A stretch of 64,000 nucleotides of DNA, taken from contig CAJLLL010000002.1 of assembly GCA_905207485.1 (NCBI GenBank), positions 10,015-74,014 of the forward strand, in the 5' to 3' direction. Numbering within the stretch: the first letter of the stretch is position 1; each line of letters starts with the position of its first letter. Shown one piece after another: positions 1 through 64,000 of this stretch. The notes under the pieces are model-generated. The model had not been told where the DNA came from and did no database searches. It saw nothing but the letters and a program-made list of their open reading frames with translations. Source of the stretch: an uncultured Phascolarctobacterium sp. GTDB lineage: Bacteria > Bacillota > Negativicutes > Acidaminococcales > Acidaminococcaceae. Position numbers and translations under genes: made by a program.

Positions 1-349
1 ACAAAAATGCCGGAATCTGCAAAATATCAGCAACTTCGGCTGCAGGTTCAACCTGATAAGTTTCGTGGATATCAGTTACAACGGGAACGCCCAAATCTTT
101 TTTAATCTGTGCCAGAATTGCAAGGCCTTCTTTCAATCCCGGTCCGCGGAAAGAGTTATAAGAAGAACGGTTTGCCTTATCAAAAGATGCTTTAAAAACA
201 TAAGGCATACCCAGTTTATCGGCAATGGCCTTAGCACGTTTGCCAATCATCAGGCTGCGTTCATAGCCTTCCAGTACGCAAGGGCCTGCCAAAAGCAGCA
301 TAGGATGCCCCTGTCCAACTTTATAATCGCCAACTGTTACTATATTCAT
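1..349 (-). CDS. kdsA: 2-dehydro-3-deoxyphosphooctonate aldolase (KDO-8-P synthase), N-terminal part; gene continues beyond window start
   Basis: Reverse-strand translation from ATG at 347-349 gives MNIVTVGDYKVGQGHPMLLLAGPCVLE...GMPYVFKASFDKANRSSYNSFRGPGL, the conserved KdsA N-terminus. Not in the ORF track because it is truncated at the window edge. Confidence 0.8.
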   Translation of the reverse strand, partial: MNIVTVGDYKVGQGHPMLLLAGPCVLEGYERSLMIGKRAKAIADKLGMPYVFKASFDKANRSSYNSFRGPGLKEGLAILAQIKKDLGVPVVTDIHETYQVEPAAEVADILQIPAFL

Positions 350-378
350 GTCTGCCTCCTTTATCATTAAATAGTATT

Positions 379-1113
379 TTATTTGTTCTTTTCTGCAAAA
401 AGTTTATTTATTGCTTCCAAATCTTCCGGAGTATCAATGCCTATGCCCTGAAAATCGCTTTCCAAAACTTTAATTTTATAGCCGTTCTGCAAAGCGCGGA
501 GCTGTTCAAGACCTTCTACCTGTTCAAGAATTGTAGGTTCAAGTGCGGCATATTGCAGTAAAAAGTCGCGGCGGTATGCATATACGCCAACATGTTTATA
601 AACTTTGGCTCCTGCAATTTTATTACGCGGATACGGAATAAGGCTGCGGGAAAAATACAGCGCGTAGCCGTTGTCATCGGTAACAACTTTAACGGCAGCA
701 GGGTCGTTGTATTCGCTTTCCTTCATCGGCACTTTCATGGTTGCCATTTTAAGTTCATCATTGCCTTCAAAAGCCTTTGCCAGACGGTCAATAATATCCG
801 GGTCAATCATCGGCTCATCGCCCTGTACATTAATAATAACATCAACATCAGGATACTGCATGGCAACTTCAGCCAAACGGTCAGTTCCGCTCGGGTGGTC
901 AGGCGAAGTCATTACCGCTTTGCCTCCAAAACCAACAACGGTATCATAAACCATTTCGTTATCTGTTGCCACAATTACGTCATCCGGCTCTTTTGCTTCG
1001 CAGGCACGCATATAAGTATGCTGAATCATCGGTTTGCCTGCAATCAGCGCCAGCGGTTTGCCCGGCAGGCGCGTAGAAGCATAACGCGCAGGAATTACAC
1101 ACAAAACCTTCAT
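379..1113 (-). CDS. kdsB: 3-deoxy-manno-octulosonate cytidylyltransferase (CMP-KDO synthetase)
   Basis: 244 aa, MKVLCVIPARYASTRLPGKPL...DVIINVQGDEP, a typical KdsB. It overlaps the upstream ORF by 4 nt. Confidence 0.9.
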   Translation of the reverse strand: MKVLCVIPARYASTRLPGKPLALIAGKPMIQHTYMRACEAKEPDDVIVATDNEMVYDTVVGFGGKAVMTSPDHPSGTDRLAEVAMQYPDVDVIINVQGDEPMIDPDIIDRLAKAFEGNDELKMATMKVPMKESEYNDPAAVKVVTDDNGYALYFSRSLIPYPRNKIAGAKVYKHVGVYAYRRDFLLQYAALEPTILEQVEGLEQLRALQNGYKIKVLESDFQGIGIDTPEDLEAINKLFAEKNK

Positions 1114-3638
1114 TGCTTTTTCGTCTCCTTTTGGATAGCACTGATAATTGTTTTCTCAAACAAATCATGCCCTTCCGTAATCATAATGTCCATATTTAAT
1201 ATGTACAGCGGCAAATCCCTGTTAAAGTAAATAAACTCTGTCGGAATTTTTACCGCGTCCTTGGCTGTTGTAATCAGCGCCACAGCCTCTTTGCTTGCCG
1301 CGCGTTCGCTGATATACTGCATTTCAATCATGCCGTAATCGTGATGGTCAGGGTAACGGATAGCTTCAAGAATATCCAGACCGATGCTTGCAAGCGTCTG
1401 CTCAAAAGAGGACGGGTTGCCGATAGCGGAAAAGACCATAACTTTTTTGCCTTCAAGCACAGAAAGGTCAAGCGTGTTTTCATGTATGCCTTTGTACCAG
1501 TCGGCAATTTCCACAAAGTTTTTAGGATGATGCACGCTTTCGATAACCGGAGCTTTGCCGTTGTATTTATCAAGCGTTTTGCGCAGGTTAATACGGCTGA
1601 ACTGTGAACTCTGGTCGGTTTTGGTCAGCAGGAAAAGCCCTGCCCTGTCAAGATGTTTTAACGGCTCGCGCAGAGTGCCGCGCGGCAGCAGGCTGCCGTT
1701 GCCGAACATGTTGTAGGTATCTACAAGCACTACGTCCAAATCGCGGTACAGATGCCAGTGCTGGTAACCGTCGTCCATGATGATAACTTCGGCATTTAAT
1801 TTATCAACGGCATACTGGCCTGTAACAGCACGGTTTTTACCAATGATAACAGGAATGCCTGGAAGGGTTTTAGCCATCAGGTAAGCTTCATCGCCTGCTT
1901 CATATGCTGTCATGAAAATCTTTTTGCCATCGCTGACAACGCCCAGCTCCTTATCCCAATGGGAACGGTAACCGCGGTTAAGAATAACAACACGGTAACC
2001 CATGTTTTTAATCATTGCGGCAACTTTCTGCGCAGTAGGTGTTTTACCTGTGCCGCCTACCGTAATATTGCCTATGGAAATTACGCAGCAGTCAAGTTTT
2101 TTCTGTTGGAAGAAACCAACATTATACAGCCACAGTTTGCTGCATACGCCGAATTCATACAAAATGGAGAAGAAACGCAGCACAAACAGCAGCACATTGC
2201 CCATCAGCGAAACTTTAGGCCCATGTACCATCTGGTACACATATTGGATAATGAAATCGCCATGGCGCAGGCTGATCCCGCCGTCATCCTTCAAGTTGCG
2301 GATATTGGTCGGATAACGCGCCATAATCGTAGCAGGAACCGTAGTAATACGCAGTAAATCTTCGAGATATTCAATACTGCGTACGGCAGCACCGCGGTTT
2401 TCTTTAATAACCTGCAAAGATGCAGCGCCCATTTTAGCACGGCGTTCATCGTTCTGAACAATATCAAGCAATTCTTTGGTAAGTTCCGGCACGCCGCTTA
2501 CCATTTTGCAGGCGCCAACCTTGCTTAACAAAGAATAGGAATCTTTAAAGTTCTGCATGCTGGGGCCAACCAGTATCGGTTTGGCATGCGCAGCAGGTTC
2601 CAGTACATTGTGCCCGCCGTGGTTAATCAGTGAGCCGCCGACAAATACAACATCGCCGACAGAATAAATTCTGCCCAGTTCACCAATAGTATCAATAACG
2701 AGTACCGGATAATGCGGGCGCGCACCGTCAATTTTCAGAAGTTTGGAACGCAAGCCTGCATCATAGCCAAAATTACCGGACAAACGCACAATTTCGTTAG
2801 TACGTTCCGGCTTGCGCGGAGCAATTACAAGGCGTGCATTGGGATAAGTTTCCCTTATTGTTTTAAAGGCTTCCAGCACAGCCTTCTCCTCAGTAGGATG
2901 CGTAGAACCGGCAACAATAACGGGATATGCCCCTTCAATGCCCAGTTCACGCTTGTAGGTATCCAAATCTTCCTGCGTTACCTCTGCATAAGTCTGGTCA
3001 AATTTGGTATTGCCAGTTACATAAATTTTGCTGGTATCTGCGCCCAAATGGCGGATATAATCGGCATCAATGCTGGACTGCATGCAGAAACGGCTTACAG
3101 TATTCAGCATATCATCCCAAATTCCCAAAAGGTAACGGTAAGTTTTAACAGATTTTTCGGAAATACGCCCGTTAACCATCATAACAGGAATATTGCGTTC
3201 ACGCAGAGCGCGCAGCAAATTAGGCCAGAGTTCCGTCTCTACCGGCATAAAAATGCGCGGACGAATACGTTTTACAACAGATTCGGATACGAAAGGCATA
3301 TCAAGCGGGAAATAAATAATAGCATCTGCTTCAGGAATAATCTGATGCGCCATATCATAACCGCCAACCGTAACGGCTGAAACAAGTATTGGTATATCCG
3401 GCATCGCCTTACGTATTTCTTTAACCAAAGGGCTCGTTGCAACTATTTCACCGACAGATGCGCCATGAATCCAGATGCAGCCTTTATGCGCAACGGCTTC
3501 AATTTCTTCATCGTGAATACCGCCGAGGCTTTGGCGAAGCCTTTTGGTAAAACCTTTTTCACAAATTGAACGGTAAATGAAATAGGGCATTACCAGGAAA
3601 AAAGCGCCAATCATCAATAAATTATAAATTATATACAT
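1110..3638 (-). CDS. waaA-lpxK: Fused 3-deoxy-D-manno-octulosonic acid transferase (WaaA/KdtA, N-terminal ~430 aa) and tetraacyldisaccharide 4'-kinase (LpxK, C-terminal ~330 aa)
   Basis: Single 842-aa uninterrupted ORF. The N-terminal half has the glycosyltransferase-30 KdtA signature (IWIHGASVGE...). The C-terminal half has the LpxK Walker A motif GNITVGGTGKTP. No stop codon lies between the two domains. Confidence 0.8.
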   Translation of the reverse strand: MYIIYNLLMIGAFFLVMPYFIYRSICEKGFTKRLRQSLGGIHDEEIEAVAHKGCIWIHGASVGEIVATSPLVKEIRKAMPDIPILVSAVTVGGYDMAHQIIPEADAIIYFPLDMPFVSESVVKRIRPRIFMPVETELWPNLLRALRERNIPVMMVNGRISEKSVKTYRYLLGIWDDMLNTVSRFCMQSSIDADYIRHLGADTSKIYVTGNTKFDQTYAEVTQEDLDTYKRELGIEGAYPVIVAGSTHPTEEKAVLEAFKTIRETYPNARLVIAPRKPERTNEIVRLSGNFGYDAGLRSKLLKIDGARPHYPVLVIDTIGELGRIYSVGDVVFVGGSLINHGGHNVLEPAAHAKPILVGPSMQNFKDSYSLLSKVGACKMVSGVPELTKELLDIVQNDERRAKMGAASLQVIKENRGAAVRSIEYLEDLLRITTVPATIMARYPTNIRNLKDDGGISLRHGDFIIQYVYQMVHGPKVSLMGNVLLFVLRFFSILYEFGVCSKLWLYNVGFFQQKKLDCCVISIGNITVGGTGKTPTAQKVAAMIKNMGYRVVILNRGYRSHWDKELGVVSDGKKIFMTAYEAGDEAYLMAKTLPGIPVIIGKNRAVTGQYAVDKLNAEVIIMDDGYQHWHLYRDLDVVLVDTYNMFGNGSLLPRGTLREPLKHLDRAGLFLLTKTDQSSQFSRINLRKTLDKYNGKAPVIESVHHPKNFVEIADWYKGIHENTLDLSVLEGKKVMVFSAIGNPSSFEQTLASIGLDILEAIRYPDHHDYGMIEMQYISERAASKEAVALITTAKDAVKIPTEFIYFNRDLPLYILNMDIMITEGHDLFEKTIISAIQKETKKQ

Positions 3639-3647
3639 CGGCTAACC

Positions 3648-5381
3648 TCATTTCGTTTCCTTGTTGCGGTACTGAATTTGATAAAGGTGGGCATATAGCC
3701 CGTTTTTGGCAAGCAATTCATCATGCGTGCCTGTTTCAACAAGCGTGCCGTGTTCCAGCACTAATATCTTATCGGCATTTTTAATAGTGGAAAGGCGGTG
3801 CGCTATAACAAAGGAAGTACGCCCAATCATTAGACGGTCCAATGCTTCCTGTACTACGCGTTCACTTTCCGTATCAAGTGCCGAAGTAGCTTCGTCCAAA
3901 ATCAAAATGCGCGGATTTTTAAGTATTGCCCGGGCAATAGCTATACGCTGACGCTGCCCGCCGCTGATATTAACGCCGCGGTCACCGAGTTTGGTTTCGT
4001 ATCCCTGCGGCAGCTGGCGGATAAATTCATCAGCATTAGCGGCTTTGGCAGCTTCGAAAACTTCTTCCGGCGTTGCATCAAGCCTGCCGTATAAAATGTT
4101 GTCATATACGCTGCCGTTAAACAGCATTGTTTCCTGCGGCACAATGCCTACCTGTCCGCGCAGGGAATCAAGCGTTACATCTTTAATGCTGCATCCGTCG
4201 ATGCGGATAGCGCCGCCAGTAACGTCATAAAAACGGGGCAGCAGACTGGCAATAGTCGATTTGCCTGCACCGGAAGGCCCGACAATAGCAGTTACCTCGC
4301 CGGGATTTACTGTAAAGGACAAGCCTCTCAGCACTTCTTCTTCAGGGTTATAACTGAATTTAACATTATCAAACTCAACCTTGCCTTTAACAGGCGGCAA
4401 AGGTTTAGCTTCCGGCAGTTCTTTAATATCTTCCGGCAAATCCAATACGCTGAAAACGCGGTCGCCGGCAGCCAATGCCTTTTGAATACTTGCGGCAACT
4501 TTAGTCAAGCGTTTAATCGGGTTGGCAATATTAACAGCATACACCAAAAACGCAACCAATGCACCTGCCGTAATATCACCGTCAATAACGCTGCGCCCGC
4601 CATACCACATTACAATGGTTACGCCAACGGCTGCGACAAATTCCACAACCGGGGTCAGCAGCGAATTCAGCTTGATATTTTTCATATTAGCATAAAAGTT
4701 TTCTTTATTTTGGTCATCAAAACGGCCGGTTTCATATTCTTCACGCACAAATGATTTGATAACACGTGCAGAAGAAACTGTTTCCTGCAAAACCGAAGTC
4801 AGTTCTGCCGTACATTCCTGAATTTCACCGCCGTTTTTACGGATTTTCTTACCGAAATAATCCATGCACCACAAAACAACCGGGAACGTGCAGAAGGTAA
4901 ACAGCGTCAGCTTCCAATCCAGCCACAGCATTGCTACAATACTGCCTATCAGTATAAGGCCTTCAGTAACAAGCTCTACTGCTTTTTCCACCATTGCTGT
5001 CTGCATTGCCGCAACGTCATTGGTAACATAGCTCATAATGGTGCCGGTTTTATTTTTATCATAAAAAGACATGCTTAAACGCTGTAGCTTACGGAAAATT
5101 TCTCCGCGGATGTCAATAACTACTTTCTGGCCCACCCAGCTCATTAAATAGCTTTGTCCATAGAAAAACAAACCGCGAATAATAAAGATAACGATAATAC
5201 TTACAGCAATTACATAAAGCATAAACGTATCTTTTTGTACCAGCACCTTATCTACAACGTCTTTAATAATCCACGGCAGATAAAGGTTGCAGGCAGATGC
5301 CATAACCGTACACAAAATTGCCATCATCAGACGGTGCGTATAAGGCCTGATATATTTTAAAAGTCTTAAATACAAATTCAT
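3648..5381 (-). CDS. msbA: Lipid A export ABC transporter, fused permease/ATPase
   Basis: 577 aa with an N-terminal 6-TM domain, Walker A GPSGAGKST, and ABC signature LSGGQRQR. It sits between lpxB and waaA. Confidence 0.85.
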   Translation of the reverse strand: MNLYLRLLKYIRPYTHRLMMAILCTVMASACNLYLPWIIKDVVDKVLVQKDTFMLYVIAVSIIVIFIIRGLFFYGQSYLMSWVGQKVVIDIRGEIFRKLQRLSMSFYDKNKTGTIMSYVTNDVAAMQTAMVEKAVELVTEGLILIGSIVAMLWLDWKLTLFTFCTFPVVLWCMDYFGKKIRKNGGEIQECTAELTSVLQETVSSARVIKSFVREEYETGRFDDQNKENFYANMKNIKLNSLLTPVVEFVAAVGVTIVMWYGGRSVIDGDITAGALVAFLVYAVNIANPIKRLTKVAASIQKALAAGDRVFSVLDLPEDIKELPEAKPLPPVKGKVEFDNVKFSYNPEEEVLRGLSFTVNPGEVTAIVGPSGAGKSTIASLLPRFYDVTGGAIRIDGCSIKDVTLDSLRGQVGIVPQETMLFNGSVYDNILYGRLDATPEEVFEAAKAANADEFIRQLPQGYETKLGDRGVNISGGQRQRIAIARAILKNPRILILDEATSALDTESERVVQEALDRLMIGRTSFVIAHRLSTIKNADKILVLEHGTLVETGTHDELLAKNGLYAHLYQIQYRNKETK

Positions 5382-6514
5382 TTTTTCTCCTTGGCTACGC
5401 GGAGTATCAGTTCCGCAACTCGGTTTACCGCACCGGGGGCGCCCAATCTTTCTTTAACATAAGCCAAATCCTGTTTCATCTGCGCATTGCGCTCAGGTTC
5501 AAGCAGGTGCAGCGCTTCCTGCGCTGTTTTTTCAGGGGTGAAATCTTCTTGCAAAAGTTCCGGCAAAATATGTTTGCCTGCAACAATGTTAGGCAGGCCG
5601 ATATCCGGAATGTTAATAACACGGCGTGCTATAAACGCCGATATAGGCGAAGTTCTGTACACAATTACACATCCGAGCCCGCATAATGCAGCTTCCAGCG
5701 TTACGGTGCCGCTCGTCGCCAACGCCAGGTCTGCAACACTCATTGCGTCATAAATATGGCCTTCCACAATTTTTACGTTAAGCCCGCTTGCCTTTATCAT
5801 GCCTTCAAGCATTTCTTTAGGTATTGTAGATGCGCGAGGCATGGCAAAATCAATGTCCGGTTCTTTTTCTGCAATTAGTTTTGCGGCCTCAAGCAATGTA
5901 GGCAGCATTTTCTGTATTTCCATCAAACGGCTGCCCGGCAGAAGCAAAATAAGCCTGCGCCCCGGTTCTTTACCGGCAAACGCTGCCGCTTCTTCAACCG
6001 GCATGCTTGTTTTAACTATGTCAATCAGCGGATGCCCGACAAATTCTACGTCAGCGCCCGCTTCTTTATAAACATCATATTCAAACGGAAAGATAGAAGC
6101 TATTTTGGTAACAAGACGCGCAACTTTAGGCGCACGCCCTTTATTCCACGCCCATGCTGACGGCGGGATATATGATACAACCGGAATGCCTTTTTCTTTG
6201 GCAAGTTTTGCCAGTTTCATATTAAAACCCGGATAATCCACGGTAACAAAACAGTCCGGTTTGCGCTCATCCATCACTCTGCCAAAATCGCTGCGCAGTT
6301 TAAACAGCGAAGGCAGTTTTTTTACAACTTCCACAAAGCCCATTACGCCATGCTCTTTAATATCAAACAGCACCTCACCGCCGGCTTCGCGCATGCAGTC
6401 GCCGCCCATACCGAAAACTTCGCACTCCGGGTCTATTTTTTTCAGCGCCCTTGTTACAGCACCGGCATGTACATCGCCGGAAGCCTCACCGGCAGAAATA
6501 AGTATCTTGGACAT
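5378..6514 (-). CDS. lpxB: Lipid-A-disaccharide synthase
   Basis: 378 aa, MSKILISAGEASGDVHAGAV..., an LpxB glycosyltransferase-19 N-terminus. It overlaps the msbA start. Confidence 0.9.
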   Translation of the reverse strand: MSKILISAGEASGDVHAGAVTRALKKIDPECEVFGMGGDCMREAGGEVLFDIKEHGVMGFVEVVKKLPSLFKLRSDFGRVMDERKPDCFVTVDYPGFNMKLAKLAKEKGIPVVSYIPPSAWAWNKGRAPKVARLVTKIASIFPFEYDVYKEAGADVEFVGHPLIDIVKTSMPVEEAAAFAGKEPGRRLILLLPGSRLMEIQKMLPTLLEAAKLIAEKEPDIDFAMPRASTIPKEMLEGMIKASGLNVKIVEGHIYDAMSVADLALATSGTVTLEAALCGLGCVIVYRTSPISAFIARRVINIPDIGLPNIVAGKHILPELLQEDFTPEKTAQEALHLLEPERNAQMKQDLAYVKERLGAPGAVNRVAELILRVAKEKK

Positions 6515-6567
6515 AATGGCTCCTTTCTTCTATCTTGTTTAGTTTATTGCATACCAACTCATTATAT

Positions 6568-6576
6568 ATTATAACA
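6568..6576 (-). promoter_or_regulatory. Extended -10 promoter element (TGtTATAAT on the minus strand) upstream of lpxB
   Basis: The minus-strand sequence gtgTTATAATatataat lies directly after a hairpin terminator, about 55 nt upstream of the lpxB ATG. Confidence 0.3.
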
Positions 6577-6580
6577 CAAA

Positions 6581-6605
6581 AAGACCGAACATTAAGTCCG
6601 GTCTT
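6581..6605 (-). terminator. Putative intrinsic terminator after lpxI
   Basis: Hairpin aagaccg-(11 nt loop)-cggtctt followed by UUUU on the minus strand, 26 nt after the lpxI stop. Confidence 0.4.
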
Positions 6606-6630
6606 GCGTTTTTCTCAATTATTTTTCAAT

Positions 6631-7443
6631 TTATTTTGAAACAATCGTAATTCCATGCTCATCGGCAAGTTTAATTACAGCTTCACGCTCAGTTAAAAGC
6701 GTATGCCCGGCTTCAATTACCAGTGCCTTACAGCCGGATTCAATCATTGACTGAATTGTTTTGGTACCAACACCCGGCACATCAAAACGGTCATCCTGGG
6801 CTGGTTTGGCTGTTTTGGCAACCACAGCATCCTTGCCTAATTTGCCGCCGCGCAGAATGCAGGCATCAGTTCCTTCGATAGCTTCTACAGCCATTACCGC
6901 CATATTTTTTACAACAACGGTCTGGCCTATATCAAGCCGCCCGATTTCTTTTGCCATTTTATAGCCAAAGTCCATATCAGCCAGTTCTTCCGGCGTCGGC
7001 TGGCGTTTAGTCAGTACGCCAGGCTCCGGCATCAGCGGCTTAATAAGGTAAGTCTGGTCCATAACAAAAATGTCTTCGCTTTCCAGTTCCTTAACAATGG
7101 CGTTCATAATCGTGTCATCCTTGCGGTCTGGCACAGATGACAAAATTTTAATGGCACGCATATCGGGAATAATTGCGCCTTTTTTATATAATATTTCTTT
7201 AGTAACCTTGCCAATCATGGTTACGATTTTAACATTATTCTTTTTTAAAGTAGAAATAATTTTTCCGATTTTACCGATATGAATATCGTAATAAACATCG
7301 GCTACTTCCGGCAGCTCCGGGTCAATATCCGGCACAACGCCGATAGCAACAATGCGGCATCCGCGTTCTTTTGCCGATTTGGCAACGTCTACCGGCAAAT
7401 GCCCAATACCGGAAAGCAGGCCCAGGGTTTCAGTTTCCATCAA
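6631..7443 (-). CDS. lpxI: UDP-2,3-diacylglucosamine hydrolase, LpxI type (DUF1009)
   Basis: 270 aa with LpxI-family motifs EIGRLDIGQ, AVEAIEGTDA and AKPAQDDRFDVP. It sits where lpxH would be in Proteobacteria. Confidence 0.8.
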   Translation of the reverse strand: MMETETLGLLSGIGHLPVDVAKSAKERGCRIVAIGVVPDIDPELPEVADVYYDIHIGKIGKIISTLKKNNVKIVTMIGKVTKEILYKKGAIIPDMRAIKILSSVPDRKDDTIMNAIVKELESEDIFVMDQTYLIKPLMPEPGVLTKRQPTPEELADMDFGYKMAKEIGRLDIGQTVVVKNMAVMAVEAIEGTDACILRGGKLGKDAVVAKTAKPAQDDRFDVPGVGTKTIQSMIESGCKALVIEAGHTLLTEREAVIKLADEHGITIVSK

Positions 7444-7452
7444 GCCACCACC

Positions 7453-8268
7453 TTATTTTTTCGGGGTTCTTAAAATGCCGCGCTCTGCGGTACGCAAAAA
7501 GCGCATTAAATGTTCAACAGGCTCGCAGCTGTCAAGTTCCTGTTCCATAGTCGCAATGGCTTCCTGCAAAGTAAGCCCGCTGCGGTACAGAATACGGAAA
7601 GCCTTTTTAAGCTGGCTGCGTTCTTCCTGCGGAATGCCTGCACGTGCAATGCCTACGCTGTTCAGGCCAAACACATAAGCCGGCTGCCCGGAAACAATCA
7701 TGAACGGAGGCACGTCCTGGTTAACATGCGCCTGCCCGCCAATCATGGCATTACGCCCGATTTTGCAGAACTGATGCACTGCAGCAAGGCCGCCGATAAC
7801 AGCACGGTCTTCAACAGTTACATGCCCTGCCAGAGTTGCCACATTGGACATAATTACGTTGTTGCCAACCACGCAGTTATGTGCAACATGAGTATAAGCC
7901 ATCATCAAAAGATTGTTGCCGATAATGGTTTTATTTCCTTCGCCGGTTGCCCTGTTAACGGTTGTGCATTCACGGAAAATGCAGCCATCACCGATAATAG
8001 TAGAGCTGTACTCGTTGGCAAATTTTAAATCCTGCGGAACTGCGCCGATAGAGCAGCCCGGGAAAAATACACAGTTTTTGCCTACCGTCGTATGTTCATG
8101 GATGACGGCATGCGGATAGATTTTGCAGCCGTCGCCGATAACAACGTCATCGCCGATTACCGCATACGGACCGATTTCCACGTTTTTGCCGATAACGGCA
8201 TTCGGATGGACAATCGCCGTAGGATGGATGTTATGTACAGGCCTGATTACCGAATTCATCATATTCAC
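7453..8268 (-). CDS. lpxA: UDP-N-acetylglucosamine O-acyltransferase
   Basis: 271 aa left-handed beta-helix with hexapeptide repeats (IHPTAIVHPNAVIGKNVEIGPYAVIGDDVVIG). Confidence 0.9.
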   Translation of the reverse strand: MNMMNSVIRPVHNIHPTAIVHPNAVIGKNVEIGPYAVIGDDVVIGDGCKIYPHAVIHEHTTVGKNCVFFPGCSIGAVPQDLKFANEYSSTIIGDGCIFRECTTVNRATGEGNKTIIGNNLLMMAYTHVAHNCVVGNNVIMSNVATLAGHVTVEDRAVIGGLAAVHQFCKIGRNAMIGGQAHVNQDVPPFMIVSGQPAYVFGLNSVGIARAGIPQEERSQLKKAFRILYRSGLTLQEAIATMEQELDSCEPVEHLMRFLRTAERGILRTPKK

Positions 8269-8446
8269 TCCTCAAAATTAACCGCTCATGTTAATCTGCA
8301 AATTCTATACTGATTTGCAACTTAATAATTATATTCGGCAAATCAGATTTTATTTTTACTTACCAATATCAGCTTTTATAAGCGGTTAACCGCCAAATAC
8401 GCCGTTTTGCTTATTTTTTCAGCATTACACAACGTTTTTTGGCAAA

Positions 8447-8887
8447 TTATTGCTTCGGGTCCATAATGGCAAAGGTGCATTCGCATTCGCAGGCAACTTT
8501 ACCGTCAACCCTGCCTTTGCATTCGCAAACGCCCATATTGCCGCGGATTTTTGTGATAATCGCTTCGGTAACAACCTGGTCACCGGGGATAATCTGTTTG
8601 CGGAAACGTACATTATCGATTTTGCCGAACACTGCAATTTTGCCGCGGTTTTCTTCAGGATAAAGCAAAGCAACGCCGCCTACCTGCGCCATGGCTTCAA
8701 TCATCAGCACGCCCGGCATAATCGGGTCGCCAGGAAAATGGCCAAGAAACTGCATTTCATTCATGGTAATGTTTTTAATTCCCACGGCGCGTTTCATCGG
8801 TTCAAGTTCGATAATACGGTCTACCAACAGCATAGGATAACGGTGGGGAATAATTTTCTGAATTTCACTGGCTTCTAAAACGGTCAT
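8447..8887 (-). CDS. fabZ: 3-hydroxyacyl-ACP dehydratase
   Basis: 146-aa hot-dog fold protein, IPHRYPMLLVDRI...LGHFPGDPIMPGVL. Confidence 0.9.
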   Translation of the reverse strand: MTVLEASEIQKIIPHRYPMLLVDRIIELEPMKRAVGIKNITMNEMQFLGHFPGDPIMPGVLMIEAMAQVGGVALLYPEENRGKIAVFGKIDNVRFRKQIIPGDQVVTEAIITKIRGNMGVCECKGRVDGKVACECECTFAIMDPKQ

Positions 8888-9732
8888 TTTGCTTCCTCCT
8901 TTAACTGATAGGCTTTAATTTGTTTTGCAAGTTTGGCGTTAAAAGCATGTCCGGATTTTACCGCAATTACATGCCCTTTAACAGGTCCCAGCAAATACAA
9001 ATCGCCAATAACGTCTAAAATTTTATGGCGGATAAGTTCATCTTCAAAACGCATTTCAGATAAAACTTTATCTTCATCAAAAATAACAACATTTTCAACG
9101 CTGCCGCCAAGCCCAAGCCCCATGGCCTGCAGCTGTTTAATTTCGTGCATAAAACCAACAGTACGGGCGCGCGCAATTTCCTTTAAAAAGGTTTCTTCTG
9201 TAAGCTCAACATCAAAATACTGTGTTCCCAGTTTAGGATGCGGATTCATTGAAACGAAAGAAATGCGGTAGCCTTCATACGGCTGCACGGTAATATATTT
9301 ATCGCCTTCATATACGGCGAAAGACTGCGGAACTGCGTAAACCTTGCGTTCTGCCTCCTGCGCCACGCGACCTGCCTGTAAAATCAAATCGCAGAACACT
9401 GACGCACTGCCGTCTGTTACAGGCGGTTCCGGCGATGACATTTCAATACGGCAATTATCAATATGCATCATGGCAAGTGCTGCCATTAAATGTTCTACCG
9501 TAAAAACTTCCGCGCCGCCGGCGCTTAAAGTTGTCGCCCTTAAAGTAGAAGTTACGTTTTCAGGCAGTGCAGGTATTTCCGGCCTGTCCGGCAAATCTGT
9601 ACGCACAAAAACAATGCCGGTGTTTACTTCTGCCGGGCAAAGGGTCATAAGCACATCCTTGCCGGAATGCAGCCCAATGCCTGTATGCGATATTTTTTTG
9701 GCTAAAGTCTGCTGATATTCTTTGTTCGGCAT
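8884..9732 (-). CDS. lpxC: UDP-3-O-acyl-N-acetylglucosamine deacetylase
   Basis: 282 aa, KISHTGIGLHSGKDV...; overlaps the fabZ start by 4 nt. Confidence 0.9.
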   Translation of the reverse strand: MPNKEYQQTLAKKISHTGIGLHSGKDVLMTLCPAEVNTGIVFVRTDLPDRPEIPALPENVTSTLRATTLSAGGAEVFTVEHLMAALAMMHIDNCRIEMSSPEPPVTDGSASVFCDLILQAGRVAQEAERKVYAVPQSFAVYEGDKYITVQPYEGYRISFVSMNPHPKLGTQYFDVELTEETFLKEIARARTVGFMHEIKQLQAMGLGLGGSVENVVIFDEDKVLSEMRFEDELIRHKILDVIGDLYLLGPVKGHVIAVKSGHAFNAKLAKQIKAYQLKEEAK

Positions 9733-9753
9733 GCTTCTCCTCCTGTCTGCTGT

Positions 9754-10644
9754 TTATTTTTTCCCGGCAAAACGCTGCCGGCCGTCTTTCCAACGGTCAT
9801 GCACCCAGAACCACATCGGCGGGTTTTCAATAATTTCATGTTCCAGCACCGTTATAAGTTCCTTGGTAACATCATAATAATCTTTTTCCTTATCGCCGGT
9901 TTTCGGCGTATACAGCGGCGGATAAATCTTCGCGCGCAAAGTGCCGTCCGGGTTGTTGTGCATAAAAATCGGCAATATCGGCGAACCGTACAAACGCGAC
10001 AGCACAGCAGGCCCGTAAGGCGTTATGCATTTTTTGCCGAAAATCTCTATTTCTACGCCATCATCATTGGTATCCTGGTCAAACAACACGCCCAGCAAAT
10101 TTTTTTCCTTCAGCATGCGGCTGATTGCCAAAAGACCGGATTTACCGCGGTTATAAGCAACCTTCTGCCCAACCATTTCACGGTATTCGTTAATAAAGCG
10201 GTCCATCTGCCCATTATTTTGCTTGCGCGTTATGGATAACATCGGATAGCCATGCAGCGCCACCGTTGCACCAAGCAGTTCCCAGTTGCCAAAATGGCCT
10301 GTCGCCATAATAACGCCCTTATTTTCTTTATAAGCAGCTTCCAGGTATTCCAACCCTTCAACTGTTACAAGCTGGTCAATGTTCTCCGGCTTTAAAAGCG
10401 GAAAACGCATAACTTCCACAATCATCCTGCCAAAGCGGTGCAGACTGTCTTCAGCAATCTGCCTGGCGCGCTTTTCATCCACGCCAAGGCATTCCTGCAC
10501 ATTGGCAGCCGCCATTTTAAGACGCCATTCCGGCGTAGCCAAAACAGCCACGCTGCCTAAAAAATGCGCCACGCCGCTGCGGATGAATTTTGGCGAAACA
10601 CACATCAGCCAGCTGAAAAATTTAACAATATGATAAGCAATCAA
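9754..10644 (-). CDS. Lipid A biosynthesis late acyltransferase (LpxL/HtrB family, LPLAT)
   Basis: 296 aa with the acyltransferase HX4E motif (ATGHFGNWE) and an N-terminal membrane anchor. It sits between lpxD and lpxC. Confidence 0.75.
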   Translation of the reverse strand: MIAYHIVKFFSWLMCVSPKFIRSGVAHFLGSVAVLATPEWRLKMAAANVQECLGVDEKRARQIAEDSLHRFGRMIVEVMRFPLLKPENIDQLVTVEGLEYLEAAYKENKGVIMATGHFGNWELLGATVALHGYPMLSITRKQNNGQMDRFINEYREMVGQKVAYNRGKSGLLAISRMLKEKNLLGVLFDQDTNDDGVEIEIFGKKCITPYGPAVLSRLYGSPILPIFMHNNPDGTLRAKIYPPLYTPKTGDKEKDYYDVTKELITVLEHEIIENPPMWFWVHDRWKDGRQRFAGKK

Positions 10645-10664
10645 CTAACAACACGTCCTGCAAA

Positions 10665-11696
10665 TTATTTCTTTAATTCGGCCAAAGCCTTTTCCAGTTC
10701 CTTAACCTTCTTCACAAGGTCGCCTACTTTGCGCAGATTAGCTTCCTGCTTCAGCCAGTCTTTATACGGCTGCGCCGGGAAGCCGGCACATACGGAATTA
10801 TCCGGAATATTATGGGTAATGCCGGTTCTGCCCGCAAACTGGCAGTTATTGCCGATAGTGATGTGGCCAACAGTGCCAACCTGACCGGCAAATACGCAGT
10901 TATCACCAGCAGTTACGCTGCCGCTGATGCCAACATGCGCCACAACCAGGCAGTTTTTGCCAAGCACATCATTATGGCCGAGATGCACGAGGTTATCAAT
11001 TTTAGTACCTGCGCCAACTACGGTACTACCGGCCGTTGCCCTGTCTATGCAGGAGTTGCTGCCGATTTCCACTTCGTCTTCCAGCACAACATTGCCTGCC
11101 TGCAGTACAAAGCTGTGTTTGCCGGTAGTTTTATCGGTAATATAGCCAAAACCGTCACCGCCGATAACTGCTCCGGACTGTAAAACTATTTTATTGCCAA
11201 GCACGCATCCCTCACGGATGGTAGAACTTGGATAAAAAAGGCAGTCTGTGCCTGTTTTTACATTTCTGCCCACATAAACATGCGGATAAATTACGGTACC
11301 ATCGCCAATCTCCGCACCATCATCAATATAAGCAAATGCCATGATAGCCACGTTTTTGCCGATTTTCGCTGTCGGCGCAACATAAGCCCTGTCGCTTACA
11401 ACGCGTTCAACTTCAGCTCTGTGGCGGAACAATTCAAGCAGCGCGGCAAAAGCTGCACGCGGATTTTCCACGCGGATGACCGGGCGGTCATCCGGCAGTT
11501 TGGGGTCATTAAAGCCCAAAACCATTACGCCTGCCTTGCTTAAATGGCAATGTTCAACATGCGGCGGCACAGCAAACGAAATATCATTAGGCCCTGCTTC
11601 CACCAGGCCATTAACACCGGTAACTTTCAGTTCCGACGCGTCATTTTCAAGTTTACCCTGCAAAAATTCTGCTAATTCACGGACAGTTTTTTCCAT
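10665..11696 (-). CDS. lpxD: UDP-3-O-acylglucosamine N-acyltransferase
   Basis: 343 aa with an N-terminal LpxD domain and a C-terminal hexapeptide-repeat beta-helix. Confidence 0.9.
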   Translation of the reverse strand: MEKTVRELAEFLQGKLENDASELKVTGVNGLVEAGPNDISFAVPPHVEHCHLSKAGVMVLGFNDPKLPDDRPVIRVENPRAAFAALLELFRHRAEVERVVSDRAYVAPTAKIGKNVAIMAFAYIDDGAEIGDGTVIYPHVYVGRNVKTGTDCLFYPSSTIREGCVLGNKIVLQSGAVIGGDGFGYITDKTTGKHSFVLQAGNVVLEDEVEIGSNSCIDRATAGSTVVGAGTKIDNLVHLGHNDVLGKNCLVVAHVGISGSVTAGDNCVFAGQVGTVGHITIGNNCQFAGRTGITHNIPDNSVCAGFPAQPYKDWLKQEANLRKVGDLVKKVKELEKALAELKK

Positions 11697-11726
11697 CTTG
11701 CAGCCTCCTGTACAATCCGGCTATTT

Positions 11727-11752
11727 AAAAAGCGGGCAGCCTTGCCGCCCGC
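11727..11752 (-). terminator. Putative (possibly partial) intrinsic terminator between skp and lpxD
   Basis: Minus-strand hairpin gcgggcggcaaggctgcccgc followed by UUUUU, 14 nt after the skp stop. Confidence 0.4.
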
Positions 11753-11765
11753 CATCTTACCGGTT

Positions 11766-12233
11766 TTATTTCATTTTGGCAATTACGTCCTGCGTTACAT
11801 CAACGCCGCCCTGCGGTACAGCATCTTTAATCAAAACAGCGCCTAAGCCTTTTTCTTTTGCCACTTCATTCAATGCGGTATCAAGGCTGGCTTTTAATTT
11901 ATTCTGCGCTTCAGAGCGGATAACATTCATTTTGGAAGTATAATCTTCCATAACTTTTTTGCGTTCATCGCCGGTTTTGCCTTCCAGCGCCGTATTCATT
12001 TCATCCTGCAAGGCTTTACCTTTAGTAGTTACTTCTTCCTGCACGGTTTTTACAATTGCAGCCTGGCTTTCAACAGCACGCATGTCTACCACGCCAAACT
12101 CAGCGTTGCGGCCGGAGCAGCCAAAGGATAATAATGCCGTTGCCGCAAGCAGGCCGATGAAGCGATGTTCCAGAATCCCGGCACCGACCAAAAGCAGTAA
12201 AACAATGCAAACGGCAATAATTTGTTTTTTCAT
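11766..12233 (-). CDS. skp: OmpH/Skp-family periplasmic chaperone
   Basis: 155 aa with signal peptide/TM, a coiled-coil Lys/Glu-rich body, and a C-terminal KEKGLGAVLIKD motif typical of OmpH. Confidence 0.7.
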   Translation of the reverse strand: MKKQIIAVCIVLLLLVGAGILEHRFIGLLAATALLSFGCSGRNAEFGVVDMRAVESQAAIVKTVQEEVTTKGKALQDEMNTALEGKTGDERKKVMEDYTSKMNVIRSEAQNKLKASLDTALNEVAKEKGLGAVLIKDAVPQGGVDVTQDVIAKMK

Positions 12234-12248
12234 GTTTATTCGCTCCCG

Positions 12249-13163
12249 TTATTTTGATTTTTTAAGCTCTTTTATTACCTCTTGGGTAATATCATCTGCT
12301 TTTACATTAACTTTTACTTTATTAAAAACAATGGTATAACCGCGTTCTTTGGCAAGATACGCTACCTTGCTTTCAATGTCATGCCTGATTTCCGAAGCAA
12401 TCTTGTCATTGCCTTCTTTTATTTTATCAAGACGTTTGTCAATTACTTCAAGCACTTTATTAAATGCTGCCGGTCCCTGCTGCAAATCCTTATCGTCTTT
12501 GGCAATATCGTCCTGCAGCTTGCCGTTCAGCTCATCGCGCAGCCCGGCAGCATATTCTGCTATGCGCTGCTTCATTGCTTCACGCTCCGGAGCAGTTTTT
12601 TCGGCAATAATTTCGCTGCGCCTTTTATTAAGTTCAGACATTTTTCCGTCCATCTCTGCGCGTATCGCACGCAATTCATCCTGCAGCGCCTGGCGCTGCT
12701 CAGGTTTAATGCGTACAGCTTCAAGCTGGAGGCGGATATTAAACATTCTCAGCTGATACTCATTTTCAATGCTTTCGCGTTCTTCGGCGAGTATTTCATC
12801 GGCCTCAGCCGCAGCTTTTTCCAAAACAGCCTGAAATTCATGCTGCTCTATTTCGTTCTTTGCATACATTGAAGTACGGTAATCGGCTTCGTAATAACTG
12901 CTTTTACTGTTCTGTTTAATCTTCTGCAAAAGCGCCAAGCCCTGTATCTGTTTGCGGGCAATATCAGCCTGCTGGTCACGGTATGCCAGAAGTTTGTCAT
13001 ATTCTGCCTGCCCCTGCTTCAGCGCTTCGCTGCGCGGATGGCTTTTTACCGCTTCTTCCCAGTTAATGTAGGCAATCTTTTCTCCTGAACCGGGCAGATT
13101 TCCGCAGGCGCTTACGCAAAATACGGCTATGAACATCAATAATACAATTTGCAGATAACGCAT
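12249..13163 (-). CDS. OmpH/Skp-like lipoprotein with extended coiled-coil
   Basis: 304 aa with a signal peptide and lipobox (VSAC). It has a long Glu/Arg/Lys-rich helical region, and its C-terminus (KERGYTIVFNK) matches the OmpH family. Confidence 0.6.
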   Translation of the reverse strand: MRYLQIVLLMFIAVFCVSACGNLPGSGEKIAYINWEEAVKSHPRSEALKQGQAEYDKLLAYRDQQADIARKQIQGLALLQKIKQNSKSSYYEADYRTSMYAKNEIEQHEFQAVLEKAAAEADEILAEERESIENEYQLRMFNIRLQLEAVRIKPEQRQALQDELRAIRAEMDGKMSELNKRRSEIIAEKTAPEREAMKQRIAEYAAGLRDELNGKLQDDIAKDDKDLQQGPAAFNKVLEVIDKRLDKIKEGNDKIASEIRHDIESKVAYLAKERGYTIVFNKVKVNVKADDITQEVIKELKKSK

Positions 13164-13219
13164 ACTATCTTCCTTTCATAGCCTTACAGCAAACAGGACC
13201 CTCTTGGGGTCCCGTAAAA

Positions 13220-13705
13220 TTATTTTCCGCTTTGCAAGGTTTTCGCCACTTCGTCAGTAATATCGAGACCACCGTAAACTACGGTATTTTTTTCAACTAC
13301 AACTGCCAGGCCTTTTTTGTCGGCAACTTTTTTAATGGCAGCTTCAATTTTCTGGAACACAGGTTCCATCAGGTCTTTTTCCTTGTTGGCAATTACTTCC
13401 TGCAGCTGCTGGTAATAACGCTGCTTTTCGGTATCATTCATATCTTTGCTTTTTTCGTCAAAGTTTTTCTGCTGTGTAGCAATTTCCTGTTTCATTGCTT
13501 CCTGCACACCGGCAATATCCGGAGACTGAGACAACAGCATCTGGTAGTTAACCACGCCGATAGCGGATTCGGAAGAAGCCGCTGAAGCAATGCTGCTGAA
13601 AGAACCCTGCTGTAAAGTAATGGCAAAACAGCTGAGTACGAAAATTGCGGCAACAAACAAAGAAATCATCTTAACATTTTTCGGATTGCGTAATTGCTGC
13701 ATCAT
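13220..13705 (-). CDS. skp: OmpH/Skp-family periplasmic chaperone
   Basis: 161 aa with a signal peptide, a coiled-coil body, and a C-terminal KKGLAVVVEKN OmpH signature. Confidence 0.7.
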   Translation of the reverse strand: MMQQLRNPKNVKMISLFVAAIFVLSCFAITLQQGSFSSIASAASSESAIGVVNYQMLLSQSPDIAGVQEAMKQEIATQQKNFDEKSKDMNDTEKQRYYQQLQEVIANKEKDLMEPVFQKIEAAIKKVADKKGLAVVVEKNTVVYGGLDITDEVAKTLQSGK

Positions 13706-13782
13706 AATAAATTATCCCTGCTTTCAAATTATGATTATATTTTTAATTATATCAGCCCTGCGTTTATCTTTCAACAATATGC

Positions 13783-15045
13783 CTACAAATTTCCCACAAT
13801 ACGGAAATACGGCTTATCGTTGGAATAAACGTACTCAGCGCTCAAAAATTCGTGGATTCTGTAACGCACTGCAATTTCCGTTGTATCTGTACCGGAAAAA
13901 TACTCGGTGCGCAGCCGCCATTTGCTGGTAAAATCATATTCGCCGCGGAATACGTTTTGCCCGTCCGGACTGCGGCGCATATAACTTAACGTTGCCTTTC
14001 CCCAGTGCCTTGCATAACCCGCGGAAAAATCCCATTCCACATCATCCAGAGTTACGCCGGCTTCGCCAAAAATTTCATCTCGTTTGGAGATAAATTTGCC
14101 GATATGCGCACGGCCGGAAATATTATCTTCATTGCGTCCAATATCTCCGTAACCTTCAAACCAGATTTTGTACTTATCAGACCCCATGCCGATTTCTACA
14201 CCCAGCGTACTGCCGGGAACAAGTTTAACGGCAGGTGCAAGGTTATGCAGGCGTACCGATTTTTCATTCTGCAAATCTGTCAGCAGCATGCTTTCCAGTT
14301 CCTGCTGATGGCGTTTTACATATTCTACCGGCAGCCCGCGCAAAGCTTCCGCTTTTTCAGCATAACGCTGTTTCAAATCAAGCAGCAGAAGGTTCGGTAT
14401 GGACTCTGAGGTCATGGAATAATCTACGTTCTGCACAAGCTGTCCGACCGGATAAATTACAACCTGCACCACAGTGCGGTTATCTTCACGCACCACATCA
14501 ACGGCAGCTTTAAATTCCGGCAGTTTTTCCTCAACTTCGCTGCGGACAAGTCGGCGGAGTATACCGCCCGCCCAGTCATTAGCATCGACGGATGAACCCT
14601 TTATAATATACTCTATTCTTTCCTGCAATTCCGGCAGGCGCTTTTTTAAAAGCCCGGCTGTTCCTGCCTCCACGCCGGAAAACTGCAAATCAACAAATAC
14701 ATTTTCAACGGCTGCACTCCATGGCGCAACACGCATATCAATACTGGTAACGGCACCGGCATTTACACTGACGCTTTCCATCTGGTAACCCGTCAGCACG
14801 CGGTCTCCAACTTCTGCCAGGAGATGCTCGTAATCACCGCGCGCGGCGTTAATGTTAACGCTGTCTTTGTCAATAAAAAGCTGTTCTGCCACTACCTGCA
14901 TGCTTTTAGACATTCTATTTAACAGTACGCTGCTGGTACCGCCATTATCGGTAATATGCACCACCACGCTGTCAACAGGCTCTGCCCATGCAGGCGCAAC
15001 AGGCAGGCACAACAAACAGCACAGCAGAAACTTCCTTAACAACAT
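13783..15045 (-). CDS. Conserved hypothetical secreted protein of the OM cluster (function unknown)
   Basis: 420 aa with a cleavable signal peptide (LPVAPAWA-EP). The C-terminal ~150 aa show alternating hydrophobic/polar beta-strand periodicity. It sits 10 nt downstream of bamA on the same strand. Confidence 0.6.
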   Translation of the reverse strand: MLLRKFLLCCLLCLPVAPAWAEPVDSVVVHITDNGGTSSVLLNRMSKSMQVVAEQLFIDKDSVNINAARGDYEHLLAEVGDRVLTGYQMESVSVNAGAVTSIDMRVAPWSAAVENVFVDLQFSGVEAGTAGLLKKRLPELQERIEYIIKGSSVDANDWAGGILRRLVRSEVEEKLPEFKAAVDVVREDNRTVVQVVIYPVGQLVQNVDYSMTSESIPNLLLLDLKQRYAEKAEALRGLPVEYVKRHQQELESMLLTDLQNEKSVRLHNLAPAVKLVPGSTLGVEIGMGSDKYKIWFEGYGDIGRNEDNISGRAHIGKFISKRDEIFGEAGVTLDDVEWDFSAGYARHWGKATLSYMRRSPDGQNVFRGEYDFTSKWRLRTEYFSGTDTTEIAVRYRIHEFLSAEYVYSNDKPYFRIVGNL

Positions 15046-15055
15046 AACAGCCTAA

Positions 15056-17482
15056 TCAGAACTGTCCGCCGAAACTGAAGTGGAACATGCCACCGTCATC
15101 GCCCCAACCGTAATCCAGCTTAACAGGACCAAGCGGAGAATTAATACGCAGGCCTGCACCAAAACTGTTTTTAATCAGGCCCAGGTCAAAATCATCTTCA
15201 TGACGCTTATCCCATGCATAGCCATTATCGGTAAAGAGTACGCCCTGTACTTTTTTGATAATCGGGAAGCGATATTCCAAAGTTGCCTTCAGCATACTGT
15301 TGCCGCGGAACTGGTCATCTTCATAACCGCGCAGGGTATCACTGCCACCCATAGAGAAACGCTGGCTCAAAGGCATATCGCCGTCAGCCCAGCCTGCACC
15401 AAGGTTAAGCGCCCAAACATTTTCGCCACCGGCACGGTAGTAATAACGCCAGTCTGCCGTAAATTTGGTAAAATCAAAGTCACCGCCAAGGCCTGCCCAT
15501 TCTACACTGTAACCAATGCGTTTGCCTTCGTGCGGATCGTAAATGTTGTCACGCGAATCAAATACACGTCCGAATGTAATACTGCGTGTTACGCCAAAGT
15601 TTTCATCACGACGCTCTTTAGCAGTTGCAGGCATCCAGTCTTCATAATACTGGCTTCCTTGACTACCATCTGAAGGATGGAATCTATCTTCGTAATACTG
15701 GTCTATATCTCCTTCATATCCATCAGCCATACCTTCATAAATATCGTCACGGTTTTTCAGCGTTACATAGTTGCTGATAAACTCATTATCGGTTTTGCGG
15801 CTGAAGGTAAGTTCCTGACCACGTCGCTTTTTGTCATAACGTGCAATCTCATGCGCATCGATGTCATAATCTGCATATTCGTTGGTAACATCGTACAACA
15901 TTAAAGTTGCTTTGGTTTCTTTATCGTCAATCCACGGTTTTACATAAGTAAACTCGTAGTTCTTTTCATCTTCGCCGCCGAATTCCCAGCGTACATTAAC
16001 GCTGTCGCCGGTACCGCGGAAGTTTCTGTCACCAACAGAAACCATACCGATAAAGCCGTCAGCATTGCTGTAGCCTGCGCCGATGCCAAAAGTACCGGTA
16101 TTCATTTCCACAACGGTAATTTCAATTTCCACACCGTTCGGTTCCTGACCGGGATTCAGCTTAATGTTAACGTCTTCAAAATAACCGAGGTTATAAATGC
16201 GCTGCATGCTGCGGCGTGCGTCTTTGGCATTAAACGGCTCGCCTTTTTTCAGCTTCATTTCGCGCGTAATAACATAATCTTTGGTTTTTACATTGCCTTT
16301 TACTTTAAAATCCTCAACAATGCCTTCGTTAACCAGCAAAAGCAAAGTTCCGTCCGGCAGCATGCGTATATCAGCCACACGGGCAAGAATATAGCCCTGT
16401 TTGTTGTATTCTGCTTCCAGACGCTGCACTTTTACGTTAACGTCTTTAATATTAATGATTTCGTCTTTCGGCAAGTCAAGAATTTTTTCGATTTCAGAAG
16501 TAGAAATTTTGGTATTGCCTTCAACTTCAAGCTGTTTATAAACCGGGTTTTCCAATACATGATAAACAAGCTGCACGCCTTCCGGAACTTTTACAAACTC
16601 CGGCTGCAAATCATAATACCAGCCCAGGCCGTAAATTGCATGCAGGTCTTTGGCAAGGCCTTCCTGCGTAAGTTCCATGCCGGGTTTGGTAGTAATAACA
16701 GCTTCAATGTCTTCGGCTTTGGTAACTTTATTGCCAGTTACGGAAATTTTGGTAACAAACTGCCCAATATACGGAGCTGCCGGTTCACTGGCGCGCATCT
16801 GCTGCGCCACCGGCATATTTAAAACCGGTTCCTGTGCTACGGCATTGGTTTGAGGAGCCTGCTGCACAGCCTGCTGGGCTGTACGCTGCTGTTCAACTTC
16901 CGCTTCCCATTTCTGGCGTTCTTCCATTGTCATCGGACGCAGGCTGCCATCCGCCTCACGCACCATCGGTTCTTTAATTTCAGCAGGCTGATTTTCACCG
17001 GCAGTAACCTGCCCGTCGCTTTCATCTGCCGTAACAGCTTCATCCTGTACAGCAGCCGCGCCGCTTTCCTGTTCGGAAGCTGGCTGCTGCGCCGTTTCTT
17101 TCTGTTCCGGCTGTTCTACGCCGCTGCCGCCTTCACGCACAACGCCTTTGCCGGGAACAATTTCCACAATTCTGCCGCTGCCGGATTTGCCGCCGCTTTT
17201 ATAATTAGGATCAGAAATATCTTCAGCCGGATTATTGTGCATATAATAGGTATATTTACCGTCTTTACCCTTTTTAGGAAGGGATTTGCCTGATTCTTCC
17301 TGTGCCTTTCTGGCCTGTTCCAGCGCCTTCTGGCTGACAATCTGTTCCTTGCCGCCGATGGTCATTGTCTGGTTTGCAACTACATCTGCTGCATTTTGAG
17401 CCTGTTCGGCAGCCCATACCGGAGCTGCCATCAGCATAGCTGCCAGACTTAAAGACAACTGTGCATATTTTCTCTTGTTCAT
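15056..17482 (-). CDS. bamA: Outer membrane protein assembly factor BamA (Omp85 family)
   Basis: 808 aa with a signal peptide, a ~230-aa low-complexity region, then POTRA domains and a C-terminal Omp85 barrel ending ...FHFSFGGQF. Confidence 0.9.
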   Translation of the reverse strand: MNKRKYAQLSLSLAAMLMAAPVWAAEQAQNAADVVANQTMTIGGKEQIVSQKALEQARKAQEESGKSLPKKGKDGKYTYYMHNNPAEDISDPNYKSGGKSGSGRIVEIVPGKGVVREGGSGVEQPEQKETAQQPASEQESGAAAVQDEAVTADESDGQVTAGENQPAEIKEPMVREADGSLRPMTMEERQKWEAEVEQQRTAQQAVQQAPQTNAVAQEPVLNMPVAQQMRASEPAAPYIGQFVTKISVTGNKVTKAEDIEAVITTKPGMELTQEGLAKDLHAIYGLGWYYDLQPEFVKVPEGVQLVYHVLENPVYKQLEVEGNTKISTSEIEKILDLPKDEIINIKDVNVKVQRLEAEYNKQGYILARVADIRMLPDGTLLLLVNEGIVEDFKVKGNVKTKDYVITREMKLKKGEPFNAKDARRSMQRIYNLGYFEDVNIKLNPGQEPNGVEIEITVVEMNTGTFGIGAGYSNADGFIGMVSVGDRNFRGTGDSVNVRWEFGGEDEKNYEFTYVKPWIDDKETKATLMLYDVTNEYADYDIDAHEIARYDKKRRGQELTFSRKTDNEFISNYVTLKNRDDIYEGMADGYEGDIDQYYEDRFHPSDGSQGSQYYEDWMPATAKERRDENFGVTRSITFGRVFDSRDNIYDPHEGKRIGYSVEWAGLGGDFDFTKFTADWRYYYRAGGENVWALNLGAGWADGDMPLSQRFSMGGSDTLRGYEDDQFRGNSMLKATLEYRFPIIKKVQGVLFTDNGYAWDKRHEDDFDLGLIKNSFGAGLRINSPLGPVKLDYGWGDDGGMFHFSFGGQF

Positions 17483-17497
17483 TCAAATCCTCCCTGT

Positions 17498-17968
17498 TCA
17501 CTCAGCATCCTGCAGAACCTGCCTGCCTGTTCTGACAAGCTGCTGCATATCTTCTTCAGCTAAATAATTTGGATAACTGGTATTGCTGTTAATATTTAAC
17601 TCAGCCGCTGCCCGCTCTGTTTGCTGCGGCACCGGCTGTGCTGTAACTGTTTTGTCGGGCATCGGCGCATTTTCCTGCTGCTGCACTGAGGCTGAAGCAG
17701 GAATATTTGCAACTTCGTCCTGTGAAATGCCTGCATAAAGCCAGCCGCCATAACCAGCAAGCGCCAAAAGCACCGCCAAAATAGCTGCCAGCTTCTGCCT
17801 GTTCCAAACCGACACCAGCCCGCGTTTTTCACGCAGATAGCGGATTGACGCTTCTGCCAGCATCAAATCCAGTTCGCCGCGCAGTCCGTTGTTTTTGCGG
17901 AAGCTGCGGCTTGCATTGTCCAAGCTGCATTTCACATCATCGATATTATCATAAATGTCTTTCGCCAC
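17498..17968 (-). CDS. Membrane protein, candidate anti-sigma factor
   Basis: About 156 aa starting from the second GTG, which has an AAAGGAG RBS 7 nt upstream. It has a cytoplasmic N-terminus, one TM segment (LAAILAVLLALAGYGGWLYAG), and a Gln/Pro-rich extracytoplasmic tail. It lies immediately downstream of a sigma factor gene. Confidence 0.45.
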   Translation of the reverse strand: MAKDIYDNIDDVKCSLDNASRSFRKNNGLRGELDLMLAEASIRYLREKRGLVSVWNRQKLAAILAVLLALAGYGGWLYAGISQDEVANIPASASVQQQENAPMPDKTVTAQPVPQQTERAAAELNINSNTSYPNYLAEEDMQQLVRTGRQVLQDAE

Positions 17969-18119
17969 CGCTAAAACTCCTTTCTGCACAGATTAATTGA
18001 ATATATAATCCGTTTTTTCAGGATATTTTATCACGGTGAAATTTATTATATTTTCCCATATTTCAGCAATAAATGCAATAATCTGCAAAAAAAAGCCTGA
18101 CTTTACTGTTTTTCTTGCA

Positions 18120-18755
18120 TTAGCTTCTTTTTAAATCTGCAATAAAATGTGAGAGCATGCCGCGGATGCGTTTAACCCCGCGCTTTTGCAAACGATAGAT
18201 ATGCCCCAGACTGACGTTAATGCTGTCAGCCATATCGGCTGCGCTGCGGTCTTCAAGGTAAATGCCTGTCAAAACCTGCTGCTCTTTTTCCGGCAGGCGG
18301 TGCAAGGCCTGCGCCACCCTGTCGGTAATCATGCTCAGCTCAGCTTCTTCAAAAGGCGTACGCCCGGATGCTGCCAGCACATCTGCCCAGGCAACGCCGG
18401 CGGCATTGGTATCGTCCAGCGAAAAACTTCTGCCGTTGTCGTCCTGCTCCAAAAAATCAAGCATTCTGCCGCGGATGCGGTGCATGGCAAAAACGCTGAA
18501 CGCTACGCCTCGCGTATAATCATAACGCTCCGCAGCCTCCAAAAGCCCAAGCGTGCCTTCCTGCACCAGTTCCATCAGCTGAGGCTCCGGCAGTTTAAAG
18601 CCCGCCGCAATTTTAAACACTAACGGCTGGTAAGAAGTTATTAACTTGTTATAGGCCTCACGGTCGCCTCCGGCACTGAGCTGCCAAAGCTCCATTTCTT
18701 CCTCCCGGGAAAGAAGCGGCGTTTTCTGCAGCTCTGCCAGATATTCTTTCAGCAT
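18120..18755 (-). CDS. RNA polymerase sigma factor, sigma-70 family (group 3-like)
   Basis: About 211 aa starting from Met3, which has the better RBS spacing. Region 2 and 4 motifs are present (LSREEEMELW, LVFKIAAGF, GLLEAAERYD, and a C-terminal HTH SINVSLGHIYRLQKRG). Confidence 0.8.
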   Translation of the reverse strand: MLKEYLAELQKTPLLSREEEMELWQLSAGGDREAYNKLITSYQPLVFKIAAGFKLPEPQLMELVQEGTLGLLEAAERYDYTRGVAFSVFAMHRIRGRMLDFLEQDDNGRSFSLDDTNAAGVAWADVLAASGRTPFEEAELSMITDRVAQALHRLPEKEQQVLTGIYLEDRSAADMADSINVSLGHIYRLQKRGVKRIRGMLSHFIADLKRS

Positions 18756-18800
18756 GGGCATACCTTCCTTAAAGTTTAATCAATATATCTTAAACACTAC

Positions 18801-21800
18801 TTAAAACGTAACTTTATACTCCATGCCATACCAGTCTTCAGTCGTGTCGTAATCTTTGTTGCGCTCGTAGTTAATGCTCATATGGCGCGAAAGGTCATAC
18901 TGGGCAAAAATACTTTCATGCTCGCTGTCATCGCTTACGGTATAGCCAACCAGCAAATTATCCGTTAAATACTTGCTCACAAGCAGATTATACTGGTCTT
19001 TTTCATCCTCGGTAAGCTCGCCGCTTTCCTGTGACATGCTATGGCCCGTGCGCAGCCTGCCCGAATAAATCATAAATTCATTCAGCCCCAGGGTTTCCTT
19101 AAAGATTTCTTCCACGTCTCCAAGCACGGTCATTTCCAAACCAACAGTCATCAGGCTCTGGAAATCATCCTGCGTTACGCCCTGGTCAGCACCAGTTACT
19201 TCACGCTGCAGGGTCAGCATCTTAATAATCTGGTCTTTCGTCAGCGACGGGTCACTGCGCAGAATCATCTGCATCTGCTCCAGCGGCCCTGTTACACGCA
19301 GGAAAATATCATATCTTCTGAACCGTGCCGTTGCATCAAGGTTAACAGTCGGCAAAACATCACCGGGAACAGGCCATGCCACAGATGCATTGTGGATTTC
19401 AAACGGCGTGCGCAGATAAGTAATAGTGCCTTTATCCGCTTTCACGTTGCCATCTATATTAGTATACACTGTACTGCCTGTAACATGCAATCCTCCGGAA
19501 AGCCACAAATCATACAAATATTTGTTGTACAAATGGATTTTCGGGCCGAGTGTAACCTTAACATCCAGGCCGTAATTGCTGCTGCCTTCAGAAAGTTCAG
19601 GTATGGTAGGCATGTTTACCAGCACATCATCCAAACGGATATCAGCCTTAATGAACGGACGGTATCCTACACCGCCGCGGCCGCCGTTGGCGCTGTCCGT
19701 GCGGGTAAAGTAACGCTGCGGGCTGATGCCTGCCGTGCCGTTAATGCGTCCTGTAAAAATTTCGGAAGCAAATTCCGCATCTTTGAACAACGCATTAATA
19801 ATATAGGTTTTACCCTCATCAGCACGCAAAGCATAGTTACCGGATGCCGTTACCGTACCATCGCCCATCTGCATGGAAAACTCGTTAAGGGCAATTTCAT
19901 TGCCGGTAAAATCAACATCCAAATTGATATTGTCAAAAATAGTATAAGCATCACGCAATTTCAGAGAACCGCCGTGCATAACAACTTCGCCATATACCAA
20001 AGGCTCTTCCAAAGTACCGGAAAGCGTTACAGAACCGAGCGTTTCGCCTACGCCCCATTCAACCATCGGCGTCAGCAGATGCAGCAGCCCTAAACGTGCG
20101 TTATCAAGGTTCAGCTTGATATTCATTGCTGCTGCCGGGTTGCGGCGCTGTTCCTTGCTGCGCAGCAGGTCAAGCGGCATATCTCCGGATGCCGTCAGTT
20201 TGTAAATATCCTTGTTAATCTGCGCATGGTCAAGTTTTAATACATCGTTGGCAAGGCTCATCTGCATCGTCAAAGCATCAAAGCCAATACCTTCCACCGA
20301 ACCTTCCGTAAGTTCCATCTTTGCGGTGCCCTGCGGATTTTCAATACTGCCGGACAAATCAACAGCCATATCAATCTTGCCGCCTACGGCCAGCGGATAA
20401 TCCAACAGCGCCGGCACAATGGCAGGGTTGGCATTATATGCCCTTGCTTTGATATCCAGCGAATGATTACGCAGATTTACCCAGCCTCCGGCCGTCAGCG
20501 AACCGGGTTCAGGAGCATCTTTAACGCCTTTTTGTTCTTCAGGCACGCTTTCTGTCAGCTTAAGTTCATCAAAATTCAGCACGCCGTTTTGCAGGCGTCC
20601 TTTAAAGCGCATGTAATCATAACTTACATCTTTAACTTTAATATCAGATACACGCATATCGGCAAAAATGCCGCTGCCTTTGCCGCGAGGATTAATGTTC
20701 AAACGTCCGTCGGCCACGCCGTCAACATCAAGATTAACCTTTGCCATCTTCATAATGGAACGCAGATTGCCGTACATAAATTCTACTTTGCCGGTAAGGG
20801 CCTGCTCTACAGCATCCAAATTCAGCTCAGCGGCAAACATACCGTCCGGCGATTGTTCAAAGGATGCTTCAACATGGTTATTATGCTGCCCGTCCGCAGT
20901 CAGCGTACCAATAATATTTTTCAGTTCTTCACCATTAATGAGCACTGAATCACTGTTGATACTACCGTCAAAACGCGGCTGTGCCAGCGTGCCGGTTAAG
21001 CTGCCGTGCGCACTTACAAAACCATCCAAAGCAACGGTTTCATCCCTTATGGGCAAAGTGCTTAAATCCATATCGGTAATATCTACCGTAAAATCAAGGT
21101 TCTGCGCCGCATCCATTGTACCGCTTAAAGAAGCCTCTGTTGACAGCGCCTTAATATAGCCGCCGGTTAAACGCAGGCTGCCATCCGGCGCATAGTAATA
21201 CGCTGCACTAATCTGGTCTATTAAAAATCCCTCAGCACTGCCGTCCGTAAGCATTACACTGCCTTCTACCGAAGGAGCGGAAAGCGGGCCCATGATGCTT
21301 ATTTCGTTATCAACATTGCCGGTAAGTTTTACATCCGGCGCAGCCACCGCTACCAAAGGTTCCGCGCGGATGCCGCTGGTACTTACCGTAATGCCGAGTA
21401 CCGGTTCCGCACCGCCTATATCAACAAAACCATTAATAAGGTTGTAGCCCTGCTCCATTTCCACACGGTAATCCGTAAGCTGAACTACGCTGTCAACCAT
21501 GGAAATTTTGCCGTACGCTTCCGGGAAAACAAGACCGGCAATATGTACATTTTTAACCTGCGTGCTGGCATAAAAATCAATGCCGCTCAAATCGCCGCTA
21601 AAATTAAACCCTGCCGATGCAGTACCGCTGCCGTTCTGTCCGGCGGCAGCAAAAAAGCTGTCCAGCGGAAAATCAGACATTCTGCCGCTGCCGCTGAAGC
21701 TGCCGTCAAACGAAGCCTGAACCGTCAAATTCATTGCACCGCCGTCACCGGCAAAGGCAGCAAACTTTTCAACTACAACTTTATCGCCGCTGACTTCTGC

Positions 21801-23090
21801 TTCAAAATCTACATTGTTCATCAGCAAATCACGCCAGCCCAGGCGGCCCATGTTGCCCGCAACGGTAAGCTTTGTTTCGCCCTTGGTTCCTGTCTGGCCA
21901 TGTACGGCAAGCAGGCCGTCCAGAGCAATAGTATCCGCCGGATAATCCGGCAATGCCAAACCGCTGATGCCGTTTGCATTAAGCACGGCGAAAATTTCAC
22001 CATCATTGATATTATATTCACCGTCAAGGCGCAGATGCCCGCCTGCTATATCGGCACCTGCTTCATCAAGCATTACGCGGCTTTCAACAACGGTAAAAGG
22101 CACACGCATATTGCTAATCTTTGTGCCGTTAAACGCTAAAGTTTCAGCCTCAAGCTCGCCTTTACCCTGTATGTTTTCCAAATCGGCAAAATCAATATCG
22201 CAATTGAGCGTAGCAGTATTTTCGCCAACAGTCAGCGCCAGGTCTTCCGCTTCAACATCACGGTCACTGGCCTTAAGCCCGCCTGCCAGTTTAACAGGCA
22301 GCGGTTCACCGCCCAGCAGGGCATCTGCCGATAAAGCAATTTGCCCTTTGCCGCTCAATTTAGTATTTTCACCATCGTTTTCCCAAATCAGGTTCAACCC
22401 TTCAACCTGACCGGCAAAATTTTGTATTGGCGCATACGCCGCCGCAAAATCGCCAAAATCAGTCAAGCCAAATTTTTCAGTTTTTAAAGAAAGCTGCCCA
22501 TGCGCGTTGGTATCAACAACGCCGCTGACTTTCAATTCATCGCCGCCGTAAGTTACAGTGCCGTCAACTGCAAAATCCGGGTTTGCCCCGCCATCTACAG
22601 AAGCATTAACGCCAAAATCCCAGCTGCCATGCGGAGTTGCAATATGCACCTCTGCATCATTTACGGCAAGATACCCATAAAAAGGAGTCTCCGAAGAATC
22701 GGACGGTTTTAAAAAATTGCGCAGGTTCCATTCATCCTGCTCGTTCATCTGTAAATAAAGCTGCGGAGATGTTAAAACAACCTCGCTTAAAGCACGTTCA
22801 GGCGCAACAAAAGCACGCAGCGGTGAAATTCCAAATTTTGCTTCCGGAATTTCAGCAATGCGCGCGCCATCAGCACCGTTTACCTTTATGCCGTAGGCAG
22901 TGAACTCCAGCCTGCCGTTCCAGTCAAGACGTTCCAGCGTTGCAGTACCGTTAATATAATTTTGCGACATGGTTTTTACAAGCTGCGGCACCTGTGCCAG
23001 ATACTGCGGGGCAATAAACTTTACAGCCCACATATAAAGCGCTGCCGTTGCCAGCAAAACCACTATAAAAATTTTTAAAATTCTATTCAT
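18801..23090 (-). CDS. tamB: Translocation and assembly module protein TamB (AsmA-like, DUF490)
   Basis: 1429 aa with an N-terminal TM anchor and a long beta-rich repetitive body; the C-terminal region matches the TamB/DUF490 family. Confidence 0.85.
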   Translation of the reverse strand: MNRILKIFIVVLLATAALYMWAVKFIAPQYLAQVPQLVKTMSQNYINGTATLERLDWNGRLEFTAYGIKVNGADGARIAEIPEAKFGISPLRAFVAPERALSEVVLTSPQLYLQMNEQDEWNLRNFLKPSDSSETPFYGYLAVNDAEVHIATPHGSWDFGVNASVDGGANPDFAVDGTVTYGGDELKVSGVVDTNAHGQLSLKTEKFGLTDFGDFAAAYAPIQNFAGQVEGLNLIWENDGENTKLSGKGQIALSADALLGGEPLPVKLAGGLKASDRDVEAEDLALTVGENTATLNCDIDFADLENIQGKGELEAETLAFNGTKISNMRVPFTVVESRVMLDEAGADIAGGHLRLDGEYNINDGEIFAVLNANGISGLALPDYPADTIALDGLLAVHGQTGTKGETKLTVAGNMGRLGWRDLLMNNVDFEAEVSGDKVVVEKFAAFAGDGGAMNLTVQASFDGSFSGSGRMSDFPLDSFFAAAGQNGSGTASAGFNFSGDLSGIDFYASTQVKNVHIAGLVFPEAYGKISMVDSVVQLTDYRVEMEQGYNLINGFVDIGGAEPVLGITVSTSGIRAEPLVAVAAPDVKLTGNVDNEISIMGPLSAPSVEGSVMLTDGSAEGFLIDQISAAYYYAPDGSLRLTGGYIKALSTEASLSGTMDAAQNLDFTVDITDMDLSTLPIRDETVALDGFVSAHGSLTGTLAQPRFDGSINSDSVLINGEELKNIIGTLTADGQHNNHVEASFEQSPDGMFAAELNLDAVEQALTGKVEFMYGNLRSIMKMAKVNLDVDGVADGRLNINPRGKGSGIFADMRVSDIKVKDVSYDYMRFKGRLQNGVLNFDELKLTESVPEEQKGVKDAPEPGSLTAGGWVNLRNHSLDIKARAYNANPAIVPALLDYPLAVGGKIDMAVDLSGSIENPQGTAKMELTEGSVEGIGFDALTMQMSLANDVLKLDHAQINKDIYKLTASGDMPLDLLRSKEQRRNPAAAMNIKLNLDNARLGLLHLLTPMVEWGVGETLGSVTLSGTLEEPLVYGEVVMHGGSLKLRDAYTIFDNINLDVDFTGNEIALNEFSMQMGDGTVTASGNYALRADEGKTYIINALFKDAEFASEIFTGRINGTAGISPQRYFTRTDSANGGRGGVGYRPFIKADIRLDDVLVNMPTIPELSEGSSNYGLDVKVTLGPKIHLYNKYLYDLWLSGGLHVTGSTVYTNIDGNVKADKGTITYLRTPFEIHNASVAWPVPGDVLPTVNLDATARFRRYDIFLRVTGPLEQMQMILRSDPSLTKDQIIKMLTLQREVTGADQGVTQDDFQSLMTVGLEMTVLGDVEEIFKETLGLNEFMIYSGRLRTGHSMSQESGELTEDEKDQYNLLVSKYLTDNLLVGYTVSDDSEHESIFAQYDLSRHMSINYERNKDYDTTEDWYGMEYKVTF

Positions 23091-23232
23091 AATCTGCCTC
23101 CGCAGAAAAATTATACTTTAACAGTTTATGTATTCTACGTTAAAAATAATCTTCCTGCCGTTTTGAAACAGAAAAAGCACTGCACCTTAAATTTTACAAG
23201 ATGCAATGCTTTTTAATGTAATTTAATTTATA

Positions 23233-24771
23233 TTATTCGGCATTTTCAGCAGTTTCTTCTGCTGCATTGTCTGCATTTTCTGCTGCCAGTGCAGTTTCTG
23301 TCTGCGCTGGTTCAGTTTCAGCAGCGGGCTGCTGACTTTCGGCAGCTTGCGTATCTGCGTTCTGAGCAGCAGCTTCGGTTTCTGCAGGCTGCTGTGCTTC
23401 AGCCGGTGTATCTACCGGTTCCGGGAAAGTTCTCGGTTCCGGTACGGGAACGCCTACGCCCATAGAAGTGTTGAGAGCTGCTTTGGATGTATTGTAATCA
23501 TACAATGCTTTTACATAATTGGTTTTAGCTTCCGTCAGGGCAACCTGAGCATCCATAACGTCAATATTGGTGCCTACGCCTGCCTGGTAACGAACTACTG
23601 CAATATGGTAATCTTCTTCTGCCTGTGCAACGGCTACCTGCGTAGTGCTGATACGTTTTTCAGCTTCGCGCATGCTCAGGTAATCGGTGCGCACTTCCAG
23701 TTCAACAGCATCTCTTACCTGGCGCTGGGTTTCTTTGGCTTTTGCCAAATTTTCCTGCGCTGCATGAATTTTAGACCAGGTTACGCCGCTGTCGAAAATA
23801 TTCATGCTGGCCGTAATGCCTACTGCCCAGTTCTCATCATCATCACCGGGCCAGTTGCTGCCATCGCCGCCCCAATAATTGCTGGCATTAGCACTGATTT
23901 TAGGCATATGCCCGCTGCGTGCAACAACAAGTGCCGCTTCGGCAGCGTCAACGCCGTATTCCGCCTGTTTTAATTCCGGGCGGTGTTCCTTGCTGTATGC
24001 AAGGCAGTAAGCCATATCATTCTCATACGGCACATATTGCAGGCTGTCTTTTAAAATAAGGGTTGTGCTAAGCGGCGTACCGATAATATTATTCAAAGTT
24101 GCTTCCGCAACATCATAGCCGTTTTCCGCACTGATAAGGTCCTGCTTGGCATTGGCAAGTTCTACTTCACTGCGCAGTACGTCCGCACGGGCAACAATGC
24201 CTACATTGTACTGGGCAATTACGTTATCCAGATGCGCCTGTAAACGGTCAACAGATTCCTGGCACAGTGTTTTCATATTGCCTGCATCAAGCATGCTGAA
24301 ATAACCGTCAGTTGCGGTTTCCTTCATTTCAATGTAAGCTTGTTCTTCGGCAGAAAGCATGCTGCGGTAATTAGCCTTAGCCTGGCCAATCTTCCCCTGC
24401 AGTTCGCCGCCGGTAAAAATCGGCAGGCTGGCAGTAACAGAGTTGCTGTGGCTGTTGCCGATTTGTTTACCGAGATTAATAGTGCCCATAAACTGATTAT
24501 CTGCATAACCGCCGCGGCCAGTGCTATGATTCAAGCTGATGCTGATGCCGCGCGCGCTTTTAGCCGCACTGTAATCAGCCTTCGCTGCTTTTCTGTTATA
24601 TTCAGCAATTTTTACGCTCGGGTTGCTTAACAGCGCCCTTTGGATGGTTTCGTCCAAATCCAGCTCCAAAGTAGCGGCAAAAACAGACTGGGAACACAAA
24701 GCGGTTAAAGCCGCAGTAAGAGCCAGTACGTTTTTGGCTTTTTTATAACTGAACATTTCTTTTACCTCCAA
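23233..24771 (-). CDS. tolC: TolC-family outer membrane efflux protein
   Basis: 512 aa with a signal peptide and two TolC repeats. It also has an unusual ~70-aa acidic Pro/Glu/Ala/Gln-rich C-terminal tail. Confidence 0.85.
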   Translation of the reverse strand: MEVKEMFSYKKAKNVLALTAALTALCSQSVFAATLELDLDETIQRALLSNPSVKIAEYNRKAAKADYSAAKSARGISISLNHSTGRGGYADNQFMGTINLGKQIGNSHSNSVTASLPIFTGGELQGKIGQAKANYRSMLSAEEQAYIEMKETATDGYFSMLDAGNMKTLCQESVDRLQAHLDNVIAQYNVGIVARADVLRSEVELANAKQDLISAENGYDVAEATLNNIIGTPLSTTLILKDSLQYVPYENDMAYCLAYSKEHRPELKQAEYGVDAAEAALVVARSGHMPKISANASNYWGGDGSNWPGDDDENWAVGITASMNIFDSGVTWSKIHAAQENLAKAKETQRQVRDAVELEVRTDYLSMREAEKRISTTQVAVAQAEEDYHIAVVRYQAGVGTNIDVMDAQVALTEAKTNYVKALYDYNTSKAALNTSMGVGVPVPEPRTFPEPVDTPAEAQQPAETEAAAQNADTQAAESQQPAAETEPAQTETALAAENADNAAEETAENAE

Positions 24772-24852
24772 TCATTGACTGATTAGTCAGTGCTTAAATT
24801 TTATATTTTTTATTTTCAAAAGTCAACTGTTTTTTCTAAAGTTAACAAATTT

Positions 24853-26121
24853 TTAAAAATATGTACGCACGCCAACATAAGTATTGCTCTTGCTGCCATG
24901 CCTCAAATCTGTCTGCTCGCCCAAAAGCGATAAGTTATCGTTCAGTTTCAGTTCACCGCCGAGTTTAACTTTGGCATCGTCAAAATCATATACCTGCGTA
25001 TATAAACGGAAGCGGTCGGCTATATCATAACCAAGCCCTACACCAAACTCGCCCTGCATTGCACCCATGCTTACATCGGCGGCGCCCAGTTCCTTGCCAA
25101 ACTGCAAATCAAGTTTGTTGCTGTCGCCAAGGTCATAGCCGCCCAGGTAAAAAAAAGTATCTTCCTGCGGGCGCAGGGTTACGCCCAAATTGCTGCGCCA
25201 GTCGCCGCCTTCCGCGCTATGCGTTACATCGGCGCTGATTTCAGCAGTTTCCAAAACGCCCAGCATGCGGTTAGCCTTTTCGCTTGCTTCGCGGGCATTA
25301 TGCAGCGTCGCCTTTAAATCATCCTCAGTCTGCGGGTCACTGGCAACTTTTTCCAGCAGCTTGCTTGCTTCTTCAATGCGGGCGCTTGTTTTCGCCATAT
25401 TTTCAATAATAAGTGCAAAATTCTGCCCTGCGTGCCCTTCATTTACTTCAGTAATAATATTTTCCATGCTGTCTGCTGTCTGGTTCATACGTGCAGACAT
25501 TTCGCTGAGCTGTTTAACCATAACGTTAATTTGCTGCTGGTTATCAACCGCCACATCCGCCATTACTTTGGTAAAGGCGTTCATGTTGGCGCTGATTTCC
25601 TTCATGTTCAAAAACCCTTCGCGCATCGATTGCTGCACTTCCGGGTCGCCAAATACATTATCAAGAGCATCGGCAATGTTTTCTACTTTTTTAAGCACTT
25701 CTCCGGAAGAACTCATAAAAGTATCAAACCCGCCTCCCGGCGTGCCGTTTACTCTGGCTCCATCTTCCAAAAAGCCGCTTACTGCCCGCGGGGGAGGCTG
25801 AATATCTACAAATTTTTCACCCAAAATCCCGTCTGCGCCAATGGTGAACAGAGCTTCCTGCGGAATCTGCACATTGTCGTTAATTTCAGCAACAACTTCA
25901 ATACCATCATCATTAACGGTAAGGCCTTTAACGGTGCCAACCTGCACGCCCGCATAACGCACCATATTGCCTGCCATCAGCCCGCCAACCTGCGGATAAT
26001 CAATGGTTATATCGTATTTATCGCTGCCGAAACTGAACGTTCCCAAAAAGGTTATCATCGCCGCCAGAATGGCTGCGCCGCCCAGTGTCACTGCGCCTAC
26101 TTTAACTTCGCTGGAACTCAT
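24853..26121 (-). CDS. mlaD: MlaD (MCE-domain) protein with long C-terminal extension
   Basis: 422 aa with an N-terminal TM helix, an MCE domain, and a long helical region. The C-terminal ~100 aa have beta-strand periodicity and end ...YVGVRTYF with a terminal aromatic residue. Confidence 0.85.
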   Translation of the reverse strand: MSSSEVKVGAVTLGGAAILAAMITFLGTFSFGSDKYDITIDYPQVGGLMAGNMVRYAGVQVGTVKGLTVNDDGIEVVAEINDNVQIPQEALFTIGADGILGEKFVDIQPPPRAVSGFLEDGARVNGTPGGGFDTFMSSSGEVLKKVENIADALDNVFGDPEVQQSMREGFLNMKEISANMNAFTKVMADVAVDNQQQINVMVKQLSEMSARMNQTADSMENIITEVNEGHAGQNFALIIENMAKTSARIEEASKLLEKVASDPQTEDDLKATLHNAREASEKANRMLGVLETAEISADVTHSAEGGDWRSNLGVTLRPQEDTFFYLGGYDLGDSNKLDLQFGKELGAADVSMGAMQGEFGVGLGYDIADRFRLYTQVYDFDDAKVKLGGELKLNDNLSLLGEQTDLRHGSKSNTYVGVRTYF

Positions 26122-26876
26122 GTTATCACCTGCTCTTTAATCTCGCGCCCTTCAATAAAGGCTTTAACTATCGGGTTTGTGCTCTGTTTTATCTCTTCCG
26201 CCGTGCCTATGGCAACTATGCGCCCTTTGTACAGCATGGCAACGCGGTCTGCTGCGTAAAACGCCGATTGCATATCATGCGTTACCAAAACGGAAGTAAC
26301 ATGAAGCTGCTGCTGCGTCTTTTTAATAAGACGGCTGATATTGCGGCTCATAATCGGGTCAAGCCCTGCCGTCGGTTCATCGTACAGAACTATCTCCGGG
26401 CTAACAGCTATCGCCCGCGCAAGCCCTACGCGTTTTTTCATACCGCCGCTGAGCTCCGCCGGATATAAATCCTGCGTGCCGGGCAGCCCTACCATATCAA
26501 GCATTTGAGCCACAATCTGCTGAATTTCTTTTTCGCTTTTATCCGTATGCTGCCGCAGCCCAAATGCCACGTTTTCGCCTACGGTTAAAAAATCGAACAG
26601 CGCCGAATACTGAAATACCATGCCCATTTTCATGCGCAGGCGGTTCCAGCCGTCCTCATCCAGTTCCGAAACATCTTCGCCCTGAATGTAAATTTTGCCG
26701 CCGCCGGGCTCCAAAAGCCCTATCATCGAACGCAACACCGTACTTTTGCCGGTGCCGGACGGGCCGAGAATGGCAAGCGTTTCGCCCTTGTAAACATCAA
26801 GGTCAATGTTATCCAGCACTGTATGCGTACCGAAGGTAATATTTAATTGGCGTAAACTTATTACCGCTTCTGCCAT
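26118..26876 (-). CDS. mlaF: Phospholipid ABC transporter ATP-binding protein
   Basis: 252 aa with Walker A GPSGTGKST and signature LSGGMKKR. Confidence 0.9.
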   Translation of the reverse strand: MAEAVISLRQLNITFGTHTVLDNIDLDVYKGETLAILGPSGTGKSTVLRSMIGLLEPGGGKIYIQGEDVSELDEDGWNRLRMKMGMVFQYSALFDFLTVGENVAFGLRQHTDKSEKEIQQIVAQMLDMVGLPGTQDLYPAELSGGMKKRVGLARAIAVSPEIVLYDEPTAGLDPIMSRNISRLIKKTQQQLHVTSVLVTHDMQSAFYAADRVAMLYKGRIVAIGTAEEIKQSTNPIVKAFIEGREIKEQVIT

Positions 26877-26885
26877 TTGCTAACC

Positions 26886-27656
26886 TCATACATAAAGCAC
26901 TGCCGATAAAAAATAATTGGCAATGAAAATTAAAATTATCGAAAGCACTACCGATTCCGTTGTCGCAAGGCCTACGCCCTCAGCGCCCTGTTTGGCGCCA
27001 AGCCCTTTATGGCTTGCCACAATGGCGATAATGCCGCCGAAAACCATGCTTTTAATCATACCGCCCGTAACATCAAAAATATCGGCAAACACCTTAATGG
27101 AATTAATATAGGTAAAATTGCTGATGCCTGCATAGTAATGCGCTACTACCCAACCGCCGATATTACCTATGCCGTTGGCAAAAACAATAAGTACCGGCAT
27201 CATCAGCACCGCCGCCAGAAAGCGCGGCACTACAAGATATGTTATCGGGTTGGTTGCCATAACTTTCAAAGCATCAATCTGTTCCGTTACTTTCATAGTG
27301 CCAAGTTCCGCCGCAATGGCTGCGCCGATACGCCCGGCAACAACAACGCCGGTAAGCACCGGTACAAGTTCGCGTCCCAGTGCAATGGCAACAATGCCGC
27401 CGACGGAAGAAGCCGCACCGAAACGTACAAATTCCGTTGCCGTCTGCAAGGCAAAAACCATGCCCGTAAAAAGTATCGTCATTAAAACAATGGGCAGGGA
27501 ATCAGCGCCAAGCCTTGCCATCTGCCGCACAGTTTCGCGAGCGTTGGCATATTTAAGGCGCGCCGCAGTATCTAAAAAAAGCTGCATAATACGCCCCGTA
27601 TTTTCGCATGAGCTAATGGTATATCTTCCCACAGCCGCACAGATTTCTTTCAGCAT
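26886..27656 (-). CDS. mlaE: Phospholipid ABC transporter permease
   Basis: 256-aa polytopic MlaE/YrbE-family permease. Confidence 0.9.
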   Translation of the reverse strand: MLKEICAAVGRYTISSCENTGRIMQLFLDTAARLKYANARETVRQMARLGADSLPIVLMTILFTGMVFALQTATEFVRFGAASSVGGIVAIALGRELVPVLTGVVVAGRIGAAIAAELGTMKVTEQIDALKVMATNPITYLVVPRFLAAVLMMPVLIVFANGIGNIGGWVVAHYYAGISNFTYINSIKVFADIFDVTGGMIKSMVFGGIIAIVASHKGLGAKQGAEGVGLATTESVVLSIILIFIANYFLSAVLYV

Positions 27657-27766
27657 CAGCCTCTTCCTTTCCCCAAAAATTTTAATCTGTTGTTATATAA
27701 TTCAACATAAAGCAAAGATTCCCTGCTTATGGCAAACAACGCTTTTTAACGATTTTGTAAAATTTA

Positions 27767-29446
27767 TCAGTCTGTAACGTCAACCATAATGTCTGCCGTA
27801 CCGTCCACAATAAAGTTTACTGTGGTTTTCTGTTTGGCAGGAGTGCCTGCAAGTGCCGCAGCAAAGCCTGTATCCTGCTGCTCTGCCATCATATCAGGAT
27901 TTGGCAGCGCAGCAATGTCAACGATAATTTCATTATTCTGGTCAGCGTTGTTGATATCTGCAATAAAGTCTTTTAAAGTGCGGCGCTGAGGCTGTTTGGC
28001 AGCAGGTATGCCTTCTTCCTGCTGGCGTTTCATCAGTTCCTGCATCCACGCCAGACTGCTGCCGCCGCGCACATTAAGCGCCAGTTTGCCGGGCTGCTGC
28101 TGTTTTGGCACGGTAAACTGCACCGTTTTGGTTATTTTTGCCGAGCGGTAAGGCTGCATTTCCACATCAATGTTCAGCACCTCGCCCGGATGCACTTCCA
28201 GTTTTTGCGGACGGGCAGAAATAATCTCCGCTACTTCCGGCTCCGTGCCGATAGCGACATTCGCTTCAATGTTATAAACATCTATTTTTTCAAACTTATT
28301 CTGCGCAAGCAATGTTGCCGCCTGCACCAGTTCCTGGCTAATCATTTTTAAAATGCCGGTATCGGCATAATACATATTTTCACGTTTAATTTCAATCTGC
28401 TCGCCGTTTGCGCTGCGCCCGTCAATGCGGAAATCAAAACGCGCCGTACCGCCGCCTTCCCTGTCGGCAACACGGGTAACGGTGTTATAGGTAACGGCAT
28501 CAACCATGGCAGGCAAAAGCACATCGTCGTCAATAAGTTCGGTGCGTGCGCTGCCGTTTACCCCGCGCGAAGTATCCGTAACCGATACATACATGGGTAT
28601 AACCTTAGGCTGCGCGCCGATTTCAGCAGCAATGCCCGCGCTGCGGTCCTGCGTTACGGTGCCGATGGTCTCACCAAGATTACCAACTTTATAAGCGCTC
28701 TGCAAATTGGGCAGTGAAGTTAAAATCCACGCCCTTTCCAAAAAGTAATTGCTGTCGCCGCGCTGCATAAACGGATGCCCAAATGCCAGCAAGGTGCCGT
28801 CATCACCCATCCATGTTACCGTTCCCAATGCGCCAAGGCGGATATCGCCGCGTATCAGTGATACGCCGATAGCACTGCCCGGTTCAAGGGCTTTATCAGA
28901 TGTGAAATTACCGCTTCCGCCTGCGCCAGTTGCGCTAAGCCCAAGCGGAGCAAGTTTTTGGTTTAAATAATCAAGCCCGGCAGAAGTAAAGCCTCCTGCC
29001 ATCAGCATAGTGCTTTTAGGAATAAACTCCGAAGGGCGCGGGCTTGTTTCGTTCAACAAATCAAGCATCCTCCCGATAGGAGTTAAAAAGCAGTAGTGCG
29101 GGTCATTAAATTCCTTACCAAAAGCAACGGCGCCTACAAGACGGCCATCAATATAAACCGGGCTGCCGCTCATGCCCTGCGCCACGCCGCCGCTGTTTTC
29201 AATCAGGCTGCCGCCTGTACGCACAAGAATGCTGTAGCCGCTTGCCTCGCTGCCGGTAACGCCAATAACTTCCACGTCAAAATTTTCAACGGTATCGCCG
29301 CTCACAACGGTTTTGCCAATGCCGTGCATGCCAGGGCGCACATCTTCAACCGGCATCAGCGGCACATTAGCCGCACACACCAAAGGCAGGCTTAGCAGCA
29401 AAAGAATATTAAAAATAAATGATAATACTAATTTTTTTGTTCTCAT
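27767..29446 (-). CDS. SpoIVB-type serine peptidase (MEROPS S55 family)
   Basis: Signal peptide present. The catalytic serine motif GMSGSPVYIDGRLVGAVAFG is characteristic of SpoIVB/S55. The start was chosen at the internal Met (MRTKKLVL...); the full ORF extends to 29515. Confidence 0.65.
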   Translation of the reverse strand: MRTKKLVLSFIFNILLLLSLPLVCAANVPLMPVEDVRPGMHGIGKTVVSGDTVENFDVEVIGVTGSEASGYSILVRTGGSLIENSGGVAQGMSGSPVYIDGRLVGAVAFGKEFNDPHYCFLTPIGRMLDLLNETSPRPSEFIPKSTMLMAGGFTSAGLDYLNQKLAPLGLSATGAGGSGNFTSDKALEPGSAIGVSLIRGDIRLGALGTVTWMGDDGTLLAFGHPFMQRGDSNYFLERAWILTSLPNLQSAYKVGNLGETIGTVTQDRSAGIAAEIGAQPKVIPMYVSVTDTSRGVNGSARTELIDDDVLLPAMVDAVTYNTVTRVADREGGGTARFDFRIDGRSANGEQIEIKRENMYYADTGILKMISQELVQAATLLAQNKFEKIDVYNIEANVAIGTEPEVAEIISARPQKLEVHPGEVLNIDVEMQPYRSAKITKTVQFTVPKQQQPGKLALNVRGGSSLAWMQELMKRQQEEGIPAAKQPQRRTLKDFIADINNADQNNEIIVDIAALPNPDMMAEQQDTGFAAALAGTPAKQKTTVNFIVDGTADIMVDVTD

Positions 29447-29579
29447 AAATCCCTCAGTTAATGCAAAACCGGCATGGGTACAACACCGCACGCCGGTTAA
29501 ATTTGGTTTAAACAAACAGCCGCACGCAGATTGGCATGCATGGCTATATTATACTATTTAAAAATTTTTCTGGCAAGCA

Positions 29580-30980
29580 TCAGCCTTTGGTCGGGAATAC
29601 GCCCAAGCCAACGCTTACTGGCCTTTCCGCGCCATCGGAAGGATTATTTAAAATTTTGCCGTCCAACACCATTTCGCTGCTGCCGCCGCCGTCAAAGTTC
29701 AGCGCCTGCCATGCGCCCAGCTTAACCATATAATCGGCAAGTTCCTGCAAACTCATGCCGGAACTGCTGCGGCTGCGCCCATCAACTACCAGCAAAATAA
29801 CAGTGCCGTCCTTTTTTATGCCAATGGCCGTACGCGGCGCACGCCCGCGGGCTATGTCGGAAGCAATATTTTCTTCCGCACTGCGCACATCAGCTTTGCC
29901 ATCCGCTACCAGCGAAGGGCCTGCACCCAGCACAAGTTCCGCTTCATCGGCAGTTTCATTGCCCAAAGTTTCACGCAGGCGCACACGGTCGCCAACCTGT
30001 ACGCGCTCCAACACTTTGGCGGCATCGCCGTGGGCAGATAAAACAACGCTGTCTGCATCAAGCTTCATATTGCCGTTCTTGCTTACTTCAGTTACCCTGC
30101 CATTATTGGCGATACGGATTTCATAGCCCCATTGATTTGTTTTGGTGCTTTTGCCGTAATAATGCGTGTATACAACTACATCGCCGGCAATGCGGGCGCG
30201 GTTAATGCCTTTTACATCAATAAAAGTTCCCAGTTTGGGGAAGAAAGCGCGGCCCTGATATGATAAATCCTTCATTATCTGCGCTTTGCCGCCGTTTACA
30301 ACAAAGGCGCTGCGCGGCTGGCTTTCCATGCCCATCCATTCGCCGTCCAGCTTCAGGTTGCCGATAATCCAGCCATCCGTATCAAAATAAGAAGCGTTAA
30401 CTGCCGCACGTGCGCCGACAGCTTTGCTTGCCTTCAGCAAAGTTCCGCGCCCGTTTCTGTTTACTGCCCCGCTGAAAGGTTTTAAAGTGTAACGGTTTTT
30501 GGGTGCAATTTCCAAAATATTTACTTCTACCGGCAAACCGTTCATATCTTCACGGCGGTAAATATGTGTCAGCCCCTTGCCCATATCATTTTTGGTATTT
30601 TCCACACGGATGCGGAAAATATCCAGCACCAGGCGGTCAGGCTGCTTTAATACCAATACCTTATGCTGCGCCTCGCTTTTTAAATCTACAATGAGGCGTG
30701 TTTTATCGCCCTTTTCTTCAAGGCGCGCCTTTTTGATAATCGGGTCTTTTACTTTGGAAACAATATCATCTGCAAGTTCAGCATCAAGTTCCAACACAAG
30801 CTGCTTTTTAGTATTTTTAATTTCTTTGTAGTTAATTTTACCGTCTGCATCAACAACAAAACGTATTTTGCTGGGGCTGCTGCTGAAACGGAAGTTCTGC
30901 ACTTCTGCTGCCATTGCCGCCACCGGCACGGCCAAAACAAGCAGTGTTACCGCAGCCAGCCTGCCTAAAAGTTTTAACAT
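29580..30980 (-). CDS. AMIN-domain protein with phosphodiester glycosidase (NAGPA-like, DUF2233) domain
   Basis: A signal peptide and an N-terminal AMIN-like beta domain are followed by a C-terminal domain with the NAGPA-family motif ALNFDGGGSS. The start was set at the Met that has a GGAGG RBS. Confidence 0.6.
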   Translation of the reverse strand: MLKLLGRLAAVTLLVLAVPVAAMAAEVQNFRFSSSPSKIRFVVDADGKINYKEIKNTKKQLVLELDAELADDIVSKVKDPIIKKARLEEKGDKTRLIVDLKSEAQHKVLVLKQPDRLVLDIFRIRVENTKNDMGKGLTHIYRREDMNGLPVEVNILEIAPKNRYTLKPFSGAVNRNGRGTLLKASKAVGARAAVNASYFDTDGWIIGNLKLDGEWMGMESQPRSAFVVNGGKAQIMKDLSYQGRAFFPKLGTFIDVKGINRARIAGDVVVYTHYYGKSTKTNQWGYEIRIANNGRVTEVSKNGNMKLDADSVVLSAHGDAAKVLERVQVGDRVRLRETLGNETADEAELVLGAGPSLVADGKADVRSAEENIASDIARGRAPRTAIGIKKDGTVILLVVDGRSRSSSGMSLQELADYMVKLGAWQALNFDGGGSSEMVLDGKILNNPSDGAERPVSVGLGVFPTKG

Positions 30981-31046
30981 TGTTCTTACCTCCATGCCAA
31001 AAAACAATACACAGCCCTAAGGCTGTGTATTAAATGCAATCTGCAA

Positions 31047-32063
31047 TCAATCGTTGCCGACAACCGAACCGGGGCGCAGGCTGTTAAGCTCTGCCAGTGC
31101 CTTGCCGGTACCCATGGCAACGCAGTCCAGCGGGTTTTCGGCAACAGTCGTTTTAATGCCGGTTTCGTCGGTTAAAAGCTGTGCCAGGCCATCAAGCAAA
31201 GCACCGCCGCCGGTAAGCACCATGCCTTTGTCAACAATATCTGCCGAAAGTTCCGGCGGGCATTTTTCCAATACGCTGCGCACGGTAGCAATCATGGAAT
31301 AAACCGGCTCGCGCAATGCTGCACGCGCATCTGCCGAAGTAACTTTAATAGTGGTAGGCATGCCGGTAACAAGGTCACGCCCGCGTACTTCAATAGCTTC
31401 GCTTCTGCCCTCGGAATGTACCGTTGCCACTTTCATCTTGATTTCTTCAGCAGTCGGTTCGCCAATCAGCACATTATGCACTTTTTTTACATAGCGCACA
31501 ATGGCATCGTCAAAAGCATCGCCGCCCACGCGGATGGAAGAATCTACAACCACGCCGCCCAGGCTTAAAATAGCAATATCGGTTGTGCCGCCGCCGATGT
31601 CAATAACCATGCTGCCGCTCGGCACGCTGATATCAAGCCCTGCGCCCAAAGCCGCAGCAAGAGGTTCTTCAATTAAATAAGTTTTGGAAGCGCCTGCCTG
31701 CTTAGCTGCTTCAAGCACGGCGCGTTTTTCTACGGAAGTAATGCCGGTAGGAATGCTGACCATGATGCGCGGCTTGCTGAAAAAGCTTTTGCCTGCCACA
31801 CGCGCCACTACAAACTCCAGCATTTTCTGCGTTACGGTATAGTTGGCAATAACGCCTTCTTTTAACGGACGGATTACGGAAATATTGCCCGGCACTTTGC
31901 CAATCATATCGCGGGCTTCGTTGCCCACTGCCAGAATTTTATTTTTGCTTTTATTAATCGCTACTACGGAAGGCTCGTCAAACACAATGCCTTTGCCCTT
32001 GATGTATACCAAAAGGTTGGCAGTGCCAAGGTCGATGCCTATATCAACACTGTTAAAAAACAT
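31047..32063 (-). CDS. mreB: Rod shape-determining actin homolog MreB
   Basis: 338 aa with actin-fold motifs DLGTANLLVY and IDIGGGTTD. Confidence 0.9.
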   Translation of the reverse strand: MFFNSVDIGIDLGTANLLVYIKGKGIVFDEPSVVAINKSKNKILAVGNEARDMIGKVPGNISVIRPLKEGVIANYTVTQKMLEFVVARVAGKSFFSKPRIMVSIPTGITSVEKRAVLEAAKQAGASKTYLIEEPLAAALGAGLDISVPSGSMVIDIGGGTTDIAILSLGGVVVDSSIRVGGDAFDDAIVRYVKKVHNVLIGEPTAEEIKMKVATVHSEGRSEAIEVRGRDLVTGMPTTIKVTSADARAALREPVYSMIATVRSVLEKCPPELSADIVDKGMVLTGGGALLDGLAQLLTDETGIKTTVAENPLDCVAMGTGKALAELNSLRPGSVVGND

Positions 32064-32077
32064 ATCTTCACCTACTT

Positions 32078-33343
32078 TTAATCTTTCGTGCCGACGCGCT
32101 CAATATCCGCGCCCAGTTTTTTCAGTTTGGCCACAATCTCTTCGTAGCCGCGGTCAATATGGTAAATATCGCAAATTTCGGTTGCTCCTTCTGCTACCAG
32201 TCCGGCCAAAATCATAGCCGCACCGGCGCGCAGGTCGGTTGCCCTTACCGTGCAGCCTGTTAGATGCGCAGGCCCGGTAATAACGGCGCTGCGCCCTTCG
32301 GTTGTAATATTGGCTCCCATGCGGTTAAGTTCAACAACGTGCATAAAACGGTTTTCAAAAACGGTTTCGGTAACTTTGCTGCGCCCTTCGGCAACAGAAA
32401 GCATAGCCATCATCTGTGCCTGCATATCGGTCGGGAAGCCCGGATAAGGCAAAGTTTTAATATCGACAGCTTTTAAATTGCCGTCAGAAGCAACGTGGAT
32501 ACGGTCAATGTCTTCTTCTACCAGCGCACCAGCTTCACGCAGTTTGGCAATAAGCGGTTTCTGATGTTCCGGCAGTACATTTTCAATAATAACATCGCCG
32601 CCGGTCATTGCTGCGGCAATCATATAAGTGCCTGCCTCAATGCGGTCGGGAATAACGGAATGCTGTACGCCGTGCAGTTCGCTTACGCCTTCAATAGTTA
32701 TTACATTAGTGCCGGCACCGCGTACACGTGCGCCCATCTGGTTCAAATAGTTGGCGAGGTCAACAATTTCAGGCTCTTCGGCAGGGTTCTCCAGCACCGT
32801 TGTGCCTTTGGCCATAGCCGCCGCCATCATAATATTTTCCGTTGCGCCAACGCTCGGAAAATCAAGGTAAATGTTCGTGCCAACCATGCCGTCCGGCGCA
32901 CTGGCTTCAATATAGCCGTGCCCCTGCTCAATTTTTACACCCAAAGCTTCAAAACCCTTCAAATGTAAATCAATCGGGCGCGTGCCGATAGCGCAGCCGC
33001 CAGGCTGGGAAATACGCGCATAACCCTTGCGCGCCAATAACGGACCCATAACAAGGAATGATGCACGCATGGAGCGCACCAGTTCGTAAGGAGCCTCGCA
33101 TGAAGTAATCTCGCGGCTGTCAATATTAAGCGTATGCGGCTCGGAAGCATCAACCTTAATGCCAAGGCATTCCAGCACAGCACAAATAGTGCGTACATCT
33201 TCAAGCGCCGGAATTTCATCCAGCCTGCTGGGAGAAGTACCCAAAATAGAAGCGGCAATAATCGGCAACACGGCGTTTTTGGCGCCGCTTGTTTTTACCG
33301 TACCGATGAGGCGGCTGCCGCCTTTAACTATCAATCTTTCCAA
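32078..33343 (-). CDS. murA: UDP-N-acetylglucosamine 1-carboxyvinyltransferase
   Basis: EPSP-synthase fold with the MurA active-site region. The probable TTG start (MERLIVKGG) has a GGAGAG RBS 7 nt upstream; the track ORF extends further 5'. Confidence 0.88.
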
Positions 33344-33414
33344 CTGCAAACTCTCCTGTTCTTTCAACCATTCTATAAAAAGGCAGACTTCTAAAAATAA
33401 ATATTTTCTGTGAT

Positions 33415-33443
33415 AGTTTATCACTTTTTTTGCAGCTTGGCAA
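33415..33443 (-). promoter_or_regulatory. Putative sigma-70 promoter for murA (TTGCCA-17-TAAACT)
   Basis: A -35/-10 pair with 17-nt spacing, about 70 nt upstream of the murA start. Confidence 0.35.
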
Positions 33444-33456
33444 TCATTACGCTAAT

Positions 33457-33490
33457 AAAAAACGCCCGCCGTTTTTTATAGCGGCAGGCG
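33457..33490 (-). terminator. Intrinsic terminator downstream of the small ORF and upstream of murA
   Basis: Minus-strand hairpin cgcctgccgc-(9 nt)-cggcgggcg followed by UUUUUU. Confidence 0.5.
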
Positions 33491-33516
33491 GTAAAATGCA
33501 CTGTAAACATATGCCG

Positions 33517-33711
33517 TCAAATGCTGCGGTTCTGCATTTTCAGACGTTCGGCAAGGATGTTGTAATTAGTTTCCTTTTCCATAATTTCTTTTTTAATTTC
33601 AGCGATGATATCAGGGTCTTCTTCTGTTTTCAAGCGTTCGCGCAGTTCCTGCACAGCCTGCCTGAGTTCAAACATTTTATTTCCGGAAACGGTATTGAAT
33701 ACGTCAGCCAC
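33517..33711 (-). CDS. Small hypothetical helical protein (~64 aa), independent transcription unit
   Basis: An ORF with a GTG start and a GGGAG RBS 9 nt upstream. The product is charged and helical (LRQAVQELRERLKTEEDPDIIAEIKKEIMEKE). It is flanked by a strong promoter and a terminator. Confidence 0.35.
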   Translation of the reverse strand: MADVFNTVSGNKMFELRQAVQELRERLKTEEDPDIIAEIKKEIMEKETNYNILAERLKMQNRSI

Positions 33712-33743
33712 AACAATCAACTCCCATCATTCTTTGTATTTTT

Positions 33744-33772
33744 ATTATACCAAAAAATGAAGCTATAAGCAA
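33744..33772 (-). promoter_or_regulatory. Putative sigma-70 promoter (TTGCTT-17-TATAAT)
   Basis: Consensus -10 with 17-nt spacing, about 25 nt upstream of the small ORF. Confidence 0.4.
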
Positions 33773-33900
33773 AGTTTTATTTTGCATGTTGCCTGTAAAA
33801 ATTTAACAAAATTTCACAATTAGGCACTAAATTTACATGCTGTACTGATAAAATTTCAGCGGCATTTCATTAATATATGAACACAGTAATTAAACATACA

Positions 33901-33928
33901 AAAAACGGACGGCATAAGCCGTCCGTTT
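33901..33928 (-). terminator. Intrinsic terminator of ompM
   Basis: Perfect 11-bp stem aaacggacggc / gccgtccgttt with a 4-nt loop and a U-run on the minus strand, 35 nt after the ompM stop. Confidence 0.6.
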
Positions 33929-33962
33929 GTAGCCTTTAATATTAAACTTATTAAAGTTAGGA

Positions 33963-35231
33963 TTAGAAAGTGAAGTACAGTTCGGAGAAGATGGTTTCTG
34001 CGTCTTTGCCGTTTTCTTTGCCTTCAAAGTCATAGTAGTTAACTACTGCAACGATGTTTTTAGCAACTGCCCAGCTTGCGCCTACATTCCAGCCCTTGTA
34101 ACCTTCGTCAAAAATACTACCAGCTTTATACTGACCATTTTCATCATAAGTTCTACCAACGAAACCATCAGTAGTCGGGCTGAGGTAAGCATTAGCAGAC
34201 TGGTCAAAATAACCTACGTGCAGGCCATAGGAACCCGGTTCGTCAGCTTTAGCGCCTTTCCAGGAAACATCTGCCCACCAGCCGTCTTTATCGGTGTCAT
34301 AGTAATCTTCATTGCCGCGCATATATTCAGCAGCCAGTACAAAATCAGGAGCGAAGTTATAGTTGAAACCTACGTTCCAAATTTCTTTATCCATATTGTC
34401 AGTATTAGCAACAGGTCTATTTTCTACAGTTGCATGACCGGAAGCATCAGTTTCGAGGTAAGCAGCATAAGCGTTTACTGCACCCATGTCAGCTTCAACA
34501 CCTACAACATAGAGACGGTCTTCGGAATCAAACAGATAATCAACGTTGTCATCCTGGTGGCTTGCACCTTTAGCAGCCAAGCCAAATACTTTTACTTTAT
34601 CGCCATAGGAAACTTTAACGCCATCGAGATAGGAATCAAGTACGTTACCGGTGAAGAGAACTTCATTCCAACGGCCAGCCTGTACATCTAAGCCGCCAAG
34701 ACGGCCATTCAGATATGCACGGTTAAGAACTACATCTTCATCGCCTTCTTCATTGCTGAAGTCCTGAGTGTTCTGGAACATGCCGGTGTAAGTCCAGTCT
34801 TCGTTAACTTCGCCAGTTACCCACAAACGGGTACGGAGAGCAGCGTTATCGCCATCAACATCGCCGCTAAGATCTTTGTAGGAAGCACGGATCTGACCGG
34901 TGATTTTTACGTTGTCGGATTTTTTCTCAAGGTTAGCAACGCGAACGCCAAGGCTGTCAAGTTCGTCAGCAAATTCTGCTGCCAGTTTGTCTACGTTAGC
35001 GCCTTTAGCCATAGCTTTAGCAACAATCTGAGCCATTTCGTAACGGGTCATCAGTTTGTCACCGCCGTAGGTGCCGTCGGGATAACCGTCAACAACGCCT
35101 GCTGCAGCCAGTTTGTTTACAGCATCATAAGCCCAATGACCAGCCGGTACATCGGAGAAGGGGTTTGCGGCATAAGCGCTTGCAGTTACGCCAAGAGCCA
35201 TTGCCATTGCGAGAACTAAAGATTTTTTCAT
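33963..35231 (-). CDS. ompM: SLH-domain outer membrane porin (OmpM-type OM-peptidoglycan tether)
   Basis: 422 aa with a signal peptide and an N-terminal S-layer-homology domain (FSDVPAGHWAYDAVNKLAAAGVVDGYPDGTY), then a coiled-coil. The C-terminal beta-barrel ends with an aromatic residue (...YFTF). Confidence 0.85.
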   Translation of the reverse strand: MKKSLVLAMAMALGVTASAYAANPFSDVPAGHWAYDAVNKLAAAGVVDGYPDGTYGGDKLMTRYEMAQIVAKAMAKGANVDKLAAEFADELDSLGVRVANLEKKSDNVKITGQIRASYKDLSGDVDGDNAALRTRLWVTGEVNEDWTYTGMFQNTQDFSNEEGDEDVVLNRAYLNGRLGGLDVQAGRWNEVLFTGNVLDSYLDGVKVSYGDKVKVFGLAAKGASHQDDNVDYLFDSEDRLYVVGVEADMGAVNAYAAYLETDASGHATVENRPVANTDNMDKEIWNVGFNYNFAPDFVLAAEYMRGNEDYYDTDKDGWWADVSWKGAKADEPGSYGLHVGYFDQSANAYLSPTTDGFVGRTYDENGQYKAGSIFDEGYKGWNVGASWAVAKNIVAVVNYYDFEGKENGKDAETIFSELYFTF

Positions 35232-35388
35232 TTTTCATTCCTCCAGGGAAAGTAAATTTTTATCCTTAGCCGAAACCTTTTGTTCAAAACTTCCCTTACT
35301 GGTCTTTTATGCGCGAGTTGCCATGTTTCCTCTGCAACCAAACCAATGCAGTCCGTCTTTTGCAAACTGTTCTTTTAAGGATGTGTAC

Positions 35389-35417
35389 ACTTTACCACAA
35401 TTTCACAATGCCGTCAA
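35389..35417 (-). promoter_or_regulatory. Putative ompM promoter (TTGACG-17-TAAAGT with an upstream TG)
   Basis: Good sigma-70 match, about 160 nt upstream of the ompM ATG, implying a long 5' UTR. Confidence 0.4.
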
Positions 35418-35465
35418 TATTATTTTACAATTTTTTGTGAATTTTTATGAATTTTGAGTACATAT

Positions 35466-35497
35466 AAAAACAGACAGCGCTTAAAACGCTGCCTGTT
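35466..35497 (-). terminator. Intrinsic terminator of ppaC
   Basis: Hairpin aacaggcagcg-(7 nt)-cgctgtctgtt followed by UUUUU on the minus strand, 20 nt after the stop. Confidence 0.5.
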
Positions 35498-35517
35498 TGT
35501 TAAAAACTTTACATTAT

Positions 35518-36846
35518 TTATTTACTGAAAGCATCCGTCAAAGGCGGTACAATTTGTTTTTTGCGGGAAAGTACGCCCGGCAGATAATAATGGCCAACGC
35601 CTTCCGGTTTGCCGAAAGCTTCGGTAACTTTTGCCTGGTTAACGCCTGCAACCAAAAGGTCGGTAGCTTCGGAAAGAATATCCGTTACCATCAGGAAAGA
35701 AAGATCAAATCCTTCTGCTTCACGCATAGTTTCCAGTGCCGTTAAAAGTTCCGGCATTTTATCCAGCCCCTGCTGACGGCCTAAAATGTTAATCTGCGCT
35801 ACGCTTGCTTTGGTTTCGCCAAAGTCGAACTCTTTCAGGTCGGTGCGTACCAGTTCGTCTGCACTTAAACGCGCAATTACAGAACCCTGTTTCAGTTCTT
35901 CCATGGCATAGGCTTCCAAATCTTCAAGTCCTGCAAGTTTTTGCAGTTTGGCAGCTGCATCTTTGTCCTGCTGGGTAGTAGTCGGGCTGCGGAAATACAG
36001 GGTATCGGAAATAATTGCCGATAAAAGCAGTCCCGCAATTTCACGCGGCAGTTCTACTTTATAGGTTTCCGCCATATTGGTAACGATGGTTGCAGTGCAG
36101 CCTACTGGTTCTTCGCGGATATAGATAGGAGCCGCAGTATGCAGGCCGCCCATGCGGTGATGGTCAATTACTTCAATGATTTCCGCTTCTTCGCTGCCTT
36201 CAACAGCCTGTGCGCGTTCGTTGTGGTCAACAAGGATAAGCTGGGTTTTATCCGGTTTCAGCAGGCGAACCTTGTCAATCATACCAATGTAGCGGCCGCC
36301 TTCAACAACCGGATAGGAGCGGAAGTTGGTATCGAGCATTGCATTTTTAACGTCATCCAGAAGTTCGTTGTTGTTAAAGGAAACAACGCTGGTGGTCATC
36401 AAATCTTTAACCGGTGCATCCAAAAGCTGGCTGTAATCAACGGCGCCGGTTTCGTTTTCCTGTGCGCAAAGTTCTTTATAGAAGCATTTGGCAAGGTCGG
36501 TTACGGTAACAACGCCTTCAATGTTTTCCGGCGTGCCAACAGGCATGCAACGTACGCCGTAATCGGTAAACAAATGGCTTACCTCGCGCAGTTTGGTTTC
36601 TGCGTTCAGCATCGGCACGGCAATAAGTTCAATATCTTTCAGGCGGGGATACATATCTTCAAGCAAAACAGGTTCTTCCACGCCAAAATAATTTAAAACA
36701 TACTGGGTTTCGGGGTTCAGCGCACCTGCGCGGGCTGCCACGGCGTTAACGCCAAGCTGCCTTTTAAGCCACGCATAAGCAACTGCGGAGCAGATAGAAT
36801 CTGTATCCGGGTTGCGGTGGCCGATAACATATACTGGTTTATCCAC
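35518..36846 (-). CDS. ppaC: Manganese-dependent inorganic pyrophosphatase (DHH-DHHA2 family II) with CBS-domain insertion
   Basis: The family II PPase N-terminus motif VIGHRNPDTDSICSAVAYAW is present, with a tandem CBS pair in the middle and a DHHA2 domain at the C-terminus. A GTG start with an AGGAAG RBS was chosen; the track ORF extends to 36987. Confidence 0.8.
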   Translation of the reverse strand: MDKPVYVIGHRNPDTDSICSAVAYAWLKRQLGVNAVAARAGALNPETQYVLNYFGVEEPVLLEDMYPRLKDIELIAVPMLNAETKLREVSHLFTDYGVRCMPVGTPENIEGVVTVTDLAKCFYKELCAQENETGAVDYSQLLDAPVKDLMTTSVVSFNNNELLDDVKNAMLDTNFRSYPVVEGGRYIGMIDKVRLLKPDKTQLILVDHNERAQAVEGSEEAEIIEVIDHHRMGGLHTAAPIYIREEPVGCTATIVTNMAETYKVELPREIAGLLLSAIISDTLYFRSPTTTQQDKDAAAKLQKLAGLEDLEAYAMEELKQGSVIARLSADELVRTDLKEFDFGETKASVAQINILGRQQGLDKMPELLTALETMREAEGFDLSFLMVTDILSEATDLLVAGVNQAKVTEAFGKPEGVGHYYLPGVLSRKKQIVPPLTDAFSK

Positions 36847-37018
36847 GTTCAGCACTTCCTTTTTACAGGCAGCCGGGCTGCCGTTCTTAATTTTTCGGTA
36901 TCTTTTATTATACCACGCTTTGCCCTGCCCTGTCACCGCTTTTTGCCTGCCAGCGGCAAACAAAACCTTTTTGCGGGCAATAAACACAAAATATTAATAC
37001 GGTTCTATAAAAGTAAAT

Positions 37019-37648
37019 TTATTTAGCCCTTTTGCCATCCATAGTTGCAAGTAACTCAGCCGGATTAATATTATGGTATGCCAAAAGCACAAGGCAGTGA
37101 TACCACAAACTGCCCATTTCATCAAGCACGGCTGTTTTGCTGCCGTTTTTGGAAGCTATAACCGTACTGGTTGTTTCTTCGCCAAGTTTGCTTAAAATTT
37201 TATCCTGCCCGGACATAAACAAATAATGCGTGTAGGATTTTTCGCCGCCGTGTGCACGCTTATAGCAAATTATGCGGTACAATTCCGCCAGCACGCCATG
37301 TATGCCTTCCGGCTCCGGTACAGGCAGGTTGCCGCCGGCGCATTTCCATACCGGTTTTGTAAACACGCAAAGCCCCTGAGTTTTGGGCATGGCTTTTATA
37401 AGCAGCACGGTTCCGTTTTTATCACTGCTTATTTCCGCAACATCAAAATTTGCGCCATCGTCAGCAGCATTGTAAATTTTTTGCGTTTCTGCATCATACA
37501 GCCACAAATTTCCGGTTTCGGCAGTTTTGGCAAGCGCAGCGCCGTTTATTTTTACCAGCGCCAGCACTTCACCGCTGCCTGCATCCTGCACAACAGCATT
37601 AATAAAACCATGTGCGTTAAACTTTAAAGCTGTAAAATCAATTTTCAT
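37019..37648 (-). CDS. hisIE: Bifunctional phosphoribosyl-AMP cyclohydrolase / phosphoribosyl-ATP pyrophosphatase
   Basis: 209 aa with an N-terminal HisI domain (FNAHGFINAVVQD...GNLWLY) and a C-terminal HisE domain (SYTHYLF...GQDKILSKLGEE). Confidence 0.85.
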   Translation of the reverse strand: MKIDFTALKFNAHGFINAVVQDAGSGEVLALVKINGAALAKTAETGNLWLYDAETQKIYNAADDGANFDVAEISSDKNGTVLLIKAMPKTQGLCVFTKPVWKCAGGNLPVPEPEGIHGVLAELYRIICYKRAHGGEKSYTHYLFMSGQDKILSKLGEETTSTVIASKNGSKTAVLDEMGSLWYHCLVLLAYHNINPAELLATMDGKRAK

Positions 37649-37943
37649 TTTTTTCGCCTTCTCTTAAAACGGGCATTACGGAATTATACCCGTCGGCGCC
37701 GTAAATCAGGCAGCGCTTTACGCGCGATATGGTCGCCGTGCTGGCGCCGGTTTTTTCTACAATCTCTTCATAGATGCAGCCTGCGTCAAGCATGCGCGCT
37801 ACTTCAAGCCGCTGTGCCATTGCTTTCAGTTCGGCTATTGTGCAAATATCTTCAAAAAAATCAGAACACTGCTGTTCATCTTTCAAACTTAAAACAGCCT
37901 TAAACAACTGTGCGGTTAATTTATCCCTGGTCTTTGCCGACAT
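37638..37943 (-). CDS. TrpR-like / YerC-YecD family DNA-binding protein
   Basis: 101-aa helical protein with a Trp-repressor-like HTH (ELKAMAQRLEVARML...TGASTATISRV). Confidence 0.65.
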   Translation of the reverse strand: MSAKTRDKLTAQLFKAVLSLKDEQQCSDFFEDICTIAELKAMAQRLEVARMLDAGCIYEEIVEKTGASTATISRVKRCLIYGADGYNSVMPVLREGEKNEN

Positions 37944-38062
37944 GGCTGTCCTCCTTGTTAAAACCCGTTATAATTTTAGTTTGGATTTTTATATCCTTTC
38001 TAACTTTAATACTTTATTTTGCAAAAAGTCAAGTATTTTTACGCCTTTTTCAAAAAATTTTA

Positions 38063-38091
38063 TTGACATATTTGTAAACACCGTGTATGAT
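38063..38091 (+). promoter_or_regulatory. Sigma-70 promoter (TTGACA-17-TATGAT) driving the riboswitch-metNIQ transcript
   Basis: Near-consensus hexamers with 17-nt spacing, about 25 nt upstream of the riboswitch P1 stem. Confidence 0.55.
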
Positions 38092-38115
38092 TGATACATC
38101 AACTTCATACAAACA

Positions 38116-38211
38116 TTCATCAAGAGTAGCCGAGGGACTGGCCCTATGACGCTACGGCAACCATCCATCGTGAAACGGTGCCAAATCCAACGGAGCATTC
38201 CGGCAGATGAA
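38116..38211 (+). promoter_or_regulatory. SAM-I riboswitch (S-box) aptamer
   Basis: The P1 stem UUCAUC/GAUGAA encloses the conserved S-box elements AUCAAGAG, GAGGGACUGGCCC, AUGA, GGCAACC, GGUGCCAAAUCC and GCAG. It lies upstream of the methionine transporter genes. Confidence 0.85.
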
Positions 38212-38231
38212 AGAGGTAATTAAGACTTATG

Positions 38232-38259
38232 CCCTTCACCTGTACGTGAAGGGTTTTTT
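38232..38259 (+). terminator. Riboswitch expression-platform terminator
   Basis: Hairpin cccuucac-cuguac-gugaaggg followed by UUUUUU, 36 nt before the metN start. Confidence 0.7.
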
Positions 38260-38294
38260 AATACCTTCAACTGATGAAAGAAAGAGGAACATTT

Positions 38295-39332
38295 ATGATT
38301 GAATTACGCAATGTAGAAAAAACTTACCACACATCCTCGGGCGATATTCCTGCCTTAAAATCCACCAGCCTGACGATTGAGCAGGGTGAAATTTTCGGCA
38401 TCATCGGGTTATCCGGCGCCGGCAAATCCACTTTAATCCGCTGCATTAACATGCTGGAAGAACCTACCGCCGGGCAGGTTTTTGTAGACGGTGAAGAACT
38501 TACCGCCATGACGGAAGCGCAGCTCCGCAAGGCACGCCAAAACATTGGCATGATTTTTCAGCACTTTAACCTGCTTGCCAGCCGCACCGTTTACGGCAAT
38601 ATTGCCTTCCCGCTGGAAATTCAGGGACTGCCCAAAGACGAAATTAAAAAGCGCGTAGAGCCGCTGCTTGATTTGGTACAGCTTAAAGAACGCGCCGACC
38701 ATTATCCCAGCCAGCTTTCCGGCGGACAGAAACAGCGCGTAGGCATTGCCCGCGCCCTTGCCAGCAACCCTAAAGTGCTGCTGTGCGACGAAGCAACCAG
38801 CGCGCTTGACCCGCAGACCACAAAATCCATCTTAAACCTTCTGCGCGATATTAACAAACGTTTAAACCTTACCATAGTAATGATTACGCACCAGATGGAA
38901 GTTGTAAAAGAAATTTGCGACCGCGTTGCCGTAATAGAAAACGGCTCTATTATTGAAGAAGGCAAAATGGTTGATGTATTTACCAACCCGCAGAATCCTA
39001 CCACTAAAGATTTTGTTAAAAGCGTTATCAAAAACGACCTGCCGGCAGCTTATAAAAACATTCCGCTCAGCAGGGAATATGTTGACGGCTCCAGCCTTGT
39101 TGTCCGCCTTTCCTTCTTTGGCGGCAATGCCGATAAACCTATTGTATCCCGCATGATTAAGCACTTCGATGTCGATGCCAATATTATTTCCGGCAATACC
39201 GACCAGCTGAAAGACCGCATTTACGGCAACCTTTTAATAGTAATCGAAGGTTCTAAATCCGCTTTGGATGAATCACTGGCTTTTCTTAACAGCCAGAACC
39301 TTACAGTGGAGGTAATTGGATATGTCAAATGA
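38295..39332 (+). CDS. metN: Methionine import ABC transporter ATP-binding protein
   Basis: Walker A GLSGAGKST and signature LSGGQKQR, with a C-terminal NIL domain. The start is at MIELRNVEK, which has an AGAGGA RBS. Confidence 0.9.
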   Translation: MIELRNVEKTYHTSSGDIPALKSTSLTIEQGEIFGIIGLSGAGKSTLIRCINMLEEPTAGQVFVDGEELTAMTEAQLRKARQNIGMIFQHFNLLASRTVYGNIAFPLEIQGLPKDEIKKRVEPLLDLVQLKERADHYPSQLSGGQKQRVGIARALASNPKVLLCDEATSALDPQTTKSILNLLRDINKRLNLTIVMITHQMEVVKEICDRVAVIENGSIIEEGKMVDVFTNPQNPTTKDFVKSVIKNDLPAAYKNIPLSREYVDGSSLVVRLSFFGGNADKPIVSRMIKHFDVDANIISGNTDQLKDRIYGNLLIVIEGSKSALDESLAFLNSQNLTVEVIGYVK

Positions 39333-39981
39333 AATGATTGAACTTTTAATAAAATCCTTTTGGGAAACCGGCTACATGGTTGTTGCCTCTACTTTGCTGG
39401 CAAGCCTTATCGGCATACCGCTTGGCATTATTTTAACGGTTACGCGCAGCAACCATATTCTGCCTAATGCAGCCATCAACTCTGTTTTGGGCGTTATTGT
39501 AAACGCAACCCGTTCCACGCCGTTTATTATTTTAATGGTTGCCATTATTCCGCTGACTCGCGTACTGGTTGGCTCTTCCATCGGCACCACGGCAGCCATT
39601 GTGCCGCTTACCATTTCCGCAGCGCCTTTCATTGCCCGCGTTATTGAATCTTCCCTTTTGGAAATTAACCCCGGCGTTATTGAAGCGGCGCAGAGCATGG
39701 GTGCAAGCCCGCTGCAAATTATTACCAAAGTATTGCTTCCGGAATCCTTACATTCCATCGTACTTGGCATTACGCTTGCCGTTATCGCGCTTATAGGCTA
39801 TTCTGCCATGGCGGGCGTTTGGGGCGGCGGCGGTCTGGGCGACCTTGCCATCCGCTACGGCTACCAGCGTTTCCAGCCTGATGTAATGATTGTTACCGTC
39901 GTTATTTTAATTTTGCTGGTGCAGGTTATCCAGTATCTGGGCGACACGCTCAGCAAAAAATTAAATAAAAATAAATTGTAA
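39322..39981 (+). CDS. metI: Methionine ABC transporter permease
   Basis: About 219-aa 5-TM permease of the MetI family; the start at MSNEMIEL has a GGAGG RBS. Confidence 0.9.
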   Translation: MSNEMIELLIKSFWETGYMVVASTLLASLIGIPLGIILTVTRSNHILPNAAINSVLGVIVNATRSTPFIILMVAIIPLTRVLVGSSIGTTAAIVPLTISAAPFIARVIESSLLEINPGVIEAAQSMGASPLQIITKVLLPESLHSIVLGITLAVIALIGYSAMAGVWGGGGLGDLAIRYGYQRFQPDVMIVTVVILILLVQVIQYLGDTLSKKLNKNKL

Positions 39982-40004
39982 TGTTTTGAATTGGAGGAGT
40001 AAAA

Positions 40005-40826
40005 ATGACCAAAGTGCAAAGAATTTTGGCCGCACTCGCCATTGGCACATTAGCCCTGGGCGTATTCGGCTGCGGCGGCGAAGAGAAAAAAGCAGACACC
40101 AGCGCGCCTGTTAAAATTGGCGTAACAGCAGGCCCGCACGCCGAACTGATGGATGAGGTAAAAAAACTTGCTGCCAGGGAAGGCCTAAATGTTGAAGTTG
40201 TGGAATTCAACGATTTTGTAACGCCCAACATTGCCTTGCAGGAAGGCGAAATTTTCGCCAACAGCATGCAGCATAAACCTTACCTTGATGCAACCTTGAA
40301 AAAAGAACCCGGCTTTGAACTTGTTGAAGCCTTTAAAACCGTAAACTTCCCGATGGCTGTTTACAGCGATAAAATTAAAAAAGGCGACCCCATCCCCGAC
40401 GGCGCTACCATAGGCATCCCCAATGACCCCTCCAACGGCGGCAGAGCGCTGCTGCTTTTGGCAGAAAAGAAAATGATTGAAGTAAAAGACATTAATGATG
40501 TTACAACTTCTGTTGCCGATATTACCGGCAACCCGCATAATTATAAATTTCTTGAGCTGGACGCAGCGACAATTCCCCGCAGCCTGCCGGATGTAACCAT
40601 TGCCGTTATTAATGCCAACTATGCGCTGCCCGCCGGGCTTAACCCTTTAAAGGACAGCTTGATGGTTGAAGGGGCAGCCTCACCTTATGTAAACATTTTT
40701 GTCACCAAAAAAGCCAATGCAGACGACCCGCGCATTAAACAACTGCAAAAACTTTACCAGTCTGACGAAATGGCTAAATTTATTGATGAGCATTTTAAAG
40801 GCTCCGTTACCGTCGGCTGGAAATAA
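40005..40826 (+). CDS. metQ: Methionine-binding lipoprotein (NlpA family)
   Basis: 273 aa with the lipobox LGVFGC and an NlpA/MetQ substrate-binding fold. Confidence 0.9.
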   Translation: MTKVQRILAALAIGTLALGVFGCGGEEKKADTSAPVKIGVTAGPHAELMDEVKKLAAREGLNVEVVEFNDFVTPNIALQEGEIFANSMQHKPYLDATLKKEPGFELVEAFKTVNFPMAVYSDKIKKGDPIPDGATIGIPNDPSNGGRALLLLAEKKMIEVKDINDVTTSVADITGNPHNYKFLELDAATIPRSLPDVTIAVINANYALPAGLNPLKDSLMVEGAASPYVNIFVTKKANADDPRIKQLQKLYQSDEMAKFIDEHFKGSVTVGWK

Positions 40827-40840
40827 CATTTAAACACAAA

Positions 40841-40862
40841 GCGTCCGCAAGGGCGCTTTTTA
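40841..40862 (+). terminator. Putative terminator after metQ
   Basis: Hairpin gcgtcc-gcaa-gggcgc followed by UUUUU. Confidence 0.45.
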
Positions 40863-40876
40863 TTTAAGGAGATTTT

Positions 40877-41704
40877 ATGAAACACTTTTTTAAAATTTTA
40901 ATATTTTGCTTTATGCTTTTTTCCTGCTGCTTTGCAGCTTACGCCCAAAGCCCTGTTGATACAGGCAAAAGCACCAGCAGCCTGGATGATATTTTTAAAC
41001 GCCATGGCGTAAACGGCACCATTGTTATTTATGATGTGCAAAAAAACGGCTATTATCTGCACAATGCCAAACGTGCGGCGCAGCGTTTTTACCCTGCCAG
41101 CACTTTTAAAATTTTTAACAGCCTTATCGCGCTGAAAACCGGCACGGTTAAAAACGTTGATGAATACTTTTACAAGTACACCGGCGAACCTGTTTATCTT
41201 GAAAGCTGGAAAAACGATGCCAACCTGCGCTATGCCATCAAACGCTCGCAGGTGCCTGCCTATAAAGAACTGGCACGCCGCATCGGGCTGCCCGCAATGC
41301 AGGCTAACATCAATCTTTTACAGTACGGAAATATGGACATCGGTACAGGCATTGATACTTTCTGGCTTCAAGGGCCGTTAAAAATCAGCGCGCTGGAACA
41401 AGTACAGCTTCTGACAAAACTGGCGCAGAAAAAACTTCCCTTTTCTCAATCTGCCCAGGAGCAGGCAGCAGATATAACAATTTTAAAACAAACGCCGGAC
41501 TATACGCTGCATGGCAAAACAGGCTGGGCAACCGATAATATTGAGGTGCCGGTGGGCTGGTTTGTAGGCTGGGCAGAAACCGAAGATACAACCTGCGTTT
41601 TTGCATTGAACATGGATTTAGCCGATGCCAAAGATTTGCCTCTGCGTGAAAGCATTACCCTGGAGTGCCTTTCAACTTTAAAACTTCTGCCGGATGCTTT
41701 ATAA
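40877..41704 (+). CDS. Class D (OXA-like) beta-lactamase
   Basis: 275 aa with a signal peptide. All class D active-site motifs are present in order: STFK (Ser-x-x-Lys), SQV (S-x-V), YGN, KTG and WFVGW (W-x-x-G). Confidence 0.8.
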   Translation: MKHFFKILIFCFMLFSCCFAAYAQSPVDTGKSTSSLDDIFKRHGVNGTIVIYDVQKNGYYLHNAKRAAQRFYPASTFKIFNSLIALKTGTVKNVDEYFYKYTGEPVYLESWKNDANLRYAIKRSQVPAYKELARRIGLPAMQANINLLQYGNMDIGTGIDTFWLQGPLKISALEQVQLLTKLAQKKLPFSQSAQEQAADITILKQTPDYTLHGKTGWATDNIEVPVGWFVGWAETEDTTCVFALNMDLADAKDLPLRESITLECLSTLKLLPDAL

Positions 41705-41738
41705 TAAAATAAAGCAGTACAATGAAAGAAGGGATATT

Positions 41739-42857
41739 ATGGCATATCTTGGCGAAGATATTAAAAAACTGGGCTTTGGCCTGATGCGCCTGCCGCAGAA
41801 AGACGGCGCCATTGACATTGAACAGACCAAACAGATGGTAGATATGTTTTTGGAAGCAGGCTTTACTTATTTTGATACGGCATGGGCATACCCCGGCAGC
41901 GAAGATGCCATCCGTCAGGCCCTGGTAGAACGCTATCCGCGCGAAAAATTCCAGCTTGCAACCAAAAATGCGGCCTGGATTAACTGTAAAACCCGCGAAG
42001 AAGCAATCAGCCAGTTTGAAACAAGCCTGAAACAAACAGGCGCCGGTTATTTTGATTTTTACCTTTTGCATAACCTTGGCGAAAGCCGCACCCACTTTTT
42101 TGACGACTACGATATGTGGAACTTCGTGCAGGAAAAGAAAGCCGAAGGTTTAATCAAACATGTTGGTTTTTCGTTCCACTCCACGCCGGAAGAACTGGAT
42201 GCAATTTTAACCGCCCATCCGGAAATGGAATTTGTGCAGCTGCAAATTAACTATGCCGATTGGGATTACCCCGCCGTACAAAGCCGCCGCTGCTATGAAG
42301 TAGCGCGCAAACACGGCAAACCGGTTATTATTATGGAGCCGGTTAAAGGCGGCATGCTGGCTAACCCGCCCGCAAGCGTGCAAAAAATTTTAAAAGACGC
42401 CGAACCGGATATGTCCGTAGCAAGTTGGGCCATCCGCTTTGCCGCACATCTTGAAGGCATTATTACCGTACTCAGCGGCATGAGCAATATTGAACAGATG
42501 CAGGACAACCTGTCCTATATGAAGGACTTCAAAGGTTTGAGCGCTGATGAAGAAAAAACACTTAAACAGGCGCAGGAAGAACTTAAAAAAATTCCTTTAA
42601 TCCCCTGCACCACCTGCAATTACTGCGCCAAAGTCTGCCCCATGCACATCGGCATCAGCGGCAGCTTTACCGCAATGAATTATTACACGCTGTATAACGA
42701 TTTGGCTGCTGCCAAACACCAGGAAAACTGGCTTGTAAAAGGGCACGGGCTGAAAAAAGCCGCTGAATGCATTAAATGCGGCGCATGTGAAGCAGCCTGC
42801 CCGCAGCATATTAAAATCCGCGATGAGCTGGTAAAAGTTACGGAAACACTGGGCTGA
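41739..42857 (+). CDS. Aldo/keto reductase fused to C-terminal 4Fe-4S ferredoxin-like domain
   Basis: AKR fold (GFGLMRLP, FDTAWAYPGSE) plus a C-terminal dicluster domain with CTTCNYCAKVCP and CIKCGACEAACP. The start is at MAYLGEDIK. Confidence 0.8.
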   Translation: MAYLGEDIKKLGFGLMRLPQKDGAIDIEQTKQMVDMFLEAGFTYFDTAWAYPGSEDAIRQALVERYPREKFQLATKNAAWINCKTREEAISQFETSLKQTGAGYFDFYLLHNLGESRTHFFDDYDMWNFVQEKKAEGLIKHVGFSFHSTPEELDAILTAHPEMEFVQLQINYADWDYPAVQSRRCYEVARKHGKPVIIMEPVKGGMLANPPASVQKILKDAEPDMSVASWAIRFAAHLEGIITVLSGMSNIEQMQDNLSYMKDFKGLSADEEKTLKQAQEELKKIPLIPCTTCNYCAKVCPMHIGISGSFTAMNYYTLYNDLAAAKHQENWLVKGHGLKKAAECIKCGACEAACPQHIKIRDELVKVTETLG

Positions 42858-42871
42858 TATATTAGGCCAAA

Positions 42872-42898
42872 CACCTGCCGTTAAGGCAGGGGTTTTTT
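42872..42898 (+). terminator. Intrinsic terminator after the AKR gene
   Basis: Hairpin cctgcc-gttaa-ggcagg followed by UUUUUU. Confidence 0.5.
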
Positions 42899-42947
42899 AT
42901 TTGCCATTTATGATATAATAAACTGCATAAAATTTTAAGGAGAAGCT

Positions 42948-43748
42948 ATGAGCCGCAAACCTTTTGTGCCGGCAGCTTTACTTGGCAAGCTGTGGCGCTG
43001 CATTATAGAATTTGATATGTTAAAAGAAGGCGACCGTGTTTTAATAGGTTTAAGCGGCGGCAAGGACAGTATGTTTTTAACCGCTGCGCTGGCAGAAGTT
43101 CAGCAGTACGCGCCTTTTAAATTTGAACTTGCCTGCTACACGGTGGATACTATGTTCAGTGATAACTTTCCCAAAGCTGAACTGGAAACTTTTTGCAGCC
43201 AATACGGACTTAAACATTACAGCAGCAAGGTTGATATAACCGAAGCCTGGCAGCACCGTACCAACACGCCCTGCTTTACCTGCGCCTACTTCCGCCGCGC
43301 TGCAACTAACCGCACGGCACTGGAACTTGGTTTTAACAAGGTAGCCTGGGCGCACCACCACGACGATGCCGTGGAAACCTTCTTTTTAAACCTTGCCGCA
43401 AGCGGGCAGCTGAAAACTTTTCTGCCCGTTACCGATTTAAGCCGAACAGGGCTGACGCTTATCCGTCCGCTTTTATATTACCGCGAAGCTGAAATAGTGC
43501 AGATGGTAGCGCAGCTTGGCATGCATCCGCTGAAAAATCCCTGCCCATATGACGGGCACACTAAACGCCAGGAAGCCAAAGAACTGCTTGCCGCTCTGCA
43601 AAAATTCAATCCGGAAGCATATGACCATCTGGCGGCAGCCATGCGCAGCGCGCCGACGGAATTATGGCCGGCAAAATGCGGCAAAAAAGAACTTGCCGAT
43701 AAATTCCATGCCTTTTGGCAGCAAAAATATAACCGCAGGCAGGAATAA
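42948..43748 (+). CDS. ttcA: tRNA 2-thiocytidine biosynthesis protein TtcA-like PP-loop ATPase
   Basis: 266 aa with the PP-loop motif SGGKDS and CxxC motifs (CFTCAYFRR). Confidence 0.7.
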   Translation: MSRKPFVPAALLGKLWRCIIEFDMLKEGDRVLIGLSGGKDSMFLTAALAEVQQYAPFKFELACYTVDTMFSDNFPKAELETFCSQYGLKHYSSKVDITEAWQHRTNTPCFTCAYFRRAATNRTALELGFNKVAWAHHHDDAVETFFLNLAASGQLKTFLPVTDLSRTGLTLIRPLLYYREAEIVQMVAQLGMHPLKNPCPYDGHTKRQEAKELLAALQKFNPEAYDHLAAAMRSAPTELWPAKCGKKELADKFHAFWQQKYNRRQE

Positions 43749-43802
43749 AAGCAGCTGCGGCGAATATAAATTTAGTTATTACATCCTATTGGAGGTTTTT
43801 TT

Positions 43803-44600
43803 ATGACAGTCGGAGAATTAAGACGCAATATTGTAAAGAATTATTTCACTTTCAGCGGGCGTTTAAACCGCAAGCCGTTTTTTATGAACACTGCAACGCT
43901 GCTGGCATTGAGTATTTTTTTAATTTTGTATATCATTACCGTAGAACCGAGCCTTAAGGCTGACCCGCATCACTTTGGTGCCAATGTGCGCCGTTACCTC
44001 ATTTTCTGGGTAGTGTACATACCGCTGATTATTGCCGGCATTTCTTTAATGGTGCGCCGCCTGCATGATATGAACATGAGCGGCTGGTGGGCAGTTTTAA
44101 GCGTAGGCGCGTTTTTGGGCGGCACCGATTTTGGCAATACCGGCATGAACCTTATTGCCTCTGCGCTTGGCGTTGTGGCGCAAATGTTTAACATTGTTCT
44201 GTTGGTGCGCCGCGGCACACGCGGTGCTAACCGTTACGGCGAGGACCCCATTCCTGAACCGGTAAAGCAAAAGAAAACCCGCGCCGAAAAGAAAGCTGAA
44301 GCCAAAGCCCGCAAAGAAGCTGCCGAAGCAGAACGCCGCGCCAACGAAGAACTGGAACGCCAGATTGCCGAAGCGCACCCCGACTGGGACGAATATGACC
44401 TGTACGAAGCCATGCAGGAAGCCAAAGCCAAACGCGCAGCCGAAAAAACTGCGGCAGAAACAGCAGCCAAAGAACCTGAAGAAACAGAAAACCAAAAAAC
44501 AGAAGAAACTAAATCTGCTGAAAACAAAACTGCAAACGGCAAAACTTTTACTGCCGAAATTAAAGCCAGCATCACCATTAACAAAAACGAAGATAAATAA
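43803..44600 (+). CDS. DUF805-family inner membrane protein with charged C-terminal tail
   Basis: N-terminal DUF805 signature (FSGRLNRKPFF) with 3-4 TM helices, followed by a ~110-aa Lys/Glu/Ala-rich low-complexity tail. Confidence 0.65.
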   Translation: MTVGELRRNIVKNYFTFSGRLNRKPFFMNTATLLALSIFLILYIITVEPSLKADPHHFGANVRRYLIFWVVYIPLIIAGISLMVRRLHDMNMSGWWAVLSVGAFLGGTDFGNTGMNLIASALGVVAQMFNIVLLVRRGTRGANRYGEDPIPEPVKQKKTRAEKKAEAKARKEAAEAERRANEELERQIAEAHPDWDEYDLYEAMQEAKAKRAAEKTAAETAAKEPEETENQKTEETKSAENKTANGKTFTAEIKASITINKNEDK

Positions 44601-44605
44601 CCAAA

Positions 44606-44638
44606 CAAAAAATCCCGCCAAAAGCGGGATTTTTATTT
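44606..44638. terminator. Bidirectional intrinsic terminator between the DUF805 gene and map
   Basis: Hairpin aaatcccgc-caaaa-gcgggattt flanked by A-runs upstream and T-runs downstream. Confidence 0.6.
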
Positions 44639-44667
44639 TTTCATTATGGATTTTTAAAAAGCAAAGC

Positions 44668-45480
44668 TTACCACGCCAGCACTTCCACGCCGGTATCGGT
44701 AATGAGCACGGTATTTTCCCACTGGGCAGACATGCTGCCGTCCTGCGTATAAACCGTCCAGTCGTTGTTAGCGTCGATGAATATATCGCGGCGGCCGGCA
44801 TTAATCATCGGCTCAACCGTAAATACCATGCCCGGCACCATCAGCATGCCGGTGTTTTTCTTGCCTTCGTGGCACACAAACGGTTCTTCGTGAAAATCTA
44901 CGCCAACGCCATGCCCGCCGAATTCAGTTACCACGCTGTAACCGTGCTTACGCGCAAACGGTGCAATCGCTGCGCCGATGTCGCCGATAAAAGCCCATGG
45001 CTTGCAGGCTTCCACGCCGCGGCGCAGACATTCCCTGGTAATGGCAACCAAATCCTGGTTGGGCTTTGTTACCTTGCCAATCATAAACATACGCGAAGCA
45101 TCGGCATAATAGCCGTTATAAATTGTGGTTACGTCCACATTAACAATGTCGCCGCTTTTAAGCGCCGTTTTATCGGGAATGCCGTGGCAAACCTGGTCAT
45201 TAACCGATGTGCAGATGCTTTTGGGGAAGCCGTAAAAACCAAGGCAGGCCGGAATACCGCCGTTTTTGGTAATAAAATCGTAGGCCAGCGCGTCAATTTC
45301 TTCCGTAGTCATGCCGCTTTTAATTTTTTCGGCAATCAAATCAAGGCAGGCGTTGTTAATTTTAGCCGCCGCACGGATGCCCTCAATCTGCTCTTGGGTT
45401 TTTATCATTTCCAAATCGGGAACTTCATGCCCTTTGGCTTTTGCTTCGGCAATTTTTTGTTTTATAATTTCAATATCCAT
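44668..45480 (-). CDS. map: Methionine aminopeptidase type I
   Basis: 270 aa with the pita-bread fold and metal-binding Asp/His/Glu residues in conserved context (DIVNVDVT, HGVGVDFHE). Confidence 0.9.
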   Translation of the reverse strand: MDIEIIKQKIAEAKAKGHEVPDLEMIKTQEQIEGIRAAAKINNACLDLIAEKIKSGMTTEEIDALAYDFITKNGGIPACLGFYGFPKSICTSVNDQVCHGIPDKTALKSGDIVNVDVTTIYNGYYADASRMFMIGKVTKPNQDLVAITRECLRRGVEACKPWAFIGDIGAAIAPFARKHGYSVVTEFGGHGVGVDFHEEPFVCHEGKKNTGMLMVPGMVFTVEPMINAGRRDIFIDANNDWTVYTQDGSMSAQWENTVLITDTGVEVLAW

Positions 45481-45642
45481 ATAAATCTCCCTTTAGTGCT
45501 TATTTAATTCAACAATGATATTATAACACATTACAGGCAGCAAAACAGCACAAAGTTAGTTAATGCTTACAAAATTATTTTTTCTATTCTTTTGGGCGGC
45601 TTTGTGGTAAAATATTGTTAGTTTTTGTATAAGGAGGAAACG

Positions 45643-46284
45643 ATGGAAGCTATTTATTCCAACCTTGTTGATTTTATCCTGCATTTTGACCGTTATCTGC
45701 CCATGGTTATGGAAACATACGGGCACTGGATTTACGCCTTTTTGTTTGTTATTGTGTTTTGCGAAACAGGCCTTGTGGTAACTCCGTTTTTACCTGGCGA
45801 TTCACTGCTGTTTGCCTGCGGCGCGCTGGCGGCTACTGCCGATGGGCTGAGCCTGCCGCTTTTGGCCGGAATTTTTCTGGTTGCTGCCATTACGGGCGAT
45901 GCCTGCAATTATGAAATAGGCAAACATTTCGGGCATAAAATGCTTGAGGCGCACTCACGTTTTATAAAGCCGGAATACGTAAAAAAAGCCGAAGATTTTT
46001 ACGCCAAACACGGGCATAAAGCAATCTTTTTAGCGCGTTTTGCCCCGATTGTACGTACCTTTGCACCGTTTGTGGCAGGCATCGGCAGTATGCATTACCG
46101 CACATTTGCCGTTTATAATGTCAGCGGCGCATGCACCTGGGTATTTATTTTCCTCGGCGGCGGCTATTTTTTCGGCAACATTCCGTTCATTAAACAAAAC
46201 TTCTCATATGTAACAATGGGCATCGTGCTGTTCTCGCTGACCCCGATTATTTTTGAGGTTATCCGCAGCAGGCGCGCCCAATAA
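45643..46284 (+). CDS. DedA-family membrane protein
   Basis: About 213 aa with a polytopic DedA/SNARE-associated signature (FLPGDSLLFACG, ARFAPIVRTFAPFVAG). The start at MEAIYSNL has an AGGAGG RBS. Confidence 0.8.
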   Translation: MEAIYSNLVDFILHFDRYLPMVMETYGHWIYAFLFVIVFCETGLVVTPFLPGDSLLFACGALAATADGLSLPLLAGIFLVAAITGDACNYEIGKHFGHKMLEAHSRFIKPEYVKKAEDFYAKHGHKAIFLARFAPIVRTFAPFVAGIGSMHYRTFAVYNVSGACTWVFIFLGGGYFFGNIPFIKQNFSYVTMGIVLFSLTPIIFEVIRSRRAQ

Positions 46285-46301
46285 AGAAAGAAGGCAAGGC
46301 A

Positions 46302-47336
46302 ATGTATTATTTTACCAACGATTACGCTACCGGCTGCACGCCGGAAATTTTAGAAGTTTTAAGCGCCACCAACCTTGAAGAAACACCGGGCTACGGCGAA
46401 GACGTGTACTGCGAAGCTGCCCGCGCTTTAATTCAGAAAGAATGTGCGCGCCCCGATGCCGACGTATATTTTTTAATGGCAGGGACGCAGACCAACCTGA
46501 CAAATATCTCTGCCGCTCTGCGCCCCTTCCACGGCGTATACGGCACCGTGCGCAGCCACATTAACACGCACGAGGCGGGCGCTATTGAACGCGGCGGCCA
46601 TAAAGTAATTGCCCTGCCGGATAAGGACGGCAAACTTACCGCTGCCCAGATTGCCGCAGAACAGGAAAAATATCTGCACGACCCCAGCCGCGAGCATCTG
46701 GTAATGCCCAAAATGGTATATATTTCACAGCCGACGGAAATCGGCACGCTGTACAGCAAACAGGAACTTGAAGATTTGTACGCTGTCTGCAAGCAGTACA
46801 ATTTATATCTGTATATCGACGGCGCGCGTTTGGGCTACGGCTTAACAAGCCCTGCCTGCGATTTTACCATGGCCGATATTGCCAATAACTGCGATGTGTT
46901 CTACATTGGCGGCACCAAATGCGGCCTTTTGTTTGGCGAAGCAGCCGTTATTTTGAACCCTGCCATTAAAGAAGATTTTATTCCGCTGATGAAACAGTGC
47001 GGCAGCGTACTTGCCAAAGGCAGGCTGCTTGGCATTCAGTTTGAAGCCATGTTTACCAGCGGTTTGTATTATAAAGTCTGCAAACAAGGTATCGATGCAG
47101 CCATGCAGGTAAAAGCCGCCTTGCAGCAAAAAGGTTGGGAGTTTTTGGTAGATTCGCCTACCAACCAACAGTTTGTAATTCTTCCGAAAGAAACCTACGA
47201 AAAAATCAGCAAACACTTTAAAGTTGCCCTGTGGGAAAACCTGCCGAATGGAAAAGTTGCCGTGCGTATCTGCACAAGCTGGTCCACCCCGCAGGATGCT
47301 GTAGATAAACTCTGCAAGTTCATAAAAGAGATGTAA
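46302..47336 (+). CDS. ltaE: Low-specificity threonine aldolase / beta-eliminating lyase family PLP enzyme
   Basis: 344-aa PLP fold type I with a lysine in the GGTK context and threonine-aldolase-like N-terminal motifs. Confidence 0.7.
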   Translation: MYYFTNDYATGCTPEILEVLSATNLEETPGYGEDVYCEAARALIQKECARPDADVYFLMAGTQTNLTNISAALRPFHGVYGTVRSHINTHEAGAIERGGHKVIALPDKDGKLTAAQIAAEQEKYLHDPSREHLVMPKMVYISQPTEIGTLYSKQELEDLYAVCKQYNLYLYIDGARLGYGLTSPACDFTMADIANNCDVFYIGGTKCGLLFGEAAVILNPAIKEDFIPLMKQCGSVLAKGRLLGIQFEAMFTSGLYYKVCKQGIDAAMQVKAALQQKGWEFLVDSPTNQQFVILPKETYEKISKHFKVALWENLPNGKVAVRICTSWSTPQDAVDKLCKFIKEM

Positions 47337-47344
47337 GACAAATG

Positions 47345-47376
47345 CAAAAACGCCGCTTTGCAAGCGGCGTTTTTTA
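47345..47376. terminator. Bidirectional terminator between ltaE and the ANTAR regulator
   Basis: Hairpin aacgccgc-tttgcaa-gcggcgtt with flanking A-runs and T-runs. Confidence 0.6.
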
Positions 47377-47955
47377 TTTTCTCTTTTCTGCCGAAGCAAT
47401 GACTGCTTCGGCAAGTTCTTTTAAGGTTATGCGGCGGTTCATGCTGTACTGGCGCATTTTGCTATAGGCTTCGTCTTCCGTCAGCCCATGCGCCGCCATT
47501 AAAATGCCTTTGGCACGGTCAAGCAGTTTGCGCGTTTCCAGACTTTCACGCAAATCTGCCAGTTCATCATCCATACGGCGGTATTCCTTAAAACGGGCTA
47601 TTGCCACCTGCATGCTGGCAAAAAGCTGTTCTTCTCGCACCGGTTTTACAAGGTAGGCCATTACGCCGCTGCTGTTGGCTTTTTCCACCATATCCTGCTG
47701 GCTGTACGCTGTTAAAAGCAGCACCGGCGCAATATGGTTTTCTGTAATAATACCCGCTGCGGTTATGCCATCCATTTTCGGCATTTTAACATCCATTATC
47801 ACCAAATCCGGCTTTAAACGCTGCGCAAGTTCCACAGCTTCCTCACCGTCTGCGGCTTCCCCAAGCACATCATGTCCGGCGTCTGTCAGCATCTCACGCA
47901 AATCAAGGCGAATCAGCGCTTCGTCATCGGCAATAATAATTTTTAACCCTTCCAT
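47374..47955 (-). CDS. ANTAR-domain response regulator (REC + ANTAR RNA-binding antiterminator)
   Basis: 193 aa with an N-terminal receiver domain (phospho-acceptor Asp in LVIMDVKMP) and a C-terminal ANTAR domain (LLDRAKGILMAAHGLTEDEAYSKMRQYSMNRRI). Confidence 0.85.
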   Translation of the reverse strand: MEGLKIIIADDEALIRLDLREMLTDAGHDVLGEAADGEEAVELAQRLKPDLVIMDVKMPKMDGITAAGIITENHIAPVLLLTAYSQQDMVEKANSSGVMAYLVKPVREEQLFASMQVAIARFKEYRRMDDELADLRESLETRKLLDRAKGILMAAHGLTEDEAYSKMRQYSMNRRITLKELAEAVIASAEKRK

Positions 47956-47957
47956 TT

Positions 47958-49331
47958 TTATCCCCCCAAAGGTACTGCAACTTCGGCGCAGGTTCCGCCC
48001 TGCGGCCTGTTTTCTATTTTAAAAGTCCCGTGTAAATCGGCTTCGGCCATAGTTTTTATTATGCGCAGCCCCAAACTGTTCTGCGGCAGCCCTGTAAAGC
48101 CCTGCGGCAAACCAACGCCGTCATCAGTAACGGTAAGCACGCAGCCAGTTTCGGTACGCCGCAGCGTTACGCTGATAGCGCCTTGCGTGCGCCCTGTAAA
48201 AGCATGGTCAAAACAGTTTTGCAGCATTTCGTTAAGCACAAGCGCTATACTGGTGGCTTTTTCCGAAGATACCAGCACTTCATCGGCGCTGAACTCCGTT
48301 TTTAAATTCAGCTCCGGCGCCGCCATGCCGCTTAAAACGGCTTTATAAATGCCCTGAGCCACTACTGCCATATCAACTTTGCCGCTGCCCTGCTGCGATA
48401 AAAATTCGTGCACAACGGCAATGCTGTTTACGCGGCTGATGCAGTCGCGCAGCACCTGTTTTGTCTCATCGGCTTCAGCGCGGCGCATTTGCAGGCGCAG
48501 CAGGCTGGCAATGGTTTGCAGGTTATTTTTTACGCGGTGGTGTATTTCTTTAATAACCGCCGATTTTACAAGCAGTTCTTCGTCGCGCTTTTTCAGTTCC
48601 GTAATATCGCGCAGAATAACAACGGCGTAGCGCGCTTCCGTCGTTCCGCCCACCGGTACCACACGCATGGCCAAAAGCATGCCGCGCAGGCGTATTTCTT
48701 TGCCTTCGGCCGTGCCTGTTTTAAGCACCATGCCCACCAGCGGCCAGTTAATCTGCATGCTGCTTGTACGCAGCCCGATAAGGTTTGCAACTCCTACCAC
48801 CTGAAAAATATGGCGTGCCGTAGAATTGGCGGCAATTATTTTTTTATCACTATCAACCACCATCAGCCCGTCGCCCGGGGCAAGGCGTTCATAAAACTCG
48901 CTGGCGCCTTCCTGCTTGGCAGGATTTTTTAAAAACTCAAACGCCACGCTGATAAAAACGTCATCCACGCCGGAAAGATCGAACACTACGGCAGCAAAAC
49001 ATTTGCCGCGCCTGTCCTGCACGGGATACACACGTACCCCCGCAAATTTGCCAAGGCTCAGTTCACGTTTGCCTTCAAGCGGCACATTGCGCTGCAAACA
49101 GCGCGCCACCAGCGGTTCTTCGCCGATACGCACCTCACGGCCCGGTGCAAGTTCCGGCTGCTGCAAAAACTGTGTTTTAGGCATCGACTGGTGATAAACG
49201 CGCAAAAAACGTTTGTCATCCGATGCGATATAAACTGTAATGCAGGCGTGAGCGATATCGGCGGCAAAATCCATGCCCTGCCTGATGGATGCCAGTATAT
49301 TCTTCTGTTCACTGTTAAGATTTTTTAACAT
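47958..49331 (-). CDS. Cytoplasmic sensor histidine kinase (PAS/GAF sensor + HisKA_2 + HATPase), EutW-like partner of the ANTAR regulator
   Basis: 457 aa with no TM segments. The HisKA_2 H-box is EIHHRVKNNLQ, followed by HATPase motifs (DDGVGLP). It lies 2 nt upstream of the response regulator gene. Confidence 0.8.
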   Translation of the reverse strand: MLKNLNSEQKNILASIRQGMDFAADIAHACITVYIASDDKRFLRVYHQSMPKTQFLQQPELAPGREVRIGEEPLVARCLQRNVPLEGKRELSLGKFAGVRVYPVQDRRGKCFAAVVFDLSGVDDVFISVAFEFLKNPAKQEGASEFYERLAPGDGLMVVDSDKKIIAANSTARHIFQVVGVANLIGLRTSSMQINWPLVGMVLKTGTAEGKEIRLRGMLLAMRVVPVGGTTEARYAVVILRDITELKKRDEELLVKSAVIKEIHHRVKNNLQTIASLLRLQMRRAEADETKQVLRDCISRVNSIAVVHEFLSQQGSGKVDMAVVAQGIYKAVLSGMAAPELNLKTEFSADEVLVSSEKATSIALVLNEMLQNCFDHAFTGRTQGAISVTLRRTETGCVLTVTDDGVGLPQGFTGLPQNSLGLRIIKTMAEADLHGTFKIENRPQGGTCAEVAVPLGG

Positions 49332-49394
49332 AGTGTTAATCCCAAGTTTTCAAAAAATTTACAACAATGATGTTTTACACAGTAATTCACAATG

Positions 49395-49512
49395 TTATCC
49401 ACATTATGCACAGAGTTTTCCGCACAAAAAGGTGTGCATTTTATGCTTTTTCACACACTTATGCACGTTATCCACAGTTTTGGTGTTTTATAGTAGACAG
49501 TGTTTATCCCAA
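49395..49512. promoter_or_regulatory. DnaA-box cluster
   Basis: Two perfect TTATCCACA boxes at 49395-49403 and 49468-49476. Each abuts a TTATGCAC(A/G) box (49404-49412 and 49459-49467), and a TTATCCCAA box lies at 49504-49512. The cluster sits between the tsaD stop and the kinase start. Confidence 0.6.
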
Positions 49513-50517
49513 TTTTAAAGACGGTACTGCATTTAAATCAAGCGGGCTTTTTTCTCCGTTAACATACATAAAGTAACCGCGGCAGGCAATCATCACTGCG
49601 TTATCCGTGCAAAGGATGGGCGTTGGGTGTACAAGCCGGGCGCCAGCACGCTGCGCTGCCTGCGCCAGAGTATTTTGCAGTGTTTTGTTGGCAGAAACGC
49701 CGCCTGCCAGCACAATTTCTTTTAAGCCGGTCTGTTTTATGGCCAGCACGCTTTTCTGCACCAGCGCATCCACAATAGCGTGCTGGAACGATGCCGCTAC
49801 ATCGGCACGGTTCACATCTTCTCCTGCCTGCTGTTTATTATGCAGATAGTTGATAACTGCCGATTTTAAACCACTGAAACTGAATTCAAAATTATCGCCC
49901 AGTTTGGCACGCGGAAAATCAATCGCCAGTGCATTGCCTTCCTGCGCCAGTTTTTCCACTTCCGGCCCGCCGGGATAAGGCAGTCCCAATACACGCGCAA
50001 CTTTATCGAATGCTTCACCGGCGGCATCGTCGCGGGTCTGCCCCAGCAGTTCAAAACTGTTGTAATCTTTAACTACCAGAAGCGCCGTATGCCCACCGCT
50101 GACTACCAACGCCAGAAACGGCGGTTTTAATTCGGCATCGTTTAAAAAGTTGGCAAATACATGCCCTTCAAGGTGATTAACGCCGATAAGAGGTTTATCT
50201 GCCGCCCAGGCAAGCGCTTTGGCTGCCGAAAGCCCTACCAAAAGCGCGCCTACAAGCCCCGGGCCGTAAGTTACCGCCACGGCGTCAATTTGCTCAAGCG
50301 GCACGTTTGCTTTAGCCAGCGCTTCATCTATTACCGGCAGCACATTGCGGATATGGTTGCGCGAAGCAATTTCCGGCACAACGCCGCCGTATTTGCGGTG
50401 AATAGGCACCTGTGAAGAAATGATGTTGCTTAAAACTTCACGGCCGTTTTTCACTACTGCCGCCGCTGTTTCATCGCAGCTTGATTCTATACCGAGTATG
50501 TAAATATCTTTATTCAT
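49504..50517 (-). CDS. tsaD: tRNA N6-adenosine threonylcarbamoyltransferase
   Basis: Kae1/TsaD fold ([18 protein letters not shown] metal site). The start at MNKDIYILG has a GGGAGG RBS; the track ORF extends 19 codons upstream. Confidence 0.9.
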
Positions 50518-50983
50518 GGGTTTCTGCCTCCCTGTACAGCCACATAATAACCGCATCTTCGTGATTATCGGCATAATAACCCGGGCGCACGCCTTCAGCC
50601 CTGAATCCGCAGGTTAAGTACATTTTCTGCGCTGCGGCATTGCTTTGGCGCACTTCAAGGGTTACGGCTTCCGCACCTGCCTGCCAGGCACGGTTAATAA
50701 GCGCGGCGGTAAGCCTTGTGCCAAGCCCGCGGTCACGTTCTTCGCGCGCTACGGCAACGCGTGTAATCTGCGCTTCCCCGGCTACCAGCCAGTAACCGGC
50801 ATAGCCAATTACCCTGCCGTTTTCTTCAAGGGCAATATATGTTGTAAGGCTGTTGTTTAATTCATCCAGCCACATGCTTTCGTTCCAGGCGTCAAAAAAA
50901 GTATCGTTTTCTATTTTGCTGACATCGATAATATCTCCGAAGGACATATCACGGATTACTGTTGCCCGTGCTTCTGTTCCCAT
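50510..50983 (-). CDS. rimI: Ribosomal-protein-alanine N-acetyltransferase (GNAT)
   Basis: 157-aa GNAT fold with the acetyl-CoA motif (RDRGLGTRL). It sits between tsaB and tsaD as in many bacteria. Confidence 0.85.
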
Positions 50984-51651
50984 AGTTCTTCTGCCTCCGA
51001 TTTTCTGATATAGTACGGCTCAAGCCCGAAAATGCCGTTTTGTTCTTCGGGGTTATAGGCTTTAAGCGCAGCAAGCGCTGTGCCCGCTGCCTGCGGCAGG
51101 CGCAGGTAATCAGGCGCAAGCGTGCACCAATGCGGCAGTTCCATGCTTTCCAGTTTATTGCATTCGCCCAAAATAACAGCCGGTTTTCCCTGCAAGGCAA
51201 GGTTTTCCAAAAGCTGCTCTTTATTAACTACCTGCACGCTTTGCAGTTCTTTTACTTCGCCATCCTGCCATTCATACAGCGCCTGGTAGTAATTGCCCTT
51301 CTGCGCATCCAAAACCGGCGAAAGCACTATGCCTGCCGCCGGCAGATTATATGCCAGTGCCAAAGGCGTTGCCACGCCCTGCAGCGGCTTCTTCCACGCA
51401 TATGCCAGTGCTTCTGCCGTAGCCAGCCCTATGCGCAGCCCCGTGAATGAACCCGGTCCCATGCTGACGGCGATTAAATCAATATCTGCCTTCTGCACGC
51501 CGGTGCGTGCTAAAAGCTGTTCAAGCTGCGGCATTAATCCTTCCGAATGGGTCATGCCCATATTTATTTTATATTCAGCCAAAATTTTTCCGTCGCGGCA
51601 TAAACCGACGGCACAGGCTTTAGTTGCCGTATCAATCGACAGTACCAGCAT
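50956..51651 (-). CDS. tsaB: tRNA threonylcarbamoyladenosine biosynthesis protein TsaB (YeaZ)
   Basis: 231 aa with an inactive Kae1-like N-terminal fold (LSIDTATKACAVGL). It overlaps rimI by 28 nt. Confidence 0.85.
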   Translation of the reverse strand: MLVLSIDTATKACAVGLCRDGKILAEYKINMGMTHSEGLMPQLEQLLARTGVQKADIDLIAVSMGPGSFTGLRIGLATAEALAYAWKKPLQGVATPLALAYNLPAAGIVLSPVLDAQKGNYYQALYEWQDGEVKELQSVQVVNKEQLLENLALQGKPAVILGECNKLESMELPHWCTLAPDYLRLPQAAGTALAALKAYNPEEQNGIFGLEPYYIRKSEAEELWEQKHGQQ

Positions 51652-52105
51652 TTTTTTCCACTTCCCTGCAAAGTTTTTCGTAACGTGCGCCCAAAGGCTT
51701 TAAAATAATTTTACGCCCGGCGCCGTCAATTTCTATCGTAATATGCAAATATTCTTCCGGCAGCTCGCTTAAAAACAGTTCGCCCCATTCTACAACAGTC
51801 ACGCCGTCCGTGCCGCAGTATTCGCCAAAGCCTGTATTGTACAGTTCGTCGGCGTCCTGTATGCGGTACAAGTCAAAATGGCGCATCTCAAGCCTGCCTT
51901 CGTACACATTCATTATGGCAAAGGTTGGGCTGTTTACATCTGCCGTATCGGCGCCGAGCCCGGCGGCAATACCGCGCGAGAGCAGCGTTTTGCCAGCACC
52001 TAAATCCCCGGTCAGGCAGTATACGTCGCCATCAGCCGCAAGGCTGCCTAACAGCCGTCCAAGAGCTTCTGTTGCAGCACTGTCCTTACAATAAATTTCC
52101 ATCAT
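51632..52105 (-). CDS. tsaE: tRNA threonylcarbamoyladenosine biosynthesis ATPase TsaE (YjeE)
   Basis: 157 aa with Walker A GDLGAGKT; overlaps the tsaB start by 20 nt. Confidence 0.85.
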   Translation of the reverse strand: MMEIYCKDSAATEALGRLLGSLAADGDVYCLTGDLGAGKTLLSRGIAAGLGADTADVNSPTFAIMNVYEGRLEMRHFDLYRIQDADELYNTGFGEYCGTDGVTVVEWGELFLSELPEEYLHITIEIDGAGRKIILKPLGARYEKLCREVEKNAGTVD

Positions 52106-52128
52106 AAAAATCCTTTCTCTGTAATGCC

Positions 52129-52159
52129 AAAAAGCAGTACCGGAACTTGCCGGTACTGC
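52129..52159 (-). terminator. Intrinsic terminator after the GerMN lipoprotein gene
   Basis: 10-bp perfect stem gcagtaccgg / ccggtactgc with a 5-nt loop and a U-run on the minus strand. Confidence 0.55.
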
Positions 52160-52164
52160 CCCTG

Positions 52165-52695
52165 TTATTTTGCTATCATATCTGTATCGCGCTCAAAGGC
52201 GTCCAATAAATCAATATGCCCTTTTATGCTGCCTTCCTTTTTGCCTTCAATTAAAAAGTTTACTTCTTTAATTTCGGGAAATTCCGTCAGCGTATTTGTA
52301 ATGGCTTCCGTCAGCATCATCTCGGTGTAAGAGCCGGCTTCGATATTGTAAATTTCCTTGCTTAAATCAACAACTGCCACGCCTTTATCAACCGTCAGGC
52401 TGCGGATTTTTAAATCTTTGGGGAAACCGTTAATCAGCTTTTTATCCTGCGGCTGCGTGCTTATTAAAGCATTTAACGCCAAAAGCGGCAGGTTCTTTTC
52501 TTCGCCTTCCACAGTTACTTTTTCGGCATAAAGCATTTCCGTGCCGTCAGCGGGCAGGCGGTAAACAGTTACCGTATATTTACCGGTCTGCGCTTCTGTA
52601 TCCTGCGGCATGGTAGGTTTTACGTCCTGCGTGCAGGCAGCCGTCAGCAAAGTCATTAGTACCACGCAGAGTACTGCAAAAAATTTTTTCAGCAT
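52165..52695 (-). CDS. GerMN-domain lipoprotein
   Basis: 176 aa with the lipobox LTAAC and a C-terminal GerMN-type domain (VDKGVAVVDLSKE...). Confidence 0.6.
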   Translation of the reverse strand: MLKKFFAVLCVVLMTLLTAACTQDVKPTMPQDTEAQTGKYTVTVYRLPADGTEMLYAEKVTVEGEEKNLPLLALNALISTQPQDKKLINGFPKDLKIRSLTVDKGVAVVDLSKEIYNIEAGSYTEMMLTEAITNTLTEFPEIKEVNFLIEGKKEGSIKGHIDLLDAFERDTDMIAK

Positions 52696-52709
52696 ATTAG
52701 TACCCTCCG

Positions 52710-53885
52710 TTAATCAAAATAATCTTCAATGCCGTCGGCAATGGATTTTGCCAGTTTGTTAATGTACCAGTTGCTCTTCATAAGTTTTTCTTCTTTAGGA
52801 TTGGAGATAAAGGCAAGTTCCAGCAGCGTCGAAGGCATGCTGCAGCGTTTGTTTACATAAAAGTTCGCTTTGCGGATTCCCAAATCGTCCAGTCCGAAGT
52901 TTTTAACAAGCCTGTCCTGCACTGCCTGTGCCAGGCGGGCATCGTTATTTGTTTTGGGGTAATAGTAGGACGAAAAACCGCCCACATTTTTATTGGTAGA
53001 GGAGTTAATGTGAATGCTTACAAAAGCATCGGCATCGTTGTCTTCCGCTACATCAACACGCGCCTGCAATTCCTGCACATCGCTGGCATTGGGGCCGTAC
53101 ACATCCTTATCGGTAGTACGCGTCATGCTTACTTTGGCACCTTTTTTCTTCAGCAGTTCCTGTACTTTTTTGGTAATTTTTAAGGTTACGTCCTTCTCGC
53201 GCGTGCCACTGGCGCCGATAGCACCCGGGTCGCTGCCGCCATGGCCGGCATCAAGGGTTATTTTTTTGCCTTTCAGTCCGCCGTTAGTTTTATATCCGTC
53301 AGATTTGGACGTTTTCTTTTCCTCTTTCTTTTCTACTGCCTGCTTTTTGGGAACGGTTACTTTCGGCGTAGTAGCTTTGGGAACCGTTGTTTTTGGAGTT
53401 GTTACCGCCGGTTTGGCAGGTTCGGTTTTAGCCGGTGTTGTTTTGGGAATTACCACGCTCGGAGTTGCGGTTTTATCTGCGGTAATATCCACAACCAAAC
53501 GGTTCGGGCGTTTGGTTACAGGGTCATTTTTTAATGTAAACGCATTGTAGTCCTGCGTACCGATAGCGCGGGTAAGCGGGAGTTTAAGCACCGTTTTGCC
53601 GGGGCTGCCCGATACCGTCATTGTCGGCGCAAGCGTGCTGCGCATTTTAAAGCTGCGTGTAACTTTGGAGTTTAAATCCGCATTAAGCGTTACCAGCATT
53701 GTCTGCCCCTGAAAGCTGATATTGTAGCCCGGTGCGGAATCCAAATCCACAACAAGGCGAAGTACGTTATATCTGTCAAGCCCCCAGCGCACATCAGTTA
53801 CTTCTGCCGCATAGGCGGAAACGCAGGCAAAAATACTTATTATAAATAATAGAACGCTAATTATTTTTTTGTGCAAGCCTGTCAC
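52710..53885 (-). CDS. amiC: N-acetylmuramoyl-L-alanine amidase, AmiC-like (AMIN + Thr/Pro-rich linker + Amidase_3)
   Basis: 391 aa with a signal peptide and an AMIN domain, then TTPK/TVPK repeats. The Amidase_3 catalytic domain carries the zinc ligands (LDAGHGG...HINS). Confidence 0.85.
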   Translation of the reverse strand: MTGLHKKIISVLLFIISIFACVSAYAAEVTDVRWGLDRYNVLRLVVDLDSAPGYNISFQGQTMLVTLNADLNSKVTRSFKMRSTLAPTMTVSGSPGKTVLKLPLTRAIGTQDYNAFTLKNDPVTKRPNRLVVDITADKTATPSVVIPKTTPAKTEPAKPAVTTPKTTVPKATTPKVTVPKKQAVEKKEEKKTSKSDGYKTNGGLKGKKITLDAGHGGSDPGAIGASGTREKDVTLKITKKVQELLKKKGAKVSMTRTTDKDVYGPNASDVQELQARVDVAEDNDADAFVSIHINSSTNKNVGGFSSYYYPKTNNDARLAQAVQDRLVKNFGLDDLGIRKANFYVNKRCSMPSTLLELAFISNPKEEKLMKSNWYINKLAKSIADGIEDYFD

Positions 53886-53971
53886 TCCTTTATCACGTTG
53901 TTAGCTAAATAATTTTATCATTTTTACAAAGTTCTGTAAATAAATGCAGGCTTTTCTGCCATAAATTTCAC

Positions 53972-55528
53972 TTAAATTTCTCCATTTTCCACCATACGGC
54001 GCGCTTCCGGAACAAAATCCGCCAGTTCTCCCGCCGCAATACCGATACAGCCGTTTGCCAAAAGCTCGCCTGCAAGCCCGTGCAGATATACGCCGCAAAC
54101 AGCGGCAGCTTCCGCTTCTATGCCCTGTGCGCACAGCCCTGCGATAACGCCTGTAAGTACATCGCCGCAGCCGCCGGTTGCCATAGCGCTTGTGCCGGTG
54201 GTGTTTACGTAAACAGTGCCGTCCGGGCAGCCGATAACGGTCGGTGCACCTTTAAGCACCAGCACGCAGTTCCATTCAGCAGCATATTTTTGCGCAAGCT
54301 CAACGCGGCGCGCATCAACTTCGGCAGCGGTTAAACCGCACAAACGCGCCATTTCTCCGGGGTGAGGGGTTAAAATTTTGGTGCATTTAAGCTGAGGCAG
54401 GCTTTCCATGCTGCGGCTTAAAGCAGTCAGCGCATCAGCGTCGATAACAGCCGTGCCTTCATAGCCCTGCAAAATGTTCATAATTACTTCGCCGGTAGCT
54501 TCACTGGTGCCAAGCCCCGGGCCAATGGCAAGCACATCGGCCTTAGCTGCGGCGTCAAGCACTTCGGCAGCGGCGCCGCCGCCCAAAACGCCTGGCATAC
54601 GTTCTATTAAGCCTTTAACCATAACTTCCGTTAATTTTACCGCCAATACTTCCCGTGAGCAGAGCGGCGTATACAGGCTTACCAGCCCCGCCCCTGCTTT
54701 AACCGCTGCATTGCCGCACAGCGCCGCCGCACCTGTATAGCCCGGCGAACCTGCCGCAATCACCACGCGGCCTGCTTCACCCTTATGGCAGTTGCCGCTG
54801 CGCAGCGGCAGAAAATCACGCACAATGCCTGCATCAAGCAGATATTTGCTGCCTTCCGCCTGTTCCGTCAACGCTTCGGGCATCCCTATAGGCGCAACAA
54901 TAAGTTTGCCTGCCAGTTCTGCCGCCGGGTAAAGGTAAAGCCCAACTTTTGGCAGCTGCATTGTTACCGTTGCCGCTGCCTGCACGGCATTTTCATCCGC
55001 CATGCCGGTATCTGCTTCCGCACCGCTCGGTACATCCACAGCCAGCACATTTGCGCGCACGCTGTTCATTAAAACGCAGGCACGCTTATAACTGCCGCCA
55101 AGTTCTCCCTTAAAACCGGTGCCCAACAGAGCGTCTATCAGCAAGTCAGCATGAGCAGCGGCAATTTCTGCAATGTTCCAGTCTGTTTCTTCCTGCAAAA
55201 CATTAACGGCAAGCCCGCTTTTGGCGCAAATTTTAAGCTGCACTGCTGCTGCGCCGCTAAAATCTGACGCAGGCGATGCCACAAAAACCTTAACGCGTAC
55301 GCCTTCTGCGCTAAGCCAGCGCGCCGCTACCAAACCATCGCCGCCGTTGTTGCCTTTGCCAACAAAAATTACGACATTTTTAGCATATACATCGCCGTCC
55401 AAAAGTTCTGCGGCAGCCTCAGCTACCGCACGCCCGGCGTTTTCCATCAGTACGGCGGCAGGCAGGTAAAATTCCTCCGCCGCTTTTTTATCAAGCGCGC
55501 CCATTTCGCGTGCATATACAAGTTTCAT
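53972..55528 (-). CDS. nnr: Bifunctional NAD(P)H-hydrate repair enzyme (epimerase + ADP-dependent dehydratase)
   Basis: 518 aa with a YjeF N-terminal domain (GKGNNGGDG) and a YjeF C-terminal carbohydrate-kinase-like domain (GGCGDVLTG). Confidence 0.85.
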   Translation of the reverse strand: MKLVYAREMGALDKKAAEEFYLPAAVLMENAGRAVAEAAAELLDGDVYAKNVVIFVGKGNNGGDGLVAARWLSAEGVRVKVFVASPASDFSGAAAVQLKICAKSGLAVNVLQEETDWNIAEIAAAHADLLIDALLGTGFKGELGGSYKRACVLMNSVRANVLAVDVPSGAEADTGMADENAVQAAATVTMQLPKVGLYLYPAAELAGKLIVAPIGMPEALTEQAEGSKYLLDAGIVRDFLPLRSGNCHKGEAGRVVIAAGSPGYTGAAALCGNAAVKAGAGLVSLYTPLCSREVLAVKLTEVMVKGLIERMPGVLGGGAAAEVLDAAAKADVLAIGPGLGTSEATGEVIMNILQGYEGTAVIDADALTALSRSMESLPQLKCTKILTPHPGEMARLCGLTAAEVDARRVELAQKYAAEWNCVLVLKGAPTVIGCPDGTVYVNTTGTSAMATGGCGDVLTGVIAGLCAQGIEAEAAAVCGVYLHGLAGELLANGCIGIAAGELADFVPEARRMVENGEI

Positions 55529-55530
55529 TA

Positions 55531-55902
55531 TTATCCCTCCAAAATAACCTGCGCCATAGCGAGTTCCTTCGTATGGCTAAGCGTAAGATGTATGCGCTCT
55601 GCCCCAAGGCCTGCGGCGTAATCTTTAAAATAGCCGTGCAAAACAAGCTGCGGCCTGCCTAAATCATCGTTTATAACTTCAATTTCCGTAAGGCGCCCGC
55701 CGCGCAAGCCCGTGCCAACAGCCTTTACAAAAGCCTCTTTGGCGGCAAAGCGGGCGGCATAACTCTGGTGCGCCTGCACTCCGCGCCCGTTGCAGTAAGC
55801 CTGCTCGCGCTCCGTAAAAACGCGCGCTGCAAAACCGCTTTGTCCAAGCGCTTTTTTTATGCGGTTAACCTCTGCCAAATCGCAGCCAATGCCAATAACC
55901 AT
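55531..55902 (-). CDS. acpS: Holo-[acyl-carrier-protein] synthase
   Basis: 123-aa 4'-phosphopantetheinyl transferase (GIGCDLAEVNRI, FAAKEAFVKA). Confidence 0.85.
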   Translation of the reverse strand: MVIGIGCDLAEVNRIKKALGQSGFAARVFTEREQAYCNGRGVQAHQSYAARFAAKEAFVKAVGTGLRGGRLTEIEVINDDLGRPQLVLHGYFKDYAAGLGAERIHLTLSHTKELAMAQVILEG

Positions 55903-56025
55903 AAACTCTCCTTAACTTGCTGCGCCGGTTGGCGCAAACTAATCCATATTTCATTAATTTCAAGTTTTTCCTTTAAAATCCTGCCCTAAAAAGTGAACTT
56001 TATGCAAAAAAGCCATGTAATTTTA

Positions 56026-56053
56026 TTGCGCGCCACACTATTTATTGTATAAT
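56026..56053 (+). promoter_or_regulatory. Putative promoter (TTGCGC-16-TATAAT) for the TSCPD gene
   Basis: Consensus -10 with a weak -35, about 35 nt upstream of the TTG start. Confidence 0.35.
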
Positions 56054-56087
56054 TGTTACAGCAGTATTTAAAAGGAGGCTTTAAATT

Positions 56088-56331
56088 GTTATATAAAACC
56101 CACGGCACCTGTTCCGTTGCCATTGATTTGGAAGTGGAAAACGACATTATTAAACACGCGCAGTTCATCAACGGCTGCCCCGGCAATACCAAAGGCATTT
56201 CCATGCTGGTTCAGGGCATGGAAGCCAGAGAGGCAATCCGCCGGTTAAAAGGTATTACCTGCGGCGCCAAACCCACAAGCTGCCCCGACCAGCTTGCCCA
56301 CGCACTTGAAGAAGCATTGCAGCAGCAGTAA
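56088..56331 (+). CDS. TSCPD-domain protein (TIGR03905-like)
   Basis: About 81 aa with Cys-containing motifs (HGTCSVAIDL, NGCPGNTKG, GITCGAKPTSCPDQLA). A TTG start with an AAAGGAGG RBS 7 nt upstream was chosen. Confidence 0.55.
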
Positions 56332-56347
56332 AAACGCAAAAGGCAAA

Positions 56348-56396
56348 ACGCCATGCCCGCTGAAATTAAATTTTCATACAGGCACGGCGTTTTTTA
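56348..56396. terminator. Bidirectional terminator (long imperfect hairpin) between the TSCPD gene and the aldehyde dehydrogenase gene
   Basis: Arms aacgccatgcc / ggcacggcgtt with an internally paired tgaaat/ttttca loop; U-runs on both strands. Confidence 0.4.
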
Positions 56397-56412
56397 TTTT
56401 CAGTTTATGCGC

Positions 56413-57885
56413 TTAGTACAATCCAAGCGGTTTCTCACCCAGGTTAATCATAATATTTTTGGTCTGGCTGTAATGCTCAAGCATCACCTTATGCGTTTCG
56501 CGGCCAATGCCGGATTCTTTATACCCGCCAAACGGAGCGCCCGCAGGGATGGAATTGTAGGTATTAACCCACATTCTGCCGGTCTGCACAGCTTTGGCAA
56601 CACGGATGGCGCGGTTAATATCCTGCGTCCAGACAGCGCCGCCAAGACCGTAATTGCTGTCATTAGCCATTTTGATAACTTCGTCCTCATCCTTAAACTT
56701 AATTACCACAGCTACAGGCCCGAAAATTTCTTCCTGTGCAACGCGCATATCGTTAGTTACATTGGTAATAAGCGTCGGCGCAAAGAAATTGCCTTTATCC
56801 AAACCGTTTTCCGTCAGTTTGTAACCGCCGCAGGCAATGGTTGCGCCTTCAGCTTTGGCAATATCAATGTAGGAAGCAATTTTTTCCACCTGCCTGCCGT
56901 CAATCTGCGAACCCATCTGCGTTGCAGGTTCCAGCGGGTTGCCAACCTTAACGGCCTTAAAGCGCTTAACGGCTTCTTCCACAAATTTATCGTAAATTTT
57001 TTCGTGTACAAACACGCGAGAACCGGCACAGCAAACCTGTCCCTGGTTGAACAAAATGCCAAGCAGCAGGCCTTCCATAGCCAAATCCCAGTTGCAGTCA
57101 TCAAAATAAATGTTGGCAGATTTGCCGCCAAGTTCCAACGTTGCCGGAATCAGCTTATCGGCAGCAGCCTGCGCCACGCCACGCCCAACTTCCGTCGAAC
57201 CGGTAAAGGCCAGTTTGGCAAAACCTTTGTGTTCCAGAATATATTGCCCTGATTTAGAACCTTTGCCGGTAATAACATTAAGCACGCCAGCAGGCAGAAC
57301 GCCTTCAATTAAACGCACCAGTTCCAAAACGCTGAGGCTGGTGGTGCTGGAAGGCTTCAACACAATGCAGTCGCCCGCAGCCAGTGCCGGCGCAAGTTTC
57401 CACGCCGCCATCAAAAACGGGAAGTTCCACGGAATAATCTGCCCAACAACGCCAATGGGCTCGTGCAGCACAAGGCTTAAAGTATTATTGTCAAGCATTG
57501 TTGCCGTGCCCTCTTCCGTGCGGATTGCTGCCGCAAAATAGCGGAAATGGTCGGCGCTCATCGGAATATCAATTAAAGTAGTTTCGCGGATGGGTTTGCC
57601 GTTGTCAAGGCTTTCTACCTCCGCAAGATGCTGTGCGTTAGCATCAATAATATCGGCAATTTTGTTTAAAATTACCGCCCTTTCTGCGGGGGTGGTGTTT
57701 TTCCATTCTGCCCACGCAGCATGCGCAGCCTCTACGGCTGCATCAACATCTTCGCGTGTAGCTTCGGCGCAGCTTGCCAGTTCTTCGCCCGTTGCGGGGC
57801 TGTAAGTTTTAAAAACAGCGCCGTCGGAAGCAGGCTGCCATTTTCCGTTAATATAAAGTCCATATTCTTTCTGTAAATTTGCCAT
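56413..57885 (-). CDS. NAD(P)-dependent aldehyde dehydrogenase
   Basis: 490 aa with the ALDH catalytic Cys (FNQGQVCCAGSR) and Glu (LELGGKSANI) motifs. Confidence 0.9.
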   Translation of the reverse strand: MANLQKEYGLYINGKWQPASDGAVFKTYSPATGEELASCAEATREDVDAAVEAAHAAWAEWKNTTPAERAVILNKIADIIDANAQHLAEVESLDNGKPIRETTLIDIPMSADHFRYFAAAIRTEEGTATMLDNNTLSLVLHEPIGVVGQIIPWNFPFLMAAWKLAPALAAGDCIVLKPSSTTSLSVLELVRLIEGVLPAGVLNVITGKGSKSGQYILEHKGFAKLAFTGSTEVGRGVAQAAADKLIPATLELGGKSANIYFDDCNWDLAMEGLLLGILFNQGQVCCAGSRVFVHEKIYDKFVEEAVKRFKAVKVGNPLEPATQMGSQIDGRQVEKIASYIDIAKAEGATIACGGYKLTENGLDKGNFFAPTLITNVTNDMRVAQEEIFGPVAVVIKFKDEDEVIKMANDSNYGLGGAVWTQDINRAIRVAKAVQTGRMWVNTYNSIPAGAPFGGYKESGIGRETHKVMLEHYSQTKNIMINLGEKPLGLY

Positions 57886-57951
57886 TATAAATACCTAACT
57901 TTCTCTATTTATTACAGGGATCACTGGTTTTGCGATAAATCCTATGTTTAA

Positions 57952-57980
57952 ATTATAATTATTAATTGTAATTTAGTCAA
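57952..57980 (-). promoter_or_regulatory. Sigma-70 promoter (TTGACT-17-TATAAT) for the aldehyde dehydrogenase gene
   Basis: Consensus -10 and near-consensus -35 with 17-nt spacing, about 70 nt upstream of the ATG. Confidence 0.45.
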
Positions 57981-58069
57981 TATAGAATTATGTTACAATA
58001 AATACATTCTCGCTGTTTTGCTGTGAATTTTTTGTAGAATATCTAAACTTTGCTGGCAAAATCATCAAA

Positions 58070-58104
58070 AAAATAAAAGGCTAAGCACAAAGGCCTAACC
58101 TTTT
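58070..58104 (-). terminator. Putative terminator after the M48 peptidase gene
   Basis: Imperfect 9-bp stem followed by a long U-run (uuauuuuuuu) on the minus strand. Confidence 0.35.
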
Positions 58105-58773
58105 TTATCTGAACCATTTTAAAACATATCCATACTGCTTAAGTGCTTTTCTGCGCTCGTTATAATCGGGCATTACGGATGCCACGCGCTGCCAAAAAGC
58201 GGTGCTGTGGTTCATGCAGCCAATATGGCACAGTTCATGCACCACCACATAATCTATCAGCGCAGGCGGCACAAAAACAAGCCGCCACGCAAAATTAAGC
58301 ACGTTTTTGCCACTGCAGGAACCCCACCGCGCATAAGCGGAAGAAAGTTTTATTCCGCAAGGTGTTGTTCCCGTTAGTGCTGCAAAATGCTCTGTACGGT
58401 TTTGCAAAATTTGCAGCGCCGTCCGGCGGATAAAATTTAAAAAGGCCGTTCTTGTAACGCCGCTACCGCAAACAATATAACTGCCATCAATACCGATAAA
58501 GTTTTTTGCTGCATTCCCGTTTATTTTTATTTGCAGTTCATTGCCGGCTATGTGCCATACGGAACCTTCCGCAAAAGCCGGTTCTGCCGGTGCAAGTTCT
58601 GCTTTTAAGCGCATTTCACGCTGTTTGGCATTAATCCAGTGCTGCTTTTCTTCTATAAACTCGTGTATTTCGCCAAGTGGCAGGCGCAGCGGGGCACGCA
58701 CTATGCAGTTCCCGCTGCCGTCTATTGTTATTGCCAACGTGCGCCTTTTGCTGCGCACCAGCTTATATTGCAT
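58105..58773 (-). CDS. YgjP/DUF45-family M48-like zinc metallopeptidase
   Basis: Zincin motif HELCH in the context typical of the YgjP family. The start is at MQYKLVRSKRR. Confidence 0.7.
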   Translation of the reverse strand: MQYKLVRSKRRTLAITIDGSGNCIVRAPLRLPLGEIHEFIEEKQHWINAKQREMRLKAELAPAEPAFAEGSVWHIAGNELQIKINGNAAKNFIGIDGSYIVCGSGVTRTAFLNFIRRTALQILQNRTEHFAALTGTTPCGIKLSSAYARWGSCSGKNVLNFAWRLVFVPPALIDYVVVHELCHIGCMNHSTAFWQRVASVMPDYNERRKALKQYGYVLKWFR

Positions 58774-58850
58774 AAAAACCACTCCCATTAAATAACATTA
58801 TAACCTTTAAGTGCGCACAGCCGCAACTTTCTGCCATATTATAACCGCAT

Positions 58851-58878
58851 AAACTAAAAACGCCTGCATATAGCAGGC
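58851..58878 (-). terminator. Intrinsic terminator of the pan operon
   Basis: Perfect stem aaaacgcctgc / gcaggcgtttt with a 5-nt loop and a U-run on the minus strand, downstream of the panD stop. Confidence 0.6.
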
Positions 58879-58929
58879 GTTTTGGTTCATTTATTTAACA
58901 GAAGTTTTTTACAGATAAGCCGTATCTTA

Positions 58930-59313
58930 TCACCCTATTTCCCTTTCCTGTTCCGTACCGCGTACTTTTACGGGCTTATTGGCATCGTCAACCATTACAA
59001 CTTTCGGAGTTAAGGTGCGCGCTTCTTCTTCCGTCATCTGTGCGTAAGCCATAATAATAACTTTATCGCCCGGCTGCACAAGGCGCGCTGCCGCACCGTT
59101 AAGGCAAATTACGCCGCTGCCCGGTGCGCCTGCAATAGTGTAGGTTTCAAGGCGAGAGCCGTTGTTGTTGTCTACAATCTGTACGCGCTCGCCCGGCAAA
59201 ATGCCTGCCATTTCCATAAGTTCGCTGTCAATGGTTACGCTGCCCATATATTCAAGGTTGGCTTCCGTTACGGTAGCGCGGTGGATTTTGCCGTGCATCA
59301 TTGTATAAAGCAT
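58930..59313 (-). CDS. panD: Aspartate 1-decarboxylase
   Basis: 127 aa with pyruvoyl-dependent PanD and the self-cleavage site MGSVTID (Gly-Ser). Confidence 0.9.
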
Positions 59314-60177
59314 TTATTTTACCTCCAAAACTACGTTGTCAATTAATCTGGTTGTGCCAAATTTTACTGCTACTGCCAAAAGGTAGCTGCCTTTGGTTAA
59401 AACTTCCGGCACCGGCATAAGCCCCGGCAGTGCGTACATTTCCACATAATCAATATTTGCCGTCGGCTCATCGCCGATAAGTTTTTTAACGCCTTCCACC
59501 AATTTTTGGCTGCTGCGTTCGCCTGCGTCAAAAAGAGTTTGTGCAGTTTCAAGGCTGCTGCTTAACACAACTGCCGCTGCGCGTTCAGCCTTGCTTAAAT
59601 AGGTGTTGCGCGAAGATTTTGCCAGTCCGTCCGCTTCACGCACAATAGGCATAATGCGCAGTTGTACGTTAAAGAACAAATCTTTAACCATGCGTTTTAA
59701 AACTTCAACCTGCTGCGCATCTTTCTGCCCAAAATAAGCATGGTCCGGCTGAGCCAGATTAAACAGCTTGCTTACCACGGTGGTTACGCCGCGGAAATGG
59801 ATGGGACGGGTACGTCCGCACAGAACTTTGGTAATATCGCCGGTTACTTCTACCCAGGTCATATCTTCGCTGGGGTACATTTCGGCAGGCGCCGGCGCAA
59901 AAACAATGTCTGCGCCCATGCTTTCAGCCAGGTTGCCATCGGCATCAAGCGTGCGGGGGTAGGCGTCCAAATCTTCATTGGGGCCAAACTGCGTGGGGTT
60001 TACAAATACGCTTACCACAACAAGTTCGTTTTCCATTGCCGCTGCTTTAATAAGCGAAGCATGCCCTTCATGCAGCGCGCCCATGGTCGGCACAAGGCCG
60101 ATAGTTTTGCCGGCTGTTTTAGCCAGCGCTATTTCTTCGCGGAGTTCCGCTACGGTTTTGCAAAGTTTCATTTTCAT
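59314..60177 (-). CDS. panC: Pantoate--beta-alanine ligase
   Basis: 287 aa with HIGH-like PTMGALHEGH and KMSKS-like region typical of PanC. Confidence 0.9.
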   Translation of the reverse strand: MKMKLCKTVAELREEIALAKTAGKTIGLVPTMGALHEGHASLIKAAAMENELVVVSVFVNPTQFGPNEDLDAYPRTLDADGNLAESMGADIVFAPAPAEMYPSEDMTWVEVTGDITKVLCGRTRPIHFRGVTTVVSKLFNLAQPDHAYFGQKDAQQVEVLKRMVKDLFFNVQLRIMPIVREADGLAKSSRNTYLSKAERAAAVVLSSSLETAQTLFDAGERSSQKLVEGVKKLIGDEPTANIDYVEMYALPGLMPVPEVLTKGSYLLAVAVKFGTTRLIDNVVLEVK

Positions 60178-60188
60178 TCTCCTTTGTA

Positions 60189-61022
60189 TCAGTAAAGTTT
60201 TTCCAAAACTTCTTCATCAATTTTAAAAGTATGTTCAGCCGCCGGGAAGCTGCGCGCCTTTACATCGGCAATATAGCCTTTAACGGCGTTTACTATGCCG
60301 CTGTGGACATCGGCGTAACGCTTAACAAATTTAGGGCAGAAGCCATCGGTAAAGCCCAGCAGGTCATTGCAGACCAAAACCTGCCCGTCGCAGTATTTGC
60401 CTGCGCCGATGCCGATTGTTGCAGCGGTGTTCAGGCTTTCGGTAACTTTTTTAGCCAGTGCTTCCGGCACACATTCCAGCACAATGCTGAACGCGCCGGC
60501 CTGTTCCAAGGCACGGGCATCATCAAGCAGTTTTTGAGCCGCTTCGGCACTTTTGCCCTGCACCTTAAAGCCGCCAAGCTGATTAACAGATTGCGGGGTA
60601 AGCCCTATATGCCCAACAACGGGAATACCCGCCTGTGTCAGTTTATGCACCAGTTCGCACACTTCGCTGCCGCCTTCCAGTTTTACAGCCGCGCAGCCGG
60701 TTTCCTTCAAAAAGCGGGCGGCGTTGTACATGCCGTCCACCACGCTTGCCTGATAGCTCATAAACGGCATATCGCCAACTACCAGTGCGCCCTGCGCACC
60801 GCGCATAACAGCTTTGGTATGGTGAATCATTTCTTCCATTGTTACAGGCACGGTGCTGTTATAGCCAAGCACAACATTGCCAAGCGAATCGCCCACCAAA
60901 ATCATTTCTATACCGGCTTCACAGACATTTTTTGCCATGGCATAATCATAAGCAGTCACCATGGTAATAGGCTCGCCGTTTTGTTTCATCTGTTTTATGG
61001 TTGCAGTTGTAATTTGTTTCAT
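60189..61022 (-). CDS. panB: 3-methyl-2-oxobutanoate hydroxymethyltransferase
   Basis: 277 aa with a TIM barrel and conserved LVGDSLGNVVLGY. Confidence 0.9.
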   Translation of the reverse strand: MKQITTATIKQMKQNGEPITMVTAYDYAMAKNVCEAGIEMILVGDSLGNVVLGYNSTVPVTMEEMIHHTKAVMRGAQGALVVGDMPFMSYQASVVDGMYNAARFLKETGCAAVKLEGGSEVCELVHKLTQAGIPVVGHIGLTPQSVNQLGGFKVQGKSAEAAQKLLDDARALEQAGAFSIVLECVPEALAKKVTESLNTAATIGIGAGKYCDGQVLVCNDLLGFTDGFCPKFVKRYADVHSGIVNAVKGYIADVKARSFPAAEHTFKIDEEVLEKLY

Positions 61023-61885
61023 TATTTTGCCTCCGTTAATAAACCTTCCATTTCCGCCGCTGCGGATTGGCTGATGCTTTTGTTTTGCAGCGCAAGTTTT
61101 ATGGTTGCACGCCCAAGTGCGGCATAAACAGGCAAAAGTTCCTGCGGCAGCGCATTAAGATGTGCTTTTACCGTAACCGCATCGCCGCGGGAGATAGGGC
61201 CTGTTAGCGCCTGTCCTGCTGTTTGCGCGTTCAGCAGATTTTGCGCCGTACCGTTAAAAAGCGGCAGTAAAAGTTTAAAAGCCGTACCTTCATCTGCCGT
61301 CCAGCGTGCAACAAGCTGCTGCGCCAGTGCTACCGCCGTTACAACATAGTTGCTGCAAAAACACGCCGCAGCATGATATAATGCCCGTTCCTGCGGCGGT
61401 ACATAAAAAGGAACTGCCCCTAAAAGCTGCGCCAGTTTTTCTGCCAAAGCGCGCGCCAATTCAGTTCCGTCCACCGCTATGCCCGTATTGGCAAAACTAT
61501 CACGCGGTACGGCAAAACTTTGCAGCGGGTGCATGCTGCCAACTTCCATGCCCAATGCGGCAAGCGGCGCCAGAACATCCACCTGCGCCGAACCGCTTAC
61601 ATGGTAGCCAAACCTGCCTTTTACGTTCAGCCCAGCCTGCGCAATATCATCTGCCAAAGCCTGCGCAGCTTCGTCAATTGCCCTGTCCGGCACGCAGATA
61701 AAAATTACATCCGCCTTCTGCGCAAGCGCTGGCCCGTTAAGATAGGGCACGCCAAGCGCACGGGCGTTTTTATCCGCATCTGCGCGGCCGTAAATACCTG
61801 CGCATGTTAAACCGGCCGCCATCAGCGCCTTAACAAACGACGTCCCAACCCTGCCGGGGCCGATGACGCCAAATTTTAAATTCAT
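61022..61885 (-). CDS. DUF2520 Rossmann-fold oxidoreductase, candidate ketopantoate reductase
   Basis: N-terminal GxGxxG (FGVIGPGRVG). It is first in the operon with panBCD and overlaps panB by 1 nt. The start is at MNLKF, which has an AAGGGAG RBS. Confidence 0.65.
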   Translation of the reverse strand: MNLKFGVIGPGRVGTSFVKALMAAGLTCAGIYGRADADKNARALGVPYLNGPALAQKADVIFICVPDRAIDEAAQALADDIAQAGLNVKGRFGYHVSGSAQVDVLAPLAALGMEVGSMHPLQSFAVPRDSFANTGIAVDGTELARALAEKLAQLLGAVPFYVPPQERALYHAAACFCSNYVVTAVALAQQLVARWTADEGTAFKLLLPLFNGTAQNLLNAQTAGQALTGPISRGDAVTVKAHLNALPQELLPVYAALGRATIKLALQNKSISQSAAAEMEGLLTEAK

Positions 61886-61920
61886 AACAACTCCCTTCTG
61901 CAAGGATTAACCGGAAGCAT

Positions 61921-61950
61921 AAAAAAAGCGCACTCCGCCCGGAGCGCGCT
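61921..61950 (-). promoter_or_regulatory. Terminator-like hairpin plus U7 in the pan operon leader (candidate attenuator)
   Basis: Minus-strand RNA agcgcgcuccg-ggc-ggagugcgcu followed by UUUUUUU, located 35 nt upstream of the first pan-operon start codon. No upstream same-strand gene exists to terminate. Confidence 0.45.
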
Positions 61951-62090
61951 AAAATACGCATAAGTGTACTGTAACAGTCCCGTCCCGGCAATTAAGTCCA
62001 AGCGATTTTTGACCTTGTTTTTGTGCATTTGCAGCGCTTTTTATGGTACAGCCCAAACGGTGCTGCCCTATACGCTTTAAATGCAGGTAC

Positions 62091-62119
62091 ATAATAGCAC
62101 AAACTGTTTGTACATGCAA
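62091..62119 (-). promoter_or_regulatory. Putative pan operon promoter (TTGCAT-17-TATTAT) containing inverted repeat ACAAAC-t-GTTTGT in the spacer
   Basis: Good sigma-70 match about 200 nt upstream of the pan start. The 6-bp arms at 62099-62104 and 62106-62111 form a perfect inverted repeat between the -35 and -10. Confidence 0.4.
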
Positions 62120-62158
62120 GCAAAATTTTATGTTATAATTTATAAAAGGAGTGATTTT

Positions 62159-62365
62159 ATGCCATACGTCAACATTAAAATTACACGCGAAGGCAATGTA
62201 ACGCCGGCACAGAAAAAGCAGCTTATTGAAGGCGCAACCGAACTTTTGCACCGCGTATTGAATAAAAACACCGCTACTACCGTTGTTGTTATTGATGAGG
62301 TTGATACCGATAACTGGGGCATTGGCGGCGTACCGGTAACGGAAATACGCAAGCAGCAGAAATAA
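62159..62365 (+). CDS. 4-oxalocrotonate tautomerase family protein
   Basis: 68 aa starting MPYVNIKITREG, with the catalytic Pro1 after Met. The AAGGAG RBS and an extended -10 TGTTATAAT lie upstream. Confidence 0.75.
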   Translation: MPYVNIKITREGNVTPAQKKQLIEGATELLHRVLNKNTATTVVVIDEVDTDNWGIGGVPVTEIRKQQK

Positions 62366-62401
62366 ATGCCTGTTAAACAAATTTAAACCAATATACACAA
62401 A

Positions 62402-62440
62402 AACAGCCCAACGCAGTTAAGCGTCAGGCTGTTTTTATTT
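62402..62440 (+). terminator. Putative terminator after the tautomerase gene
   Basis: Stem aacagcc / ggctgtt with a long loop, followed by UUUUAUUUU. Confidence 0.4.
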
Positions 62441-62622
62441 TGCCATTGCCGCAGCTTTTTTAATTTGCGCCGCGTGCAATGCTTTGCGTCAGCGTGGCAA
62501 TGCTTTCGGTAAGTTTATCAAGTTTGTTTTCCATACGTACCAGAAGATACCATGACAACACTACCGGAAAACCAAAATTGGCAAGCTGGCTGAAAAATAG
62601 TTCCATATCCATCGGTTATGCG

Positions 62623-62835
62623 TTATTTAAGCACTGTTACTTCGGTAGTGCGCACGCGCGCTTCCACAGCTTCCGCCAGTCCGTTGCCGTCGGCGTTGAA
62701 CACATCGCTTTCAATTACGTTCTGCATGGCTGTGCGCGCTTCTTCCGCCGTTACATTCTCACGCGGGCCGGTTACGTTAAGCACTTTCTGTTTGCCGTCT
62801 GCCTTTTTAAATACAAGCTGCAATACTTTTTCCAT
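62623..62835 (-). CDS. DUF1659-family small protein
   Basis: 70 aa, with the MEKVLQLVFKK...NVTAEEARTAMQ pattern characteristic of DUF1659. It is paired with an upstream DUF2922 gene. Confidence 0.5.
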   Translation of the reverse strand: MEKVLQLVFKKADGKQKVLNVTGPRENVTAEEARTAMQNVIESDVFNADGNGLAEAVEARVRTTEVTVLK

Positions 62836-62854
62836 TATTATCTGCTCCTTTCAA

Positions 62855-63079
62855 TTACTCTGCTTCTGCCACTTCGGCTTTTTCGGTTACAACAATGCTT
62901 ACAACTTCATTTTCCATCAGGCTGCCCAGCGCCGTACCAGCTTTAACAAGGTCATCAGCAGAAGCTTCCTTTTTAATGCCCGAGTAGCTGTGCGCTTTGG
63001 TTTTTGCAATTCCTTCATCATCAAAACCATCCTCCACGTTAATTGCCATAGTTTGGGATAATACTGTTTTTACTGCCAT
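62855..63079 (-). CDS. DUF2922-family small protein
   Basis: About 74 aa starting at MAVKTVLSQ, with an AGGAG RBS. It is usually found adjacent to DUF1659 in Firmicutes. Confidence 0.5.
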   Translation of the reverse strand: MAVKTVLSQTMAINVEDGFDDEGIAKTKAHSYSGIKKEASADDLVKAGTALGSLMENEVVSIVVTEKAEVAEAE

Positions 63080-63424
63080 TTCAACGGCTCCTTTCTGCGG
63101 GCTGTTTTGTTGTTTGCCCTTACATCCATATAAACGTGTTTTGCTTTTTGTAATTAACCGTGCCCTAAAAATTTGTTTTGGCAACTGAAAAAATACCTTT
63201 TTATAAACATTGATACGCATTTTTACACCTTCTACTCTGAAAGCACTAATATACCCCTCTGCCTGTCATAACGGAGAATTCATCTGTTTTAGCACTCAAA
63301 ACCGTTAACTTAGCAAGAATTCACATTTTTTTACACCTTTTTAGGTTGTTTTTTAACCAATTTTATGAGAAAATATATGGGTGAGCATTTTAGACTGGTT
63401 TTAAAAGTTGGGAGTAATTTTCGT

Positions 63425-64000
63425 ATGGAATCACAAAAAAAGCATAAACGTAAAATAAATGATGAATTTACATTGATGTTTATTCCGCACAACGGCAAAG
63501 AAACAAAAACTTACAGCTTCCGCGAAAGCAAGCTGGGCAAAATAGGCCTTGTGCTTGGCATACTGTTCTTCTTCGGGCTTATTGCCACTATCAGAACTTC
63601 GATACTTGTGTATGATGCACATGCAAGCCGTCAGGAACTTGCCGTGTACCGCAGCGAGCAGGCAGCGCAGGAGCAGAAACTTGCCGCTTTGCAGAAAGAA
63701 AATGAAGAACTGCAAAAAGATATGGCTGAAATTTCCGCACTGGAAAACGAAGTACGCCGCGAACTGGGCGTTGTTTCCCAACAGCCTTCCCGCGGCAGCG
63801 TTGACCGCAGCAAATACATGGGTCAGGGCGGCCCGATGCAGGCTGACATAAAAATGATTGACGTTTATGCAGCCCAGACCAAAAACCTGCAAACCGAAAT
63901 GCAGCAGAAAAAAGAATCGCTGCAATCTTTGCTGGCACAGCTTAAAGAACGTAAGGCACTGCTTAATGCCACTCCGGATATCTGGCCGACGTCCGGCGGT
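63425..64000 (+). CDS. M23-family peptidoglycan DD-metalloendopeptidase, N-terminal part (runs off window end)
   Basis: Plus-strand ORF MESQKKHKRK... with an N-terminal TM helix and a coiled-coil (LQKENEELQKDMAEISALENE). It ends ...ATPDIWPTSGG, the motif immediately preceding M23 catalytic domains. It is not in the track because it is truncated. Confidence 0.65.
   Translation, partial: MESQKKHKRKINDEFTLMFIPHNGKETKTYSFRESKLGKIGLVLGILFFFGLIATIRTSILVYDAHASRQELAVYRSEQAAQEQKLAALQKENEELQKDMAEISALENEVRRELGVVSQQPSRGSVDRSKYMGQGGPMQADIKMIDVYAAQTKNLQTEMQQKKESLQSLLAQLKERKALLNATPDIWPTSGG

Follow-up and report, generated by a model that had tools for sequence, protein, structure and literature searches.

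A conserved sigma factor and membrane protein pair between tamB and bamA of Negativicutes: a candidate switch for outer membrane assembly genes

In Escherichia coli, the alternative sigma factor sigma-E (rpoE-rseABC) is held by the N-terminus of RseA, a single-pass, N-in membrane protein with a Q-rich extracytoplasmic part. Sigma-E directs transcription of bamA, skp, and lpxD, and the gene directly before bamA is rseP. Class I anti-sigma domains are about 80–90 amino acids (aa) and four helices in size and often have an HxxxCxxC zinc motif. Class II domains, those of CnrY (CnrH-CnrYX) and NepR, are very short, two-helix cytoplasmic elements that bind ECF sigma factors; in CnrY, one transmembrane (TM) helix follows directly, and then a sensor-contacting periplasmic segment. 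In Bacilli and Clostridia, SigI, a non-ECF sigma factor with two domains, is paired with RsgI, a single-pass membrane anti-sigma factor whose N-terminal domain of roughly 50 aa is cytoplasmic and whose extracellular part acts in sensing. sigI is transcribed together with rsgI, and sigma/anti-sigma gene pairs usually form one transcription unit. FliA and WhiG, which have an RIRGxMxDxL motif in common, are controlled by small, soluble helical proteins, FlgM and RsiG, the latter an antiparallel helical hairpin with a c-di-GMP motif.

No regulator of envelope stress or outer membrane (OM) biogenesis has been described so far in Negativicutes, and the principal publications consulted on their OM cluster mention neither the sigma factor nor the membrane partner described below. 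In the window, the 64-kb stretch of Phascolarctobacterium DNA analyzed here, a sigma-70-family gene and a gene for a single-pass membrane protein lie beside bamA (table 1). The pair is apparently undescribed. Based on sequence comparisons and predicted structures, we tentatively suggest that it consists of a membrane-tethered anti-sigma factor and a dedicated sigma factor that control the bamA-skp-lpx operon, a reading to which we give slightly less than an even chance.

Table 1. Features of the tamB-bamA region of the window, in order of coordinates.
Feature	Coordinates	Strand	Basis
bamA (Omp85 with POTRA domains)	15056..17482	minus	Pfam
Single-pass membrane protein, 156 aa	17498..17968	minus	ORF and public identical protein
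Membrane protein residues 138–156 and stop codon, C-terminal helix	17498..17557	minus	Alignments, AF2
Membrane protein residues 82–137, extracytoplasmic linker	17558..17725	minus	Alignments, AF2
Membrane protein residues 58–81, single TM helix	17726..17797	minus	Sequence, AF2, alignment
Membrane protein residues 1–57, cytoplasmic helical hairpin	17798..17968	minus	Alignments, AF2
Spacer between sigma and membrane protein genes, 151 nt	17969..18119	minus	Alignment of spacers
Promoter-like element GTGATAAAA-N15-GATTATA	18004..18034	minus	Position frequencies, PWM
Sigma-70-family gene, 211 aa	18120..18755	minus	Pfam and AF2 model
tamB	18801..23090	minus	Pfam; directly upstream of sigma gene

The initial annotation placed the pair between tamB and bamA, which holds, both genes being on the minus strand, and described it as inserted there, which does not. 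All 80 Acidaminococcaceae species loci examined have the order tamB-sigma-spacer-membrane protein-bamA, which is also found in Megasphaera elsdenii, Pectinatus frisingensis, and further contigs of Negativicutes. Because the order is kept across Acidaminococcales, Veillonellales (Megasphaera), and Selenomonadales (Pectinatus), the pair is inherited and not a local insertion, and its recurrence in 80 species-level loci and two other orders argues that the arrangement is not due to chance. The membrane protein was met only beside this sigma factor, in every context examined. Veillonella parvula appears to lack the pair, and its TamB and BamA are still present, with consecutive locus tags (PMC5491611). 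That this species makes an OM apparently without the pair weakens the switch reading. Dialister, too, is without the module.

The sigma gene follows mlaE-mlaF-mlaD-tolC-tamB as the last gene of the series, with its start 45 nt downstream of the tamB stop codon. Its start is probably the second ATG, given the spacing from the ribosome-binding site (8 nt after AAGGAAGG) and homologue lengths of 209–217 aa. The membrane protein starts at a GTG 7 nt after AAAGGAG, and an identical 156-aa protein is already annotated in public assemblies (P0121). With this start, the two genes are 151 nt apart; the gap of 130 nt reported initially fits a mechanical 163-aa open reading frame (ORF) that starts at 17989. 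On its other side, the membrane protein gene ends 15 nt before the start of bamA, and ORF spacing and Pfam matches place bamA second in a run of closely spaced genes. The run continues with a gene for a 420-aa protein, three skp-like genes, lpxD, an acyltransferase gene, lpxC, fabZ, lpxA, lpxI, lpxB, msbA, kdtA-lpxK, and kdsB.

The sigma factor is a genuine two-domain protein of the sigma-70 family that scores far below the cutoff of every named family. The length and the regions 2 and 4 recognized initially stand: 211 aa, with matches above cutoff to Sigma70_r2 (PF04542; E = 1.6e-15, 57 bits) and Sigma70_r4 (PF04545; E = 1.3e-10, 41 bits) in Pfam. In the AF2 model (mean pLDDT of 83.7), region 1.2 and the sigma-2 domain cover residues about 2–105 and the sigma-4 domain residues 134–210. 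The sigma-3 domain is absent, with just about 28 low-confidence residues (106–133) in its place, and the HMM matches break into two stretches. Foldseek gives a probability of 1.0 against many sigma chains, and the recognition helix is unusual.

The proposal that the sigma factor is non-ECF and group-3-like stands in part. Consistent with it are a region 1.2 signature (sub-threshold in Pfam, at 20 bits vs. a 22-bit cutoff; PF00140 is precomputed for several orthologues), an RIRGxMxDxL motif in the sequence, and PDB neighbors that are group 1–3 sigma factors by both sequence and fold, the best named or solved relatives being FliA/WhiG, RpoH, RpoS, and SigB; the best ECF-type subfamily model reaches just 60 bits vs. 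a cutoff of 222. In these traits it differs from sigma-E. Conversely, its architecture of two domains is as expected of ECF factors. It is a member of no named family; the sole NCBIfam model above cutoff is the generic superfamily model TIGR02937, and the top NCBIfam families include no SigI type.

Among solved sequences, WhiG is the nearest and FliA the next (E of about 1e-17 to WhiG 6PFV and FliA 6PMI), and FliA/WhiG (83 bits), RpoH, and SigB/F/G are the best named matches. These similarities would fit a degenerate flagellar or developmental sigma factor, of FliA/WhiG or sporulation type, that is in the cluster by happenstance and has motility or sporulation targets. We regard this as very improbable. 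HMM classification, a check suggested at the outset, gives neither a flagellar nor a sporulation sigma factor, as scores are far below cutoffs for FliA/WhiG (TIGR02479, 83.4 vs. 189.6 bits; NF005413, 79.8 vs. 201), SigB/F/G (TIGR02980, 74.8 vs. 234), RpoH (TIGR02392, 82.5 vs. 323), and SigE/K (50–59 vs. 250–350). Absence of the sigma-3 domain likewise separates the protein from FliA and WhiG. Its position between tamB and bamA is fixed in three orders, including genera such as Phascolarctobacterium and Megasphaera that are non-motile and non-sporulating, and the motif in the spacer (see below) differs from TAAA-N15-GCCGATAA in spacing and in the CGA core.

The membrane protein belongs to a family of 531 clusters at 50% identity. 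Its N-terminus was initially predicted to be cytoplasmic and followed by one TM helix, and both features are borne out by sequence flanks and AF2: K/R residues on the N-terminal side of the TM segment and acidic residues on its C-terminal side indicate an N-in, C-out orientation. The hairpin consists of two predicted helices, residues 2–25 and 29–57, and the second is continuous with the TM segment (helix 29–81, pLDDT of 85–96). In alignments that include distant members, the hairpin is the best conserved part of the protein and has an invariant core, RGELDLMLAEA. Because the most conserved segment is cytoplasmic, a conserved cytoplasmic ligand can be argued, and we consider the hairpin a candidate sigma-binding domain.

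The tail is extracytoplasmic, as proposed, but at about 75 aa it is less short than suggested, and a conserved helix forms its end. Its linker is rich in P, Q, A, and E, is variable in sequence and length (about 55–110 aa among relatives), and is predicted to be disordered (pLDDT of 41–60). The C-terminal helix (residues 138–155 in AF2) is basic and amphipathic, with the sequence EDMQQLVRTGRQVLQDAE here and a family consensus of EMQxLVRxAxKxLRG. L144, V145, R146, R149, and L152 are invariant in the alignment, and distant members keep the helix. We consider this helix a candidate for sensing or docking in the periplasm.

Family searches place the membrane protein in no unrelated known family. 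No Pfam or NCBIfam family matches at E up to 0.01–0.1, a profile search against PDB sequences yields just one weak match, to DotF over the TM segment and linker, and fold searches return generic coiled coils alone (E > 1), which we disregarded. Pfam, NCBIfam, and PDB profile searches recognize no class I anti-sigma domain (ASD, zf-HC2, RskA, or RseA_N). The statement that the protein lacks a zinc-binding or RseA motif is upheld: its sole Cys, C14, is not conserved, alignments show no conserved Cys or His in the cytoplasmic part, and there is no similarity to RseA_N or RseA_C. The absence of a match between the hairpin and any anti-sigma family weakens the switch reading. Nevertheless, the protein has traits of membrane-anchored anti-sigma factors, namely N-in single-pass topology and a gene next to a sigma gene at all examined loci.

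The cytoplasmic domain of the protein, of about 57 aa and two helices, is shorter than the four-helix class I domain of RseA, and no RseB, DegS, or RseP partner is identified here. In size, helical content, and the succession of cytoplasmic element, TM helix, and extracytoplasmic segment, it may resemble CnrY, but similarity to CnrY or NepR is undetectable by sequence or profile. The general layout is also that of RsgI, without a match to RsgI_N (PF12791). A helical hairpin is found in RsiG as well, but FlgM and RsiG are soluble whereas this protein is membrane-anchored, and the c-di-GMP motif of RsiG is absent.

A different role is conceivable for the membrane protein, that of an inner membrane accessory of BAM/TAM or of lipid transport, with the C-terminal helix touching an envelope component and the sigma factor being regulated otherwise. 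Its gene is tightly linked to bamA and is split from the sigma gene by a promoter-bearing spacer, an arrangement that also weakens the switch reading. Conservation of the C-terminal periplasmic helix across orders and the lack of an anti-sigma family match fit such a role, too. In addition, Negativicutes are not known to have BamB-E lipoproteins, so accessories of a new kind are to be expected. Despite these points, we think this role unlikely, because it is the cytoplasmic hairpin and not a periplasmic part that is most conserved, and because the protein is found only next to the sigma factor in the contexts examined and both are apparently absent together from V. parvula.

Evolutionary rates also tie the hairpin to the sigma factor instead of to envelope proteins. 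After removing shared divergence, distances of hairpin and sigma factor are correlated with a partial r of 0.55, comparable to that of BamA and TamB (0.58). This covariation could reflect a compartment effect of cytoplasm vs. envelope, a possibility that weakens the switch reading; the loci contained no cytoplasmic control gene. The hairpin shows no rate covariation with BamA (−0.20), TamB (0.08), or the 420-aa protein (0.11), contrary to what an accessory of BAM/TAM would suggest. Within the sigma factor, it covaries with sigma-2 (0.52) rather than sigma-4 (0.12). The TM segment shows no rate covariation with the sigma factor.

The spacers between the two genes are A/T-rich, always 139–230 nt among relatives (80 loci), and unalignable outside one motif. 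Its consensus, derived from 73 distinct sequences, is GTGAAAA-N15-GAYTATA, and variants are present in the spacers of Megasphaera, Pectinatus, and further Negativicutes. The copy in the window is 42 nt upstream of the GTG start of the membrane protein gene. With GAYTAT taken as a −10 hexamer, A(−11) and T(−7) are retained. At the −12-equivalent position, however, 79 of 80 Acidaminococcaceae loci and the variants of other orders have G in place of T. Two further positions are near-invariant, the −9-equivalent (T) and the −6-equivalent (A), unlike in TATAAT, and conservation does not extend to the TTG of a −35 box. The motif misfits TTGACA-N17-TATAAT, and a simple scan of the spacer for the sigma-70 consensus yields no promoter on the minus strand. 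Among the consensus sequences of sigma-28/D, H, B, F/G, E/K, and 32 promoters, none agrees with the motif in spacing as well as sequence, and we assign it to none of them. The SigI promoter consensus is unrelated.

The initial annotation suggested a search for a matching promoter motif upstream of bamA, skp, ompM, and mla. For this we searched the window and all loci with a position weight matrix (PWM) derived from 64 spacers. The spacer site scores 26.1, and the only other match in the window above 16, at 57860, is inside an aldehyde dehydrogenase CDS and was rejected as a target, as was a match at 23094 that overlaps the tamB start codon. Over all loci, 70 matches are in spacers vs. 5 elsewhere, and the motif is unique within each 12-kb locus. 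A strict pattern search of the window yields just two sites, that in the spacer and an antisense one within tamB. The search therefore bears out the expected site ahead of the membrane protein gene and bamA, and neither method finds one upstream of mla, ompM, or skp in the window. With one conserved site per locus and one intergenic site in the window, and with further PWM matches intragenic or scattered, the motif is not shared upstream of several target operons. A regulon is not demonstrable because the 64 kb, which include mla, ompM, and lpx genes, hold no second copy, and this single copy weakens the switch reading.

The single copy would also fit a sigma/anti-sigma module whose targets are elsewhere in the genome, with an ordinary sigma-A promoter in the spacer serving bamA-lpx. 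GTGAAA and GATTAT each match the housekeeping consensus at 4 of 6 positions, so the motif could be a weak promoter of this kind, which counts against the switch reading. Upstream of the motif, A-tracts are phased about every 10–11 bp (A-tract and TATAAT-like boxes at about −22, −33, −43, and −54), a feature often seen ahead of sigma-A promoters in Firmicutes and typical of them. A perfect TGnTATAAT is present about 43 nt upstream of the motif in a subset of species and the Pectinatus spacer has one further upstream, so housekeeping transcription of the bamA-lpx operon clearly exists. However, such a promoter does not account for G at the −12-equivalent position in nearly all loci and in Megasphaera and Pectinatus, amid an otherwise unalignable spacer, nor for the near-invariant T and A and the unconserved TTG. 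Just about a third of loci have the upstream TATAAT box, at −40 to −44, and we rejected it as a universal second promoter. On balance, we find an ordinary sigma-A promoter combined with distant targets rather unlikely.

In the proposed switch, which would be part of the ancestral OM cluster of Negativicutes, the sigma factor would be made from the final gene in the mlaEFD-tolC-tamB transcription unit, and the 57-aa cytoplasmic hairpin would keep it at the inner membrane. The long disordered linker would extend into the periplasm, and the conserved basic helix at its end would read the state of the envelope or dock to an envelope partner. Loss of this contact, or proteolysis of the linker, would free the sigma factor to fire the non-canonical spacer promoter (A-rich box, N15, GAYTAT). 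Candidate proteases for such cleavage include a SpoIVB-like S55 peptidase encoded in the cluster and a site-2 protease. Firing would raise transcription of the membrane protein gene, giving negative feedback, and that of the long bamA-skp-lpxD-lpxC-fabZ-lpxA-lpxB-msbA-kdtA operon. Gene anatomy, domain content, predicted topology, conservation, the motif and its uniqueness, and rate covariation are observations; we infer the binding of the two proteins, the use of the promoter by this sigma factor, the nature of the signal, and the mechanism of release. Two-domain sigma factor, N-in partner, strict synteny, covariation of hairpin and sigma factor, and unique motif all support the switch, for which control of bamA, skp, and lpxD by sigma-E is a functional precedent.

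If the switch exists, OM assembly in diderm Terrabacteria would for the first time have a regulatory handle, one convergent in logic with sigma-E/RseA but assembled from unrelated parts, and the membrane protein would represent a new small anti-sigma fold. More broadly, the ancestral OM cluster of diderm Firmicutes may carry its own envelope-sensing circuit, evolved independently of sigma-E/RseA, in which a sigma-28-like factor that has lost sigma-3, a new two-helix membrane anti-sigma factor with a periplasm-spanning tail that reports OM or BAM status, and one promoter boost the bamA-skp-lipid A operon and the anti-sigma factor itself. We see this larger scenario as possible, and lean mildly against it. 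Culturable carriers of the pair (Megasphaera elsdenii, Phascolarctobacterium faecium, and Pectinatus) make the switch reading directly testable, and the genetic model V. parvula, apparently without the pair, offers a natural comparison.

The layout of the genes is like that of E. coli in that a regulatory gene is immediately upstream of bamA. However, the pair does not form one autoregulated operon as in sigma-E/RseA, because the sigma gene is upstream of the candidate promoter, and it departs in this from the co-transcribed sigI-rsgI. The two genes may also be co-transcribed by read-through, given that no conserved terminator follows the sigma gene; terminator-like hairpins are present in 11 of 79 loci vs. 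44 of 261 control segments (17%). Rfam searches of the spacer return sub-threshold noise. A TATAATC...GATTATA inverted repeat of up to 11 bp was considered as a general structure and rejected, being inconsistent elsewhere and fixed in position only in one Phascolarctobacterium subgroup. The spacer of the window has a folding z-score of −2.6.

Across relatives scanned at one genome per species (109 found; 80 loci retrieved), the order tamB, sigma gene, spacer, membrane-protein gene, bamA and 420-aa protein gene is kept in all 80 retrieved loci, with spacers of 139–230 nt. Gene order is identical in Megasphaera elsdenii (Veillonellales), Pectinatus frisingensis (Selenomonadales), and further Negativicutes contigs. 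Because this order is shared across orders, the sigma and membrane-protein genes (hereafter the pair) were inherited within the cluster and are not a local insertion between tamB and bamA, as the initial annotation had it. In Veillonella parvula, TamB and BamA have consecutive locus tags and the pair is therefore apparently missing (PMC5491611). The window derives from an uncultured relative of Phascolarctobacterium, and its cluster region has every gene on the minus strand. The large outer membrane (OM) cluster of Negativicutes, as in the window, has already been described (PMC5007114; PMC10665443), and the length of MlaD agrees with the elongated trans-envelope MlaD known from V. parvula (PMC10665443). 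The pair is undescribed in the literature searched, including the main papers on the Negativicutes envelope. We rate it as a module of sigma/anti-sigma-like type in which the sigma is atypical and the partner represents a new family; lying in an ancient OM-biogenesis cluster, it would be of specialist interest. Some genome-bin records titled Candidatus Fusicatenibacter intestinipullorum, Segatella copri, Bacteroidaceae, Escherichia coli, Ruminococcus intestinalis, and Acholeplasmataceae also carry the Negativicutes OM cluster; these contigs (L010, L019, L035, L037, L040, L049, L058, and L076) are likely mis-binned or mislabelled.

Gene order and features of the OM cluster in the window
Feature	Coordinates	Strand	Remarks
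SpoIVB-like S55 peptidase gene	27767-29515	minus	582 aa; SpoIVB-type S55 peptidase domain; directly upstream of mlaE
mlaE, then mlaF		minus	between S55 peptidase gene and elongated mlaD
mlaD	24853-26121	minus	422 aa, much exceeding a plain MCE domain
tolC		minus	between mlaD and tamB
tamB	18801-23090	minus	directly upstream of sigma gene
sigma gene	18120-18755	minus	211 aa
spacer	17969-18119	minus	151 nt; sigma gene to membrane-protein gene
membrane-protein gene	17498-17968	minus	small; between spacer and bamA
bamA	15056-17482	minus	downstream of membrane-protein gene
420-aa protein gene	13783-15045	minus	directly after bamA; no family
Skp/OmpH-like genes (three)		minus	after 420-aa protein gene, before lpxD
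middle skp-like gene	12249-13163	minus	304 aa; weak OmpH match (25 bits, below cutoff)
lpxD, acyltransferase, lpxC, fabZ, lpxA, lpxI, lpxB, msbA (in order)		minus	after skp-like genes
fused kdtA-lpxK	1110-3638	minus	single 842-aa ORF; Kdo transferase domain (Glycos_transf_N) and LpxK
kdsB		minus	downstream of fused kdtA-lpxK

The sigma factor probably starts at its second ATG, which gives the length of its homologues, and is 63% identical to its P. faecium counterpart. Pfam matches regions 2 and 4, with the region 1.2 signature slightly under threshold, and the sole NCBIfam model above cutoff is that of the generic sigma-70 superfamily. WhiG and FliA are the nearest solved sequences; a degenerate flagellar or sporulation sigma is nevertheless a much less likely reading, and even the best specific NCBIfam models score far under their cutoffs (FliA/WhiG, 83 bits against 190; RpoH, 82 against 323; SigB/F/G, 75 against 234). 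In the AF2 model (pLDDT 84), a sigma-2 domain that includes region 1.2 is joined by ∼28 linker residues to a sigma-4 domain; a sigma-3 domain is lacking. Its fold neighbours are sigma-32, sigma-S, Bacillus subtilis SigB, SigD, and SigH, and WhiG, with no ECF sigmas among them. The missing sigma-3 domain, low named-family scores, and group 1-3-type neighbours thus indicate an ECF-like architecture with a group-3-like sequence, and the protein is outside every named family. The proposal of a non-ECF, group-3-like sigma holds for the sequence.

The membrane protein, present in identical form in human-gut assemblies, has no family or structure match in Pfam, NCBIfam, or PDB that would place it in an unrelated known family; its own family comprises 531 clusters at 50% identity. 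All homologues share one architecture: an N-terminal segment (∼57 aa; nearly invariant core RGELDLMLAEA), a single hydrophobic helix, a linker with many P, Q, A, and E residues whose length and sequence vary greatly, and a C-terminal helix that is basic and conserved (EMQxLVRxAxKxLRG). In the AF2 prediction, helix 2-25 is followed by a turn and by helix 29-81, which continues directly into the membrane; residues 82-137 are disordered and 138-155 helical. The charge distribution predicts a cytoplasmic N-terminus, in keeping with the anti-sigma-like topology initially proposed, and a zinc motif is absent, as had been noted. The extracytoplasmic tail has a conserved helix at its end and, with the linker before it, is not especially short.

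Rates of change suggest which protein the N-terminal hairpin (residues 1-57, two predicted helices) partners. In a pairwise comparison of protein distances over 65 non-redundant loci, with the mean distance of the other three proteins regressed out for each pair, the hairpin and sigma have a partial r of 0.55, second to 0.58 for the known partners BamA and TamB. A main rival casts the membrane protein as a BAM/TAM-associated component, not an anti-sigma; its gene adjoins bamA, and the hairpin gives −0.20 with BamA, 0.08 with TamB, and 0.11 with the 420-aa protein. Sigma gives 0.15–0.19 with these three. The hairpin covaries with sigma-2 (0.52), not sigma-4 (0.12), and the TM segment has no covariation signal with sigma. 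As pairwise distances are non-independent, the covariation is a suggestive, not decisive, sign of partnership, and it could reflect a compartment effect of cytoplasm versus envelope, the loci having no cytoplasmic control gene.

Otherwise unalignable spacers contain a single conserved block, GAYTATA, 35–113 nt ahead of the start codon; 15 nt separate it from an A-rich box (consensus GTGAAAA) on its upstream side. The window version reads GTGATAAAA-N15-GATTATA (18034-18004). Read as a −10 hexamer, GAYTAT retains A(−11) and T(−7), which all sigma-70-family proteins require. A housekeeping promoter here, with the targets of the sigma elsewhere, is the other main rival. Position −12 of the hexamer is G in 79 of 80 Acidaminococcaceae loci, and position −9 is T. 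The spacers show no conservation of the TTG expected in a −35 box, and scanning the minus strand of the window spacer with a simple sigma-70 consensus detects no promoter. Variants are GATACT in Megasphaera, others in further contigs and, by our reading, GATATT in Pectinatus. A matrix built from 64 spacers matches once per locus (70 spacer matches vs 5 elsewhere). It has one intergenic occurrence in the 64-kb window and none upstream of mla, ompM, or skp. No conserved terminator was found after the sigma gene in retrieved loci, and the spacer has no Rfam match. We read the spacer as a putative internal promoter with upstream bent DNA, serving the membrane protein and the long bamA–lipid A operon.

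A-tract or TAAAAT-like boxes lie at about −22, −33, −43, and −54, counted from the first base of GAYTATA, both in the window (18035-18100, minus strand) and in the spacers of L003-L082. Their period of 10–11 bp is compatible with either intrinsic bending of the upstream DNA or a tandem array of regulator-binding sites. In a Phascolarctobacterium subgroup (spacers of L037, L040, L041, L049, and L081), an 11-bp inverted repeat, CTATAATCATG ... TGTGATTATAG, flanks the A-rich box, with a perfect extended −10 (TGCTATAAT) as the upstream arm of the repeat. Lacking conservation in other loci, the repeat was rejected as a general spacer feature.

The best-supported model, which we hold tentatively and at slightly less than even confidence, is a sigma and membrane-tethered anti-sigma controlling the bamA-skp-lpx operon. 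The upstream mla-tolC-tamB unit would supply the sigma, and the anti-sigma gene, first behind the target promoter, would provide negative feedback. In Escherichia coli, the genes driven by sigma-E include bamA, skp, and lpxD, and rseP is directly upstream of bamA; the logic of sigma-E/RseA is similar, but the component parts are unrelated.

Bacillus SpoIVB is a signalling protease of a membrane-bound sigma pathway, and the S55 peptidase is therefore a candidate for cleaving the membrane protein, a role that is pure speculation by analogy. The lineage carrying this SpoIVB-type peptidase is non-sporulating. Vpar_0521, the corresponding V. parvula protein, has been noted as a protein of unknown role that is conserved among diderm Firmicutes (PMC5491611).

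The middle skp-like gene is double the length of the other two; a long middle gene also occurs in Megasphaera and Pectinatus, where a Pfam search gave no match. The 420-aa protein begins with a sequence resembling a signal peptide and matches no Pfam or NCBIfam family; counterparts of 420–435 aa occupy the equivalent position in Megasphaera, in Pectinatus, and in every one of the Acidaminococcaceae loci. The protein, whose rate covaries with those of TamB (0.44) and BamA (0.36), may belong to the OM-assembly apparatus as an uncharacterised component.
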